A DNA stretch of 64,000 bases from an uncultured Chloroflexia bacterium (GCA_963765765.1 CAVXYC010000030.1:128001-192000); one strand, 5' to 3'. Counted from the stretch's first letter, positions 1 to 64,000 are shown. Program-made: numbers and translations. The notes: generated by a model from the sequence alone, not told the origin.

Positions 1-1427
1 AAACCATCCAGGACATCATGCGCAAGGACGCCGGCACATACGGCGATGCGCAGCGCCTGGAACAGCTCGGCTGGATGTTCTTTCTGAAGATCTTCGACGA
101 CCGCGAGAAGGAGCTGGAACTTCTCCGCGACGACTACAGGTCGCCGCTAGCGGATCATCTGCGCTGGTCTGCGTGGGCAAGCGACGACGAAGGAATCACC
201 GGCGAGCGGTTACTCGACTTCGTCAACAACACGCTGCTCCCCAAGCTCAAGTCACTCGACCGGCGGCGGCGACAAGATCGCCGGCCTGATCCGCATGACC
301 TTCGAGGATGCCAACAATTACATGAAGAACGGCACCCTCATGCGGCAGGTCATCAACAAGATCAACGGCATCGACTTCAACGCCTCTGATGACCGCCACA
401 TGTTCGGCGACATCTACGAGAAGCTGCTCAAGGACCTGCAGTCCGCGGGTAACGCCGGCGAGTTCTACACGCCGCGCGCGGTGACGCAGTTCATCGTCGA
501 GCAGGTCAATCCTCAGCTCGGCGAAACGATCCTCGATCCCGCCTGCGGCACCGGCGGCTTCCTCGTCTGCGCCATCGAGCACCTGCGCAAGCAGGCAAAG
601 ACCGAGGTCGACGAGCGAACCATCCAGGAATGCTTCGCCGGCATCGAGAAGAAGCACCTGCCGCACGTGCTGTGCATGACCAATCTCCTTCTGCATGGCA
701 TCGACGTCCCGTCCAATGTCCGCCATGACAACACGCTGGCGCGCCCGCTGCGCGACTGGTCGCCCGAAGGAACGCGTGGACGTGATCGTCACCAACCCGC
801 CCTTTGGCGGCATGGAAGAGGACGGCATCGAGGCCAATTTTCCGGCCGAGTTCCGCACCGTGAGACCGCCGACCTTTTCCTCGTGCTGCTGATGAGGCTC
901 CTGAAGCCCGGCGGCCGCGCCGGCCTGGTGCTGCCCGACGGCACGCTCTTCGGCGAAGGCGTGAAGACGCGCATCAAGGAAGCGCTTCTCACCGAGTGCA
1001 ATCTGCACACGATTGTCCGCTTGCCCAACGGCGTGTTCAATCCCGTACACCGGCATTCGCACGAATCTGCTCTTCTTCACGAAGGGCGCAGCCGACCACG
1101 GAGGTCTGGTATTACGAGCATCCATATCCACCGGGCGCCAAGAGCTACAACAAGGGCAAGCCGATTCGCATCGAGGAGTTCGACGGCCGAGCGAGTCGTG
1201 GTGGGACAAACCGCGTGGAAAACGAGCAGGCCTGGCGCGTTCCGATCGACCAGATCAAGGCCGGCAACTATCAACCTCGACCTCAAGAACCCACACGACC
1301 TCCGACACCGGCCCTGGCGACGTGGACCATCTCCTGCCGGAATACGAAAAGCTTCTCGCCCAGATCGCCGAGACCCGCGCCGCGCTCGAAGCAGGAACTG
1401 CAGCGCCGCCCTGGCGAGCTCAGCTGA
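1..1427 (+). CDS. hsdM: Type I restriction-modification methyltransferase subunit M (5'-truncated by window edge, several apparent frameshifts)
   Basis: IQDIMRKDAG N-terminus, GEFYTPR, DPACGTGGF (SAM motif I), TNPPFGG (motif IV, in the shifted frame 695-892), LVLPDGTLFGEG, VWYYEHPYP spread over three frames. Confidence 0.93.
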
Positions 1428-1435
1428 ACCAGCCG

Positions 1436-2170
1436 ATGAGGCTGGAGACCTTCTTCGAGAAATTTGATCAATCGCGTAATGTTCCCAACGCCGTTGCGAA
1501 AATGCGGGAGCTCGTTCTCCGGAATGGCGACAAGAGGGCGAATCGTCAGAACAAGACCCAGCAGATCCGACGGTTCCGAGCTTGCTAGACGAAATATTTG
1601 AAATTAGAGACAACTTCATCGGACGGAGGGCCGCGACAAACCGCGTCGACGGTAGTCAAATCGAGCGGTGCACACCGATTACATACCAGATGAATTGGGC
1701 GATGGACGAATTTCGTTACAGTGTTGCGAACTTCAATACGGCTACAGGTATCCGCGGTGATGAGCTACTTCGACGGCTGGAGCATACCTGGCTGGGTCCG
1801 GGCGATATCAATCGTGGTGACAATTCCTCGACTGCCGATGGAGCGAAGAGCGAGATTGAGATACTTAGCATTGGAAGCTGGTGACTTACAGCTCAATAGG
1901 CCGGGGTACGAATCTCGTGTAAGGCGCATGTATGTAGGTCGCGCAACCCGTGAGTGAATTGCTCGTGACTGATCGCTGTTGTCGGTAGAGCGACGCTGAA
2001 CGAATACGTGCTCTGGGAACTCACTCGGGCGACTGGAAGTTGATAGAACTCAATGTGAGGGAAGCGTCGGAGGTTACATTAAGCTGTGGGAAGTAAGATA
2101 GTTGATAGCTGATTTCCCTGTGCCTTGCGAGCGGAAGCGGATCGTGGCGCAAGGTGCTGACGGCCAATCC
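1436..2170 (+). pseudogene. hsdS: Type I R-M specificity subunit S, one TRD only, heavily frameshifted and truncated
   Basis: ATG 9 nt after the hsdM stop; MRLETFFEKFD..PNAVAKMRELVL N-terminus typical of this HsdS family; 'FPVP..ERKRIVA' resembling the conserved PPLxEQxRIV repeat near 2115-2160; lower GC. Confidence 0.7.
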
Positions 2171-2214
2171 AACCGTCGCTGCACCCCGCGACATCCACGC
2201 GCCGGCCCGTCGCC

Positions 2215-2679
2215 CTACGAGTCAGGTATCTTGACGCCCATCGCGGTCGCAATCCGCTCGAAATCCTCTGCGCTGATTTCGAAGAGGCCACGGCGGAAGA
2301 TAAAGCCCCAGCGGCGCTTATCGATGATGAAGGGCAAGTCATCCAGAAGCGGGGCGATCGGGATTTCGGCGCAGGGCACGAATTCGAGGTTGCGGCGCCA
2401 CGGGCGGAAGTCCGGGGTCATCTCGGCCTGGTGGGGCTCGTCGTCGGTGATGCGGCCGAGGGCGGTGAAGGCCTGGAGGGGAGCGCCGTCGGGGTAGGTG
2501 GTTCTTGGTGAATAGAAGACCATGAGATCGCCGCGCTGGAGCTTGCGTAGGTTAGTTGAGCGCCCGTGGTTAGCCTGGGTGAAGCCGCGGATGACACGGG
2601 CCCGCTTGGGCGCGCCCTCCATGCCGCGCTGGACGTGGTCGCGGGAGACGGTGTTGATCCAGTAGCGCGGGCTCACCAC
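2215..2679 (-). CDS. EVE domain-containing protein (UPF0310-like)
   Basis: YWINTVSRDHV..GFTQANHG..L..GD.MVFYSP..AFTA.G..FRRGLFEI...DF motifs. Confidence 0.88.
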   Translation of the reverse strand: MVSPRYWINTVSRDHVQRGMEGAPKRARVIRGFTQANHGRSTNLRKLQRGDLMVFYSPRTTYPDGAPLQAFTALGRITDDEPHQAEMTPDFRPWRRNLEFVPCAEIPIAPLLDDLPFIIDKRRWGFIFRRGLFEISAEDFERIATAMGVKIPDS

Positions 2680-2690
2680 CGGAGCCGCGC

Positions 2691-3245
2691 CTACTCCCAG
2701 ACCTCGGCCAGATCGATGGCTAGCTCAGAGAACGGGGGCGCGGAGAACGGCTCATTCGGGCTCGATTCCCTGGTGGGCTCGTAGACGTCGCCGACCAGGG
2801 TGTGTGCCGTGATGGACCGCGGACTCGGATCGACAATCCAATAATGCTGGACGCCGTGTTCGGCGTAGACCTGCCGTTTGACGTTCAGATCGTTTACCGC
2901 CGTGGAGGGTGAGAGCACCTCGATCACCAGGTCGGGAGCGCCTTTGACGTTCGCGGGCTCGACGATGTGCAGTCGCTCGCGGGCGACAAACAGAATATCG
3001 GGCTGTACGATGTTGTGCGTGCTCAGGAGCACGTCACATGGGGCGACCAGGATTTTCCCTAACCCCTGCCGCCGCACATAGTCGGAGAGTAGTCGCGTCA
3101 GATTGGTAACAGCGTCCTGGTGGAATGTTGAGGGAGCAGGGGTCACCGAGAGCACGCCATTAAGGATCTCATATCGATTGCGATCACTCGGGATTGCAGC
3201 GTAGTCCTCATAGGTGAGGAGGACGCCATGTGGGTTCGTTGCCAT
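2691..3245 (-). CDS. Uma2 family (DUF820) PD-(D/E)XK endonuclease-like protein
   Basis: RYEILNG..PAP..HQ, VQPDILFV, GAPDLVIEVLSPST, YWIVDP motifs. Confidence 0.92.
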   Translation of the reverse strand: MATNPHGVLLTYEDYAAIPSDRNRYEILNGVLSVTPAPSTFHQDAVTNLTRLLSDYVRRQGLGKILVAPCDVLLSTHNIVQPDILFVARERLHIVEPANVKGAPDLVIEVLSPSTAVNDLNVKRQVYAEHGVQHYWIVDPSPRSITAHTLVGDVYEPTRESSPNEPFSAPPFSELAIDLAEVWE

Positions 3246-3305
3246 TGGAGCAGATCCTCGTGGACTGCCGTCCTGGTGAGATCATAGCAGCGCAATTGAT
3301 CGTTC

Positions 3306-3390
3306 GTAGTGCGGGATTCATCCCGCCGTCCTCTGGCGAATCACAGGATAAAACCATCGTGGCGGGACGGCGGAATGAATTCCGCGCTAC
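3306..3390. repeat. REP-like inverted-repeat element
   Basis: GTAGTGCGGGATTCATCCCGCCGTCC ... GGACGGCGGAATGAATTCCGCGCTAC: imperfect inverted pair, each arm an internal hairpin preceded by GTAG. Confidence 0.7.
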
Positions 3391-3402
3391 GGACGGCGGG
3401 GG

Positions 3403-4740
3403 CTACGATCCGGGGATGTTTCCGACGATCGCCGTATTCAGCTCGGGGTGCTCCACGAAGGCGCGGCGGAGGTGCTCGGTGGCGGCGACCCAGTCCGCGT
3501 CGCGTTTGAGGATGACGCCGCCGGCGCGGACGCCGAAGACGGCGGGATCGTCCACGCCGGGCGGAGTGGCGCCGTGCTCTCGCAGGTCACGCGCAGCCTG
3601 GAGGAGTCGGCGGCGCGTGCGGATGATCATGCCATCGCTAGTACCCAGGTGCTCGCGGGTTCGGTCGTAGATCGCTCCCATGCTCTCGGTCACGGCCTGG
3701 TCCTGCAGATGAATACCGCCGATGCCGGTGTAGCTCTGGCCTGAGCGTTGCGCGGCGCGGTCGATCAGGTAGTCGTTGCGCTTGTTCGCTTCCAGGCGGA
3801 AGCGGCCGTGCGGATCGGACGTGTTGGGCAGGAGCTTCGCGGGTGAGAGTAAGGGGTTTGCCGCGACCGGGGCGGAAGCGGCGGTGCTGCCGACTGTCCC
3901 CAGTTTTGGGGTCAGCATGAAGAACATGGTGTGCTCGTCGTCAATGGGCACCCAGGCGCGCGCAACGATCTTCACACCCAGCACGTTGGTGGGCGGCATG
4001 GTCCAGAAGGGGAACAGGAAGTGGGCGATCCGCCAGTAGTACGTGTCTTCCGTGGCCGGCCGATACGCGCCGTACATCGTGCCATAGTCCGTCTCCACAA
4101 CGGCGTACTTAGGCGCTCGATGAGCGATCCCATAGTATGAGAACGTGTCCGGGGTCGCTTCCGCCGGGTCGTAGCTGCCCTGATGGAGGAAGCCCAGGTG
4201 GCTGGTATCGATATCGCCCTCGAACGCCTGGACGAAGTTGCACTCGCGCATGCCGGCCCACACCGAGTAGGTGCCTTCGGGCAGCATGTTGCCTTCCATA
4301 TCCGGCAGCGGCGGTGGGGTCTGGCGCGGACCCATATAGGTCCAAACGAGCCCATTGCGCTCGGTGCAGGGATATGCCGTGACCTTCACCTTGTGCTTGA
4401 AGTTGGACTCCGGCGGCTCATTAGGCATGTCTACACAGGTGCCGCTGGCGTTGAACTTCCAGCCGTGATAGACGCAACGCAGGCCTTCTTCCTCGTTGCG
4501 GCCGAAGAATAGCGAAGCACCGCGGTGCGGGCAGTTCTCGGCCACCAGGCCAACGGCTCCGCTGGTATCGCGGAATGCCACGAGGTCCTCACCGAGCAGG
4601 CGCAGACGCACGGGCGCCGAGTCTGGCTCCGGAAGCTCGCTGGCCAGCAGCGCTGGAATCCAGTACTGACGGATCAGATCGCCCATCAACGTGCCCGGGC
4701 CTACACTGCATAGGGCCTGATTGTCGGCGTGGCTCAGCAT
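3403..4740 (-). CDS. Rieske non-heme iron oxygenase alpha subunit (phthalate 4,5-dioxygenase/LigXa-like)
   Basis: CPHRG...CVYHGWKF Rieske motif; EGDIDTSHLGFLH and QD mononuclear Fe ligands; REHLGTSD C-terminal motif. Confidence 0.93.
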   Translation of the reverse strand: MLSHADNQALCSVGPGTLMGDLIRQYWIPALLASELPEPDSAPVRLRLLGEDLVAFRDTSGAVGLVAENCPHRGASLFFGRNEEEGLRCVYHGWKFNASGTCVDMPNEPPESNFKHKVKVTAYPCTERNGLVWTYMGPRQTPPPLPDMEGNMLPEGTYSVWAGMRECNFVQAFEGDIDTSHLGFLHQGSYDPAEATPDTFSYYGIAHRAPKYAVVETDYGTMYGAYRPATEDTYYWRIAHFLFPFWTMPPTNVLGVKIVARAWVPIDDEHTMFFMLTPKLGTVGSTAASAPVAANPLLSPAKLLPNTSDPHGRFRLEANKRNDYLIDRAAQRSGQSYTGIGGIHLQDQAVTESMGAIYDRTREHLGTSDGMIIRTRRRLLQAARDLREHGATPPGVDDPAVFGVRAGGVILKRDADWVAATEHLRRAFVEHPELNTAIVGNIPGS

Positions 4741-5133
4741 GGCGCCTCCTTCACTGTTGTGCTCTCCTTCATTGAAGGCAGAAGTGGGTCAGCGTGTCAA
4801 TCTTTGACCGCTTGGGGCAAAAGTTCGGAGTTGTAGGGACAATCCACCGGGCTACGACGATCATCGCCTGGCTCTCCCCCTACCTCTAAGCGGGTAGGGG
4901 TTGGGGACTGGCGAACAGCAAGGCCCGGTGCGGGATTGGTCGGACGAGTCAATTACAGCGGCAGCCGATGTACGCGAGATCCCCTCGTTCCTCGGAATAA
5001 CGATGGCTGGGCACGTATCCGCTGCTGGTTCAAAGCGTCCCGAAACACGCGAGCGTATGGTGCCCGGGATGACACGGTCACTTGTGGGGGTTTAGTTTTC
5101 GCGCGTCCACCTCGGTAGGCAGGCAGGTCTTGA

Positions 5134-6478
5134 TTAGTTGGGCGTTTGATGACCGGCGGCGCCTGATCCGCTGACGTTTCGGAAGGAGCCGGCGCCCAGA
5201 AGAACCAGCAGGGCGGCCATGGCGCCAATGGTGGCGGGTGCGCCGGCGAGGGAGGTGCCGAAGCCGGCGATCATCGAGCCGAAGGGCACCATCCCGCGAT
5301 TGAGGAACATCGTGCTGAGGATGCGCCCGCGATAGGCATCGTCCACAGACTCCTGGATCAACGTATTGTTGAGCGACATGTAGACCTGCTGCGCGAGCCC
5401 GGCCGCTACCAGGGCCACCGCGGAGAGCCAGAGCAACTGCGAGAACGCAAACAGGATGAGCGATGCGCCGAAGCCAATGAGCGCGATCATCATGACTCGG
5501 CGCCGCTGTCGTAGCGCACCACCGGCGACGATGAGCGCACCACCCAGAGCGCCGAATCCAGTGGCCGCGGTGAGGATGCTCAGACCCGTGCCACCCGCGC
5601 CCAGAATATCTTGCGCAAAGACCGAAAGCATCGTCATGTACGGCATGCCCAGGACCATGGGAACCAGAGCAAAGAGCACGAGCGTTCGCAGACGCCGCTC
5701 GCCCATGAGGTAGCGTAAGCCGTCCACTAGATCGCCGACCATGCCCTTACGTGCGCGAGCTTTTGTCGGAGGGATATCCATCATCATCAGGCTCACAAGC
5801 ACAGCCAGAAAGCTGAACCCGTTCGCGTAGAACGCTCCAGCGATCCCGACGGTGGCGATCAGGATTCCGCCTATTGTGGGTCCCAGAATCCGCGTGAAAT
5901 TGAGTGTGGCCGAGTTGAGCGCAATGGCGTTGGTCAGGCTTGATCGAGGGACGAGCTCTGAGATGAGCGACTGCCGCGCCGGCTGGTTGAATGACATCAT
6001 CGTGCCGCGGCCCACTGCGATCACCAGTACCATCCAGAACTGGACAAGCCCGGTGGAGACGAGAATGGCGAGGATGAATGCCAACACCATGGCAATCGCC
6101 TGTGTGCTGAAGAGGAGTCGCCTTCTGGGCCATCGGTCGGCCACCACGCCGCCGATGAGCGTGAACAGCAGGATCGGCACGAAGCGGCATAAGTTCAATA
6201 TGCCCAGCGCCACGGCAGACCCGTGAGCTGATAGACCAGCCAGTTGAGCGCCATCTGGTCCATCCAGTCGCCCGTTTGAGAGACCAGCGTGCCTGACCAA
6301 AGCAAGCGATAGTTGGGATAGTGAAGCGATGAAAAGACGCTGCTGAGCGACCGGGTCGGGGCGCTCGGATACTGCTTGGCTCAGATTCGATTGCTTCAGG
6401 CGCCAGCGTCGTGGCCCGCACCTCGATTTCTGGAGTAGTAGCGTCTGCCTCCGGGGCGACTGATTGTGTTGATGCCAT
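5134..6478 (-). CDS. MFS transporter (EntS/DUF894-like), frameshifted near 6230-6300
   Basis: GGVVADRWPRRR MFS motif A, about 12 hydrophobic segments; the N-terminus is in another frame (MASTQSVAPE). Confidence 0.85.
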
Positions 6479-6591
6479 ACGCAACAAACATTGTCTCACC
6501 CCCGAAGCATCTAGCTCTAAAGATCAGAAACGGGTCATATGAAGATTGTCTTAAAGTTGGTCGGGCGGCGGCCAATGCACGCGATTGTGAC

Positions 6592-6724
6592 TTGGGGAGG
6601 CCCCTACCCCAGCCCTCCCCGTGCGCGGGGAGGGAGCCAGATTCCCACCAGATTCTCCGGCCACCGAACCATTCTGCGCGCAGACTCTCCGGCTCCCCGC
6701 GGGTGGGAGGGCAGGGATAGGTCC
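6592..6724. repeat. REP-like element, CCCTACCCCAGCCCTCCCC family (copy 1)
   Basis: GGGGAGG.CCCTACCCCAGCCCTCCCCGTGCGCGGGGAGGG is near-identical to the reverse complement of 44125-44170. Confidence 0.8.
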
Positions 6725-6734
6725 TTCGGAAAGC

Positions 6735-7407
6735 CTACTCTTCGCGCAGCTCGAACATGGGCTGAGCGGAGATCGCGGCCCAGATGATCTCGTGCTCCGC
6801 CGGCGTGACGATTGATTTGAAGTAGCTGCATGTGGCCAAATCACGTGCGGTGGCCAGGCCCTTCGCTCCTCGGAGATCGGTTTTGTAGAAATTTACGTTG
6901 GTCAGTGTTGCGCCGGTAAATTCGACATTGCGGAACGTCGCTCGGGGAAGCTGCGCGCCCGTTAGATCCACTCTCTGGAGTACCGCGTCGGTGGCATTGC
7001 ACTCGTACATATCGGCTCCGCGCATCAGGGCGTTCCTAAAGCTCGCCCCACCCAGCTTCGCCACCACGAACGTTGCCCCGCTGAGATTCGCCTGCTGCAG
7101 GTTGGCGCCCTGAAGGTCCGCTCCTCGCAGGCTGGCCTGACGGAAATCTGCGCCGCTCAGGTCCATCGCCGGCCATTTTGGTGCGCTCCCAGAAGAGGCC
7201 AACCGCCCGGACGCCGCGCCAATCGGCGCGCTCGAAGTTGAGCGGATTGGCCCGGAGGTCCTGTTCCTGAAGATAGGCGATCATCTCTGAGTAACCTCTG
7301 GCCTCGTCCAGGTTGACAGCGACCAGTCGCGTCTCGCTGAAGTCGCGCTCGCCGTCCAGGATACGCCGTACCAGCTGGTCGGCGGCAATCTCAGTCTTTG
7401 CGGCCAT
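6735..7407 (-). CDS. Pentapeptide repeat protein (one frameshift near 7170)
   Basis: GERDFS N-terminus followed by A(D/N)LxG pentapeptide repeats. Confidence 0.88.
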
Positions 7408-7472
7408 CTCTCATCTCCACTGCGTGCGGTGGTGTTATAGCGCCAGGATCGTGATTGGCCGAGATTTCTCGC

Positions 7473-8240
7473 TTACGAGGCTTTTGCAATCGCCTCGCGC
7501 AGCATGTTCTCGATACCGTCTCGCACCGCGGCTGCATGCTCATGCTCGGATGCGGACGGGTCAGCAGTTCCACCAAGCACGGCGCTGGCTTTTTCCGTGG
7601 CTGGCAGCACAAAAGTCGGGGCGTTTGCATCGTGGTGCGTCACCACTCCCGGCAGGGCGAAGGAAGCCACGGCCGTGCCCGCGGCGAGCACTCTGACCTG
7701 GTGATCGTCACGCTCAACGTCAATGGGCGAATCCGTTGAGCTCAGGAGCTCGCTAAGAATAGTGTCCATCCAGGGCCTGGTCCGGCGTTCGGCTTTGAGC
7801 TCGGTGCCGCCGCTGAGCTTCGGCAGCGATGGAGGCTCCCCAGCCCCGAAGAATCCCCAGATCAGTCCGTCGTGCTCCGCTACCGAGTAGGCGATGGTGT
7901 CGATGCCGAATCCGTCCGGGTGCATCGGAGTCTCGAGACAGACCCCATTCACGTCGAATTTCCAGCCGTGGTAATTGCAGCGAATCCCATCGTTATCAAT
8001 GGAGGAGAAAAACATGTCGCCGCGCGCATGCGGACACAGGCCGTAAATCAGACCGAGCCGACCTTCGCCGTCTCGAAAGGCCACGAGCCGCTCATCCAGA
8101 AGCTGGGCGCGGACCGGTCGCTCGGCACCCTCAGGCAGGTCGGCGGCTGGGCAGATCGGAAGCCAGAATTGCCGCAAGAAGTCGCCCAACTGTGAGCCGG
8201 GCGCCACGGCGCGGAGGTCAATGGAGTCAGGGGCGGTCAG
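7473..8240 (-). CDS. Rieske [2Fe-2S] domain protein with a short, divergent C-terminus
   Basis: CPHARG...CNYHGWKF; no D-x2-H-x4-H iron motif. Start placed 7 nt after an AAGGA SD at a CTG codon (or a miscalled ATG). Confidence 0.8.
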   Translation of the reverse strand: MTAPDSIDLRAVAPGSQLGDFLRQFWLPICPAADLPEGAERPVRAQLLDERLVAFRDGEGRLGLIYGLCPHARGDMFFSSIDNDGIRCNYHGWKFDVNGVCLETPMHPDGFGIDTIAYSVAEHDGLIWGFFGAGEPPSLPKLSGGTELKAERRTRPWMDTILSELLSSTDSPIDVERDDHQVRVLAAGTAVASFALPGVVTHHDANAPTFVLPATEKASAVLGGTADPSASEHEHAAAVRDGIENMLREAIAKAS

Positions 8241-8270
8241 TGGGGTGTCCTTGCCAGTTGAAAAAATCAC

Positions 8271-8356
8271 TGTCATCCGAGCGACGAGCGAAGAATCTTC
8301 CCAACGGCGCACAGATACCGGCGGGAGAGATCCTTCGCTCGTCGCTCAGGATGACA
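8271..8356. repeat. Palindromic repeat of the GTCATCC.GAGCG..GCGAAG type
   Basis: TGTCATCCGAGCGACGAGCGAAGAATCT ... AGATCCTTCGCTCGTCGCTCAGGATGACA inverted arms. Confidence 0.8.
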
Positions 8357-8404
8357 ATGCCCGGTGGCAGGCTAGCCCGACACCGGGCACCAGGCGAATA
8401 CCTA

Positions 8405-9547
8405 TTAGTTGATGCCCAGCAGCCGCTGGATGTTGCCGCCGAGGATGTTGTCCTTGTCCTGCTGGGACAGGCCTTCCATCTCTTCCAGGCCGGCGGCGGT
8501 GTTGGGGTAGGTCGAGGGCGGGTGCGGATAGTCGCTGCCCAGAACGAAATTCTCGCTGCCAATCGAGGAGATCGCTGCCGCGAGAGGGCCCTCGTCCGGC
8601 TCGGCGGCCACAAAGCATGAGCGACGAATCAGATCGCTCGGCTTCTCGGTGCAGCGCGCGCACTGCGGCTCCACGCCGTAGACGCGGTCGAGTGTGTACA
8701 TCGCCCACGGTAGCCATGAGCCGCCGGCCTCGAAGAAGACGAACTTGAGGTTCGGGAACTCTTCCAAGGACGCCACCGAGGTCAGGCTGGCCATGCCAAC
8801 CATGTACTCAAAGGCGAATCCCAGATAGTTGCTGATGTGCAAACGGCGCATCCGCTCCCAGCCCAACGTGTAGGTGGAGGGCAGATGGTCGCGCACCGAG
8901 CAGTTGAACGGGTTGTGATGCACGTAGAGCACGGCGCCAAGGTCGTGCACCGTTTTCCAGAAGGGGTACAGCTCGATCTCGTCGTAGTTGCGACCCTGCC
9001 AGTTGCCGTTGATGCAGATGATCTTAAGGCCCAGCTCCTGGACAGCGTAGCGAGCCTCATCACAGGACTCCTCGACATCGCGGAAGGGAACGACCGCTGT
9101 GCCTATGAACTGCTCAGGGAACTCTTTCTGCGCCTTGGATGTGGCCACGTTGAACGCGCGGCAGAGTGCGTGGGTCATGCCCGGCTCCGCCTGTCGGGCC
9201 AGCGGCGATCCGAATGGGTTGGCGTAGATTCCGTCCGGAATCAGCACCTGCATATCGAAGCCGGTCTCGGGGAGCAGCTTGGCACGATCAGCCACAACGC
9301 CGTGCCCGACGGGGCCACCACGAGCCGCGGCAGGAGCGCTACCGGCCAGTCGCTGCCCGGCCGCGGTGGCTCGGAAGCCAGCGTTGCGCGCATTTGGATT
9401 GGTAAATACTGATACATCGCGCTCAACCATCTGCAGCGCTTCTGGACTGAGATACGGGAGCGCGGTGCCGAGATCGATGAAATCGGCTGGCGGAAAGAAA
9501 TGACTATCCGCGTCGATCTTACGCAGCTTGGGTACTGCCTGAACCAT
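8405..9547 (-). CDS. Amidohydrolase family protein (Amidohydro_2, LigW/ACMSD-like)
   Basis: IDADSH, LYVHH, FFEAGGSWLP, GSDYPH motifs. Confidence 0.9.
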   Translation of the reverse strand: MVQAVPKLRKIDADSHFFPPADFIDLGTALPYLSPEALQMVERDVSVFTNPNARNAGFRATAAGQRLAGSAPAAARGGPVGHGVVADRAKLLPETGFDMQVLIPDGIYANPFGSPLARQAEPGMTHALCRAFNVATSKAQKEFPEQFIGTAVVPFRDVEESCDEARYAVQELGLKIICINGNWQGRNYDEIELYPFWKTVHDLGAVLYVHHNPFNCSVRDHLPSTYTLGWERMRRLHISNYLGFAFEYMVGMASLTSVASLEEFPNLKFVFFEAGGSWLPWAMYTLDRVYGVEPQCARCTEKPSDLIRRSCFVAAEPDEGPLAAAISSIGSENFVLGSDYPHPPSTYPNTAAGLEEMEGLSQQDKDNILGGNIQRLLGIN

Positions 9548-9654
9548 TCAGAGGCCTCCTTCTACGTTGAACAGAGCAAACACATGACCGCGGTGCCATG
9601 ACACCAGTGTCGATGCAGTGATCATACCGGCATGCGGTCGAGACTCGAAAACTG

Positions 9655-9692
9655 GACGGGTGGGACAAGGATCTCTTCCTGTCCCACCCGTC
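9655..9692 (-). terminator. Probable intrinsic terminator
   Basis: GACGGGTGGGACA stem just after the stop of 9696-10334, followed by CAGTTTT on the minus strand. Confidence 0.55.
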
Positions 9693-9695
9693 TGA

Positions 9696-10334
9696 TTACT
9701 CGGTCTTGTCGCAGTCGATATTGACGTAACCCGATCGGAACGGCTCGACCTTGTTCTCATCTGGATAGAACCGATGGCGCCAGATGCAGCCCTGGTCATT
9801 TCCCAGAAGATGGAGGGAGACGGATGTGACGTCTGACGTGGTCGTGACGTTGTGGATATCGTTCTCTGGCATGAGCTCGTAGAAATCGCCAGGCGTCAGG
9901 GAGTTCCGCTCGGTGATCACGAGATTGGCAACGTCATCGTGGCTGCCATCGTCTCGGCGTTGAAAAACCACTTCATCCTGCAGGCCACGGTAGAGTCCAA
10001 CGAGACCCCAGGCAAGGTGGTCGTGCACCGGGGTGGACTTGCCAGGATGTAGCACCAGGGACGAAAACGCGAGCCCCCCGTCGCCAGCCCGGTAGAGTAG
10101 CCACATTCCCGTGCCAGCGCCCATGCCACTATCCGCACTCGGCTCCTGATACATCTCAGGAAGCCAATCTTGATCCGCCATCAGCTCCGCGAAGTATGGT
10201 CGGATCGCATCTACGGTGGCGTGCGGGTCCATCCCCTGGAACCGAATCTCGTTCACTGCGTCGATAAATCGGCGGACGGTCGAGTTGTCGAGGATAAATT
10301 GATCCTCGTGACTCTTGGTATGGATCGTTACCAT
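9696..10334 (-). CDS. Cysteine dioxygenase/3-mercaptopropionate dioxygenase-like cupin
   Basis: TPVHDHLAWGL, DIHNV, SLHLLG thiol-dioxygenase motifs. Confidence 0.85.
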   Translation of the reverse strand: MVTIHTKSHEDQFILDNSTVRRFIDAVNEIRFQGMDPHATVDAIRPYFAELMADQDWLPEMYQEPSADSGMGAGTGMWLLYRAGDGGLAFSSLVLHPGKSTPVHDHLAWGLVGLYRGLQDEVVFQRRDDGSHDDVANLVITERNSLTPGDFYELMPENDIHNVTTTSDVTSVSLHLLGNDQGCIWRHRFYPDENKVEPFRSGYVNIDCDKTE

Positions 10335-10650
10335 GGGCAGCCTCTCATCAAGGGTTGCGCAGGTCATGACTTGAACAATTCTCGGGGCAATCGAGCTCAC
10401 CAGTCACAGCTCGCGTCGCGGATGTGCCTATAACACTGAGGGCTTCTGGCTCTAGTTCACTATACTGAATGACACGAGCCGTTCTCCCGAGTGCGCTCAA
10501 GGCTTGTGTCATCAACTCCCAACCGCCCGGTCGTTGCACATCCGCGGCTCTCGGCTTTCGCGGAAACCGGTGTCGTGATTCTGACTCGCTAGACTGAGAA
10601 CCTGATTATTACCGTCCAACGCTGTTCAAGAGCTTCCTGGAGCGGCGTGC

Positions 10651-11410
10651 GTGGAGATAACACTCGATGAGCTGCTCCAGGCACTAGTCAACCCCGGCGC
10701 GCCACTCCCGGCTGCATGGCCGCAGGGTGCCCTGGGCGCATTCCTTCTGTTCATGTTCCCGATCGGTGGCGGAATTCCCTTCGGCGTCATCATGGCGCGC
10801 GATGCCGGAGTTTCACCCCTCGTGACGTTTGCGCTCTATGCCGTCTCGGACGTGCTCGGCGCCATTATGACCGAGCCGTACGTGATGTTCTTCCGTTGGC
10901 TCGGCCGCAAGGTGAGCTGGATAGGACGCATCGGCGAGCGCATTACGCGAGCAACTGGCGCCGCGGGATTCTCCGAGCCGGGTAAGCGTGGACCGTTGGG
11001 CATCGCATTGGTGAGCTTCACCGTTTCAATGACGACCGGTCGGGCGGCCGCTGTCGCGGCCGGACACGGACCAGTCACGGGCTGGGCGCTCGCGATTCTG
11101 GGTGATCTGGGCTACTTCCTCGTGCTCATGGCCTCAACGCTCTGGCTCAGCTCCGTGCTGGGTGACGAGCGGATCACCGTCGGTGTCGTGCTCGTTGGCA
11201 TGTGGGTGGTTCCCATGCTCATTCGGAAATGGCGTGAGCGGAATGCTGCCGAAGCCGCGCCGCGTGCGGACGCCTGTGACCACGACGGTAAGCGCGGTCG
11301 AAGTGACTGAGGAAGATGGGCCTGTCGCCGTGAGGGTGGCCCCACCAAAGCGTCGCGGTTCACGCGCTGCCCGAAAGCGAGCCAAGCTTGCCGAGGGAAC
11401 GGCTCGGTAG
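10651..11410 (+). CDS. Uncharacterised multi-pass membrane protein (C-terminal frameshift near 11260-11280)
   Basis: Gly-rich hydrophobic helices (PIGGGIPFGV); basic tail in the second frame. Confidence 0.65.
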
Positions 11411-13015
11411 TAATCGGCGGCGGGTCAGCTCGGGCGGCGCCTCAAGGCACTCACCGGGCACTTCGTTCAGTACCCTCGGAATTTGCGGCAGAAGATCTGA
11501 TGCCAGCAGTGTCCGCCAGCGGTTCCGTCTGACTACTCGCTCCGCGGCCCGTGCATGCGCCCATACGGCCAGTTTGGCCGCCTCAGCGGGTGCCATGCCT
11601 TGAGCCAGCAACCCTCCCGTCAGACCGGCCAGCACGTCGCCTGTGCCTGCCGTAGCCAGCGCGGGATTCGCCCAGGGGTAAACCCAGGTATCGCCTTCAG
11701 GACCGGCAATGGCGCTGAACGGGCCCTTCAGTATGAGGACCTGCTTCCAATCGGCCGCCTGTTCTCGAGCGATCTCCCAGGGCAAGGTCCCAACGGTGCG
11801 GGACCGCACGCCCATAAGTCGGCCCATCTCACCATGGTGCGGCGTGAGCACGAGACCCGAGCCGACCTGTGATTGCCAGCCGTCCCAGTCGCCGAGCATG
11901 GTGAGCGCGTCCCCATCCACGACCGTTGGCGGCGGATTGGGCATCTGTGAACGGTACTCAAAAAACAAATGAAGGAATCGCGCAGCCCCTTCAGAGCGCC
12001 CGAGGCCCGGACCGATAACCACTGCGTTCACGTCATTCAGAGCGGAACGAACCGCCCTGAGAGCTTCATCGGCATCCCGCTCGGGCTCCACCGGTTGTTC
12101 AGTGTACGTGGCCTCTGGAAGCTGGATGGAGGCGACGCGCTGCACGGAATCGGGTGTGCCGAGAATCACCAACCCAGCACCCGAGCGGGCGGCCGCTGCC
12201 GCTGCCAGGAAGGGGGCACCGATGTAGCGCGCCGAGCCGCCGATAATCATTACACGGCCATGGTCGTACTTGTGCGAGCCAGCGCTTCGACGCGGCGGAC
12301 GAGGCCGCTCACTATTGGAAAGGATTCGGTAGGGGATGCTTTCCCGCGTGGAAGTCTCTAAACCGATACTGCGAATGACGAGCCGTCCCACAAGGTCGGC
12401 GGCCGGGAAGCTCAAGAGGCCTGTCTTCACGGCTCCGAGAGTCACGGTTACTTCGGCGCGCACCGCCGCGCCGGCAACCTCGCCACTGTCAGCGTCAATA
12501 CCGCTCGGGACATCAACCGCGACGACGAGCGGATGAGTCGCTCGTGCGCTAATGGCGTTCAGCGCGTCCGCCACGCCGGAGAGTGGGGCTCGCATGGCTC
12601 CACGCGCACCCACACCGAGCAGTCCGTCCAGAACGACGTCCGCGGCTTCAAGGGCACTCGAGAACTCCGACGTTTCGCCCTCTGCCGCGATGAGTGTGTA
12701 GGCGATCTGACGTTCTACCAGCGTCTGAAGCTCGTTGTTTGTCACACTGTGGCCCGGAGTGAGCCAGAGGTGAGTGCGCCAGCCGCGCCGTGCCAAATCG
12801 CTGGCGGCGACCACCGCGTCGCGGCCGTTGTTGCCTTTGCCCACCAGGGCTTCCACAGTCCCCGGTCGTCGGCGCATGCTTGCAACGACCTCCGCGATCC
12901 CTAAGCCGGCGCGCTCCTGCAGCTCGTGCTCGCTGACTCCCGCGGCCATGGCGGCGGCCTCCAGCGCACGCATCTCGGCCACCGACACAAGGCGAAATGA
13001 CTCGGGCATGGTCAT
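11360..13015 (-). CDS. nnr: Bifunctional NAD(P)H-hydrate epimerase/dehydratase
   Basis: GKGNNGRD, DGLLGVG, AVDVPSG (YjeF_N); SHKYDHG, GPGLG, LTPHHGE, LATAGTGDVLAG (YjeF_C). 3' end uncertain. Confidence 0.95.
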   Translation of the reverse strand: MTMPESFRLVSVAEMRALEAAAMAAGVSEHELQERAGLGIAEVVASMRRRPGTVEALVGKGNNGRDAVVAASDLARRGWRTHLWLTPGHSVTNNELQTLVERQIAYTLIAAEGETSEFSSALEAADVVLDGLLGVGARGAMRAPLSGVADALNAISARATHPLVVAVDVPSGIDADSGEVAGAAVRAEVTVTLGAVKTGLLSFPAADLVGRLVIRSIGLETSTRESIPYRILSNSERPRPPRRSAGSHKYDHGRVMIIGGSARYIGAPFLAAAAAARSGAGLVILGTPDSVQRVASIQLPEATYTEQPVEPERDADEALRAVRSALNDVNAVVIGPGLGRSEGAARFLHLFFEYRSQMPNPPPTVVDGDALTMLGDWDGWQSQVGSGLVLTPHHGEMGRLMGVRSRTVGTLPWEIAREQAADWKQVLILKGPFSAIAGPEGDTWVYPWANPALATAGTGDVLAGLTGGLLAQGMAPAEAAKLAVWAHARAAERVVRRNRWRTLLASDLLPQIPRVLNEVPGECLEAPPELTRRRLLPSRSLGKLGSLSGSA

Positions 13016-13908
13016 AGAGTCTCGGGGTCGCGAATCGCGCCACGTAGCACCGTGACGCACTCGCCACCTACCCTGACGGCGGTCACGGTCTCGCCATCAC
13101 GATCGACCTCAACATGGACTTCGCCCGGGCGGCCGAGCACGTGCCCTTGTTCGATCATGAATTCCGTGCGCTCTATAAGACGATTGTGCATCAAGAACGC
13201 CGCCATGCCGCCGCTCGCGCTACCGGTCACCGGATCTTCATCAATGCCAATCGCCGGCGCAAAGTGACGGGCTTGCGCGTGTCCGCGCGCAGTCACACCT
13301 CCTAGTGTGAAGACGTGCAGTCCGGCGTATTGATCCTCACGGGCGAGGTCCGCGAGTCGCGACATGTCCGGGCGAAGCGCCTGGAGATCCGCCGGGGAGC
13401 GCAGGAGGAGCATGAGCTGGGGCGTGCCGGTGCTGACAACGGTGGGCCTAACGCGCGGATCGAACGCATTCTGGTGCAGGCGGAGAGCCTGGGCCAGAGG
13501 CCGCGGATCCACTCGGTGGAGAAACTCCGGTGGCTTCTGCGTCATGAAAATTTCTGGACCCGGCCGGATCTCGACGGGGAGCACGCCCACATTGAGCTCC
13601 TGGGAGACCATTGTCGATCCGGTGTCCAGATGCACGCGACCCAACTCCACTAGCGCGTGCCATGCGGCCAGGGTGGGATGGCCGGCCAGGGGCAACTCGG
13701 TACGTGGAGTGAAGAAACGCAAGCGCGCGGTGGCCCGTGTCGAGACTGTGATGAACACCGTCTCGGAAAGATTCATGTCGCGCGCGATGGTCTGCATTTG
13801 AGAGCCCGACAGGCCGGCCGCGTCGGGCACCACCGCGGCCGCGTTGCCCGCGTAGGGCCGGTTCGTGAACGCGTCAACGATCAGGATGTCGCGCCAGACT
13901 TCCGACAT
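13012..13908 (-). CDS. PhzF family isomerase
   Basis: VDAFT..YAGN.AAV, LSETVF, RFFTP..ELPLAGHPTLA, EDPVTGSA. Confidence 0.93.
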   Translation of the reverse strand: MSEVWRDILIVDAFTNRPYAGNAAAVVPDAAGLSGSQMQTIARDMNLSETVFITVSTRATARLRFFTPRTELPLAGHPTLAAWHALVELGRVHLDTGSTMVSQELNVGVLPVEIRPGPEIFMTQKPPEFLHRVDPRPLAQALRLHQNAFDPRVRPTVVSTGTPQLMLLLRSPADLQALRPDMSRLADLAREDQYAGLHVFTLGGVTARGHAQARHFAPAIGIDEDPVTGSASGGMAAFLMHNRLIERTEFMIEQGHVLGRPGEVHVEVDRDGETVTAVRVGGECVTVLRGAIRDPETL

Positions 13909-14026
13909 CGATTCGGCCTCCCGGGCCGAGTATAGCCGGCGCCGTCGGACGGTCGATAGGCTCGGGGCGGCGAGTTAAGCGGCGTGAACGCTCGCCGCTC
14001 ATCATCGTCTGCCGTACGATGGCCCC

Positions 14027-14224
14027 ATGGATGCTCGCTCATTCGTCGTCTTTACGTGGACGACAATCTCGCTCATCGCAGCCGTTGCCGTTCTGGTTGG
14101 CACTGAGAATTTGGTTTATGGCGCGCTCATCGCTCTTTTTGACGTTATTCTTGGATTTGTGCTGTTCTGGTTCGTCGGTCGGCTTGGTATCCGCCCGCAT
14201 GAGGAGACGGAAGACGATCTCTGA
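14027..14224 (+). CDS. Small two-TM hypothetical protein
   Basis: Two hydrophobic helices and an acidic tail (HEETEDDL); fills the gap between opposite-strand genes. Confidence 0.55.
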   Translation: MDARSFVVFTWTTISLIAAVAVLVGTENLVYGALIALFDVILGFVLFWFVGRLGIRPHEETEDDL

Positions 14225-14236
14225 CGCGGTCGATCG

Positions 14237-16513
14237 CTAGGGGATGTTCAAGGAATAGATCCAGAGAACCGGATTGCGGCCGTTTTCTCGTATCTCCTTG
14301 AGGTCGCCGCCGGGAAACCACTGGCGCGCAAGCTCTAGCTCGCGCATACGTTCAGGAAGGGCTGCGAAGACCGTTGGCCCGAGGACTGTCGGCCGCGGGG
14401 TCCTCTCGGTTAGCGGTTCGGCGACATCAACTCCGCGGGCGCCACGAGCAATGAAAGCCAGGCTCTGAAAGCCACCGTATGACATGCGGGGAAGACCCAG
14501 GAAGTACACGGTGGTTTCTCGTGGGAGGGGCCGCAGTGCATTGCCGAGCTCCGTAGCCACGAGCGAGTTGTTGTCCCCGTAGAGCCGCGTATCTCGAGGC
14601 CCGAAATAATGATAGAGATTCCAGCCCATAAGCCCTGCCACACACAGACCGACGCTCGAGAGCACGAACCGCGGCGATGCTTTGGCGAGGTTTTGAGCAA
14701 TCCGTCCTGTGGTGCTGATGGCAACGGCGCACATGATCGCCATCAATCCGCTCACCACCACGTATCGCTGTGTTTGTGTCGGGTCCTCGGTAAGCCCCAG
14801 GCCGAATGTGCCCGCCCAGTACGCGAGCGCCAGGCCCAGATAAGGCCCGCGCCAAAAACTGAGGGTCGTCAGCGTCAGTCCGAGCGCTAGAAACACCGCC
14901 ATCGGCACACCAACGAACGGTCGCTGATTGATGTACCAGCCACCAGGCTCCGTATAAAACGGCAGCAGAAATGCACGCCATATCTGGTTGAGCGTCAGAT
15001 CGATGGCACCGCGGCCCGTCATCTGCATCTCGCGCTCCAGCCAGCCGGAGCTAAACATCGAGACATCATCCGTTCGGAAGCTGAACTGATCTGGATTGTC
15101 TGCAAAATGCGCTGCCAGCGGGGCGTAGGTCAAGACCGCGCCCATGATGATCCACAACACTAGCGTGGCCGGGATGGCTCGCGGCCCAGCGCTCCGTGCA
15201 TCCCCCTGGGCCCATCGCGCGGTGGCGAAGGCCGCGGCAACGTACGCGACGGCGACGAACGGAATAAACCGTCCAGCAAAGGAAAAATACTGGCTGAGTC
15301 CTATTGCGATACCGGCGAGTAGCGCATCGAGCGGCCGACGTTTATCGATTGTTCGCTCCAGCGCGTAGAGGACCGCGACGATTGCGAGCGAATCTGCGAT
15401 CTGATTAGACGAGAGTCGGCTGAAGTGAACGTGAAAGTGGAAGGTGGCCAGCAGCAACGCGGCGATGACCGCGGTCACTGTCCCAAAGAGCCGGCGCGTC
15501 AACAGGAACGTCACCCAGACGGCCGCGACTCCCATGAGAACGGCGATCATGCGGGCCCCCGAGACCGAGTCCCCAACGATCCAGAGGGCTCCTGCCTGAA
15601 GGAAGAAGAATAGGTTTGGCACCGAGTACCAGCCGGTGCCAAACGGATTCTTTGTCAAGCCGTTCAGCACTGCCACAGCAGACATGGCTTGGGATCCTTC
15701 ATCTCCACCGAACACATACGGAATGTGGTCCAGATCGATGACACGCACAAGGAAGGCGAGCACGAGAATGACTCCCAGTATCACCGTGGGCCAGCTCACG
15801 CCGGTGGCCTTGACCGGCGCCTTGTCGCTCCCTCTCGATAGCGAGTGCACGACCATCGCGGCGGCGATCGCCGCCGCGATCGATACGAGCCAGGCCACCA
15901 CTGTGGGAAGGAAGCTCGCGTCCTGAGGATGTCCGCGCATGCTCGCCCATACCATCAAACCGAGCACCACGGCCGTGGCTACGAGCAACATCTGGACCTT
16001 TCGCCGACCTCGAAGCGCGCGCAAGTTCGGCGTTCCCATGCTCTCAGGCGAGACACGAGAAGCGACTTGAGGCTCAGTCTCGATCAAACGATTCTGGGCC
16101 TGGCGAGCCGCTTCATTTAGTGCTGCGAACAGCAACAGCCCCACGGCATACGCAGTGACGGCGAAAGGATTCAATGTAGGGCCAAGAATTCCGCGTTGGC
16201 CGAATAACACGAGGACGATAGCGAACACGAGCAAGACCGCGGCAGTCGCCGGAGAAAGACACGTTGTCGCCTCAAGCCGCCGATACCACCCATCTGAGAG
16301 TGGGGCAGTTACGGCAACATGGTCGCTCTGCGCAAAGGTCTGATTGGGGTTTTCTGTTGTTGGGCGCGCAGGCTTGGGCGCCGTGGGCAGACCGTTCCCT
16401 GATCGGCGTTGTGAATTCCTGTCGCCGCGCAGCGTGCGCCGCAAGAGGTTCTCGATTGGCCGACGAGCAAGTACTCCCAGGACTAATGCCACAATTGGTA
16501 ACAGCCGATTCAC
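14237..16513 (-). CDS. GT-C fold glycosyltransferase (family 39/ArnT/PMT_2-like)
   Basis: DE motif (GGDEGSQ) after an N-terminal TM, HVHFSR, many TM helices. Confidence 0.85.
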   Translation of the reverse strand: MNRLLPIVALVLGVLARRPIENLLRRTLRGDRNSQRRSGNGLPTAPKPARPTTENPNQTFAQSDHVAVTAPLSDGWYRRLEATTCLSPATAAVLLVFAIVLVLFGQRGILGPTLNPFAVTAYAVGLLLFAALNEAARQAQNRLIETEPQVASRVSPESMGTPNLRALRGRRKVQMLLVATAVVLGLMVWASMRGHPQDASFLPTVVAWLVSIAAAIAAAMVVHSLSRGSDKAPVKATGVSWPTVILGVILVLAFLVRVIDLDHIPYVFGGDEGSQAMSAVAVLNGLTKNPFGTGWYSVPNLFFFLQAGALWIVGDSVSGARMIAVLMGVAAVWVTFLLTRRLFGTVTAVIAALLLATFHFHVHFSRLSSNQIADSLAIVAVLYALERTIDKRRPLDALLAGIAIGLSQYFSFAGRFIPFVAVAYVAAAFATARWAQGDARSAGPRAIPATLVLWIIMGAVLTYAPLAAHFADNPDQFSFRTDDVSMFSSGWLEREMQMTGRGAIDLTLNQIWRAFLLPFYTEPGGWYINQRPFVGVPMAVFLALGLTLTTLSFWRGPYLGLALAYWAGTFGLGLTEDPTQTQRYVVVSGLMAIMCAVAISTTGRIAQNLAKASPRFVLSSVGLCVAGLMGWNLYHYFGPRDTRLYGDNNSLVATELGNALRPLPRETTVYFLGLPRMSYGGFQSLAFIARGARGVDVAEPLTERTPRPTVLGPTVFAALPERMRELELARQWFPGGDLKEIRENGRNPVLWIYSLNIP

Positions 16514-16740
16514 CAGAGCGCACCGCCAGGAAAGGAATTAGAAAGGATGAGAGTCACGGAATTGGCTTCGCCCGCTGTGTGGACTGAGCGAGTGTATCGG
16601 CGCGAAAGCGATGCGTTATGGCCAACACGACCTGGAATGCGCTGCACACCGGCGCTCCGCGCAAGGCTCGGTATGACCATCACTCGTTAGTACAATTACT
16701 TTGGACATACAGAAGGCCGAGAGACAACGTGGAGGCCCAC

Positions 16741-16851
16741 ATGCTGATGTTGAATGTGTACGAGATCGATACCGACGACGAGACGCCGGGACCAACGGGT
16801 CCGGACGTTGAGACTGATCCTGAGCCAATGCCGGAACCGCCCTTGGCCTAG
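16741..16851 (+). CDS. Putative 36-aa acidic, Pro-rich small protein
   Basis: GGAGG SD 5 nt upstream of ATG, TACAAT at 16691; MLMLNVYEIDTDDETPGPTGPDVETDPEPMPEPPLA. Confidence 0.5.
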   Translation: MLMLNVYEIDTDDETPGPTGPDVETDPEPMPEPPLA

Positions 16852-16866
16852 ATCGCACGACTCCTG

Positions 16867-17530
16867 ATGCATGCGGAAGGCGCGCATGATGTCGTGGAAC
16901 TGCCGTTCGCGAACCGAGCAGCGGCGGGTCAAGCGCTGGCGCAGGCTGTCCAGAGATCGACTGCCCGGCGTCGAGCTGATTCTCGGATTGCCTCGCGGCG
17001 GTGTCGCGGTTGGCGCTGAGATCGCCTCCGCTCTGCATGTGCCTCTTGATGTCTTCCTTGTCCGAAAAGTTGGCGCCCCCGATCAACCAGAGCTCGCAAT
17101 GGGAGCCCTGGCGGAGACTGGCCATATCGAGCTGAACCATTCAGTCCTGGATAGGTTGCAAGTCGCCGACGATGTCTTGAAAGCAACTATCGAGACCGAG
17201 CGCCGTGAGATCGACCGGCGACTCGCGCGTTACCGCCAGGGGCGCGCTGCGCCCAATGTGCAGGGACGCCGAGTGGTCGTCGTCGATGACGGCGTAGCCA
17301 CCGGTGCAACTACGCTTGTGGCGTTGAGGGCACTGCGAGCTCAGAGGCCGGCGCATCTTGCTCTGGCAGTGCCGGTCTGCCCGCGCTCTGCCCTTCACCG
17401 GTTGGAGAGCGAGTCCGACCAGGTGGTGGTCCTGGTCACGCCCCAGCCCTTCGGCGCGGTAGGCTCCTGGTATGGCGACTTTCACCAGATGACGGACGGC
17501 GAGGTCACCGTCCTACTCGGGCAGTGGTAA
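16867..17530 (+). CDS. Phosphoribosyltransferase family protein (frameshift near 16955)
   Basis: F.NR..AG..LA N-terminus, LGLPRGG, RKVGAP, VVVDDGVATG PRPP-binding loop. Confidence 0.9.
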
Positions 17531-17760
17531 GCCCTGGAATTAGGATATTCACATCGTCTAATCCGGCCCCTTGGACGGGCAATGGGAGATTCGTCTCCGT
17601 GATGCGCGTGCTTTGCCGAGAGCCTGAAACGGCCCGTATACTTTAGCGAGCCCCTCGCGGTTGGTAAAGCCACTTGCGCGAGCGCGAGGCTCGCGTATCG
17701 CCGAGCCGATTTGGCTTGGTGGCCTGGCAACGATGCTAGGCGTCCGGTGTTTCTTTCACA

Positions 17761-18114
17761 GTGACTGATTACTCGTCGCTCCTGGTTTACCTTGCACTGG
17801 TGGTCTTGTTGGCCGGCTTCATATTGCTGGTTATCGGCCGCCTATCTCCGTCGCGCCCATCGGAGGCTAAATCACGGCCGTACGAATGTGGTGTCTCAGA
17901 ACCTCAGCCTACGGCGGCCCGTTGGCCGATTCATTTTGCGCTCGTAGCCATGCTCTTCTTGATTTTTGATGTTGAAGCGTTGTTCTTCTATCCCTGGGCG
18001 GTCATCCTGCGGGAGCTCCGCTGGAATGGAATTCTGGCATTCTCGGGGTTCTTCGCCGTTCTCGGCGTGGGCTATATCTACGCTCGATCTCGGGGCGCGC
18101 TGAAATGGCGCTGA
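17761..18114 (+). CDS. nuoA: NADH-quinone oxidoreductase subunit A
   Basis: PYECG, FLIFDVE, GALKW. Confidence 0.95.
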
Positions 18115-18599
18115 ATATGGCAGCGTCGGATGGGCCGGGCCATGAGAAAGACGGAGCGCATGGATTCCTGCTCTCAAAGCTCGAGAGCTGGAGCCGTGAG
18201 AAGTCGCTCTGGCCGGTCACATTTGGACTGGCGTGCTGCGCTATCGAGATGATCTCCACATCCGCGGCGCGCTTCGATATCGCTCGCTTTGGATCTGAGC
18301 TTTTTCGACCCAGCCCACGTCAGGCGGACCTCATGATTGTCTCAGGCCGTGTGTCCCAAAAGATGGCGCCTGTACTGCTCGAGATTTACAACCAGATGCC
18401 GGAACCAAAGTGGGTCATCGCCATGGGCGATTGCGCCGCTTGCGGAGGCATCTTTAACAACTACGCGATCATCCAGGGTGTGGATAAGATCGTTCCCGTA
18501 GATGTGTACATCCCAGGCTGCCCGCCGCGTCCGGAGGCCTTACTCGACGGCATCATCAAATTGCAGGAGCGCGTCCACGAAGGTGCGACGCGCGCATGA
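18105..18599 (+). CDS. nuoB: NADH-quinone oxidoreductase subunit B
   Basis: [23 protein letters not shown]. Confidence 0.97.
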
Positions 18600-19060
18600 C
18601 CGAGAGGCTGGATCAGGCGCTCGACTCGCTGACGCTCACGGATCTCGAGCATGGCACGTCCGCGGATGGCATTGATTTTCTACGGGTTCCGGTGGATGCC
18701 ATACCGAGGCTGGTCGATGCAGTGATCGGCGCAGGATTTGGTCGATTCATTGATCTGACGGCTGTGGACGAGCCGCGTCGGGCCGATCGCTTTGAGCTCC
18801 AATACCTCCTTCACTCTATGCAGGATCAGCGTTGGCTGCGCCTAAAGGCGCGCACCGCCGAGCACGCGCCATCGATCGTAAGTCAATTTGAAGCGGCCAA
18901 CTGGTACGAGCGCGAAGTCTTCGATCTGTACGGAGTGTGCTTCGATGGACATCCGGGGCTTACTCGAATTCTGATGCCGGACGATTGGGACGGGCATCCG
19001 CTTCGCCGGGACGTGGATCTGGGCGGCGAGCCGGTTCAGTTCTCGGACAACATCTCGTGA
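18596..19060 (+). CDS. nuoC: NADH-quinone oxidoreductase subunit C
   Basis: [29 protein letters not shown]. Confidence 0.95.
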
Positions 19061-20331
19061 GTATTGAGACGCGCCCGGGTGCCGCTGAGATTGCCGAAGC
19101 GATGAGCTCAACGTTGACGCCAAGCCCGATGAACGGCAAGGGACCGGGCGTCGATTCGTCGACCGCACCTCATACCCTGCGGATCAACATGGGACCGCAG
19201 CACCCCTCGACCCATGGTGTGCTGCGTCTAGAGCTCGAGCTGGATGGCGAGATCGTAGTCTCCTGCAAGCCCATCATCGGGTACTTGCACACCGGCACCG
19301 AAAAGACCATGGAGAACCTGACGTATCTCCAGGCGCTGACTGTGACGGATCGCCTTGACTACCTGAACCCGATGGGCAACAACCTGGCGTATTCGCTCGC
19401 TGTCGAGGCTCTGTTCGACTGCGAGATTCCCGAGCGCGCCATTATTGGTCGGGTTCTGCTGGCCGAGCTGACGCGACTAAACTCGCATCTCGTCTGGCTG
19501 GGCACTACCGGGATCGATCTGGGCGCCAGCTCCGTGCTGCTCTATACGTTTCGCGAGCGTGAGGTCCTACTGGACTTCTTCGAGTCGCTTAGCGGCGCGC
19601 GCATGATGACCAGCTTTATTCGGCCCGGTGGTCTGGCCGATGATTTCACCGAGGATTGGTTCCAGGGCGTAGGAAAATTTCTTGATGACCTGCCGGCCCG
19701 AATCGACGAGTACGAGGCGTTGTTAACTCACAATCCCCTCTTCAGGGACCGCATGGTGGGCATTGGTGTCCTGGATGGACAGCGTGCGCTCAGCATGGGG
19801 GTTACGGGTCCGATCCTGCGAGCCAGCGGCATATCGCACGATATTCGGAAGGCGCGTCCGTATTCGGGTTACGATCAATTTGACTTCCATGTTCCCGTGG
19901 GCTCCCACGGTGATGCGTATGACCGATATCTGGTGCGGATCGAGGAGATGCGCGAAAGCGTGAAGCTCTGTAAGCAAGCGATAGCCAAATTGCCCGTCGG
20001 CCCGGTAAAGACCTCCAATCGGAAGGTGATGCCACCACCGCGAGAAGAGCTCGGACAGTCTATGGAAGCGGTGATTCACCATTTCAAGCTGTGGACCGCC
20101 GGTATGACGCCTCCGGCTGGTGAAGCGTACATCCCCGTTGAGTCCCCTCGTGGAGAGCTGGGTTTCTATGTCGTTAGCGACGGTTCAAACAAAGCCGTGC
20201 GGGTGCGCGAGCGAGCCCCATCCTTCGCCAACCTGCAGGCGCTGCCGATCATGGCGCAAGGCGGCCTGGTAGCCGACCTCATCGCAATCATCGCTAGCAT
20301 CGACCCGGTCCTGGGGGAGATCGACCGCTAG
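19057..20331 (+). CDS. nuoD: NADH-quinone oxidoreductase subunit D
   Basis: NMGPQHPSTHGVLRL, DRLDY, ESPRGE, GEIDR; GTGA overlap with nuoC. Confidence 0.97.
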   Translation: MSIETRPGAAEIAEAMSSTLTPSPMNGKGPGVDSSTAPHTLRINMGPQHPSTHGVLRLELELDGEIVVSCKPIIGYLHTGTEKTMENLTYLQALTVTDRLDYLNPMGNNLAYSLAVEALFDCEIPERAIIGRVLLAELTRLNSHLVWLGTTGIDLGASSVLLYTFREREVLLDFFESLSGARMMTSFIRPGGLADDFTEDWFQGVGKFLDDLPARIDEYEALLTHNPLFRDRMVGIGVLDGQRALSMGVTGPILRASGISHDIRKARPYSGYDQFDFHVPVGSHGDAYDRYLVRIEEMRESVKLCKQAIAKLPVGPVKTSNRKVMPPPREELGQSMEAVIHHFKLWTAGMTPPAGEAYIPVESPRGELGFYVVSDGSNKAVRVRERAPSFANLQALPIMAQGGLVADLIAIIASIDPVLGEIDR

Positions 20332-20334
20332 CCG

Positions 20335-20907
20335 ATGGCGATCCTATCTGAAACCACCGAGGCCAGAATCCGCACCGAGGTGGAACGCTATCACCCGCAT
20401 TATCGAACGGCACTCCTGCCGTCGTTGAAGCATGCCCAGGCGGAGATTGGCTGGCTGCCGGCCGAAGCCATAGCCAGGGTGGCGGATCTCGTCGGTGTTT
20501 CGCACGCCGCGGCGGCTGAGCTTGCGCAGTTCTACTCGATGCTCCACACCGAGAATCACGGCCGTGTGCACGTCGAGGTGTGCGTACAGGTGCCGTGCGC
20601 GGTGTCTGGAGCTGAGCGATTGCTGCGATGGCTCAGCGAAGAGCTGGACATTCCACCGGGCGAGACGACAGCCGAGGGTATTCGGCTGGAGCGCACGTCC
20701 GAGTGCTTCGGCTCCTGTCATCGAGCGCCGATGTGCAGGGTGAATGAGGACTATCACGAAAACCTGACTCGAGATTCGGCCCGCGAGCTCGCGAGCACGA
20801 TTCGGGCGCGGCTCCTGGCCGAGAATGCTGCCCTCCAGGGTGTTGGCGTCGGTCGCGCCACCTCGGGCTCCACACCGCAGGAAAATGACGGAGAGCTGAC
20901 GTGGTGA
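20335..20907 (+). CDS. nuoE: NADH-quinone oxidoreductase subunit E
   Basis: FYSM, CxxxxC and CFGSC 2Fe-2S ligands. Confidence 0.93.
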   Translation: MAILSETTEARIRTEVERYHPHYRTALLPSLKHAQAEIGWLPAEAIARVADLVGVSHAAAAELAQFYSMLHTENHGRVHVEVCVQVPCAVSGAERLLRWLSEELDIPPGETTAEGIRLERTSECFGSCHRAPMCRVNEDYHENLTRDSARELASTIRARLLAENAALQGVGVGRATSGSTPQENDGELTW

Positions 20908-22190
20908 TCGACTATCAGCCCGTGCTTATTCCCAATCAGGGCCGCCCGACGCCGCTCTCGCTGCAAGAGTATCGCGATAAGGGTGGGTACCAGGGGCTCG
21001 AGACGGCCCTGACCAAGATGACGCCCGATGAGGTTATCGACGAGGTCAAGGCGGCCGGATTGCGCGGTCGAGGCGGCGCGGGATTTCCGACTGGATCGAA
21101 ATGGAGCTTTGTTCCACGAGATCCCGGGCCCAAGTATCTGGCCGTGAACGCGGATGAGTCTGAGCCAGGAACATTCAAGGACCGCGAGATCATGGAAACC
21201 GAGCCGCACATGCTGCTCGAAGGCATTGCGATCTGCTGCTACGCCATTGGCGCTCAGACGGCGTTCATCTACATCCGCGGTGAGTATGTGGTGGCAGCCG
21301 ATCGGTTGGACGCGGCAATCGTTGAGGCAAGAGAAGCCGGATTGCTGGGCGAGGGCATACTAGGCACACAGACCAATCTCACGGTTCACGTGTTTCGTGG
21401 CGCGGGTGCTTATATCTGCGGCGAAGAGACGGCGTTGCTGGAGTCGCTGGAAGGCCGGCGACCCATGCCGCGCTCGCGGCCCCCCTTTCCGGCTGTCGAG
21501 GGCCTGTACCGTCGCCCCACGTGCGTCAACAACGTGGAGACACTGGCCAACGTGCCACACATTCTCGCCCGAGGTAGCGCCTGGTATCAGTCGGTGGGTG
21601 AGCCGCCCCAAAATACTGGCCCGAAGATCTTCTGCCTCTCCGGTACGGTGAATCGTCGCGGCAACTACGAGCTGCCGTTGGGTGCGGTTACCGTCCGCGA
21701 GTTGATCGAGGACTATGGCGGAGGTGTCCCGGAAGGTCGCAAGATCAAGGGCGTCCTGCCGGCCGGCGCTTCTGCGCCGATTCTGCCTGAGTCAGCGTTG
21801 GATGCCAAGCTCAGCTATGACGGCATTCGCGACGCCGGCTCCATGCTTGGCTCGGCCAGCTTCATCGTGCTGGATGAGTCGGTGTGCATCGTGCGCGCGG
21901 CCGCTCGCATGGTGGAGTTCTTCCGCAATGAATCCTGCGGCAAATGCACGCCTTGTCGAGAGGGGACCATGTGGCTGCATCAGGTGCTTCTGAGGCTTGA
22001 ACGCGGGCGGGGCACGGAAGCAGACCTGGATCTACTGTTGTCTCTCTCGGGCGAGGTGAGCGGCAAGGTGTTGTGCGCGCTCGGTGACTTCGCCACGAGT
22101 CCCGTGACGGCTACGATCAAGCACTTCCGCGATGAGTATCTTCAGCACTTCGAGCTGGGCCATTGTCCCTCCGAGGACTGGGCGAATTGA
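20901..22190 (+). CDS. nuoF: NADH-quinone oxidoreductase subunit F
   Basis: GLRGRGGAGF, NADESEPG, GAGAYICGEETAL, ESCGKCTPCREG. Confidence 0.97.
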   Translation: MVIDYQPVLIPNQGRPTPLSLQEYRDKGGYQGLETALTKMTPDEVIDEVKAAGLRGRGGAGFPTGSKWSFVPRDPGPKYLAVNADESEPGTFKDREIMETEPHMLLEGIAICCYAIGAQTAFIYIRGEYVVAADRLDAAIVEAREAGLLGEGILGTQTNLTVHVFRGAGAYICGEETALLESLEGRRPMPRSRPPFPAVEGLYRRPTCVNNVETLANVPHILARGSAWYQSVGEPPQNTGPKIFCLSGTVNRRGNYELPLGAVTVRELIEDYGGGVPEGRKIKGVLPAGASAPILPESALDAKLSYDGIRDAGSMLGSASFIVLDESVCIVRAAARMVEFFRNESCGKCTPCREGTMWLHQVLLRLERGRGTEADLDLLLSLSGEVSGKVLCALGDFATSPVTATIKHFRDEYLQHFELGHCPSEDWAN

Positions 22191-24064
22191 GCGACCTCGT
22201 TACGCTCACCATTAACGGGCGCGAAGTCCGGGTACCCAAGGGAACCTTGGTAGTCGAGGCCGCGAAGCAGGTCGGCATCGAGATTCCAGTGTTCTGTTAC
22301 CACCCGAAGCTCAAGCCTGTTGGCGCCTGCCGTATGTGCCTGGTTGAGATCGAAAAGATGCCCCGTCTCCAGACCGCCTGCACTTCGCCGGTGGCGGAGG
22401 GCATGGTAGTGACAACGACGTCCGATCAGGTCATTCAGGCGCAGACTGGTGTCATCGAGCTCCTGCTTGCCAATCATCCGCTGGACTGTCCGATCTGCGA
22501 CAAGGGTGGCGAATGCCCGTTGCAGGACAATACCTTCAACTTCGGTCTGGGCGTCAGCCGCTTCACCGAGGAGAAGCGGCAAGCCGAGAAGGCGTTCCCA
22601 CTTTCCGATCGCATTCTCCTGGATCGCGAGCGCTGCATCATGTGCTACCGTTGCGTGCGCTTCCATCAGGAGATTCCCGGCGACGAGTCCCTGGCCGCGA
22701 TCAATCGCGGCGGCCTCACGGTCATTGGCACGCTCGAAGGCGAGTCGTACGACTCGCTGTTTTCCGGGAACACTATCGATATCTGTCCTGTGGGAGCGCT
22801 GACCAGCCGACAGTATCGGTTTCGCGCGCGCCCATGGGATCTCGATCGGACGCCGTCCATCTGCTCGGGCTGTGCCGTGGGCTGCAATACCGAGATTCAC
22901 AGTCGCCGAGGCGACGTCCTGCGGCTCGTTCCGCGCGAGAACCTGGAAGTCAACGACGAGTGGCTGTGCGACGCGGGCAGGTTCGATTCGCTGCCGCCAC
23001 TCTCGGAGCATCGTCAGCTCGAGCCGATGGAGCGGGTTGACGGTCAGATGCGTGCGACGACCTGGGATCAGGCATTGGACCGCGCGGCCGACGTCATCCG
23101 CACCCAGGGTATAAGACTGGCCGTGGGGCCAGAAATCTCGAACGAGGCGATCTGGGTACTCGAAAAGATTCATACGGCGTTCGACGGTGAAAGGCAATCA
23201 ACGCCGACGAACCCCTGGGTCTTGCACGGGCGAATGGAGTCACTTGTTGGCTGCAAGCTCATCGTCCTCGTTGGCCTGGATCCGTGGACGGAATTACCGA
23301 TCCTGGCTCTCTGGCTTCGGAAAGCTGTGGCCGCCGGAGCAAGGCTCATCGTTATTGGCGCTGAGAACGGTCTGCAACGCGACACGGCGCACTGGATTCG
23401 AGTGCCGGCGGGCGAGGAGACGGCTGTATTGCAGAGACTCATGTCAGATCCCACAACTGTGAGTACGGAGCAAGCTATTCCAGATCCAAGCGTTCTGGAG
23501 GTCTTTCACGGACGTCCCGCGGCTGTGCTGGCTGGCGCTCGGATTGGACAGGATTCAGACGCGCTGGCTGCGACGCGCGCACTTGCAGAGCGGCTGGAGG
23601 CTGTCTTTGGTGATGCGCCGGTGGGCATTCCGTCCATTGGCGCAAATGCGCGCGGCCTACATGACCTTGCGCCCGAGATTCCGACAACCGCGGGCTCGGC
23701 TTGTACGCTACGGTTCGGAGATGGTGTCACGGGTCCACGCCCACTCAACGGCGAGTCAATACAGGCTGCCTACCGAGCCGGCGCGGGGGATGTAGGAAAC
23801 TTGGTCGTGCTGCTTCCCCTGGCGCATCCCTACGAGCAAGACGGATCGTTCACCAATCTGGAAGGTCGAGTGCAGCTGCTACGCGCCGGTGCCCGCATGC
23901 CGGGTCAGGCGCTGGCTGACTGGGAGCTCGCGGTGAGATTGGCGCAAAAACTCGATGTGCCGGTTCCGGCAGACCTCGAGTCCATTCGTGCCGATATAGC
24001 CGCGGCGCACGCCGACTATGGACGCACGCTGTTGAGACCGGTGCTGGAGCCGACGCGTGACTGA
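22187..24064 (+). CDS. nuoG: NADH-quinone oxidoreductase subunit G (short, about 625 aa)
   Basis: [44 protein letters not shown] (N7). Confidence 0.95.
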
Positions 24065-25040
24065 GCTGGCCATCGATGTTATCCGCTCGGCTGTGCTCAT
24101 TCTGATGCTGCTCACGGGCATGGCGTACATGACGCTCTTTGAGCGGCGTGTCATCAGTCGAATGCAGGTCCGACTCGGTCCGAATCGCACCGGCCCATCG
24201 GGCTTGCTGCAGCCACTCGCGGATGCGCTCAAGCTGTTTTTCAAGGAAGACGTCGTCCCGGCAGCGGCGGATCGTTTGATCTACCCGATCGCGCCGGCGC
24301 TTGCGCTCATCGCAGCGCTCGCTTCATTCGCGGTTATCCCGTTGGGCCCACCGGTTGAGCTTGGCGGTGTGACGATCGCCCCGCAAATTGTCGATCTCCC
24401 GGTCAGCGTGCTCTATCTCATTGGCGCCAGCAGCCTTGGAGTGTACGGGGTCGTGTTCGGCGGATGGGCATCAGGCTCAAAGTACTCGCTTCTGGGCGGT
24501 TTACGCGCGGCCGCGCAAGTCGTTTCTTACGAGCTGATCCTAGGGCTTGCTGTCGTTGGCGTGGTGATGATCAGCGGCACGCTGGCTCTAGGGGGGATCG
24601 TCGATGCGCAGTCGCGCTCTGTCTGGTACATCCTGCTCCAACCGCTAGGATTCGCGCTGTACTTCATCGGCGCCGTGGCAGAGGTAAACCGTGCGCCGTT
24701 CGATTTACCTGAGGCAGAGACCGAGCTGGTGGCCGGCTATCACACGGAATATAGCGGGATGCGCTTTGCGATGTATTACATCGCCGAGTACGTCAACATG
24801 ATTACGGTCTCCGCCGTGGCGGCGACGCTCTTCCTGGGTGGTTGGCTGGGACCCTTTGTACCCGGCCCGCATTGGCTGCTGTTAAAGATGTTGGCGTTTC
24901 TCTTCTTGTTCGTCTGGCTGCGCGCGACACTGCCGCGGCTTCGCTATGACCAGTTGATGGGGCTTTCCTGGTCGGTACTCTTGCCGCTTGGACTGCTGAA
25001 CGTGGCACTAACGGCGCTGGCCGTTGCCGCGTTCGGTTAG
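24057..25040 (+). CDS. nuoH: NADH-quinone oxidoreductase subunit H
   Basis: [38 protein letters not shown]. Confidence 0.97.
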
Positions 25041-25054
25041 AAGGAGAACAGCTC

Positions 25055-25630
25055 GTGTTGCTGGATAGTGTGCGCGCGGTCGCACTCGGCTTCTGGACAA
25101 CGCTCAAGCACACGCTGCGGCCCCCGGTCACGCTGTCATATCCGGAAGTCAAGCGCCAGCCGGCACTCAAGTTCCGCGGACGGCACCGACTTTATGCCAC
25201 TGAAGATGGATTGGAGCGCTGCATCGGCTGCGAGCTCTGTGCGGGGGCATGCCCGTCGCAGGCGATCCTCGTTGAAGCCGAAGAGAACGATCCCGAACAT
25301 CCGGTATCACCCGGTGAGCGTTACGCGCGACGGTACGAAATCAACATGATTCGCTGCATCTTCTGCGGTTACTGCGAGGAAGCGTGCCCTGTGGATGCCA
25401 TCAAGCTGGGGCCGGAGTACGAGCTCTCCGATTTCAACCGTGAGAGCTTTATCTACACCAAAGAGATGCTGCTGGACCCCGAGAAGTACGCTCCTCGCAA
25501 CCAGTATCACGCGGACGTGGACCGCTCTATCGACGAGCGCGGCGTCCACACGACGCTTCTCGAGACATACCGCAAGCACTATCCCAGCAGTACATATGAG
25601 GACGCTCCTGAGGCGAGGGAGCGGCGCTAG
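25055..25630 (+). CDS. nuoI: NADH-quinone oxidoreductase subunit I
   Basis: CIGCELCAGACP and CIFCGYCEEACP. Confidence 0.97.
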   Translation: MLLDSVRAVALGFWTTLKHTLRPPVTLSYPEVKRQPALKFRGRHRLYATEDGLERCIGCELCAGACPSQAILVEAEENDPEHPVSPGERYARRYEINMIRCIFCGYCEEACPVDAIKLGPEYELSDFNRESFIYTKEMLLDPEKYAPRNQYHADVDRSIDERGVHTTLLETYRKHYPSSTYEDAPEARERR

Positions 25631-25631
25631 C

Positions 25632-26127
25632 TTGCAGGACCTTTTCGTCCCCGCGGCGATCGTCGCGGCGCTGACTATCGCCGGGGCCCTTGGCGTTGTG
25701 CTTTCTCGCCGACCAGTGCACGCTGCCCTGGCGCTGCTGGGACACACCCTGGGTCTCGCCGGTTTATTCCTGGTGCTCTCAGCGGAGCTCGTGGCGATGG
25801 GGCAAATCGTGATTTACTCTGGCGCCATCGTGGTGCTTTTCCTTTTTGTTGTGGCGCTGCTTCCAACAGGCGGATTCGATGGGCGCGTTTGTCTCCGGTC
25901 GCGCTGCTTCGGCGTTGGTCATGGTGGCTATCGTTCTCGGGACGCTGGGCGTGGTGATCGGAGTGGGCGCCCCTGTGGCGGCGGCGACGACAGATCACTC
26001 CGTTGAATCGGTTGGTCGCGCACTGTTTGACCAGCTCATTGTCGCATTTGAGCTCACCGCACCCCTGCTCCTCGTGGCAGTGATTGGCGCCGTGGTGATC
26101 TGGCGCCGGCAGGAGCGGGTGCGATGA
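25632..26127 (+). CDS. nuoJ: NADH-quinone oxidoreductase subunit J (frameshift near 25875-25905)
   Basis: QIVIYSGAIVVLFLFV; C-terminal AFELTAPLLLVAVIGAV in the second frame. Confidence 0.9.
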
Positions 26128-26169
26128 GGGTTGCAACATCGCGGCTAGTCAGTTCAATGGTCGTCTCAA

Positions 26170-26472
26170 TTGACCACTGAAAACCTCCTCCTCACCACCT
26201 CCGCGATTCTCTTCGCGATCGGTATCGGAGGTGTCCTCTATCGCCGCAATCCGATCTCGCTGCTCATGTCGATCGAGGTCATGCTCAACGCGGCCAATCT
26301 CCTCATTGTCCTTGGTGCTCGGGTGCATGGCGCTGCGACCGGGCAAGCCGTGGCGCTGATTGTCTTGGTGGTTGCGGCCACCGAGGCCGTTGTGGGCCTG
26401 GCGATCGCATTGGCGCTCTTCCGCGATCGTGAGGGCGCTGACATCGATGAGCCCAGCGAGGTACACGGTTGA
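26170..26472 (+). CDS. nuoK: NADH-quinone oxidoreductase subunit K
   Basis: RRN..LMSIEVMLNAAN, VAATEAVVGLA. Confidence 0.95.
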   Translation: MTTENLLLTTSAILFAIGIGGVLYRRNPISLLMSIEVMLNAANLLIVLGARVHGAATGQAVALIVLVVAATEAVVGLAIALALFRDREGADIDEPSEVHG

Positions 26473-28186
26473 GCGGATTGCTCCTCTGGGGCTGGCTGTT
26501 CACGTTGCCCGGTCTGCTTCTTACAGCGTCAGGTTTAGGGCGGCCGAAAGGTGTTTTGAGCGTGCCGGGCCCGGCGCGGTGCTTGGTCTCGTGGCGTTGG
26601 TGGCACTCGTTTCCGGCGGTGGCGCGGAGGCGCGCTTTCCCGACTGGCTGCCATTCCTGCCCGACGGCGCGTTCCATCTGCGCGCCGATTCCCTGGCGGC
26701 GGCGATGCTGACAGTTGTGGGACTTGTCTCTACCGCGGTTTACGTCTACTCACTCGGATACATGAAGGGCGACCCTGGCCAGGCGCGCTATTTTGCTTTC
26801 CTGGACCTGTTCTTGGCGGCCATGACGCTCCTGGTTCTCGGCGGTAATCTGGCTGTTTTGCTCATTGGTTGGGCGGGCGTGGGTCTGACAAGCTTCCTGT
26901 TGATCTCATTCTGGAATAGCAGACCTGATAGTCAGGATAGGCCGTTGAAGGCTGGGCTCCAGGCGCTTACGGCGAACGCGATAGGCGACGCTGCCCTGAT
27001 GCTGGCGATCGTGCTATTGCCGGTTGGCTGCGGCGACTTGACAACGCTGCAGACCGGCCAATGCACGGCGGGTCTGGCGGGCCCGGGATTGCTCGGAGCT
27101 CTCATTCTCATTGGTGCCTGCGCGAAGTCAGCTCAGGGGCCGCTCTACTTCTGGCTACCTAGCGCGATGGCGGGTCCCACGCCAGTGAGCGCACTCATCC
27201 ACGCAGCCACAATGGTCGCCGCGGGTGTGTATCTCCTGGTGCGGACCTCGCCGCTACTGGCACTCTCCCAGTCGATACTCAACGCGACCCTTATCCTGGG
27301 TGTCGCGACGGCTATCCTGGCAGCCTTAATCAGCCTTTTCCAGGGCAACTTCAAACGCAGTCTGGCGTACTCAACCGTGAGCCAGCTCGGGTTCATGTTC
27401 GCGGCGATTGGCCTCGGTGCGCCGTTCGCGGCGTTCTTTCACCTGGTGACGCATGCCTCGTTCAAGGCGCTTCTATTTCTCTCAGCCGGAAATGTCATTC
27501 ACTATAGAAACGGCGAAGAGCAGCTTGCGAATCTCGGCGGTCTGCGACGCGCGCTCCCATGGGCTTACGCGGGCTTTCTCATCGGCTCGCTGGCGTTGAT
27601 CGGCGTTCCTTTCACTGCCGGCGCATTCAGTAAGGACGCAATTTTGGACGCTGCGCTGCAACGAGGGCCGATAGTGGCCTGGCTCCTCGCGGGAGCCACC
27701 CTCCTTTCCGGTTTGTACAGCGGCCGCTTGTTCTTCGGCGTGTTCCACGGGCCTGAGTCCCAGCAGCATGCGGGTGAAGGGCACTATGAGACTGAGCCCG
27801 CGACCATGCGCTGGCCACTCGTTCCCCTGGCTGCCGGTGCCCTCTTGCTTGGCTACCTCGAATGGCCGAACGCAATTCTGAGTCAGCTACTCGCTGGCGC
27901 TGTGGAACATGCGGAGCCGGTTTCCGCCATCAGCCCAATCGGATTGGCGGCATTCGCGCTCGGGATAGTCGGCTTTGGTGCTGCCGCCTTTTGGCGCGGA
28001 AAAGTCGTATCTTCGATTTCCACCGAAGCGGAGCCCGTTGGCGTTCGCTGGGTGGAGCCAATCGCAGCGGCTGCGGAAGGTATCTCGCGCTCGCTCGCCA
28101 GTGTTCACAGCGGTCATCTGGGCCGATATCTGCTCGCCTCACTCATCGGCATCGTGGCGATCGTCTGGATTGGACTGCGAGGATGA
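26469..28186 (+). CDS. nuoL: NADH-quinone oxidoreductase subunit L, short C-terminal helix (frameshift near 26570)
   Basis: KSAQ.PL..WLP.AMAGPTPVSALIHAATMV, LAYSTVSQLG, THASFKALLF, FSKD, terminal SG..Y + TM16. Confidence 0.93.
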
Positions 28187-28304
28187 GGCGGATATTCTGT
28201 GGTCTGCGGCGGCCTTCGCCGCCTTTCCGAGAGGCTGGAAGCCGGCCACGACGAGGCTCCACTTGTCAAAAGTGCGGCGAAAACCGTCGCAGTCCAAAAT
28301 TGGG
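28187..28304. repeat. REP/MITE-like palindromic insert flanked by an 11-bp direct repeat TGCGAGGATGA
   Basis: Direct repeat at 28176-28186 and 28305-28315; arms TGGTCTGCGGCGG ... CCGTCGCAGTCCA. Confidence 0.6.
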
Positions 28305-28340
28305 TGCGAGGATGATCGCGTTCCCGAGAGTAGCCTCATA

Positions 28341-29670
28341 ATGCTCTCCTCCATTCCGCCCCACTTAATGGCCGTTATTGTGCTTGTAATTGGCGCGCTT
28401 GTCATTCTTGCATGCGCGGCTCCTCTCACTCAGCGCGCCGGGCTGGTCTCGGCATTGACGTTCATTGCGGCCGTCTGCGCGGGCCTCGTGGGATTTAGCG
28501 ATCCGACGACACGTATTGCTACGCTGGGTCTGGCCGGCGTGGCCGCGATTGTCGGCCTTCTAGTGCCCACATTGGAGCTCGAGCTACCTGCGCAACGACC
28601 CGAATCGGCAGCGCTGGTGCTGCTGGGAGCGAGCGGCGGAGTTGCCCTCGCCGCCGCGGGAGATCTCTTGCAGCTCGCGGTCGGGCTTCGAGGTACTCTC
28701 TCTGAGCGCTGTCGTGCTCATTGGTATGAGCGCTGGCCGCGCACCCGTCGAGGCGGCCTTCAAATATTTTGTGTTGGCTACCGTGAGCTTGTCAGCGCTG
28801 CTCTTTGGTCTGGGGCTGGTCTACCTGGCCACCGGAAGCATTGCGTTCCCAAGCCTCTCGGGGTCGCCCTCGCCCTTAGTGGTCGCGGGTATTGCTCTAA
28901 TTGGCGTAGGGATCGCGTTCGAGCTCGCCCTAGTCCCTCTCCATTGGGGACCGCTTGGTGCCTATACGGCTGCCTCGCCCGGTATTGCTGGTTTTGTCAT
29001 GGCCGCCTCGAAGCTTGCCGCGGCACTGGCTCTTGGCCGGCTGGCGTTGGCGGCGGGCGTGGAGCTCGACGACGTGCTCGCCGTCATAGGAGTGCTGAGC
29101 ATTGTCTGGGGAACGGTGGGGGCCCTGGCTCAGCAGGACCTTCGACGACTTCTGGCCTACTCAGCGGTCGTCCACGCAGGGTTTATTGCGCTCGCTGCCG
29201 GTTCGGGTGTTGAAGGACGAATAGCCGCGGCTTTTTATGGACTCAGCTACGCTGCCATGTCACTGCTCACATTTGCCGCCATCTCGGGGCGAGGCTCCGG
29301 AGCCGTGCCACTTTCACGACTGACCGCGGAAGGGCTGGGTGCCGGCCGCTCCCTGGCGCTCACGTTGGCACTCTTGTCGCTGGCGGGGGTACCGCCCACC
29401 CCAGGCTTCTGGGCCAAACTAGCCGTCCTCGGTCCGGCCTGGACTAACGCGGGACCACTGGTCACGACTATCGCCGTGGCCGGCGGTGTGGCAGGTGCCC
29501 TGTACTACCTCAAACCTATCCCGAACCTGCTCGCGTCGCTTCGCCTACCAGAAGTGGCGCGACCCACGTCGCGCTCAGCTATGATGCTGGCTGGCGTGGC
29601 CGTCACGGTTCTGGGCATTGTGCCTGGCGTAGCGTGGGCGCTGGCTATCCTGGCCACGGGCACGCGCTAG
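28341..29670 (+). CDS. nuoN: NADH-quinone oxidoreductase subunit N (frameshift near 28688)
   Basis: EVLSL, EAAFKYF, ASKLA, RRLLAYS.V.HAG, SLAGVPP..GF.AK, YYLK. Confidence 0.9.
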
Positions 29671-30641
29671 TCTGTCACTGTGGGGTCGTCCTGGCTCGAA
29701 GTCGAGGGCGCAGAAGTATTCTCGGTCAGCTCCATATCCTGTTGCCGGCGGTACCAAAGCCACAACAGCCCGATTCCGACGAGCTCGGCGACGATAGAGA
29801 CGAGACCAGCCTCCGGTCCAAAGGCGCCACCCGTGATGGATTCGGGCCCGATGACGCGATGGCTGACAAGTCCCCCGGCGTCGATCCCCGAGACCGGGAA
29901 CCCGAATAGTGGTCCCTCGCCGAAATTCCATCCGAAGTGAATGCCGATGGGCAGCCAGAGTGAGCGAGTCACGAGATAAGCGACGGCCAGGAGAACACCG
30001 GCGAACGCAACTCCCAGGCTCGCGATGACACTCGAATTGTCATTGAAAATATGCAAGAACCCGAAGATAACTGACGAGATCACGACAGCGGGTGTGGTGC
30101 CCAATCCGGATTCCAGATTCTGAAGCAGATACCCCCGCACGATGAGCTCCTCATTCCAGGCGACAGCCAGGAACACAAGCACCATGATCATGAGCCCCAC
30201 AAGGGGACTACCGCGACCTCGCCAGCCGACTTGATCGATCGCGATCCAGCCCAGGGCCAGCTCGGTGACGAAGATGCCCGCTTGTAAGGCGACTCCCAGC
30301 AGCGCGCCGCCAAGGAGATACTTGATCCACGGGCGTTCGAGTGAAAGACCGAGGCTCACAAAGGAGCGCCGGTCCAGCCAACGTCGGGCCACACACACCG
30401 TGATGGTGGCCACGACGATTCCAACACCGTTCGAGATAAGGGCAATCGGATCCGATGAGCCGAGGGAACCCTGAATCAAGGCCCTCGGGTCGATAAAGAG
30501 TCCGATGAGCAGCACAATGGCTGTCTGCAGCACCATGGCCAGTGCGCCAAAGACCAATAGGCGCCAGCCCGTGCGGAGGCGGCCTTCGCTGTCTATTAGG
30601 AGCTTGCGCATGGGTTCGGTAGCGGCCTCTCGGCGCGCCAT
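29667..30641 (-). CDS. CPBP family intramembrane metalloprotease (CAAX protease/Abi)
   Basis: EELIVRGY, FGFLH, HFGWN, GGAFGPEAG. Confidence 0.92.
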   Translation of the reverse strand: MARREAATEPMRKLLIDSEGRLRTGWRLLVFGALAMVLQTAIVLLIGLFIDPRALIQGSLGSSDPIALISNGVGIVVATITVCVARRWLDRRSFVSLGLSLERPWIKYLLGGALLGVALQAGIFVTELALGWIAIDQVGWRGRGSPLVGLMIMVLVFLAVAWNEELIVRGYLLQNLESGLGTTPAVVISSVIFGFLHIFNDNSSVIASLGVAFAGVLLAVAYLVTRSLWLPIGIHFGWNFGEGPLFGFPVSGIDAGGLVSHRVIGPESITGGAFGPEAGLVSIVAELVGIGLLWLWYRRQQDMELTENTSAPSTSSQDDPTVTD

Positions 30642-30642
30642 C

Positions 30643-32659
30643 CTAGGCCTCGCGCTACATCACTCAGAGGCATGTCGAAATGCGTACAGCAAGATTCGTC
30701 CCTGCTCGTCTCTAGCTGTATACGCTTCCTGGAGGTATGGCCTGGATTGCAGCCAACGGTAGTCTTCCTCGAACGCCGGCCCTCGGGCGACTCCGTTTGA
30801 ACGGCGAACTGATTGAAATCGATGATCCAGTCGTAGTTGCCTGAGCGAAGTATGTCATCCGAAAGGTAACGTCGCCGATCACTTGCGATCTCATCCCAGG
30901 CTCGAATGCCGCGGAAGCCGGTAATTCCAAGGTCACCATGCCAGCTTAACTGGTAGGGCTTCGACGTAATCGTCCTATCTTCAGGGGCCACGTTGGATCG
31001 CAGCCACGGCTCGGCCCTACGGAAGGTGGCGACCCGAATGCCGCCGCTGACTCGCTGGTAGTACGGGTCGTCTGGAAACCCGCGAAACTCCCGCTCGCGC
31101 GCAACAAGGGCCAGAACCGCGGTAATGCCCTTTGTGATCGGCCCGCCAGGGATTACCACCAGTCCTAGTGCCAGAATTCCGAACGCCACCAGCAGCGCCG
31201 GCGATAGGCGAGTCGTAAGAGCGCGTAAGCTTTGTCCGATGTACAGGCAGCCGATGCCAAAGAACACCGCGCACGACGGCATGATTGGCAGGAACATGCG
31301 TGGCAGAAAGCTCACCTGCTCCAAGCGCAGTGCAAAAAATCCTATGGTCGTGGCAATGTAGATCGCCTGACTTGCCAGAAATGCTTGGAGAAGGCGAGAG
31401 TCGCCCGCGCTTGGCTCGTTCGTCTCGTGATCGTGGGGCAGCGACTTGCGCGAGAAGCTCAGAGATGCAAAGAGCACCATCAGTGTCATAACGGCCGCGG
31501 CCAGCAGCGCATCCCAGGCTGCGGAAGCGACAATTTGCCCGAGAAATAGGGCCGCCGGAATGGTGACGGCGACCAGCATCGTGACGGTTCTCCGAGACAA
31601 CTTCAGGCATCGATGCTGTGGAACAGTAATGGCCAGACAAACCGACCCGACCAGGCCGATCGCGACAATTGCTCCGCCAACCACATTGACGCCAAACGCG
31701 CTGCCAAACCATTCGAGGCCGAACGAGCCTGTCCTGAGTGCGTTCGACAGTGACGTGATCCACGAGCCGCCAGCGGATTCATCGAGAGAGGGCGCAAGCG
31801 GAGGAAGCCCATCGAGGCTAGATGGCTCGGCTAACGATCCGCCGATGACCGCCAAGACAATCGCTCGGGGCACCCCGAGCCCAAACGCGCTCAGGATGAC
31901 CGCGACCATCAGCCCACATCCGAGAGTGACCACCGACATGGACGTGACGCGGAGAGACGCCGCGGTGTATCTGATGGAAGCGGTATAGAGCACCGCCAGA
32001 GCCGGAGCTATGACAAGCGGCAGGTGCTCTTTTGTGAGGAATCCCGCTCCCAGCGCGGCAGCGGCCAGCCAGATTCCCGAGCTCACGCCGCGCAGCCACA
32101 TTGCCAGACCCAGGAAGACGAGCGTGCTGGTGAAGGCGAGTTGACTATCAGGGAGAAATGCCGCGGAGGCTTGCCAGAACCCTGGCATAACCGCCAGGCC
32201 CGCGGCCGCTGAGAACGCTGAGCCTAACGGCAAGCCGGTACACCTCATGAGCAGGTACAGGGTTGGAACCGTTGCCGCGTTGAACATGAGCTGAAGCCCC
32301 CGCCCGGCCTGAAGTGGGTCATTACCGGCGACGATCGCCCCGAAAGCGGCGAAAACCGGCACCAGCGGATGGTGCACCACAATATCGCGGAAACTCATGC
32401 CTGATGTTCCACTCGCGATGCGTATCCATTCCTGAGCGGTAATCGAGTACCGGTACTCATCGGTCGATATGCCCGATGAGAACAGCCCAGAGGTGGCAAG
32501 ACGGAGCGAGAGCGAGAATGCCAGCAGCATCGCGACGGCGACGGCATCGATAACGGCACTTGCCTGAAACGTGCGGCTCGCGCGATTCGGGCTCAAAGCG
32601 AGCCATGGATACGTCCGCTCGCCAGCGCCTGCACTATCAGAATGTTGCCCGATCATCAA
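30643..32659 (-). CDS. GT-C-like multi-pass membrane glycosyltransferase (3' frameshift)
   Basis: STDEYRY, HHPLVP, LPDSQL, FLTKE motifs of ArnT/PMT_2-like proteins; many TM helices. Confidence 0.7.
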
Positions 32660-32798
32660 ATGCTAGCCACCGCGCCGGCCAACCGATCGTGGAGCGTCCG
32701 ATTACAATCAGGATCGCCCATCATGACGTCCTCGCGCGATTCCAGGATCGCGTTGGTCATGATCGGTACTTCCGTATCCGGACTATGGGGCACCCCGA

Positions 32799-34325
32799 CT
32801 AGCTGGTCCAGAGCGAGCGGAGTTTGCGCTTCCAGGGCATCCATTTCAACTGGCGAAAGCCTACAACACACATTTGAAGCAGAAGAATGCCGTGTTTGAA
32901 CGGCTGCACCTTCGTGTGGCCGGCAACCCTCGCACGATACCGAACGGGCATCTCGACCAGGGGAAGCTTGAGGCGCGCAGCGCCAAATAAGAGGTCGAAG
33001 TCTCCAAAAGGGTCGAAGTCACCGAACTCTTTCCGCGCCGCGGCAATCTTCTCGTAGTCCGATTTACGCAAGACCTTCGTTCCGCACAGTGTGTCCTTAA
33101 TACGCTGTCCAAGGAGCCAGGTAAACACCAGACTAAAGAACTTATTTCCGAAGAGGTTGACAATACGCATCGCCTCGTGCTCCATTGGATAGACGAGCCG
33201 CGAGCCGTTAACGAATCGACCTCGACCTTCAGCCAGCGCCAGGTAAAAGCGCGGCAGGTCTTCTGGAGGCACAGTGAGATCGGCATCGAGAATCATGAGC
33301 ACGTCTCCGTTGGCCGCCGCGAAACCCTTGCGTACCGCGTCTCCCTTGCCCGCCGCCAGCATCGTCACTTTTCCGTTTGACGTCGATTGGACCTCCGGCG
33401 CGGGCGTTTCCACTTGGTCGATCAGCTTGATGTCTTTGCCGGGATGACGGTCGATCTGCTCCAGGATCGCATCGCGGGTGCCGTCGGTCGAGGCGCCGTC
33501 TACGAAGATCAGCTCCGTATGTGTGCCCATATCGGGCAGGCGCTCAACGGCGTCGGCGATGTTGCCCAGCTCATTCCGACAGGGCACGATGACGGTGCAA
33601 GACAGCGGGGCGGGCTCGGGCAGCGGCCGTGGTCGCGCCACGACGCTGTGCACCAGCGCCAGGTGATGGAGCGGTCCCACGTTCACGAGTACATTGTTCG
33701 CCAACGGTTCTATGATCGGTACGTTCTTTGGAAACAGCAGCCCGACATCAAGCCGCTCCACATCAAAATTGCAGACGTCAAGCAGGTTGGTGACGTCGCC
33801 CTTGCCCAGCCAGTTCAGATTCGGCTGAGGACGCTTCAGGCCCATTAACTCAGCGGCCTTCAGCACGGGCTCCCAGACGAAGTTGTAGAACGTCATCACG
33901 AGACGTGTATCGGAATTGGACTGCTCGTGGAGCCGTCGCAGGAACGCCCATAGATCAGGGATCTCGCCCACTAGATCCGGGAGAAGGATGTAATCGAACG
34001 GACGATCCAGCCGAATGTTCTCCGGCTTTTCGATCAGGATTTCGAGATTCGGATAATGTTGGCGTGCGGTGGCCGCCAGGCGAGCATCCTGCGTAATTCC
34101 TAATCCGTCGCTAGGCTTCACTCGGCTCAGCAGATCGCCTGCCTCGCAGTGGAGATCGAGCACTCGCAAGCCTGGGGGCACTATTGAAGCAATGTGACGC
34201 TCCACCCACTCGTGATAGTGGCGGTTCCGCATGCGCCAGTAGAGTCGGTCAGTCCGGCGAATGGCCGGGCTGGCGGGGGATGTGCGGTTTAAGGTCTTGA
34301 GAGTCATTAGACATGCGCAGCGCAT
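32799..34325 (-). CDS. Fusion of a degenerate class I SAM methyltransferase and a GT2 glycosyltransferase
   Basis: RVLDLHC..GDLL MTase-like N-terminus; VPCRNE, FVDGASTDGT, ILDADL, DTLCGTK, DPFGDFDLLFGA. Confidence 0.9.
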   Translation of the reverse strand: MRCACLMTLKTLNRTSPASPAIRRTDRLYWRMRNRHYHEWVERHIASIVPPGLRVLDLHCEAGDLLSRVKPSDGLGITQDARLAATARQHYPNLEILIEKPENIRLDRPFDYILLPDLVGEIPDLWAFLRRLHEQSNSDTRLVMTFYNFVWEPVLKAAELMGLKRPQPNLNWLGKGDVTNLLDVCNFDVERLDVGLLFPKNVPIIEPLANNVLVNVGPLHHLALVHSVVARPRPLPEPAPLSCTVIVPCRNELGNIADAVERLPDMGTHTELIFVDGASTDGTRDAILEQIDRHPGKDIKLIDQVETPAPEVQSTSNGKVTMLAAGKGDAVRKGFAAANGDVLMILDADLTVPPEDLPRFYLALAEGRGRFVNGSRLVYPMEHEAMRIVNLFGNKFFSLVFTWLLGQRIKDTLCGTKVLRKSDYEKIAAARKEFGDFDPFGDFDLLFGAARLKLPLVEMPVRYRARVAGHTKVQPFKHGILLLQMCVVGFRQLKWMPWKRKLRSLWTS

Positions 34326-34703
34326 GAGCCACGGCGCTGGGACATCACATCATGGCAGGCCACGCGCCTGGATTTCAATTTGAAAGAAGTGCGGTTGGTA
34401 ACGTGAGACTGGCGCTAGCGAAACGCGGCGACGCCGATCACCCGATCGCGGGCGATCGGCCAGGTGAATGCGCGCCCCGTCGTGTGATGCATAGCCCGTT
34501 ACTGATCTTTCGGCACCATTCAACAAATATGAGGGCGGTCGCAGATTGATACGCACCGAACTGAAGGCCGTTCTTCACGACGATCCCTGTGGTCTCGCGA
34601 GGATGGACTTTATCTAGAGGACCCGGGTTTGCATCCAACTGCTGCGTCTGGGGGTGTAAAGATCAATCCCGTATCTGGTGGGCGCAAGAAAATTGCTGTC
34701 TGA

Positions 34704-36200
34704 TTAGTAGGCGCCTCGCCCATGGATGACGGCCCAGAGTGTTCGCGCCAGAATCTTGACATCCAGCCCCAGCGAGTAGTTGTAGATGTAATAAAGGTCA
34801 TAATCCGTGTGCCAGTGCATTGGGAGACCCCTTCCCTGCACTTGCCACCAGCCGGTGATGCCGGGGCGAACTTCCAGCCGACGACGCTGCCAAGGTCTAT
34901 AGGCTTCGACGATAAACGGCTGTTCCGGTCGCGGCCCCACGAGGCTCATGTCGCCACGCAAGACATTGACCAACTGTGGAAGCTCATCCAGGCTGGTTCG
35001 ACGAAGAAACCGCCCCAGACTGGTTACACGCGGATCATCGGCGTACTTGTACACCGGCTGTCCAGAGCCATCGAGCTCTCGCGGCTCAGGTGGTGGTGCG
35101 CCATCACGCATTGTTCGGAATTTGTACATGGTGAAGATGCGTCCGTTCTGGCCCACTCGCGATGCGCGGAAAAGAATTGGCCCGGACGAGTCCAGACGCA
35201 CGGCCAGTGCGATAACCGCGATCAGTGGAGCGATGAGCACGAGCAGCACGGCGCTGAGCGCCACGTCCAGGGAGCGTTTCGCGGCTTGCTCAACGGCCTG
35301 CATGGCCGGGTCGCGAAGATAGATCACCGGGATACCACCCACATTCTCTACCCGGGCCTGCGTGGCAGCGTACTCCATGACATCAGGAACCATCCGCACG
35401 CCCACGCCCGCCTCTCGCAATCGCGCAATCAGCTCGGATGTCCGCAGGCTGCTATTTGGCGGTAATGCCAGAACAACTTCATGAATCTCGTGTTCGCGGG
35501 CACACCAGGCCAGCAGCGCCGGTGTCGTCCCCTCGCCCAGTACGGGCTCGCGCTCTCGCCAGACATCCACTGCGTTGTCTTCATGTTCGCCAGCATCAAT
35601 GAAACCAACCAACTGGCTACGTGGGATGCTGCCCCACCGTGCGCGGCGAAGACTGTGGGCGATCGTCCGCGCGACGGGACCGGTGCCCACCACGGCGACG
35701 CGCTGCTGCATGGGAATTGCCCAACGAACGAGGGACGTCAGAATCAACCGTACCGCGATTACCCCGAGCGTGCTCAATACGAAGAAATACGCGAACAGTA
35801 AACGCGAAACATCGCGAAATGTCAGATAGAGAGCGCCCGCAAAGAGAGCCGCGACGGCGATTGAAACGCCGGTCGCTCGAATACACTGTGCCGAGAGATG
35901 GATCGACCGATCGATGCGGTAGAGCTCCAGCTGTGCGGAAGCACCGACCCAAATGGTCAGGACCATGAAGGTGATGAGCGAATCTAAGCTTTCTATCTCG
36001 GAAGAAATCGTCTGCCCGAAGCCCAGCGTGGTACGCGCCCGTTCTGCAAGCGCGAGAGCCAGGAGGATGATGACGACATCGAGAATTCGGGCCGCGAGAC
36101 CGTAAAACGCGAGTCCCGACCGGAATGACTCGCCGACTACGCCCGAACGGTCGAGCGTTCGGCCTGTGGAGTTTGCGACGCGCGTAGCCGATGACAGCAA
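34704..36200 (-). CDS. Priming sugar transferase (WcaJ/WbaP-like polyprenyl-phosphate glycosylphosphotransferase)
   Basis: N-terminal TMs, Rossmann-like domain, KFRTM, DDPRVT, SLDELPQL, GDMSLVGPRP, PGITGWWQV. Confidence 0.95.
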   Translation of the reverse strand: MLSSATRVANSTGRTLDRSGVVGESFRSGLAFYGLAARILDVVIILLALALAERARTTLGFGQTISSEIESLDSLITFMVLTIWVGASAQLELYRIDRSIHLSAQCIRATGVSIAVAALFAGALYLTFRDVSRLLFAYFFVLSTLGVIAVRLILTSLVRWAIPMQQRVAVVGTGPVARTIAHSLRRARWGSIPRSQLVGFIDAGEHEDNAVDVWREREPVLGEGTTPALLAWCAREHEIHEVVLALPPNSSLRTSELIARLREAGVGVRMVPDVMEYAATQARVENVGGIPVIYLRDPAMQAVEQAAKRSLDVALSAVLLVLIAPLIAVIALAVRLDSSGPILFRASRVGQNGRIFTMYKFRTMRDGAPPPEPRELDGSGQPVYKYADDPRVTSLGRFLRRTSLDELPQLVNVLRGDMSLVGPRPEQPFIVEAYRPWQRRRLEVRPGITGWWQVQGRGLPMHWHTDYDLYYIYNYSLGLDVKILARTLWAVIHGRGAY

Positions 36201-36510
36201 TACAAGCTCTTTCGTGCGCGGCCTAAGGGGGAGTGGCTGACGACGGCATATCGGTCTCTGGATGAGACACTGCTGATCAGTTGGCCTATCCTACTGGATG
36301 CTTGAGATGCGATCAATAGTGGAGAGACGCACCCAGAAGCGCTAAAACGGACGTTTTGCGCGACGGATGCAGAAAGCGTCGATTGAGCGATTGCTCCTTG
36401 GCGTAGTCGCACCGGGCGGCGCCTAAAGACCGGCGGAGGCCTCTCCCCGGTCTTTAGAGCGGCAAACTTAGTCGAATTGGTTGTCGATGCTCGCTGGCTC
36501 ACCCCGGCCG

Positions 36511-37530
36511 CTATTTCGCGCCGTTCCAATAAGCAAAGCCCATGGCGTTGCCCGTGCCAGCGATTGAGCGATAGCACGGCTGGAAATCGACCAGTGACAT
36601 CTCCAGATCGCCATCCGCCATGGCTCCTGCAAGGGCGATCCAGTTGCGGATCTCCGATGTGCCCGAATTGAATCGATCCCGAGGCATGTTCATGAGCGCC
36701 TCGTCGTCCTTCTCGCGGAACGCGTTCAGGACCATCTCGTCGATGTCTTCCTCAACAACGAAATGGGTCAGGCCGCCGGAGGCGAACACAGCCACGGTCT
36801 TATCGCTGTCCCACTCGCGGATTGCTTTACCGATCGACTTGCCCAGCTTGTAGCTGCGACGAAGCGTCGGCTGGTTGGGTGGGTAGAAGGTATTGATGAA
36901 GACGGGCACGTTCGGCGGGACATTGTCGTGCATGATCCGACGGTAGACGAAGCCGTAGGCATGCGGAATGGACGGATGCTCGTGCCGGCCCTGAGGAAGC
37001 TGGTTGAAATGGCTGACGTCGAACTCGTCGTCCATCAGTGTGCTGAGCATGGTGGTGGCCAGGTCCGGTGCCCCTGAGATCTCCATCGGCTCGGGCGGTG
37101 AGTGCCCCCAATTGGCTATAGCAATGCCGGGCGGCATCTTGGCCAACTCCTCTTCCGTGGGGGCCTGATTCATGAACTTGTCCCCCCAGAAGACCGCGAA
37201 GGCCGGCATGTTTGTGTCGTGGAACAGCTCGCGCTGATCGTCGCCGATGATCACGCAAACGTCCGGCTTGACCCGCTCAACGACCTCCGCAAGCTGGTCG
37301 ATTGCCTTCTGACAGGCCGTGTGACGGGCCTCCATCTTCTCAGGAGTGATCTCGTTTTCGAGCTTCTCGTCGCGACGCAGGTCAACGAGCTCGTCAAACG
37401 TGACGTTCTTGCCCTTGAACCACAGCTCGGAGCTGCGCTTGTCCGCCTGAACCCGCTGATCCCATTGCTGCCAGGGCGTGCTCAGCATCGGGCCATGCGA
37501 AGTGGCCACGCCGAGAACTATGTTCGCCAT
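36511..37530 (-). CDS. LigB-family extradiol dioxygenase, DesZ/LigZ-like
   Basis: GVATSHGPML, GDDQ.E, PHAYGFVYRRIM, NTFYPPNQP, ASGGLTHFV, PCYRS.AGTG.AMGF. Confidence 0.88.
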   Translation of the reverse strand: MANIVLGVATSHGPMLSTPWQQWDQRVQADKRSSELWFKGKNVTFDELVDLRRDEKLENEITPEKMEARHTACQKAIDQLAEVVERVKPDVCVIIGDDQRELFHDTNMPAFAVFWGDKFMNQAPTEEELAKMPPGIAIANWGHSPPEPMEISGAPDLATTMLSTLMDDEFDVSHFNQLPQGRHEHPSIPHAYGFVYRRIMHDNVPPNVPVFINTFYPPNQPTLRRSYKLGKSIGKAIREWDSDKTVAVFASGGLTHFVVEEDIDEMVLNAFREKDDEALMNMPRDRFNSGTSEIRNWIALAGAMADGDLEMSLVDFQPCYRSIAGTGNAMGFAYWNGAK

Positions 37531-37737
37531 CGCTCAATCCTCCTCAGTTTCGTACGCCCCCGCGAACGCTGGCAGAGGCAGGAAGGGCCAATAATCGCGG
37601 CTTCGAGCCGCTGAGAGATTCTACCGCCGCAACGCATCTTGGCGTGAACGAATCAAACTCCCTCGTGGCGCGGGGCTCTGTGTCCGCCGGTCATCACGCC
37701 GGGCATTGGCGGGTACCCACGCCACCGGAAAACGGCC

Positions 37738-38733
37738 TTATGTCCCCATGATAGACGGGGCAAACACCTCCTCGAGACTCATGACCCGCGGTGTCAAGCC
37801 CTGCTCATTGGACCACTTTGTCACGGTCTCGAGTACATTGCGATTGGCCTTGATTCCGTATGGGTACGGGTCGATCTCGAGATTCGTCTGGTCTTCGGAC
37901 GGAAGAAGTCCCAGGTCGCTATACACGGTCGACAGGCTGAGCAGCCTATCCCGGGCCGAGTTCTTGGCCTTCTCAAACGCGTCGAAGATACTCTGAGCAA
38001 CCCAGGGGTTCTGATCGAGAATCGAGCGACGTACGATAACCCCGTGGTTGATTGGGAAGAGTCCCGTACTCTTGTAGAAACGCGCCCCCTCGGCCTCGCG
38101 ATCAGGAAAGAGAGGCTTAATCAGAGGGTTTCCGCTGAGCTCTACGCGGCTGCGATCCACCAGATTTGAATCAGTCAAGTAGAGCAATGTGGCATCCAGC
38201 TCATCATTCAACAGCATGGAGCCGATGCTCTTCTCTGCTGGAATCTTATTGAAGTTGAGACCCGGTGGTGGCGTGAAGCCGGTGGCGCCACCGTGACTCA
38301 GCTCACCTACCCGCTCCATCCACCATTCGCAGTCCATCGGATCCACGCCAAACTCGTGCTTGAGTGCCCCCCGGGCCCAGAGCGCGGCGGTCTGCTGATA
38401 CTCCGGCACACCCACGCGCTTGCCTTTGAGGTCCTCAGGCTTATTGATGCCCTTGTCGGTCCGCACCAGAACTCCCGTGTGGAAGAACTGTCGCGACGTG
38501 AAGATGGGCAACGCCCACCACGGCGACTTGCCGCTAGCGGTGAGCATCAGAAGCGATGACAGCGACATCTCCGAAACGTCGAACTCCGCAAATCGAAGCT
38601 GGCGCCAGAAGAGCTCTGAGCCATGCACCGCGGTACTGCGAAGCTCGATTCCCTCAGGCTCGATGAGCCCATCGAGCACGGGCCGCGTCCGCACATTCGA
38701 GCCGAAGCCCAGACTTATTGGTAGTTGCGCCAT
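37738..38733 (-). CDS. 4,5-dihydroxyphthalate decarboxylase-like (Pht5/OphC-like PBP-fold) protein
   Basis: FWRQL..EFDVSEMSLSS, RVGVPEYQQTAALW.RG, FPINH, PYG...NR motifs; SD GGAG upstream. Confidence 0.85.
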   Translation of the reverse strand: MAQLPISLGFGSNVRTRPVLDGLIEPEGIELRSTAVHGSELFWRQLRFAEFDVSEMSLSSLLMLTASGKSPWWALPIFTSRQFFHTGVLVRTDKGINKPEDLKGKRVGVPEYQQTAALWARGALKHEFGVDPMDCEWWMERVGELSHGGATGFTPPPGLNFNKIPAEKSIGSMLLNDELDATLLYLTDSNLVDRSRVELSGNPLIKPLFPDREAEGARFYKSTGLFPINHGVIVRRSILDQNPWVAQSIFDAFEKAKNSARDRLLSLSTVYSDLGLLPSEDQTNLEIDPYPYGIKANRNVLETVTKWSNEQGLTPRVMSLEEVFAPSIMGT

Positions 38734-38752
38734 TGCACCCTCTCCTCGCGCG

Positions 38753-41458
38753 TTAGCTGTGCGGCCTAGTGTACTCGGCCGGGAAGATGATGTCCCGTGG
38801 TGATTGGGCGCGGAGCGAGCCACCCAGAGTGAACTGCCAGACTTTTTCGGGAACGTTGCTCCAGTAGGCCACGTCATTCAAGTAGACATCCGACGTGGAT
38901 TCTGCGAGACATTCGAGTGCTTGCTCGCACGTCATACCCATGGCCGCCGCACCCGTTTCGATGACATGCAGTTCTGCGGGTGTGTACTCGCGCTCGACAC
39001 GCTGCCGGCGGCGCCCATGAGAATTCCGCTGGTTACTACATATCCCCAACGGGCAGTAACATCCAGGTCACTCGCCCCTGGGCTCAAGGAGTGACTCCCA
39101 AGAGCGGTCAGCGGCGCAATCGAGCGAAGCTCAAGGCTAACGGTGCCTGTGGTTACGCCAGGAACCGCCTCTTCCGTACTTTGAAGCATGGCGAGTCTTC
39201 GACCCAGATTCGACGAGCTCTCGAGAATTCCAGCCGTCGCTGGGAGAGGGACGCGGGGCCAGTTGTCGCGCATTGCCTCTCCATTCTCATGCATGTAGAG
39301 AGGAGCAGACCCAACAGCCAGAATGTGCGGCCATATCGGTAGGTTGTGTCGATCCCACTTCGTTGCTCCAGCGAGCTCGAGCTGGGCGATGTAGGCATTG
39401 GCGCGCATACTCAGATTCGGTTGGGGTGAATCGATAACGCCATCACTCGACTCGAACAGTCCTGGCTGCGTTTCGGATGATTTCGAAACATCCCTTATTT
39501 CAAGTGGAATGTAATACGCGTCCTTCAGAAAAGCATGATCATCGCCGAGTATTATGGCAAGGCCCTCATCGCTGGCTACTGCAATGCGACGCGTAACGAC
39601 AAATGCGTTTCCATTCCAGAGTTGGGCCGAATAGGCTGGTCGCGGTTCATTCCAAATGGGGCGAACTGTCGTGTGGTAGCACCACCTGGCATCGAACGGT
39701 AGGACCATGAACCTTTCGATATGGCCCGAATCAAAGCCTTCCCTTGCCATAAGCAATTTGCGGGCAGATTTGGCGTCGAAGCGTGCAGCGTCCGTAGTGA
39801 GACTGGGAACGATTGCACGGGCGGAGTCCCAGTCGATTGTCGGGTCAAGATACTGGCGCATTCGGTGTTCAAGCACGTCGCGCTAGATACTAATCAGCGC
39901 GCCTTTGCGCTTTTCCACAGCGCCCGGAAAAGGTTTCACCTCTCGACAGTTCATTCACACGAGGCCAACTGAGATAGTCTGCAGAGCTCTGTTCAGGGCG
40001 AAACGAGAATCGTGTCGCCTCGACTGGATTCGCAGTGGTGCAGGTCGACAGGGTCGAGCTAGAAGACTTGAGATTTCCGATTAGATCTGAGTGTTTTTCC
40101 ACTCCCCAGAACTGTCGAAACTGCACTGAAGTTGCGGGAGTATGACTCGGGTTGTGCACGATGAGAGCGATGGCTGTGCCGACGCGAATCCCCTCGCGGT
40201 TGTACTCCGTCGAAAACACGATTGGATCAGGCTTTCCCTCGGCTGTTAGCTTTCCCGTTTGTCGGCTATCACCATTCAAGCAGTCGATCCGAACATCATC
40301 GAACGCATTGAGCAGGCGTTCACGCAAAACGACGAAGGAAGCGTCACTCAGGTAGGAGAAATTCGAGATGTAGCAAACCACGCCCCGCCCCGTCTGTTCC
40401 GCCACGCAACGCTCTGCGATACGAAAGAACCGGACGTAAAGGTCATCGAGATTGAACTTCTTGAGATTCCACTTCTTGACCAGGCCTACTTTGTAGGGCT
40501 CGACAAGCCCTTGCTCCTCTTTCGGGCTGACACCCGCGTAAGCGTTATACGGCGGATTGCTCAGGACCACGAGTACGCGGGTGTGACGTTTCACCCGATC
40601 GCCGGCGTCTCGCTCCGCCTCCAACTCCGGAAACATGAGGTGAGTGCGTGCCCCGGTGGGGGTCTCCCAGCCGGTAAGCGAATTCGTGAGGTACACGCCC
40701 GCCCGTTCGGATCCATCATCGGCAAAAGGAGCCCCAATGTTTTGGAGCATCAAACCTAGCTGGAGATGGGCAACCACGAACGGCGCGGCAAGGAGCTCAA
40801 ACCCGAAAATGCGCTCCCGGGCGGCGCGCTTCACATCATCCCCAACTAATGCATCGCCACCATTTTCCAGCAGCGTCCTGTGTACACGCTTGAGCACTTC
40901 AACGAGATATGCTCCCGTACCACAACACGGATCGAGCACGACTACCCTAGGGTCGGCCAACCCATCGGTAATCGATAGCTCTTCACGGAGCGCGCGGTCC
41001 ACCCGCTCCACCATGTACTGAACAACCTCAGGCGGAGTAAACCACACGCCCATTGCTTCGCGCAGCTGAGGATCGAACTCCTTCAGAAATGGTTCGTAGA
41101 AGTACTGCACTGCCAGCCCGGTATCCAAGCGCGTGAAGAACGCGGCGCGGTCAACGCGGTGCAATGTCTCGCCAACCCAATCGAGTAGCTCCTCAAGGTT
41201 CTGCGGGCGCAGCCGAGACGGAATCGCGAGTTGACTGAAATGCGTACTAATCACTGGGACTCTCAGGTGCCACACCGCAGTTCGCCAGTCAAAGTGTGCA
41301 CCGGCCGTTTGTGGGTCGGACTTACTCCACAACACCGAAACAATGGTGGGATTGCGAGCAGCGCCTGAAGTAGTCGTAATGGGTCCTGAGTCAGTTTCGG
41401 TGGCAAACAGCAACTCGATGTTGTCAAGCAGAACGTTCTCAGCGGAGTCATTCGCCAC
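38753..41458 (-). pseudogene. Type IIG/ISP-like restriction-modification gene (N6-adenine MTase plus C-terminal specificity domain), fragmented
   Basis: FYEPFL..FDP, GVWFTP, LDPCCGTG, NPPY, DLYVRFFR; C-terminal PFD.RW, PRVPLP, VW.FTLGG in separate frames. Confidence 0.8.
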
Positions 41459-41818
41459 TACTTTGCCTACATACCACCGATGGGAATCGCTCGCTGCTTC
41501 TCGTGAGCTCGAGCCTTCGCTCCGCGAGTTGAAGGCTTAGATTGAGTCGTAGCTGGTCACGATCAGTGGAGAGCCGAGAGATGCCGCTGTCTCGCGCGAG
41601 CGCGGTGGACCCACGGGCTGGACGAGCCGACAGTCGCAACGGCCGCGTTGTCCAGAGGCGGTCATCAGGTGCGCGAGGCGGTACGTCAGACTGGTAATTG
41701 CTCAACGGCAGATGCCTCGTACCGAACGATTAGGCCAGTTAGACAGCTTGAGAGAGTGGGGCCTAGTGTACTCGCACGGAAGTGAGGTGCGCGACGGCCT
41801 GGGAGTGCTCTGCGACAT

Positions 41819-42985
41819 CTATCGCTGCGCCACTGGCTCCTTGAAGTACACCGATGAGCTCGGCAGCTCTTCGGGCTTGAAGCCAAAGAAGCGCGCCGCG
41901 TTATTCCCCAGAACCTTGCGTAGGCGAGTGCCATCGCCAGTGAGCGTCCGCGCAATGGTATTCACGGATTCAGGAAACTCGCAGTCCCAATGCGCGTAGT
42001 CTGACGCGTACATGACCTGGCTCTCGCCGACGAAGTCCAGAACGTAGGGCAGCGTCTGCTCCTCGGGCTCGCAGGTGAAGCTGACTTGATCACTGCGGAT
42101 GATTTCGGACGGCTTTCGCTGCAGGTCAGGCCACTGTGGCCGAAGCTTTTCCTGGTGCTCGTCAAGTCGCTCCATCCAGAAGGGAAGCCAGCCGCAGCCG
42201 CCCTCCATGAAGGCAACCTTCAGGTTGGGAAAGCGATCGAACACGCCCTCGCCAATCATGTGCATGAGCGCGATCATGAGCTCGAACGGAAAGGCGGTAA
42301 CGTGGACGTAGCTGTACTTCTCCATCCGCTCGCTGCCCGCGCCCATGACGCCTGAGACGCCGTATTGGCCGTCGTGACCCGTCTGCGGATGTACAGAAAG
42401 CGGAATGCCAAGCTCCTGCGCCGCCTGGTAGATCGGATCGAATCGACGATCACCGAGATTGATCCCGTACACATTGGTCGGCAACATCGCGCTGGCAAGC
42501 CCATGCTCAACAAGGAAGGCCAGCTCTTCCGCGGCTCGGCTCGGGTCCTGGCAGGGAATGAGCCCCACACCCTTGAGTCGCTTGGGGTCAGCCGAGCAGT
42601 AGTCAATGAGCCAGCGATTCACGGCGTGGCAGACGGCCGTCGAGAGCCCCTTGTCCTGGAGGCCGTTGACCGTGAGCGCGATGGACGTGCCAAAGATGAC
42701 CGCGACGTCTATGCCCTCTTCGTCCATGTCGGGCAGTCGCTTGCTCGCGTCGCGCATCCCGGGCCGTGAACCCACGATGTGCGGAGCAAACGGGCCGCTC
42801 ACACCTGGACCGAGGCCCTCGCTCTTGCCCCACACCCGACCCTCGAGCAGCATTCGAGGTTGGCCCAGATTGTCAGTGATTTTCCTGGGCGCTCGACTTA
42901 CATACTCCGCGGGCAGCCAATCCGCCAGTCCATCCTCTGGCTCCTGGCAATGGCCGTCGGCGTCGATAACAAGGTCAATGGGCAT
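41819..42985 (-). CDS. Amidohydrolase family protein (Amidohydro_2)
   Basis: IDADGH, DMD.EGID, SVHP, FMEGGCGWLP, ASDYAHWD. Confidence 0.92.
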   Translation of the reverse strand: MPIDLVIDADGHCQEPEDGLADWLPAEYVSRAPRKITDNLGQPRMLLEGRVWGKSEGLGPGVSGPFAPHIVGSRPGMRDASKRLPDMDEEGIDVAVIFGTSIALTVNGLQDKGLSTAVCHAVNRWLIDYCSADPKRLKGVGLIPCQDPSRAAEELAFLVEHGLASAMLPTNVYGINLGDRRFDPIYQAAQELGIPLSVHPQTGHDGQYGVSGVMGAGSERMEKYSYVHVTAFPFELMIALMHMIGEGVFDRFPNLKVAFMEGGCGWLPFWMERLDEHQEKLRPQWPDLQRKPSEIIRSDQVSFTCEPEEQTLPYVLDFVGESQVMYASDYAHWDCEFPESVNTIARTLTGDGTRLRKVLGNNAARFFGFKPEELPSSSVYFKEPVAQR

Positions 42986-43007
42986 CAGAGTCCTCCGAGG
43001 GGCTGCC

Positions 43008-43397
43008 TCAGTGCTCTTGCTGGTCTTCTAGCGTGTAGAGCTGGAGGCGATGGCCGTCTGGGTCTTCAAAATAGACGCAGTCCTCGTCACCTGGGCGACC
43101 GTGAACCTTGATTCCCTGCGCTTCGAGCGCCGCTTTCACGCCGGCCTTGGTTCCGTCAGCCATGCGGAGAGCTAGATGATTCACCGCGGTGCTCGTGTCC
43201 AGCGTCTGGCCTTCAGGAAGCGTAAATAGCCCAAGCTGGTTGCTGCCGGCGCGAAGGAACACCTGCCGCCCCCGATCGCGATCGATCTCGAAGCCCAGAA
43301 TGTCGCAGTAAAACCGTTTCGAGCGCTCGACGTCGTTGACGTGCAGGACGATGTGGTCGAGTCCGGTAACCTGGACCACCGGTTTTGCTTCGATCAT
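43008..43397 (-). CDS. VOC/glyoxalase family protein
   Basis: LDHIVLHVNDVERS..FY, NHLAL, YFEDPDGH. Confidence 0.9.
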   Translation of the reverse strand: MIEAKPVVQVTGLDHIVLHVNDVERSKRFYCDILGFEIDRDRGRQVFLRAGSNQLGLFTLPEGQTLDTSTAVNHLALRMADGTKAGVKAALEAQGIKVHGRPGDEDCVYFEDPDGHRLQLYTLEDQQEH

Positions 43398-43486
43398 GGC
43401 AGTGTTCCTCTCTTCTCGTGGACCTCTCACACAGGCGTACAATAGCACCCAACGGAGCCCGTATCAACGATCTCAGGAGACAAAAC

Positions 43487-44059
43487 ATGGCCGTAAGTGA
43501 ACGCACGTCGGTGGTCCAGGTGATCGGTCTGCACCACGCCGGTCTCCCCTGTAACGACTTGGATCGCGCTGTGGACTTCTATACGCGAGTGCTTGGCTTT
43601 GAGCATCTCCGGTCCAATAAGAGTCCGGATGACCGAGGGCATTTTCTGGGCAACGCAACCCCGCCAGAATTCCAGGTTGACGACCCCGTTGCGCAGGCTG
43701 ATTTCGACGAGTATGTCGCGAGCTTCCAGCGTCAGTATCCGGGCGAAACCCCGGCAAGCAATTTTGCTCGCATGCGCGCAGGAAATTTCGAGCTGGTTCT
43801 CTTCAAGCGCCTCAAGCCTACGGATGCGCCCAAGCAGACCGAGGTGGGCATCTTCCATACCTCCCTGCATGTCTCCAAGGCGGACCTCGATCGACTGATT
43901 GAGCTCAAGGAGCAGGGCGACAGCGGAATCAACTTCCACAATGGACCAGTACTCCGCTGGCCACATGGTCGAGCAATGTACCTCTGGGATACCGAGGGTA
44001 ACTACATCGAGCTGGAATCAGAGGAAGATCTGCCGGCTGCGTTTGGCGCGGCGCACTAA
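43487..44059 (+). CDS. VOC/glyoxalase family protein with an internal insertion
   Basis: LHHAGL..NDLDRA..FY, FHTSL, YLWDTEGNYIEL; AGGAG SD. Confidence 0.88.
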   Translation: MAVSERTSVVQVIGLHHAGLPCNDLDRAVDFYTRVLGFEHLRSNKSPDDRGHFLGNATPPEFQVDDPVAQADFDEYVASFQRQYPGETPASNFARMRAGNFELVLFKRLKPTDAPKQTEVGIFHTSLHVSKADLDRLIELKEQGDSGINFHNGPVLRWPHGRAMYLWDTEGNYIELESEEDLPAAFGAAH

Positions 44060-44077
44060 GGGCGGTTTCTCTTCAAA

Positions 44078-44170
44078 GGGAGGCCCTACCCCAGCCCTCC
44101 CGCTCAGAATCTATCCAGATTCGACCCCCTCCCCGCGCACGGGGAGGGCTGGGGTAGGGTTCCTCCCCAG
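44078..44170. repeat. REP-like element, CCCTACCCCAGCCCTCCC family (copy 2)
   Basis: CCCTACCCCAGCCCTCCC ... GGGAGGGCTGGGGTAGGG inverted arms; matches the 6592 copy. Confidence 0.8.
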
Positions 44171-44269
44171 CTTGATCCGCATCAGGAAACCCCGAGGGAA
44201 ACGCCAGAACGCTCCCTAGATGCACTGTGCGGGTCGATGCCGCAGCTGAGGCTCGGCTCTGCGAGCTAG

Positions 44270-44500
44270 TCAGGGATAAATCGGCCGGCCGTGCTGGTCC
44301 AGCAGCACTATGGCCGCACAAGGACAATCCTTGGCGACGGCGTAGAGGGATGCTTGATCCATCGTTTGCCCGTCAGGGTCGATGACAGTGCTGAGCTTTT
44401 CTTCATCGAGTTGAAAGACGCTCGGGGCGTTCGCGACGCAGCATCCAGTTCCGATGCATCGAGCGCGATCCACCGTGACCTTCATCACTGAAACCTGCAT
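44270..44500 (-). CDS. Ferredoxin (Fer4_13/15 type, P450-partner-like)
   Basis: VD..RCIGTGCC...AP.VF ... CP..AI. Confidence 0.88.
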   Translation of the reverse strand: MQVSVMKVTVDRARCIGTGCCVANAPSVFQLDEEKLSTVIDPDGQTMDQASLYAVAKDCPCAAIVLLDQHGRPIYP

Positions 44501-44693
44501 GAACGTGCCTTTCGGGGGCGTCAGCCGACCTGATCGGATTGTAGCACCGCCTTCTCCAGGTCGCTAAGCAATACGTGCCTGAATAGGTCCGCGAAACGAA
44601 CTGACGCGACATCGTAATCCAAATCAGCATGGTTGCGCTGGCACGGTCTGTGCGAATTCAGTAGCTTCTGGTCGAAGCACAGGGAGGTGCGGC

Positions 44694-45074
44694 ATGATCA
44701 GCCAGGCACATTCGAGCACTGTCCGCACGCGAAGCGCCGCCGAAGAAGTGCTTCACCATCTGGAGTCATGGTGGCGGCATAGTGTGGTCGAGCGAGGAAA
44801 CGACTTCTCCGGGGATGCCCGTTTTCACCTGGGCCAGGCTCGCCGATCATTGGATCACGGCGACTGTATCAAGGCAGAGCGTGAAGCAGCCAGAGCGCTG
44901 GAGCTCGATAGCGTCAGCCCTTGGGCGCTTGTCGTACTCGGACGGTGCGCGCTCGCCCAGCATCGACCAAACGATGCGGTCGTTGCCTTTTCGCGCGCAC
45001 AACGCCGCGCGCCCCGCAACGGCTACATCACCGCGCTTCTTCGAAAGGCGTACAGCGCGACGAGTGATGAGTAA
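44694..45074 (+). CDS. Small TPR-like protein
   Basis: GGAGG SD; A..ALELD..SPWALVVLG..AL...A...F.RA...AP helical repeat pattern. Confidence 0.6.
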   Translation: MISQAHSSTVRTRSAAEEVLHHLESWWRHSVVERGNDFSGDARFHLGQARRSLDHGDCIKAEREAARALELDSVSPWALVVLGRCALAQHRPNDAVVAFSRAQRRAPRNGYITALLRKAYSATSDE

Positions 45075-45143
45075 TGGGTCATAAGAAATAAGTGGACCGT
45101 GTGTGCCGCTACTCATTATTCATGACCCATCACTCATCACTCG
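45061..45143. repeat. Heptamer-built 22-bp inverted repeat between convergent genes
   Basis: CGAGTGATGAGTAATGGGTCAT / ATGACCCATCACTCATCACTCG (21 of 22 complementary). Confidence 0.75.
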
Positions 45144-45158
45144 TGTGACTCGCCTGAC

Positions 45159-45449
45159 CTACCTCGTCCTGTTGTAAACGTAATCCTCTCGAGTCGCTTC
45201 ACCGGCCCGCAGGTCGGGATTGATTGAGGCTCGGGTCTTATTGACTTCTGAGTGCACGGCCAGGGCTTCTTCGTCGGCCCAATGCTCCAGGATCACCAGC
45301 TTATCGGGATCGAGTGTGCTCTGGAATAGCTCGAACTGAATGCAGCCGGGCTCCTTTTGCACGTCGAGACACCGTTCCTTATAGGCCGATGCCAGCTCAC
45401 CACCTTTTCCGGGCGTGGCGGTGATGCTGATGATGAGACGAACAGCCAT
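45159..45449 (-). CDS. ABM family (putative quinol monooxygenase)
   Basis: PGKG.E, EPGC..FE, LEHW.DEEAL..H. Confidence 0.88.
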   Translation of the reverse strand: MAVRLIISITATPGKGGELASAYKERCLDVQKEPGCIQFELFQSTLDPDKLVILEHWADEEALAVHSEVNKTRASINPDLRAGEATREDYVYNRTR

Positions 45450-45674
45450 GAAATCTCCTTCCGGACGCTCTAGCGCTGCTGCGCCGAGCATGCGCTAGCA
45501 TACAGCGCAATCGCGCCAGAAGGGGCCCATACAAGCAATAACAGCGACGAACGCTGGAAGGGGCTTCGCCTGGCCGGAGTCCAGGCTTCTATCGAGGGCT
45601 ATGGCAGGCTTTTCTCCGTACCACGTGATGCCTGATACGCGGTCCGCCACACGACCCATCGTGAGAAAAGAGGA

Positions 45675-46667
45675 TTGACCATGCGCTACCGGCCGCTGGG
45701 CTCAACCGGCGTGAGCATTTCTGAGATTGGCGTAGGCTGCGGCGGCACCAGTGGTCTCATGGGCCGCGGTAGCGCGGAGCAGCGCCGCGCGGTCGTGTCG
45801 CGTGCGCTGGAGCTGGGAATCAACTACTTCGATACGGCCCCGGCTTACGATGGGACGCGCTCGGAGACTGGCCTGGGCGAGACCCTGAAGGAGCTCGGCG
45901 CTCGCCCGATCATCGGGACAAAGGTTCGCCTCGAGCCATCGGACCTGGTCGATATCCCGGGCGCGGTGACAAAGTCGGTCGAAGACAGCTTGCGTCGCCT
46001 ACAGGTGGAAACCATCGATCTCCTTCAGGTTCACAATCGCCCGGGGATGGCGCTGCGTGCGTGGGACCATGATGTCCTGGGCGTGAACGAGCTGCTTGGA
46101 CCACGAGGCGTGGTGGAGACGCTCGAGCGCCTGCGTGAGCAGGGGAAGATTCAACACATTGGCTTTACTGCGATCGGGGAAGTCACGGCTTTCGACGCGC
46201 TGGTGGAGAGCGGTCGACTGGAGGCGGTCCAGTCCTATTTCAATCTTTTGAATCCCAGCGCGGGCATGCACGTCCCGGTCGGATTCCGAGGCGCGGATTA
46301 CGGGATGATCATCGAGCGCGCCGGCGCGAAGGGCCTGGGCGTACTGGTGATTCGTGCGCTGGCTGCCGGCGCCCTTACCTCGCTGACCGCGCTCCATCCG
46401 TTAGCAGGCGGATGGTCACAGCGAGCCTCCCATGAGGTGGAGGCAGACAGAGCTCGTGCGCGGTCGCTCTCCTGGCTGCTAGAGGGCACGGACGACACTA
46501 TCTCCCAGGTGGCGCTCAGATTTGCCCTAACCAAGCCGGAAACTTCCACCGTGCTGGTCGGATTCTCGGATGTCAGCCAGGTGGACGAGGCATGTGCGGT
46601 GTCTGGTAAGCCTCCCATCCCGACTGAGCATCTGGAGAAGCTGAAGGGCTTCTACTTCGCGGACTGA
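45675..46667 (+). CDS. Aldo/keto reductase
   Basis: YRPLGSTG..ISEIG.G, GINYFDTA..Y, TK, SL.RL..E.IDL.QVH. Confidence 0.93.
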   Translation: MTMRYRPLGSTGVSISEIGVGCGGTSGLMGRGSAEQRRAVVSRALELGINYFDTAPAYDGTRSETGLGETLKELGARPIIGTKVRLEPSDLVDIPGAVTKSVEDSLRRLQVETIDLLQVHNRPGMALRAWDHDVLGVNELLGPRGVVETLERLREQGKIQHIGFTAIGEVTAFDALVESGRLEAVQSYFNLLNPSAGMHVPVGFRGADYGMIIERAGAKGLGVLVIRALAAGALTSLTALHPLAGGWSQRASHEVEADRARARSLSWLLEGTDDTISQVALRFALTKPETSTVLVGFSDVSQVDEACAVSGKPPIPTEHLEKLKGFYFAD

Positions 46668-46810
46668 CCGGCAGAGCCGCACCCCGTGAGGGTGCGGCTT
46701 CCTCACGGGGGCGGCTCGGAGGCCGGTTGGTATGGGTGGACTGTTCGAGATGTATTTGCCGATCCGCTATGTGCGATCCGCGCTACGATACGGACCACGG
46801 AGGTAGACGG

Positions 46811-47356
46811 ATGGCACGCTTAGAGGCAATCACCAGGCGAGAGCAGGTGGCTCCCGAACATCAGGCGACCTTTGATGCAATCGTGGCAAGCCGAGGCACG
46901 GTGCAGGGGCCGTTCACCATGCTGATGCATCACCCTGAGCTCGCCGAACGCGTGGGCGAGCTGGGAGCATTGATACGGTTCGAGGGCACTTTGGACATGC
47001 GCGCCCGCGTGCTGGCAGCTATGACTGTGGCACGCGAATTCGAGGCAATGTACATATGGGGAGCACAGACTTCTGGAGCCAGGAAGCTTGGCGTTCCGGA
47101 ATCCACGATTGACGCCATTCGCGAGAAGCACAGTCGCGGGCTCTCAGCGGAAGATGCTCAGGTTGTGGACTACACACGACAGCTGCTTAGCAAGCATCGT
47201 ATTGATGATGCGACTTTCAACACCCTGGCAGACCGATTCGGAAAGCAGGATTTACTTCAGCTCGCGTGTACCGTCGGCTACTACAGCTTCCTCTCAATGG
47301 CGGCGAACACCGTGGAGCTGGATGTGGGCCCGGACGCGGAAGTCCTGAATGTGTGA
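46811..47356 (+). CDS. Carboxymuconolactone decarboxylase/AhpD-like protein
   Basis: GPF..L.H.PELA, Y.W..., VGYY motifs; GGAGG SD. Confidence 0.8.
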   Translation: MARLEAITRREQVAPEHQATFDAIVASRGTVQGPFTMLMHHPELAERVGELGALIRFEGTLDMRARVLAAMTVAREFEAMYIWGAQTSGARKLGVPESTIDAIREKHSRGLSAEDAQVVDYTRQLLSKHRIDDATFNTLADRFGKQDLLQLACTVGYYSFLSMAANTVELDVGPDAEVLNV

Positions 47357-47412
47357 GTTGCAGCGGGCGATCGTCCCGGGCACCTTCGATTCAATACAAT
47401 TGGAGCCGGGAA

Positions 47413-48400
47413 TCAGGACCCGACGAGACCCAGCTTCTGGACCACCGGTCCATAGAATGCGTAGTCGTTCGCGAGCTGCTTTTGCGCGTCCGCGGAATTG
47501 CGGTAATCCACCGTCTGACCCGCGTCGTCCGCAAACTTCTTGAAGGCCGGATCGTCGGTGATCTTCTTGACCATGTCTTGAAGCGCCGTTATGACCTGGT
47601 CCGGCTGTCCCCTGCGGAGCGATCATCATGTGGTACTCGCTCCTGGTGATGTCATACCCTTGATCCTTGAACGTCGGCACGTCGGGAAAGAGAGCACTCC
47701 GCTTCTCGGCTGGCACACCGAGAATCCGAACAGTGCCCGCCTGCACGTGACCGATGACGCTGGACGCTGACGTCGTGGTGGCTTCAATGTGTCCACCAAG
47801 TACCGCGGGAATGCTCTCGCCACCACCGCCGAGTGGCACAAACGTGAACTCTGCGCCCGTTGTAGCCTTGAGCTCCTCAAGATCCAGGTGGCCTACCCCG
47901 CCGCGAGTGGCAATCCCAACTCGGAGTGCTCCCGGATTGGACTTGCCGTAATCCACGAAGTCTTTCATGTCCTTTAAGGGCGCGTCCGACTTCACGATGA
48001 CGACGGTAGTCCCCTCGGCGATCTTGGCAATCGTCTTATAAGACTCCGGCCCCTTGTAGGCCACCTCGGTGATGTGCGGCTGAATAGCCAAGGCCGCGGA
48101 TGTGGCATAGCCGAGGGTGTAGCCATCGGGTGCTCCGCGCAGTGCTTCAAGCACACCCACGGTCGCGCTACCGCCGGGTCGATTCACCACCGAGATCGGC
48201 TGGGTGATGTGGTCCTTCGACATGTCCGCGATCTTCCGTGCAACCAGGTCGGTGCTTCCCCCAGCCGCGTAGGGAACGATCATCGTGATTGGCCGCTCAG
48301 GGTATTTCGAGCTCCCGCCCCGAGACAAGCCTGGTAGGGAGCAGGCTGTCATCATGAGCGTTAGTGCTCCCAGCGCCAAGAATCGTCCATTCATCACCAT
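47413..48400 (-). CDS. tctC: Tripartite tricarboxylate transporter substrate-binding lipoprotein (frameshift near 47600)
   Basis: Lipobox-like MTAC, YPERPI..IVPYAAGGSTD..AR, N.PGG, PDGYTL, PDVPT. Confidence 0.9.
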
Positions 48401-48505
48401 ATTTCTCCTCCCACCATCGCACCTGAGAGATTCGATGGTACTCAGCCCGAACACCGCTGAACCGTTATTATGACCCGAGACGGGAATTGCTGAGCCAGGG
48501 CGTCT

Positions 48506-48599
48506 ATTGTCGACACTTATTGCAGTACCGTCAACCATTTGCTCGCTCATACTGTGACTATCGCAATCGCTTGACACTAGATTGTCTACAATCGACAAT
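48506..48599 (+). promoter_or_regulatory. Sigma70-type promoter with putative GntR operators
   Basis: TTGACA(48571)-N17-GACAAT(48594); palindrome ATTGTCTACAAT (48581-48592) in the spacer; second site ATTGTCGACAC at 48506. Confidence 0.6.
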
Positions 48600-48654
48600 T
48601 TACGCCGAAACCGACCCCCAAACGTCGACTGCATAGCCACCTTGGAGAGACGAC

Positions 48655-49939
48655 ATGCTGAGCCGTGAGGACAATGAGCTACTCACCCGCGTGGGACCAG
48701 GCACGCCGCTGGGCAATCTTTTCCGCCGATTCTGGCTGCCGGGAGTGAAGATCTCAGAGCTACAGCCCGACGGTCCTCCCGTTCGAACTCGAATTCTTGG
48801 TGAGGACCTGCTAGCGGCCCAATTCACGGACGGCAGCTACGCTCTTCTCGGGGTGAATTGCCCTCATCGCGGGGCATCGCTGTTCTTCGGGCGCAACGAA
48901 GAGGACGGTCTGCGCTGCGTCTACCATGGTTGGAAGTTCGACGTAAACGGCAACTGCGTGGACATGCCCAACGAGCCGCCAGAGTCAAACTTCAAGAGCA
49001 AGGTTCACCATACCGCGTATCCCGCGCGTGGCTGGGGTGGCTTCGTCTGGGTGTATATGGGGCCGACTGACTTGAAGCCGGAGCTTCCCGAGCTCGAGTG
49101 GGCACACGTGCCCGACAACCAGCGCAATATCGGACGATGGACTCATCAGGCCAACTGGCTGCAGGTGCTGGAAGGCGATATCGATTCATCGCACAGCATG
49201 TTCTTGCATAGCGCAATGGATCCAAGGCTCCAGCAACGGTCGCGCCGCTTTGGTGTGATGCGGGATCGATCGCCGGTGCTGGCCGTTCAGAATACCGACT
49301 ACGGAATTGTCTACGGGGCGCGATACAACACCGTCGACCAAACGCACAACTGGCGACTGACGCAGTGGATGATGCCTTCGCACACCATGATCGCCAGCAA
49401 GCAGTTCCCCGTGGGTGGCCGTGTCTACGTGCCGGTCGATGACGAGCATGTCAACATTTTCAATTACCGTTACCATCCGGAGCGGCCGTTCAATGAGGAC
49501 GAGCTTGCTTTCTATAAGACCCCGCTGGGTGTGCCCCGGAATGAGCCGGGCAAATTAAGGCTTTCAGACGGCACGCAGATCGACACGTTCGCGCTTATCG
49601 CCAATCGCGATAATGACTATCTGATTGATCGCGCAATGCAACGCACTGGGAATTACACGGGCATCGCCGGCATTCAGGAGCAGGACAAGGCCATGACCGA
49701 GAGCATGGGTGTGATCTGCAATAGAACCCGTGAGCACCTGGGGACGTCGGACGTTGCGATCATCGCTGTCCGCCGACGACTGTTGCGGCTGATTCACGAC
49801 CTGGAGGCCGGAATCGAGCCGGCGGCCGCCTCCACCGGGTAGAGCCTACAGCGTGCGATCACTCGACGTGGTGACCGAGCACCGCACCCTGCCTGAGGTC
49901 CTGGCCGCATTTCAATCGAATCTGCTCGCGGCCGTTTAG
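48655..49939 (+). CDS. Rieske oxygenase alpha subunit (phthalate dioxygenase/LigXa-like), C-terminal frameshift near 49840
   Basis: CPHRG..CVYHGW, EGDIDSSHSMFLH, EQD, REHLGTSD; AYSVRS tail in the next frame. Confidence 0.92.
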
Positions 49940-49947
49940 GCGATCTC

Positions 49948-50412
49948 TTGATCGCGCAACCTTATCGACTGGCCGTCCTCGTTGTATGCGGCGTGTGTGT
50001 CCTATTGCCGGGTGTATTTTTTCGAGGCACTTCGGTATCCCTGGCACGTTAGCCGCGCCCGGGCCGGGCCTCTATCCAATGTTCGTGGCGGCGTTGATCC
50101 TGATCGGCGCGCTCGGCACGGGAATTGAAGCGTTCAACCAGAAAACCGACGAGGCTTTGGACTGGCCGCAAGGCGCCGCGGCCCGGCGCGTGGCCATCGT
50201 TCTTGGCGCGGTGATCGGCTACATTTTGCTCCTTCTCTACCTCGGCCATGCGATCTCTGGGCACGCTGTGCGCCCTGGTGATCTTGCGCGCGATGGGTAT
50301 GAAGAGCTGGCCGCGAACCATAGGGCTGGCCCTCCTTGCGGGAGTAGGCTCCTATCTTTTGTTCACTCTTGCACTCGATGTTCCGCTGCCGGCCGGCGTG
50401 TTGTTGGACTAG
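49948..50412 (+). CDS. tctB: Tripartite tricarboxylate transporter small permease (frameshifted)
   Basis: PGPGLYP motif, hydrophobic helices, terminal VPLPAG, directly before tctA. Confidence 0.8.
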
Positions 50413-50415
50413 GCA

Positions 50416-51932
50416 GTGAATTCACTCGAGGGACTGCTCTACGGCCTGTCCGTGGCGCTCACCCCTGAGAATCTCCTCGCGGCGCTCATTGGCGGGCTCA
50501 TCGGGACGTTTGTAGGCGTGCTGCCGGGCATCGGCCCTGTGGGGGCCATGGCGATTTTGCTCTCGACAACCTCGGCGCTCCGCCCCGAGACGGCGCTGAT
50601 CATGCTGGCCGGGATCTACTACGGGGCGATGTACGGTGGATCCACACATCTATTCTGGTAAACGTGCCTGGTGAGGCGGCGTCCATTATGACGGCGGTGG
50701 ATGGTTACCAGATGGCTCGTAAGGGGCGAGCCGGGGCGGCGCTATCAGTTTCCGCGGTGGGATCTTTCATCGCCGGAACTATCGGTGTCGTCGGGCTGAT
50801 GCTCTTCGCCCGGCACCGGCGCAATCTGCGCTAGCGTTTGGACCGCGGAGTACTTTATGTTGGCGCTTCTGGGGTTGATGGCGCTGTCGCGAGTGTCCGG
50901 CGGGTTCGTCTGGCGGGGTCTACTGGCGCTGGGCCTTGGTCTCGCGTTCGCTACAGTGGGTACAGACATCGTTGCCGGGCGTTCTAGGTTTACGTTTGGT
51001 AATGTCCCCCTTTCGCAGGGCATAGAGATTGTTCCGGTCGCTGTCGGCTTGTATGGCCTTGCCGAAGTGCTCATTGTCGCAGAGCGATCGGGAGGAGTTG
51101 TAAGCGTGCTCGGCGTCAAGTTTCGCGAGCTCTTCCCATCGCTTGCGGAATGGAAGCGGGCCATGCCGCCAATTTTCCGTGGAACTTTTCTCGGATTCGC
51201 GTCGGTCTACTTACGGGCCATCTGGTGTGATCTCAACCTTCATGTCCTATCGCCTGGAGCGACGGCTTTCCAAGCACCGAGGAATTTGGACATGGTGCAA
51301 TTGAAGGCGGGCAGGACCAGACGGCCAACAATGCCGCCACCAGCGGCCACATGGTCCCGCTCCTTGCGCTGGGGCTCGGATTCGGCCCGTCCGTGGCCAT
51401 GCTGCTAGCCGCGCTTACCATGCAAGGCGTTCAACCTGGTCCGTTGCTCATGCAGCAGCGCCCCGAGGTGTTCTGGGGTGTGGTGGCGTCGATGTACGTG
51501 GGCAACGTCATGCTCCTGATTCTCAATCTGCCCCTTGTTGGAATGTGGGTCAGCCTTCTGAGGCTTCCACAGTCAGCACTCCTGGCCTTTATCACGATGT
51601 TCATGCTGATCGGCGCCTACAGCGTCAATAACAGCATGCTCGATCTGGTGATATTGGTGGTCATGGGTATGCTCGGATTCGTGTTCAAGAAGCTGCGCTT
51701 TGAGCTCGCGCCATTGGTGCTCGCTCTCGTTCTCGGTCCGTATCTGGAAAGGTCACTTGCGCAGAGTTTGATCATCAGTCACGGTGATCCGACAGTGTTC
51801 GCAACACGACCGATCAGCGGCGTGATGACGGCCCTGCTCGTTCTCATGGTTGCGTGGCCTTTGATCGCAAAGCTGCGCTCGCGCCCCTTCCGGATCCGTG
51901 GGCCCGGCGAAGAGACTTTCGGAACTGCCTAG
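50416..51932 (+). CDS. tctA: Tripartite tricarboxylate transporter large permease (multiple frameshifts)
   Basis: [50 protein letters not shown]. Confidence 0.9.
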
Positions 51933-51937
51933 TGACC

Positions 51938-52630
51938 ATGGCGAACGGTCAGGATAGTAGCGTCTTTCACTCACCGATCTCGCTGGTTGAGGAGACGGTG
52001 CGGGTGATCACAGACCGTATCATCCAGGGCGTGTTTTCGCCTGGCACTCGCCTGGTTGAAGAGCATCTCGCTCGGGAATTCGGTATTAGTCGACCGCCGA
52101 TCCGAGAGAGCTTTCGGGTGCTGGAGCGGGAAGGATTGGTAACCATCAGTCCACGCCGAGGCGTGCGCGTGCGAATGCTCACGGCGGATGAAGTGCGAGA
52201 TGTTTACGTGTGCCGCGCGACTCTGCGCGGTCTTGCCGCGCGTCTGGCCGTGGAGCACATGACCGCAGCGTATCTGTCCCAGCTCGAATCCATCCTGATC
52301 GGGATGGAGCACTCCGCGGCAGCGTCAAGTGTGCCCGACTATCAGCAGCAGGTGGCCGAGTTCAATGAGCTCGTTGTGAGGGTCGGTGGCAATCGCGCGC
52401 TCGAGGAGCTCATCCGCACGCTCACAGTGAGAGCGCGGATGCTGAGCTTCGATGCGCTCTCCGCTCCGGGTAGGATCGAGAGCTCACTCCAGCTTCACCG
52501 TATGGTGCTGGAGGCATTCCGAATCGGAGATGGGGCCACCGCCGAGCGTTGTGCCAAGCGCTCGCTCGAAGAGTCTATTCCTATCGTCATGGCACACTTT
52601 CAAGCCGCTGAAGCAGGAGCAACGGACTAG
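51938..52630 (+). CDS. GntR family transcriptional regulator (FCD domain)
   Basis: PGTRL.E..LA..FGISRPPIRE..R.LE.EGLV. Confidence 0.93.
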   Translation: MANGQDSSVFHSPISLVEETVRVITDRIIQGVFSPGTRLVEEHLAREFGISRPPIRESFRVLEREGLVTISPRRGVRVRMLTADEVRDVYVCRATLRGLAARLAVEHMTAAYLSQLESILIGMEHSAAASSVPDYQQQVAEFNELVVRVGGNRALEELIRTLTVRARMLSFDALSAPGRIESSLQLHRMVLEAFRIGDGATAERCAKRSLEESIPIVMAHFQAAEAGATD

Positions 52631-52643
52631 CAGGCGCGTCAGC

Positions 52644-52729
52644 GCTTTGGAGTGCTGCGCGAGCGCCGCTTCCATCCGACGGGGATTATCGTTACCTGCC
52701 GAATCAGTGTGCCATCCGCACTCCAAAGC
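52644..52729. repeat. REP-like element (GCTTTGGAGTGC...GCACTCCAAAGC)
   Basis: 12-bp perfect terminal inverted repeat. Confidence 0.7.
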
Positions 52730-52795
52730 CTTGCCGCTTGTGTACTCCACAAGTAATCAGATCGGCACAATTTAGGAGTCCGCTTCCCAGGAGCA

Positions 52796-54016
52796 TTGTT
52801 GCGCATACATCTGAACAACACGATCCGGACGCTGGTTGGGCTGTACGTACCGTCGGCGTTGGTCAGCTTCGGTCAAGGCATGCTCGCGCCTATCACCCCT
52901 ACGCTGGCGACGGCGTTCGACGTGCCGCTTGGACTTGCGGCGCAAGCGTTCGGCGCCAACCTGCTGGGTCGACTGGTGCTGATGATCCCTTCCGGCTACC
53001 TCGTGGACCGGTTTGGTCCACGGGTGGGGATGATCGTTGGTCCAATCATCATCGTCGTCTGCTCTGTCATCACGCTGTTCACGCCGACCTTCTGGTTGCT
53101 GCTCGTAGCCCAGTTTGTCGCTGGCGGCGGCGGGGGGCTCTGGCAGCTCGGAAGAGAGCTGATTGCCGTGGACCTCGTGTCCCAGCGGTCTCGAGGCCGC
53201 ATGATGAGTATGTTCATCGGGATTTCGACGGCGGGAGTCGCCATCGGACCGTTGATGGGCGGCCTGGTTAACGATGCCATTGGATACCGCGGCGTGTTCG
53301 CCGTGGCGTTGGTCATGGCGGTGCTGGTAATGCTCATCTCCTTCTCCGTTGCCAATGAGGGCAAGAAGATCGAGCGGCATCAACGCACGTCGTCGTGGGG
53401 CATCGGCGGAATCAATGAGATCGATCCGCTCTTCCGAGCCACGTATCTTGCGCTCATCTTCTGCACGCTGGCGGCAACGCTAAGGCAAACCGTCCACACG
53501 TCCATGCTCCCGCTATACGCGGGATCCCAGCTCGGCTTTTCTTCCACGGAGGTGGGCGTGCTGCTGGGCATCACGGGCTTCACCAACCTATTCGTACTTG
53601 GCGTTGCCGGTTGGGTATCAGACGAATGGGGGCGCAAAGCCGCTGTGGTGCCAGCCGCGGCCATTGGAGCCATCGCCTTCCTGCTCTTCCCGTTTTGCAC
53701 TAGCTTTACCGCGCTGGCGCTCAACTGCGCGTTGATCGGCGTGGCCAGCGGATTCGCTCTGGGTAGTATGACGATCTACACCTATGACATCGTGCCGCCG
53801 CAGGCTCGGGGTCGGCTTCAATCATTGCGCCGCGTCATCGGTCAGACCTCGGGGACAATGGGTCCCATCATTGGCGGGGTGATCGCCAGTATCACGTCGC
53901 CGAGCGTCGTCTTCTTCGTCTTCGCGCCGTTCTTGATCGCCTCGGCCCTTGTGGTCGCGTTCGTCGCGCGCGAGTCGGCCGGGAAGCATGCCGTCCCGGT
54001 GAGTCAGCCTACGTGA
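52796..54016 (+). CDS. MFS transporter
   Basis: GYLVDRFGPR and GWVSDEWGRK motif A repeats; about 12 TMs. Confidence 0.92.
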   Translation: MLRIHLNNTIRTLVGLYVPSALVSFGQGMLAPITPTLATAFDVPLGLAAQAFGANLLGRLVLMIPSGYLVDRFGPRVGMIVGPIIIVVCSVITLFTPTFWLLLVAQFVAGGGGGLWQLGRELIAVDLVSQRSRGRMMSMFIGISTAGVAIGPLMGGLVNDAIGYRGVFAVALVMAVLVMLISFSVANEGKKIERHQRTSSWGIGGINEIDPLFRATYLALIFCTLAATLRQTVHTSMLPLYAGSQLGFSSTEVGVLLGITGFTNLFVLGVAGWVSDEWGRKAAVVPAAAIGAIAFLLFPFCTSFTALALNCALIGVASGFALGSMTIYTYDIVPPQARGRLQSLRRVIGQTSGTMGPIIGGVIASITSPSVVFFVFAPFLIASALVVAFVARESAGKHAVPVSQPT

Positions 54017-54422
54017 GCGTCTCCATCGATGCTGGCGACTCATTGCAGGCCCCTCTGCGATTCAAGACTCGGAATAGCCTGACGCGAGCAAGGTGATACA
54101 ACGGCTACGCTGGCCCACTCGCACGACGTAGGCTCTGCCTCGGTGGCGGCTCGCCATTGGGCGAGCCGCTACGTGGTTTCCGCCATCTCTTCCCGAGGCT
54201 CCTCACTGCATTGAGCCGGCATCCTCCAACGGATCTGCGTGTTCGGAAGGTTTCAAGATGCGTGATTTCTCGGAAGGCCTCAGTGTGCCTTGCGCCGTAG
54301 TCTGAGCGTGGTCGGGAGATTCGCCGAACGCTAGCGGGCCAGACCATAGGCGCCCGTCGGACTCCCGACCAATCAGGCGGGGTAGTTAGTCCCATACCCC
54401 GACCACGCACGGGAGGCATCCG

Positions 54423-55342
54423 ATGTTTGAGAGAGAGCCGGCAGACACACCCGGAGCAGGAACAGCGACCTCCACTATAGAGGTACGGACGGCTTACGAC
54501 TGCGTTCGGCACGGATTGAGGACGCTGAGGCTTGCGGCCGGATTTGTTACGAAGCGTTCCAATCGATCGCCACACGGCACAACTATCCCAGCGATTTTCC
54601 GTCCACGGAGATCGCCACGGCCCTGCTCTCCGAGCTGCTCGCCCATCCGAGCTTCTACGCTGTTGTGGCGGAGCTAGACGGCCGGGTAGTCGGCAGTAAC
54701 TTCCTGGACGAGCGGTCGGCCATCGCGGGTGTCGGTCCCATCACAGTGGATCCCGCTATTCAGGATAGCGGCGTAGGTCGGAAGCTGATGCAAGCGGTCC
54801 TGGAGCGAGCCACGGAGCGACAGTTCGCCGGAGTGCGTCTGCTCCAGGCGGCCTACCACACCCGTTCACTGGCACTCTACGCGAGGTTGGGGTTTCAGGT
54901 GCGGGCGCCTATCGCATGCATGCAAGGGGCGCCCCTGGGAATCTCCATGACGGGTCGGTCTGTGCGGTCCGCCACACGAGACGACCTGGAAGTCTGTAAT
55001 CAAGTCTGTCGCACCGTCCACGGGCATGACCGCGCGGGTGAGACGTTGGACGCCATTCGGGCGGGCATAGCCACGGTGGTCGAGTACAACGGCCGTGTGA
55101 CTGGGTATGCCACCGCAATGGCGTTCCTGGGGCATGCCGTCGGTGAGACAGCTGACGATGTGAAGGCGCTGGTCGGCGCGGCACCCGCGTTCGGTGGTCC
55201 AGGAATTCTCGTTCCCGCTAACGGCCCTCTGTTCCAGTGGTGTCTCGAGCACGGGCTGCGCGTCACTCAGCTCATGACTCTGATGAGCATTGGTCTCTAC
55301 AGCGAGCCAGCCGGCTCGTACCTGCCCTCCGTGCTGTACTGA
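54423..55342 (+). CDS. GNAT family N-acetyltransferase (N-terminal frameshift)
   Basis: VGPITVDP..Q..GVGR.LM, SLALY..LGF. Confidence 0.85.
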
Positions 55343-55430
55343 GCGGCACCTCGCGTCACGATCGGGTGGCCGCGTCACACAGTGACGTGGCCGCCTCGGC
55401 CATCAGGCAACTACCAAGAAGGAGCATGAG

Positions 55431-56396
55431 ATGGATATCCGACTTCATCCAGAATCGGCAAACGTTGAAATGAGAGCTCGCTCGAGTTACCGTTGGCTGC
55501 CCCGTGTAGGGTCGGCCGTCTCAATGACAAGGCTTGTCGTAACGGGTGCGGTGGCAGTCGGGATCGCCACGCTGATCACCGCGTCCGGAAGCGTGGCTCC
55601 CGATGCGTCTGCCAGTCCCGCGCACGGCTGGCAGACCCGGCTCGGAAATGGGCAGGTGTCGAGCTTCGCCGAGTGGCAAGACACCGGCGCGCCTAGCGCC
55701 ATTGGTATCCGGTTTTCAGCCGATGCCCTGACAGGCCTGCCGGCGGTGGCATCGGATCACCATCACTGTGTGGATCGCGACGGTGATGGCGTCATCGCCC
55801 ATTCACGAGAGTGCGCCGAGACGCACGAGTATGTCATCCCCCTCCCGGAGGCCGTCAGCCAGCGGGAGGACGTCCCATTCAAGTGGGTGCTCTTGAACTG
55901 GAACCTTCAAGGTCATATGCCACCTGGAGTCTATGATGTGCCACATTTCGACGTGCACTTCTACATGGCGCCAATCGCGGATGTCTTCGCGATCCGGGCT
56001 GGCCCGTGCGGCCCAGAGCTTGTTGACTGTGACGATTTTGCCGCGGGGAAGATGGCTGTCCCGGAAGGCCTGATGCATCCAGACTTCAGCGACGTGGACG
56101 CGGTCGCACCGGCGATGGGCAACCATCTCATTGACCTGAGCGGACAGGAATTCAAGGGCGAGCCGTTCACCCGCAGCTGGATCTTCGGCGTGTACGAGGG
56201 GCGGGTCACGTTCTACGAGGAGATGGTGGCACTGGCCTACTTGCAGAGTCGCCCAGACTCGTGCGGGCCGATCAAGTCCCCACCAGCAGTGGCCGTCAGT
56301 GGCTTCTATCCGACCCAACGGTGTGTCCGCTACGACGCTGGTGCAAACGCGTACACCGTTTCGATGGAGGACTTCGTCTACCGCGCGACGAGCTAG
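55431..56396 (+). CDS. Secreted hypothetical protein (DUF5602/TTHB210-like)
   Basis: N-terminal hydrophobic segment; WN..GH.P.GVYDVPHFDVHFY and P.MGNH motifs. Confidence 0.7.
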   Translation: MDIRLHPESANVEMRARSSYRWLPRVGSAVSMTRLVVTGAVAVGIATLITASGSVAPDASASPAHGWQTRLGNGQVSSFAEWQDTGAPSAIGIRFSADALTGLPAVASDHHHCVDRDGDGVIAHSRECAETHEYVIPLPEAVSQREDVPFKWVLLNWNLQGHMPPGVYDVPHFDVHFYMAPIADVFAIRAGPCGPELVDCDDFAAGKMAVPEGLMHPDFSDVDAVAPAMGNHLIDLSGQEFKGEPFTRSWIFGVYEGRVTFYEEMVALAYLQSRPDSCGPIKSPPAVAVSGFYPTQRCVRYDAGANAYTVSMEDFVYRATS

Positions 56397-56496
56397 TTGA
56401 CGGACACGATAATCGTGCTGATTCACAGAGGGACAGGCAGAGATGCCTGTCCTGTGCTTCTCAGGAACGCGATGCCACCAGAGATCTCGCCATCAC

Positions 56497-57429
56497 TCAA
56501 TCAATTCTCAGCACGACCTTGCCAGGCACCTGGCGCTCGAGCAGGGCGCGGACGCCGGTCGCGGCATCGTGCCAGCTCACCTCCAGGCCGACTTGGGGGT
56601 CCAGCTTGCCCTCGCCAATGAGCCGCGCCAGGGTGGCCAGGTCGCGATCACCCGTAGGTTGACGCTCCAGCTCCTCGAAGAGCCAGAACTTGTAGCGTAA
56701 GTTGCGCGAGCCCAATTGGCCGGAGAGATCATTCAGATTGAAGGTCGACGGCTCGCGCGAGGAGCTGCCGAGCGACACGATTGTGCCGCCGGCGCGGAGA
56801 CGCATGATCGCAGCGGCCAGCGCCGGTCCCGCCAGCGATTCTACAACCAGATCGAAGCTCGGCCCGGTCATCTCGAGTCCCACCAGAGTCTCCGCGGCGC
56901 CCAGTCTTTCCATGCCTTCAGCGCGTTCGGGTCGGGAGACCAGGGCCGTCACGCGCGCTCCAGCAAGAGCGCCGAGCTGCACGGCAAACTGCCCGACGCC
57001 GCCGGATGCACCCGTCACGAGTACGTCCTTCCCCACAAGTAGCCCGCCCACGGCCAAGGCTTTGAGCGCGGTGAGGCCGGCTACCGGCAACGTAGACGCG
57101 TCAGCGTAACTGACATTGTCTGGGATGGGCGCCAGCCATTTTGTTGGAACGGCCGCTTGCTCGGCCCAGGCGCCGCTAAACACCAGGCCCACCACGCGCG
57201 TCCCCACGGCTGGACCGCTGCCATCGGCCGCCGCTTGAATGACGTCACCGCCAATATCCCAGCCCGGACGCCAGGATTCAGTGGCGAGCTTGGTGCGTCG
57301 CGTCTCACCGAGATTAAGCGAAGTGGCGCGCACGCGTATGAGTGCTTCATTGGGGGCGGGCGTCGGGTCCGGGGCTTCGCGAAGCTCAATGGCGTGGGCT
57401 GTGCCGGGTGCAGCATAGAGTGCCAGCAT
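56497..57429 (-). CDS. Zn-independent MDR family quinone oxidoreductase-like protein
   Basis: P.P.PNE.LIRV.A.SLN, PVAGLTA, VTGASGGVG, GKVVL. Confidence 0.9.
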   Translation of the reverse strand: MLALYAAPGTAHAIELREAPDPTPAPNEALIRVRATSLNLGETRRTKLATESWRPGWDIGGDVIQAAADGSGPAVGTRVVGLVFSGAWAEQAAVPTKWLAPIPDNVSYADASTLPVAGLTALKALAVGGLLVGKDVLVTGASGGVGQFAVQLGALAGARVTALVSRPERAEGMERLGAAETLVGLEMTGPSFDLVVESLAGPALAAAIMRLRAGGTIVSLGSSSREPSTFNLNDLSGQLGSRNLRYKFWLFEELERQPTGDRDLATLARLIGEGKLDPQVGLEVSWHDAATGVRALLERQVPGKVVLRID

Positions 57430-57558
57430 GGTGGTCCCTTCCGGATTCACTGTCTGATTGAGTTGCGATCATAGCGCGACCGACGCCCTCGCCCAGGGGC
57501 AAGTGCGGACACCCTGTGCATGTAGTGAGCGCTCCAGCCTAATTCGCGGTTGACAGAA

Positions 57559-57641
57559 AGCGAGCGGAGCGATGCGGGCTGCGATCGCTGTGAGGCTACC
57601 CGCTAATTTCCTCTGCCGAAATCCGCATCGCTCCGCTCGCT
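57559..57641. repeat. 19-bp inverted repeat element
   Basis: AGCGAGCGGAGCGATGCGG ... CCGCATCGCTCCGCTCGCT. Confidence 0.7.
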
Positions 57642-57780
57642 CAGGGAACCCTTGAAAAAGCGCTGAAGCGCTCACTGCTTGCACCGTCGAGCAACTCGAG
57701 TCTGCGGCAGTCTGCTCCTAGCCTGCGGCAGGGGCGGGGCCGGACGGGAGGTATCTGTTCAGAGTCGGAGGGATTTAGGC

Positions 57781-57953
57781 GTGGCTGAGGAGGTCACGGC
57801 AGGCGGTGTACGGGTTCTCGTCCTGAAGCAGCCAGGTGTCGACCCGCAGACGGAAGTGAAGCGAGGCGAGAAGTTCATCAACGTCCAGCACGCGAGGAAT
57901 ACCTTGACGAGACGGAGAAGACTCAGGAACTCGCCAGGCAGGTGCTGAACTAG
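57781..57953 (+). CDS. Small hypothetical protein (about 57 aa, probable frameshift near 57892)
   Basis: GGAGG SD before GTG; MAEEVTAGGVRVLVLKQPGVDPQTEVKRGEKF.. continuing as EEYLDETEKTQELARQVLN in the next frame. Confidence 0.4.
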
Positions 57954-57997
57954 GCCGCCGGTCCAAACGCAGCACTTGAAGAGTGAAAGGCCTGCGT

Positions 57998-58026
57998 TTG
58001 ACTTAGGCGAACAGCTGTTCTATTCT
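57998..58026 (+). promoter_or_regulatory. Sigma70-type promoter with embedded LexA (SOS/Cheo) box
   Basis: TTGACT(57998)-N17-TATTCT(58021); CGAACAGCTGTTCT at 58008-58021. Confidence 0.75.
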
Positions 58027-58033
58027 TCCACTC

Positions 58034-58782
58034 GTGAGCGACAACAGCACAATCGAGTGGACTGACGCTACCTGGAATCCAGTGACGGGCTGTACGCAGG
58101 TATCCCCGGGTTGCGATCACTGTTACGCCCTCACGTTCGCTGAGCGGTTTCGGGGCGTGGCGGGTCACCATTTCGAGCAAGGCTTCGATTTGAGATTGTG
58201 GGAGAGCCGTCTCAATCGGCCACTCGAGTGGAAACGCCCACGCCGTATCTTCGTGAATTCCATGTCGGACCTCTTTCACAAAGATGTGCCCGATGACTTC
58301 ATCCATAAAGTCTTCACGACGATGCAGTTGGCCGACTGGCACACTTTCCAAGTCCTCACTAAACGTAGTGACCGCCTAGCCCGTATGGCGCCGTTGCTCC
58401 CATGGCCATCAAACGTCTGGGCGGGCGTTTCCGTTGAGTCGGAACGGTTCCAGTGGAGGATCGACTATTTACGGAGCGTTCCCGCCACAGTCCGCTTCAT
58501 TAGTGCCGAACCGCTACTTGGTCCGCTTGACCGAATAAACCTTTGCGGTATCCATTGGCTCATCGCCGGTGGAGTGGCCACCATGCGAGACCATGCCAGC
58601 CCTCTTGGGTGCGCCGAATTCGAGATCAGTGTCTAGAACAGGGCGTGGCGTTCTTCCTCAAGCAGTGGGGAGGACGAACTCCTAAGGCGGGAGGGCGGGT
58701 GCTGGACGGGGAAACCTGGGATCAAATGCCAGGTCTTGTTGAAGGGAGTGCGCCCGGTGGTCGTGAATCCCTTCTTCGATGA
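58034..58782 (+). CDS. DUF5131 / phage Gp37-Gp68 family three-Cys-motif protein (frameshift near 58570)
   Basis: [55 protein letters not shown]. Confidence 0.93.
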
Positions 58783-59884
58783 GCTGTATGTCTGGTCAGA
58801 GATCAAATTGCGGATATTGGAGAAGTACTTCACTGCCTACCTTCGGAAGCGGGCCGGCTCCAATTCACGCATCTACTACATCGACGGTTTTGCCGGGACG
58901 GGAACGTTCGGTACGGGTGGGACTTCCCAGGACGGCTCGCCCGTTCGGCTTGCGAAGCTGGGGCGGTCCCTCGCTCAAGACGCTGGCCGGGCGCAGTTGG
59001 TCTGTCTAAACATCGAAGTTGATCCGCAGCATTTCGCGCTCCTACAGTCGGCTTTGAGCCCGTTTCCTCCTACGCTTGTGCAGCTTCGTGAAGGTACTTT
59101 CTCAGAGCATCAGAAGTGGACGCTTCAAGAATCGGCCCATCATCCCGCTTTGTACTTCCTCGATCCATTCGGCCCAAAGGCCATCACAATGGCACAGATG
59201 GCCCCTCTTCTCAAACGACCAGACACCGAGTTACTCCTCAATCTCAACACTCCATACCTACTACGGTTGGCCGGGTTTCGCAACAACCCTGACTCACCAG
59301 GGGCTCAGGCGAAGCTGAGGTTGCTGACCCAGGTTCTCGGTGATGAGATTCAGAATCCCGCTTGGCTCGCGAAACTCGTGGAATCTGACGAATCGCGGGA
59401 CTGGGACCATTGGGCCGCCTACCGATATGCCCAATCGCTGATAAAGAACAGCCCCTATCTGAAATATGGGGTGGTCTACCCCGTCCGTGAGACATATCGC
59501 TCCAACCCCAAATACTACCTCGTATTCGCGTCGCGTCACTTCGACGCGATCGAGATCATGAACGATCTGCTTTACACTGCGGATGATGATCTGTTCACCG
59601 CCACCGAACTGGTTCAGCGAGGCCAGGTGGCCCTATTCGCTGGGGTGGAGCATCGGACGGCGCAACAGGAAGCGTTCCGCGAGCTTATAGACGCGATCCA
59701 CCAGTTCGGATTGGCTCATCAAGGCTGTACGCGTAATGACCTCTACCATGAGTTCATCCCTCGGTTTTTTGGCGACTTCAAGAAGAAGCACTATCGGGAT
59801 GCGGTTAAAATTCTCATTGCAGAAAAGCGGGTTAGCTCAGGTAGACCTCGTCTCAACGACTCAATCCCGCTCAGCTTTCGCTAG
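58757..59884 (+). CDS. tcmP: Three-Cys-motif partner protein (SAM-methyltransferase-like fold)
   Basis: [40 protein letters not shown]; overlaps the DUF5131 stop. Confidence 0.88.
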
Positions 59885-60112
59885 ATTCGTCGAACGCGAA
59901 GACGACCGACGCTACCGACAGCTTTGAATCGTGGAAGTGCAGCGGTAAGATTCACCATCACGAAAACCGGGTAAGTCGTAGACGACTCAACGTTGCTCAT
60001 TCTTTACTATGCCCGGGCGTGAGTGCATGCGCGAAGAGCCGGTTTGTACTTCTCCGGGTTGATCGGATATTTGAAAGAGGTGCTCCCGGCCGTGGGCCAA
60101 AGTGCTTATGCG

Positions 60113-61682
60113 CTATTGCCGCGCTATCGCCGCCTGTCCGCCGCGCAGGACGTACTTCTGGATCTTTCCCGTCGCAGTCTTGGGCAGCTCGTCGATGAAG
60201 TGGAAGGCCTGCGGCACCTTGAAGTGCGCCATGTTATCGCGGGCAAACTGGCGTAGCTCGTCTTCGGTAGCGCTGGCGCCCGCTTTCAGGACGACGAAGG
60301 CGTGGGGAGCCTCGCCCCAACGCTCGTCTGGCAGACCAACGACGCCGGCTTCCTGAACTGCGGGGTGGCGAAGTAGGACGCCCTCGACCTCCACGGATGA
60401 GATGTTCTCTCCGCCGCTAATGATCACGTCCTTGATGCGGTCGCGGATCTCGGCGTAGCCGTCCGGATGCACTACCGCGGCGTCGCCGCTGTGAAACCAG
60501 CCATCGCGGATGGCCTTCGCGGTGGCCTCCGGGTCATTGAAATAGCCTGCCATCACGACGTTGCCGCGGACGATGATCTCGCCTTGTGTCTGAGCGTCGT
60601 GTGGTACCTCGTTGCCTTCCTCGTCCACCACATGCAGCTCTCCCGAGGTGATGAGCTCCACACCCTGCCGCGCCTTGATCGTTGCTGTGGCATTTGTGTC
60701 AAGTCCCTCGTGCTCTGGGAGCGGCTCGCAAATCGTGATGAATGGCGCGGTCTCGGTGAGGCCGTAGACGTGGGTAATCGTCCAGCCAAGCTCACCCTCG
60801 ATGCGTGCGATCGTCGCTGCCGCAGGAGGCGCGCCGCAGTAAAGACGCGTAGGCCGCGTGGGGCGCCTTCGCGTAGCTCGGGCGGGCTATTGGCTACGCC
60901 AATAAGCACCGTCGGCGCCGCGCAGAACATTGTCGCGCCTTCGGTCTTGATGGTCTCGAAGATCGAGCCGGTGCCACGCGCCGCAGACAGACGTGAGTCC
61001 CACCGACCGCTGTGATGATCCACACAAAGGTCCAACCGTTAGCGTGGAACATCGGCAACGTCCAGAGGTAGCGCTCGGCGGGAGTCATGTGCACGTGGAC
61101 CATGGTGCCCACCGCGTTCATGTAGGCATTGCGGTGGGTAATCATCACGCCCTTTGGCCGCGCTGTGGTGCCGCTGGTGTAGTTGATCGTGAGCAGGTCG
61201 GACTCGGCAATCTGAGGACGATCGAATTGGCCTGAAGATTCACTGACGAGAGATTCGTAGTCCAGCCAACCCTCGCGAGAGCCTTCCAACGCCACGAAGT
61301 GCTCGACGTTCGGGATCTGCTCGCGGATGCCGTCCACGGTCTCGAGGTAATCCTCGTGCGCGCACACCACTTTCGCTCCACTGTGGCTGATGATGTACGC
61401 GAAATCGTCCGCTACCAATCGATAGTTGATCGGCACGAGCACGGCACCGATTTGCGGCACGGCGTAGAAGGACTCGAGCTGCGAATGGGTGTTCGGCGCG
61501 ATGTACGCGACACGGTCACCTTTGGTCACGCCCAACCCCTGAAGCGCGGCCGACCAGCGGTCGCACCGAGCAAAGAACTCTTCATAGGTCAGTCGCAAAT
61601 CGCCATCGATGACGCCGAGTCGGTCGCCATAGAGCGCGCGTGTGCGACGAATGAACTCGAGTGGGGTGAGCGGCGTCTCCAT
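60113..61682 (-). CDS. Acyl-CoA synthetase / AMP-binding enzyme (frameshifts 60660-61000)
   Basis: YTSGTTARPKG, YGLTE, GWFHSGD, DRIKDVIISGGENI, LPKTATGKIQK. Confidence 0.93.
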
Positions 61683-61791
61683 TGACCATGCTCCTCTAAA
61701 GATCACAAAGGATGGTTGCGGATCGTGCCGGTACCATTGCGCCCGGCTTACTCAGTGTCAAGCCATGACGCGCGAAGCAATTAGGAGAACT

Positions 61792-63009
61792 TCAGCTCAG
61801 AATCACCGGAAGATGCGTGAGCCCACGGATAATCATCCCAGGGCGCCACGCTAAATCGCTCGGGTCAGCGGCGAGGCGCATGTTTGGGAACCGCGAGATG
61901 ATGGTTCCAATGGCAATTTGCGCCTCCAACCGTGCCAGCGGCGCGCCCAGGCAATAATGGATCCCGTGGCCGAAGGCGAGGTGGTCCCGCACGTCCCGAG
62001 TGATATCGAGGTCGTCTGCCGACGTGAAATGCTCGCCGTCGCGATTGGCAGAGCCGAGGACCACTAGCGCCATCTCGCCCTTGGGAATTGTCACATTCCC
62101 GATCGTGACATCCTCGCTGGCGTACCGCTCGGTGGACGTTTCCACCGGACCGGCATAGCGGAGCAGCTCCTCCACCGCTGGCTTGATCAGCTCGGGGTCC
62201 TGTTGCACTCGCTGGAGCTCATCTGGGTGCTCTAGGAGCGCGAGCAATCCATTCCCGATGAGATTTACCGTCGTCTCATGGCCCGCGATAAGCAGAAGGA
62301 AGATCATGGCGAACATCTCTTCCTCTGAAAGTCGATCGCCAGCCTCCTCAGCGCGCAGCAAGCCACTGATGAGATCCGCACGCGGATTGCGCCGACGCTC
62401 CTCAAAAAGCGCTCGAAGATAGTCCGCGAACGCTTCCATATGAGGAGCGATCTGCTCCGCCGCCTCGAAACTAAAGTCGCCGGAGACCGCCGCGTTGGAC
62501 CAGGTTCGAAATTTTTCTCGATCTTCTGCCGGGACGCCCAGAAGCTCGGCAATCACGGTGATTGGAATCGGGAACGCGTAGTCGTCGATGAGGTCCATCT
62601 CGCCGCGGGCGCTGGCCGTGTCTAGTAAACCGTCCGCGAGCTGCTGAATGCGAGGGCGCAGGTTTTCGATAAGCCGAGGTGTGAATGCCTTACTCACAAG
62701 CGCGCGTAAGCGCGTGTGATTTGGCGGGTCCTGGTCCAGCATGTTGGCAATGAATATGGCGAACGCTGGTGGGAGAGGCGGCAGCTCGGCACGCTCATCC
62801 GGAGTCAGTTGGGCCCGCCAGTTCTTGATGAAGCGTGGATCTCGGAGCACCGCCAACACGTCGTCGTATCGCGTAACAAGCCAGTAGCCTCGGCCATCGG
62901 ACTGGACATGACGGGAGATTGGCTCGTCCGCCCGCAACCGAGCGTAGTAGGGGAACGGATTGGCCTTAAAGGCCGGGTTGAAGGGCTGGTAGTCGTCGAT
63001 GTGTTCCAT
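61792..63009 (-). CDS. Cytochrome P450 (CYP107-like)
   Basis: DPP.HTRLR, AGHETT, EELLR, HLAFGHGIHYCLG. Confidence 0.96.
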   Translation of the reverse strand: MEHIDDYQPFNPAFKANPFPYYARLRADEPISRHVQSDGRGYWLVTRYDDVLAVLRDPRFIKNWRAQLTPDERAELPPLPPAFAIFIANMLDQDPPNHTRLRALVSKAFTPRLIENLRPRIQQLADGLLDTASARGEMDLIDDYAFPIPITVIAELLGVPAEDREKFRTWSNAAVSGDFSFEAAEQIAPHMEAFADYLRALFEERRRNPRADLISGLLRAEEAGDRLSEEEMFAMIFLLLIAGHETTVNLIGNGLLALLEHPDELQRVQQDPELIKPAVEELLRYAGPVETSTERYASEDVTIGNVTIPKGEMALVVLGSANRDGEHFTSADDLDITRDVRDHLAFGHGIHYCLGAPLARLEAQIAIGTIISRFPNMRLAADPSDLAWRPGMIIRGLTHLPVILS

Positions 63010-63184
63010 TGCAATCCCGGGCGGTCAATCCGACATCAGAGAGGCCGCTAAGGATAGTGTAATGCCCATTCCCGGGCGGGGTCCGAAACTATGCCCGCCG
63101 GCGACGCCTATATCGTTGACGCTCTTCGAGGGCGGTGCTATCGTCCGGCCACTTGACCAGAATGGCAAAAGGGGAATCGAGAGC

Positions 63185-64000
63185 ATGCTGTCACGTGAAG
63201 ATAATGAGCTGGTCACGCGCACCGGGCCCGGGACGCCGATGGGCAATGTTCTGCGGCGCTACTGGATGCCGGTGGCGATGTCGGCCGAGCTCGAGCCGGA
63301 CGGCGAGCCGCTCGAGCTGAAGATCCTGGGCGAGGACCTCGTGGCCTTCCGTGACACCGCCGGCGAGGTCGGTGTCCTGGATCTGTATTGTCCGCATCGA
63401 CGTGCTTCGCTGTGGCTGGGCCGAAACGAGGAGCAGGGGCTCCGCTGCGTGTTTCACGGCTGGAAGTTCGCCGTGGATGGCCGCTGCACCGAGATGCCGA
63501 GCGAGCCGGCTGAATACGATTTCAAAGACAAAGTGCGCATGACCGCTTACCCCACCGTCGAGGTGGGTGACGTCGTCTGGGCGTACATGGGGCCGCCCGA
63601 GAAGCAGCCGGCGCCGCCCGTGTTCGAGTGGGCTACGGTGCCGTCGACACACCGCCACGTGGATCGAATGGTCGAGGAGTGCAACTGGCTGCAGGCGCTG
63701 GAGGGCGGCGTGGATAGCGCGCACTCGTCGTTCCTGCACCGCTCGCTTCTAAAGGATCCGGATATGCGCACCGGCTTCAGCGTCAATGGCTTCCGCGCCC
63801 GCGGCGGAAATCCGCTCCTGGAAGTGGAGCTGACCGACTGGGGCTACACCTACGCATCGATCCGTGATCTGGGTGATGAAGGCAACTACGTTCGGACCTA
63901 CCAGTACATCATGCCGTTCACGCAGGTCCGTGCGCAGCAATTCACGAGTCGTGGCGAGCGCACTGGGGGGACTCCGCCGATTCCGCTCATCGGCGGCCAC
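63185..64000 (+). CDS. Rieske oxygenase alpha subunit (phthalate dioxygenase/LigXa-like), runs off the window end
   Basis: MLSREDNELVTRTGPGTPMG, CPHRR..CVFHGWKF, EGGVDSAHSSFLH; absent from the ORF track because it has no stop. Confidence 0.92.
   Translation, partial: MLSREDNELVTRTGPGTPMGNVLRRYWMPVAMSAELEPDGEPLELKILGEDLVAFRDTAGEVGVLDLYCPHRRASLWLGRNEEQGLRCVFHGWKFAVDGRCTEMPSEPAEYDFKDKVRMTAYPTVEVGDVVWAYMGPPEKQPAPPVFEWATVPSTHRHVDRMVEECNWLQALEGGVDSAHSSFLHRSLLKDPDMRTGFSVNGFRARGGNPLLEVELTDWGYTYASIRDLGDEGNYVRTYQYIMPFTQVRAQQFTSRGERTGGTPPIPLIGGH

Follow-up and report, generated by a model that had tools for sequence, protein, structure and literature searches.

Canonical complex I has 14 subunits (NuoA-N; Nqo1-14 in Thermus, Nuo in E. 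coli) and a set of three antiporter-like subunits, NuoL, NuoM and NuoN, with a TM5 glutamate and a TM7 lysine forming Glu-Lys pairs that are regarded as gates for protons. The '2M' complex I of Chloroflexi, Nitrospira and others, reported by Chadwick et al. (2018, ISME J), carries an extra NuoM, encoded in the order nuoL-M1-M2-N, and is said to lengthen the NuoL helix. Across the wider family the number of antiporter-like modules varies, as in MBH, MBS and formate hydrogenlyase (PMC8165549; PMC7684303), with 2M complex I occurring in Chloroflexota (PMC7117926; PMC12342949) and an 11-subunit 'C-I-like' class without NuoEFG recognised in a 2025 survey (PMC12361115). In Mrp, the NuoL-like MrpA and the NuoN-like MrpD are braced by a helix, HL, that stretches between TMH15 and TMH16, and the TM12 loop of one subunit touches the TM5 Glu of the next (PMC7419157). 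A Yarrowia subcomplex without ND4 and ND5 is cited as working at a lower H+/e- ratio in a preprint that also describes laboratory deletions of antiporter-like subunits as giving unstable enzymes, and as debated how quinone reduction is coupled to four pumped protons, with either one proton each from NuoL, NuoM and NuoN or all leaving via NuoL (10.64898/2026.10.02.756245).

The window analysed here, a 64,000-nt stretch from an uncultured Chloroflexia bacterium (GCA_963765765.1 CAVXYC010000030.1:128001-192000), holds at 17761..29670 (plus strand) an operon with all modules of the canonical enzyme except NuoM, in the usual order. It probably encodes a real and conserved 13-subunit complex I variant in which NuoM has been lost, the clamp helix has shrunk, NuoL packs on NuoN and the relay is rewired. 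The principle would be that of 2M complex I in the opposite direction: the 2M enzyme gains a module, its hallmark being a second nuoM between nuoL and nuoN, whereas here there is no nuoM at that place and the helix is shortened. The Mrp MrpA-MrpD pair likewise consists of one NuoL-like and one NuoN-like subunit, but Mrp lacks redox modules and its MrpA has further domains, while here the pair sits on a full NADH:quinone oxidoreductase; a Mrp antiporter identity was rejected, as the best NCBIfam family is NuoL and not MrpA (428 vs 233 bits) and the operon has NuoA-K. MBH, MBS, formate hydrogenlyase and the C-I-like class differ in having hydrogenase-type or other electron modules where this operon has NuoEFG and a quinone module. 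The Yarrowia subcomplex is similarly a working complex I with fewer antiporter-like subunits; it is however a fragile laboratory truncation of the distal end, in contrast to a natural and conserved arrangement that misses the middle and keeps the distal NuoL. A putatively low-gear complex I without NuoM and with a matching short clamp appears to be undescribed before: a literature search found no published description of a NuoM-less complex I, and the available text of the 2025 survey lists no such class (PMC12361115).

Gene content and conservation of the operon

The gene order nuoA-B-C-D-E-F-G-H-I-J-K-L-N, claimed in a first-pass annotation of this DNA, was borne out by NCBIfam, by tblastn and by the loci of relatives (Table 1). 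NCBIfam searches with 12 translated pieces identified NuoA, B, C, D, E, F, G, H, I, L and N, with NuoJ and NuoK named via tblastn against the paralogous operon and a same-genus genome (G001). As expected of canonical complex I, NuoD, F, G, H and I score above their cut-offs; NuoE, NuoF and NuoG make up the N-module, nuoF being the sole NuoF-family match in its genome, and the Q-module (NuoB, C, D and I) and the membrane heel (NuoH, A, J and K) are present. The antiporter-like set is incomplete, NuoL and NuoN being the only members here and in 22/22 clade loci. The NuoL piece from 26678-28183 scored 425.8 bits against the TIGR01974 cut-off of 407.5, and the best family for nuoN was TIGR01770 NuoN (173 bits; NDH_I_M, 66.5 bits); the intact proteins of a relative (G004) fall under both cut-offs (NuoL 401.6 vs 407.5; NuoN 200.2 vs 332.6). 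In a quick tree the 22 clade NuoN group together (SH-aLRT 100) within the N-type proteins, and the latter are split from M plus L with a support of 100.

Table 1. Coordinates of the operon and its notable features, in window positions
Feature	Position	Strand	Basis
nuoA	17761..18114	+	ORF; NCBIfam NuoA NF005922, E 7e-24, under cut-off
nuoB	18105..18599	+	NCBIfam NuoB NF005012, 238.6 bits, above cut-off
nuoC	18596..19060	+	NCBIfam TIGR01961, 108.6 bits, under cut-off
nuoD	19057..20331	+	TIGR01962, 550.9 bits, above cut-off; start probably the GTG at 19057, overlapping the nuoC stop
nuoE	20335..20907	+	TIGR01958, 132.6 bits, just under the cut-off of 142.4
nuoF	20901..22190	+	TIGR01959, 588 bits, above cut-off
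nuoG	22163..24064	+	TIGR01973, 483.7 bits, above cut-off
nuoH	24057..25040	+	NuoH NF004741, 358 bits, above cut-off
nuoI	25055..25630	+	NuoI NF004537, 169.3 bits, above cut-off
nuoJ	25596..26127	+	Intact 176-aa NuoJ of G001 matches in two frames; frame change at 25880
nuoK	26170..26472	+	ORF; 87% identity to G001 NuoK
nuoL	26469..28186	+	~571 aa with the frame change near 26574 read through; TIGR01974 NDH_I_L
Ala codon at the conserved NuoL TM5 glutamate ('GW-E-GVG' motif)	26873..26875	+	Aligned to E132 of Thermus Nqo12
Shortened lateral-helix segment, TM15 to 'SG..Y' motif	28004..28108	+	35 aa
NuoL motif and terminal anchor helix TM16	28109..28183	+	Helix 543-563 in the model of the G004 orthologue
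Palindromic dispersed repeat (REP/MITE-like) in the nuoL-nuoN spacer	28200..28296		blastn against own genome; hairpin
nuoN	28341..29670	+	~442 aa; frame change at 28689; N-type by tree
Glu codon at the conserved NuoN TM7 lysine	28921..28923	+	Aligned to K186 of Thermus Nqo14

Orthologues of NuoL (54-86% identity) were found among 40 relatives in every genome of three groups (f1, 9/9; f3, 11/11; f7, 1/1), the matches covering the short C-terminus wherever the contig permits. In a phylum sample 16/401 genomes had one, namely the genome of the window itself, f1 (5/5), f3 (4/4), f7 (1/1) and f29 (5/5), the last belonging to another class. Near-identical pieces occur in soil metagenome runs, the organisms being soil Chloroflexota.

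Gene order is kept in these relatives. The run nuoK-nuoL-nuoN is found in 15/15 loci with room for it, and the complete order from nuoA to nuoN, with one frame per gene, in two genomes (G005, G007), while the G004 contig begins inside nuoH and continues H-I-J-K-L-N, again with one frame per gene. Because nuoN lies directly 3′ of nuoL in 22/22 clade loci with enough downstream DNA, the missing nuoM is no accident of assembly, as the first-pass annotation had rightly argued. The gap between the two genes is -4 nt in 14 of these loci, -1 nt in two, 2-27 nt in five and 115 nt in one, a spacing that points to translational coupling in most clade members. The dN/dS of nuoL is 0.05 between the window and G001 and 0.10-0.37 across six clade pairs, with values for nuoN of 0.13-0.28 in the five pairs that could be scored, as would be expected of two genes under purifying selection. 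Adjacency of nuoL and nuoN is not by itself diagnostic, an N-type gene also standing right after a nuoL with a full-length helix at L078, L079 and L082, which come from other phyla.

The spacer in the window is longer, at 154 nt from the end of the nuoL stop codon (28186) to the nuoN ATG (28341), in agreement with the coordinates first given. It holds an element of ~97 nt of which blastn found dozens of whole or partial copies in the same genome (70-79% identity, on many contigs and often in both orientations), with a predicted hairpin of -57.1 kcal/mol (z -4.49) and no matching family in Rfam. This repeat is no part of the enzyme, and no antiporter-like similarity was found within the spacer, in keeping with the claim that it holds no remnant of nuoM. 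Since no contig from four soil runs bridges 28203-28613, the junction in this genome rests on its assembly and on the relatives.

The NuoL lateral helix and the predicted contact with NuoN

The C-terminal extension of NuoL (TM15, lateral helix and TM16) is present but shortened. In the window 35 residues separate the K of '..FWRGK' from the S of 'SGHLGRY'; the first-pass annotation was right about the shortness, although its count of 34 residues at 28004-28105 falls one codon short. Measured from the end of TM15 as far as the QxG motif, 23 clade NuoL have a median of 35 residues (range 33-51) and 33 other NuoL one of 77, the latter in line with the ~70 residues first given for the canonical segment, and every NuoL with M and N downstream has 65-80. 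Aligned to canonical NuoL, the window segment is 35 residues shorter than its counterpart in Thermus Nqo12. The short helix and nuoL-nuoN adjacency occur together in all clade loci, and none of the loci examined combines a short helix with a nuoM.

An AlphaFold2 model of the G004 NuoL (pLDDT 89.2, pTM 0.89; the tail at pLDDT ~50-60 being of low confidence) has TM15 at 484-502, a 17-residue linker, a 19-residue helix at 520-538 and TM16 at 543-563. Residues 2-545 of the model superpose on residues 1-557 of the 613 of E. coli NuoL (Z 52.0, rmsd 2.4, 522 aligned), such that the core matches solved NuoL and the overlap stops just beyond P552, a residue located between NuoL and NuoM in E. coli (PMC3274701). 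When NuoL(31-564) was predicted together with NuoN the pair scored 0.61, the best of three controls scoring 0.00; this mark is attained by 58/80 solved complexes and 2/110 mismatched pairs, counts that hold roughly as the alignments were user-made. The runs share at least 97% of contacts with a partner pLDDT of 80, placing NuoL 134-181 against NuoN 347-402 and NuoL 528-562 (the helix end and TM16) against NuoN. The result may reflect likeness to solved structures, in which the L-M and M-N interfaces look much like the predicted one. Taken with adjacency, helix length, selection and the superposition, the model supports the original proposal of a 13-subunit, two-antiporter complex with a clamp helix cut by about one subunit.

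Charged residues, the second nuo cluster and assembly quality

Two charged positions depart from the canonical pattern. In place of the TM5 Glu, NuoL has Thr, Ala, Ser or Met in 23/23 clade proteins (Glu in 33/33 others), and the TM7 Lys of NuoN is Glu in 19/22 (Lys in 42/42 canonical NuoN). As these are the positions of the canonical Glu-Lys pairs, and the TM5 Glu is what a neighbouring TM12 loop touches in Mrp, the modules could be impaired rather than adapted. The enzyme would then assemble without NuoM with one or both antiporter-like modules not pumping in the usual way, being inactive, structural ballast or specific for another ion, and its output would fall below 3 H+/2e- or otherwise differ from that figure. 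This is judged unlikely in view of the central and TM12 residues, with K218, H323, K331, K387 and D388 of NuoL kept in 23/23 (one clade NuoL His position is Gln in 4/23) and E116, K226 and K361 of NuoN in 22/22, of the selection on nuoL and nuoN, and of the two NuoK glutamates, both seen in the window translation. Of the positions conserved in canonical NuoL, the clade retains the TM7 Lys, the TM8 His/Lys and the TM12 Lys/Asp apart from that one His, and its NuoN retains the TM5 Glu, the central Lys and the TM12 Lys.

It could also be that the complex is canonical after all, with a NuoM supplied in trans and inserted between NuoN and NuoL. In 11/11 genomes checked, the M-less operon is accompanied by a distinct cluster that includes a true NuoM (the genome of the window, G005, G007, G011, G015, G017, G002, G021, G025, G068 and G056, that of G017 being cut by a contig end), and genome content alone is therefore unable to exclude such a NuoM. 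The second cluster, nuoA-B-C-D-H-I-J-K-L-M-N, is of the 11-subunit type without NuoEFG. A genome-wide search of the genome of the window gave exactly one NuoM above the cut-off (569.8 bits, contig C27), in this separate L-M-N cluster. Insertion in trans is nevertheless quite improbable. The TM15-TM16 segment is ~42 residues shorter than in NuoL with M and N downstream, and because its end in the superposition coincides with the point at which NuoM would start, TM16 would be unable to reach past an inserted NuoM. The translational coupling of nuoL and nuoN in most members and a model that seats NuoL directly on NuoN also speak against it, as does the change in 23/23 proteins of the NuoL residue that would meet the neighbour's TM12 loop, by the contact rule from Mrp (PMC7419157). 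The NuoM available belongs, moreover, to its own complete L-M-N set.

The operon in this assembly has three frame changes, in nuoJ, nuoL and nuoN, all at G/C runs. In nuoJ, DNA alignment places one extra base in a GGG run at 25880, omitted in contigs of runs X1 and X3, and in nuoN there is one in a GGG run at 28689, omitted in contigs of runs X1 and X2, the two halves of nuoN being contiguous and in a single frame in relatives. The start of nuoL, ~35 codons from 26469 to ~26573 that include TM1, is in frame 0 and the remainder in the frame of the ORF 26360..28186. Other genes in the window are broken as well, with TctA in three pieces, an AMP-binding enzyme in two, a truncated DUF5131 gene and a Type ISP enzyme whose domains are split over two reading frames. 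Because other soil runs lack two of the three extra bases in their contigs and split genes also occur elsewhere in the window, the frameshifts are most likely long-read indel errors of the assembly. The first-pass annotation, sound in excluding an assembly deletion, missed both these frameshifts and the second nuo cluster. That the operon is decaying, with nuoJ, nuoL and nuoN as pseudogenes, or that its order is an artefact, with nuoM lost by deletion or mis-join, draws on the clustering of the frame changes in 3.4 kb of membrane-subunit genes with none in nuoA-I, on a MAG that is 91.8% complete with 6.85% contamination and on the unbridged junction, but is largely refuted and hardly credible given identical order and intact frames in the independent assemblies of relatives, dN/dS far below 1, the run contigs, the spread of frameshifted genes across the entire window and a spacer made of a repeat rather than a nuoM relic.

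A putative two-module enzyme

The NuoM-less complex would combine an NADH-oxidising module (NuoEFG) and a quinone module (NuoBCDI) with a membrane heel of NuoH/A/J/K and no more than two antiporter-like subunits. NuoN would adjoin the heel with NuoL packed straight onto it, NuoM having been lost and the C-terminal clamp of NuoL having shrunk to match. Past TM15 a short linker would lead into a helix of ~19 residues lying along NuoL itself, followed by TM16 anchored on NuoN. At the remade contacts the charge network would be rewired, with NuoL lacking the TM5 Glu and NuoN having mostly Glu for the TM7 Lys. Such an enzyme would assemble without NuoM and would pump fewer H+ for each NADH than the four of the canonical enzyme, with three as the simplest figure, and may therefore serve as a low-gear NADH dehydrogenase beside the second complex-I-like enzyme.

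More tentatively, and at somewhat less than an even chance, the number of antiporter modules may be an evolvable gear that can be shifted down as well as up. The clade would then have a natural two-module enzyme moving ~3 H+ per 2e- through a rebuilt inter-subunit charge relay (NuoL TM5 Glu lost, NuoN TM7 Lys to Glu) and dedicated to NADH oxidation, with the co-resident 11-subunit, three-module enzyme taking a stronger reductant. The helix segment is 53 residues long in a Bathyarchaeia operon that has C-D-H-I-J-K-L and a single antiporter-like gene, suggesting that this solution arose there independently.

For annotation, surveys that require all 14 subunits will label M-less operons as 'incomplete'. 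If the reading is true, a natural two-module enzyme would be a ready test of pumping by each subunit versus exit through NuoL, a conserved and selected complex without its middle module being a clean experimental system in which the H+/e- ratio and a structure would discriminate between the models. Together with the 2M enzymes, it would mean that module number is tuned both ways, probably to the available driving force.

Gene order and reading frames of the operon

The genes nuoA, B, C, D, E, F, G, H, I, J, K, L and N follow one another on the plus strand of the window (17761-29670), with NuoD, F, G, H and I exceeding their NCBIfam cut-offs, and the open reading frames and family matches bear out the first-pass annotation in its claim of an order without nuoM (M-less). 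TIGR01770, the NuoN model, was the best match of the last gene (173 bits, vs 66.5 for NuoM). A maximum-likelihood tree built from 73 proteins of the L, M and N types, by a quick search that came with a warning about long-branch joining of L and M, placed the 22 proteins of the clade (the relatives sharing the M-less operon) together with an SH-aLRT of 100 within the N-type group, which was itself split from M and L with a support of 100. On family scores and tree together, this N-type gene downstream of nuoL is neither nuoM nor a hybrid of M and N.

With nuoL ending at its stop codon (28186) and nuoN beginning at the ATG of 28341, a 154-nt spacer is left that is free of a nuoM remnant, as had been claimed, and holds instead a ~97-nt palindromic element (28200-28296) predicted to form a long hairpin (-57.1 kcal/mol, z -4.49). 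The palindrome is one member of a repeat family whose dozens of copies (70-79% identity) are scattered over many contigs of the source genome and frequently match in both orientations; it has no match in Rfam, and the spacer is absent from relatives. The spacer as a relic of nuoM is rejected, the sequence being a dispersed palindromic repeat.

Three operon genes, nuoJ, nuoL and nuoN, are not single open frames in the window assembly, the frame changing at 25880 in nuoJ and at 28689 in nuoN, and the first ~35 codons of nuoL (26469 to ~26573) lying in another frame than the remainder, with short G/C runs at all three sites. Operon decay as the cause was rejected, since the intact NuoJ and NuoL of G001, a genome from the same genus, align to the window through the breaks, the pieces of nuoL and those of nuoN are each contiguous in one frame in relatives, contigs of independent soil metagenome runs are one base shorter at 25880 (runs X1 and X3) and at 28689 (X1 and X2), and other window genes are also split. 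The compared contigs leave the nuoL site near 26574 uncovered, that of a further run, X24, ending at 26566, and 28203-28613, comprising the L-N junction and spacer, lies outside the contigs of X1, X2, X3 and X24. From X24, an RNA library, two contigs of 151 nt match exactly, one in nuoJ and one at the nuoK/L junction, and are no proof of transcription.

A Pfam scan of the 49 other window ORFs found four further split or truncated genes (see table), with TctA in three pieces, the AMP-binding enzyme in two, DUF5131 without its last quarter and the Type ISP restriction-modification enzyme with its methylase and C-terminal domains in separate reading frames. These fit assembly-wide indel errors, and indel errors of long reads are in keeping with the make-up of the source genome, a metagenome-assembled genome (MAG) of 33 contigs, the longest of 893 kb. 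An orthologous operon in a 20-contig assembly (L110, G030:C10:40000-58000) has several frame changes, in nuoD, nuoF and nuoG, and is another error-prone long-contig assembly. Around the operon the window looks rich in aromatic-compound catabolism (see table), with TctA/TctC transporter genes and a GntR/FCD regulator near the oxygenase genes.

Features of the window and of the second nuo cluster in the source genome (G000)
Feature	Location	Strand	Remark
NuoL TM5 position	window 26873-26875		Ala
NuoN TM7 position	window 28921-28923		Glu
Second nuo cluster	G000 contig C27, ~143900-154560	minus	11-subunit type
Rieske oxygenases with LigXa-like C-terminal domain	window 3406-4788; 48637-49839; 62993-64000	minus; plus; plus	n=3
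Two amidohydrolase_2 genes and LigB-type dioxygenase	window 8408-9547; 36514-37533; 41822-43027	minus; minus; minus	
TctA	window 50413-51929		split gene
AMP-binding enzyme	window 60116-61751		split gene
DUF5131	window 58007-58633		truncated gene
Type ISP enzyme	window 38935-41536		split gene

Conservation and distribution of the M-less operon

The nuoM gap is real. A search of 40 relatives and the source genome recovered NuoL orthologues at 54-86% identity, with no genome of three families in the order lacking one (f1 9/9, counting the unpublished G006; f3 11/11; f7 1/1), with the short C-terminus covered wherever the contig permits. The order nuoK-nuoL-nuoN was found in 15/15 sufficiently long loci. 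The operons of G005 and G007 read A-B-C-D-E-F-G-H-I-J-K-L-N with each gene in one frame, as does H-I-J-K-L-N in G004, whose contig begins inside nuoH and where nuoL (564 aa) and nuoN (444 aa) share an ATGA overlap, the following gene being on the opposite strand. Directly after nuoL comes nuoN in 22/22 clade loci with downstream DNA, a count leaving out L022 (no room) and L024 (a frameshift-rich assembly, though K-L-N there too), and the gap between them is -4 nt in 14 loci, -1 nt in two, 2-27 nt in five and 115 nt in one. Two more antiporter-like genes lie ~12 kb from the M-less operon of G005 (G005:C1:2196166-2200649) and may be a Mrp-type antiporter.

By record title the best public matches are Chloroflexota MAGs, with a few labelled Planctomycetota or Deltaproteobacteria by their depositors. 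Within an even 401-genome sample of the phylum an orthologue (E <= 1e-120) was present in 16 genomes, these being the source genome, f1 (5/5), f3 (4/4), f7 (1/1) and f29 of another class (5/5, counting the unpublished G079), and was not found in the remaining families of the sample, including f2 (0/3), f4 (0/7), f5 (0/1) and f6 (0/3) of the same order. A NuoL-tail profile searched against 1.84 billion representatives gave 58 matches at E <= 0.001, 37 at E <= 1e-10 and one at E <= 1e-30, rough counts of mostly fragments among representatives clustered at 50% identity, while a word-based protein search with the tail (residues 470-564) returned nothing beyond the query itself. The M-less variant is rare and patchy and its tail type looks rare.

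The NuoL clamp and the altered antiporter residues

The clamp, or helix HL, is the C-terminal segment of NuoL running from TM15 through the QxG or SG..Y motif to TM16. In the window NuoL, 35 residues (28004-28108) separate the end of TM15 ('..FWRGK') from the 'SG..Y' motif preceding the last helix, so that the short HL described in the first-pass annotation stands and its count of 34 aa is off by a single residue. Across an alignment of 23 clade NuoL and 33 others, the latter from the loci of the best public matches, the distance from the TM15 end to the Q of QxG has a median of 35 residues in the clade (range 33-51, with an acidic insert in the three longest segments) vs 77 in the others, confirming a shorter HL than in canonical NuoL. 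The segment measures 65-80 residues in every comparison NuoL with nuoM and nuoN downstream, and the window NuoL has 35 residues fewer than Thermus Nqo12 (query 469 to 502 vs chain 500 to 568).

The short HL and L-N adjacency co-occur in all clade loci with room, as had been predicted, and no locus combining the short helix with an intact nuoM in the operon was found among the clade and comparison loci. An N-type gene also directly follows a nuoL with a full-length helix in L078, L079 and L082 (Acidobacteriota, an unclassified bacterium and Myxococcales), the helix being 75-76 residues in the two measured with the same yardstick, L078 and L079. No nuoM was found within the next 2.5 kb of these three loci, and their genomes carry further antiporter-like genes on other contigs. 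Adjacency alone is therefore not diagnostic; adjacency with the short helix is. Separately, two Bathyarchaeia MAG loci (L100, L101; L100:3-7056) hold C-D-H-I-J-K-L and one more antiporter-like gene, of either M or N type, followed by unrelated genes. The NuoL-like protein there has a TM15-to-QxG segment of 53 residues vs ~77 usual, and the operon may represent an independent second case of a two-module arm, in which the helix is partly shortened.

An AlphaFold2 model of the G004 NuoL (pLDDT 89.2, pTM 0.89; tail pLDDT only 50-60) places TM15 at 484-502, a 17-residue linker, a helix at 520-538 and TM16 at 543-563, with residues 2-545 superposing on E. coli NuoL 1-557 of 613 (Z 52.0, rmsd 2.4, 522 aligned). 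Belevich et al. locate E. coli NuoL P552 'between NuoL and M' and assign P564-N566 to the NuoM contact (PMC3274701). Taken with the end of the superposition, these positions indicate that the clade retains the part of the helix lying on NuoL itself. In the model the clade NuoL would enter TM16 where canonical enzymes begin crossing NuoM, which fits the removal of one subunit.

The multimer prediction proposed in the first-pass annotation was run on the L+N pair, without NuoM, and was favourable, NuoL(31-564) with NuoN scoring 0.61 vs 0.00 for the best of three controls. A mark of 0.61 is attained by 58/80 solved complexes and 2/110 mismatched pairs, rough counts obtained with our own alignments, and such a pass is likeness and not proof because L-M and M-N interfaces homologous to this one are present in the solved complexes. 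At least 97% of contacts are shared between runs, and the partner pLDDT is 80. In the predicted interface NuoL 134-181 packs against NuoN 347-402, the arrangement of adjacent antiporter-like subunits, and NuoL 528-562 (helix end and TM16) also contacts NuoN.

Charged residues along the two subunits are altered at specific positions. The NuoL TM5 position ('GW-E-GVG', aligned to Nqo12 E132) is Glu in 33/33 other proteins and Thr (15), Ala (6), Ser (1) or Met (1) in the 23 of the clade, which all retain the TM7 Lys, first TM8 His, TM8 Lys and TM12 Lys-Asp, the second TM8 His being Gln in 4/23. The NuoN TM7 position (aligned to Nqo14 K186) is Lys in 42/42 canonical NuoN and Glu in 19/22 clade proteins, with the TM5 Glu, central Lys and TM12 Lys retained in 22/22. 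According to the paper on the Mrp structure, the TM12 loop of one antiporter-like subunit touches the TM5 Glu of the next (PMC7419157). NuoL position 138 contacts NuoN 351, 352 and 358 in the predicted pair, and these appear to belong to the TM12 loop, 351-358 being just ahead of the retained TM12 Lys K361. The NuoL substitution would then sit at a contact whose partner has changed.

A second nuo cluster and the standing of the M-less enzyme

Of the five antiporter-like genes in the source genome, L and N lie in the window and L, M and N in a second cluster (see table) ordered A-B-C-D-H-I-J-K-L-M-N, without E, F and G. The genome-wide search for nuoM and other nuo operons suggested earlier found one NuoM, in this cluster, while the window contains the sole NuoF-family match. 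An M-less pair beside a separate NuoM-bearing cluster was present in 11/11 genomes checked, the cluster in G017 being cut by a contig end. The one NuoF above cut-off lies inside the M-less operon in 4/5 relatives; G068, the fifth, has its top match at 533.4 bits, just below cut-off and likewise inside the M-less operon, and weaker NuoF-like genes occur elsewhere in 4/5. The location of NuoF points to the M-less enzyme as the one linked to NADH, the other being a three-module enzyme of 11 subunits. Gene content would permit the M-less enzyme to borrow NuoM in trans, since the NuoM-bearing cluster is co-resident, but helix length, L-N coupling and the predicted model all speak against such borrowing, which is quite improbable.

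Canonical complex I is the nearest known system to the M-less enzyme in composition. Chadwick et al. (2018) are said to have described a helix insertion in the 2M enzyme. The 2M enzyme is nearest in idea, as a mirror image of the M-less enzyme (PMC7117926, PMC12342949), and the MrpA-MrpD pair of Mrp is nearest in membrane architecture (PMC7419157). The passages of a 2025 survey of ~11,000 species that set out its classes name complete, CD-fused, BCD-fused, N-module-less and 'incomplete' complex I, with no M-less class among them (PMC12361115). Full-text searches, in a collection that lacks most subscription journals, found no account of a complex I that is missing NuoM.

For menaquinone synthesis, PF02621 (MqnA/D) had no match in the 92%-complete, frameshift-rich assembly of the source genome and TIGR00173 (MenD) reached 85 bits at best vs a cut-off of 244, and a thermodynamic 'gear' argument would be inferential. 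The dN/dS of nuoL is 0.05 between the window and G001, with dS saturated, and 0.10-0.37 across six clade pairs, with nuoN at 0.13-0.28 in the five pairs where it was scorable. The M-less operon encodes a real, conserved and selected complex I variant that has two antiporter-like subunits and a clamp short enough to match, and there is good reason to infer that this enzyme assembles without NuoM and, as first proposed, has a lower proton stoichiometry.
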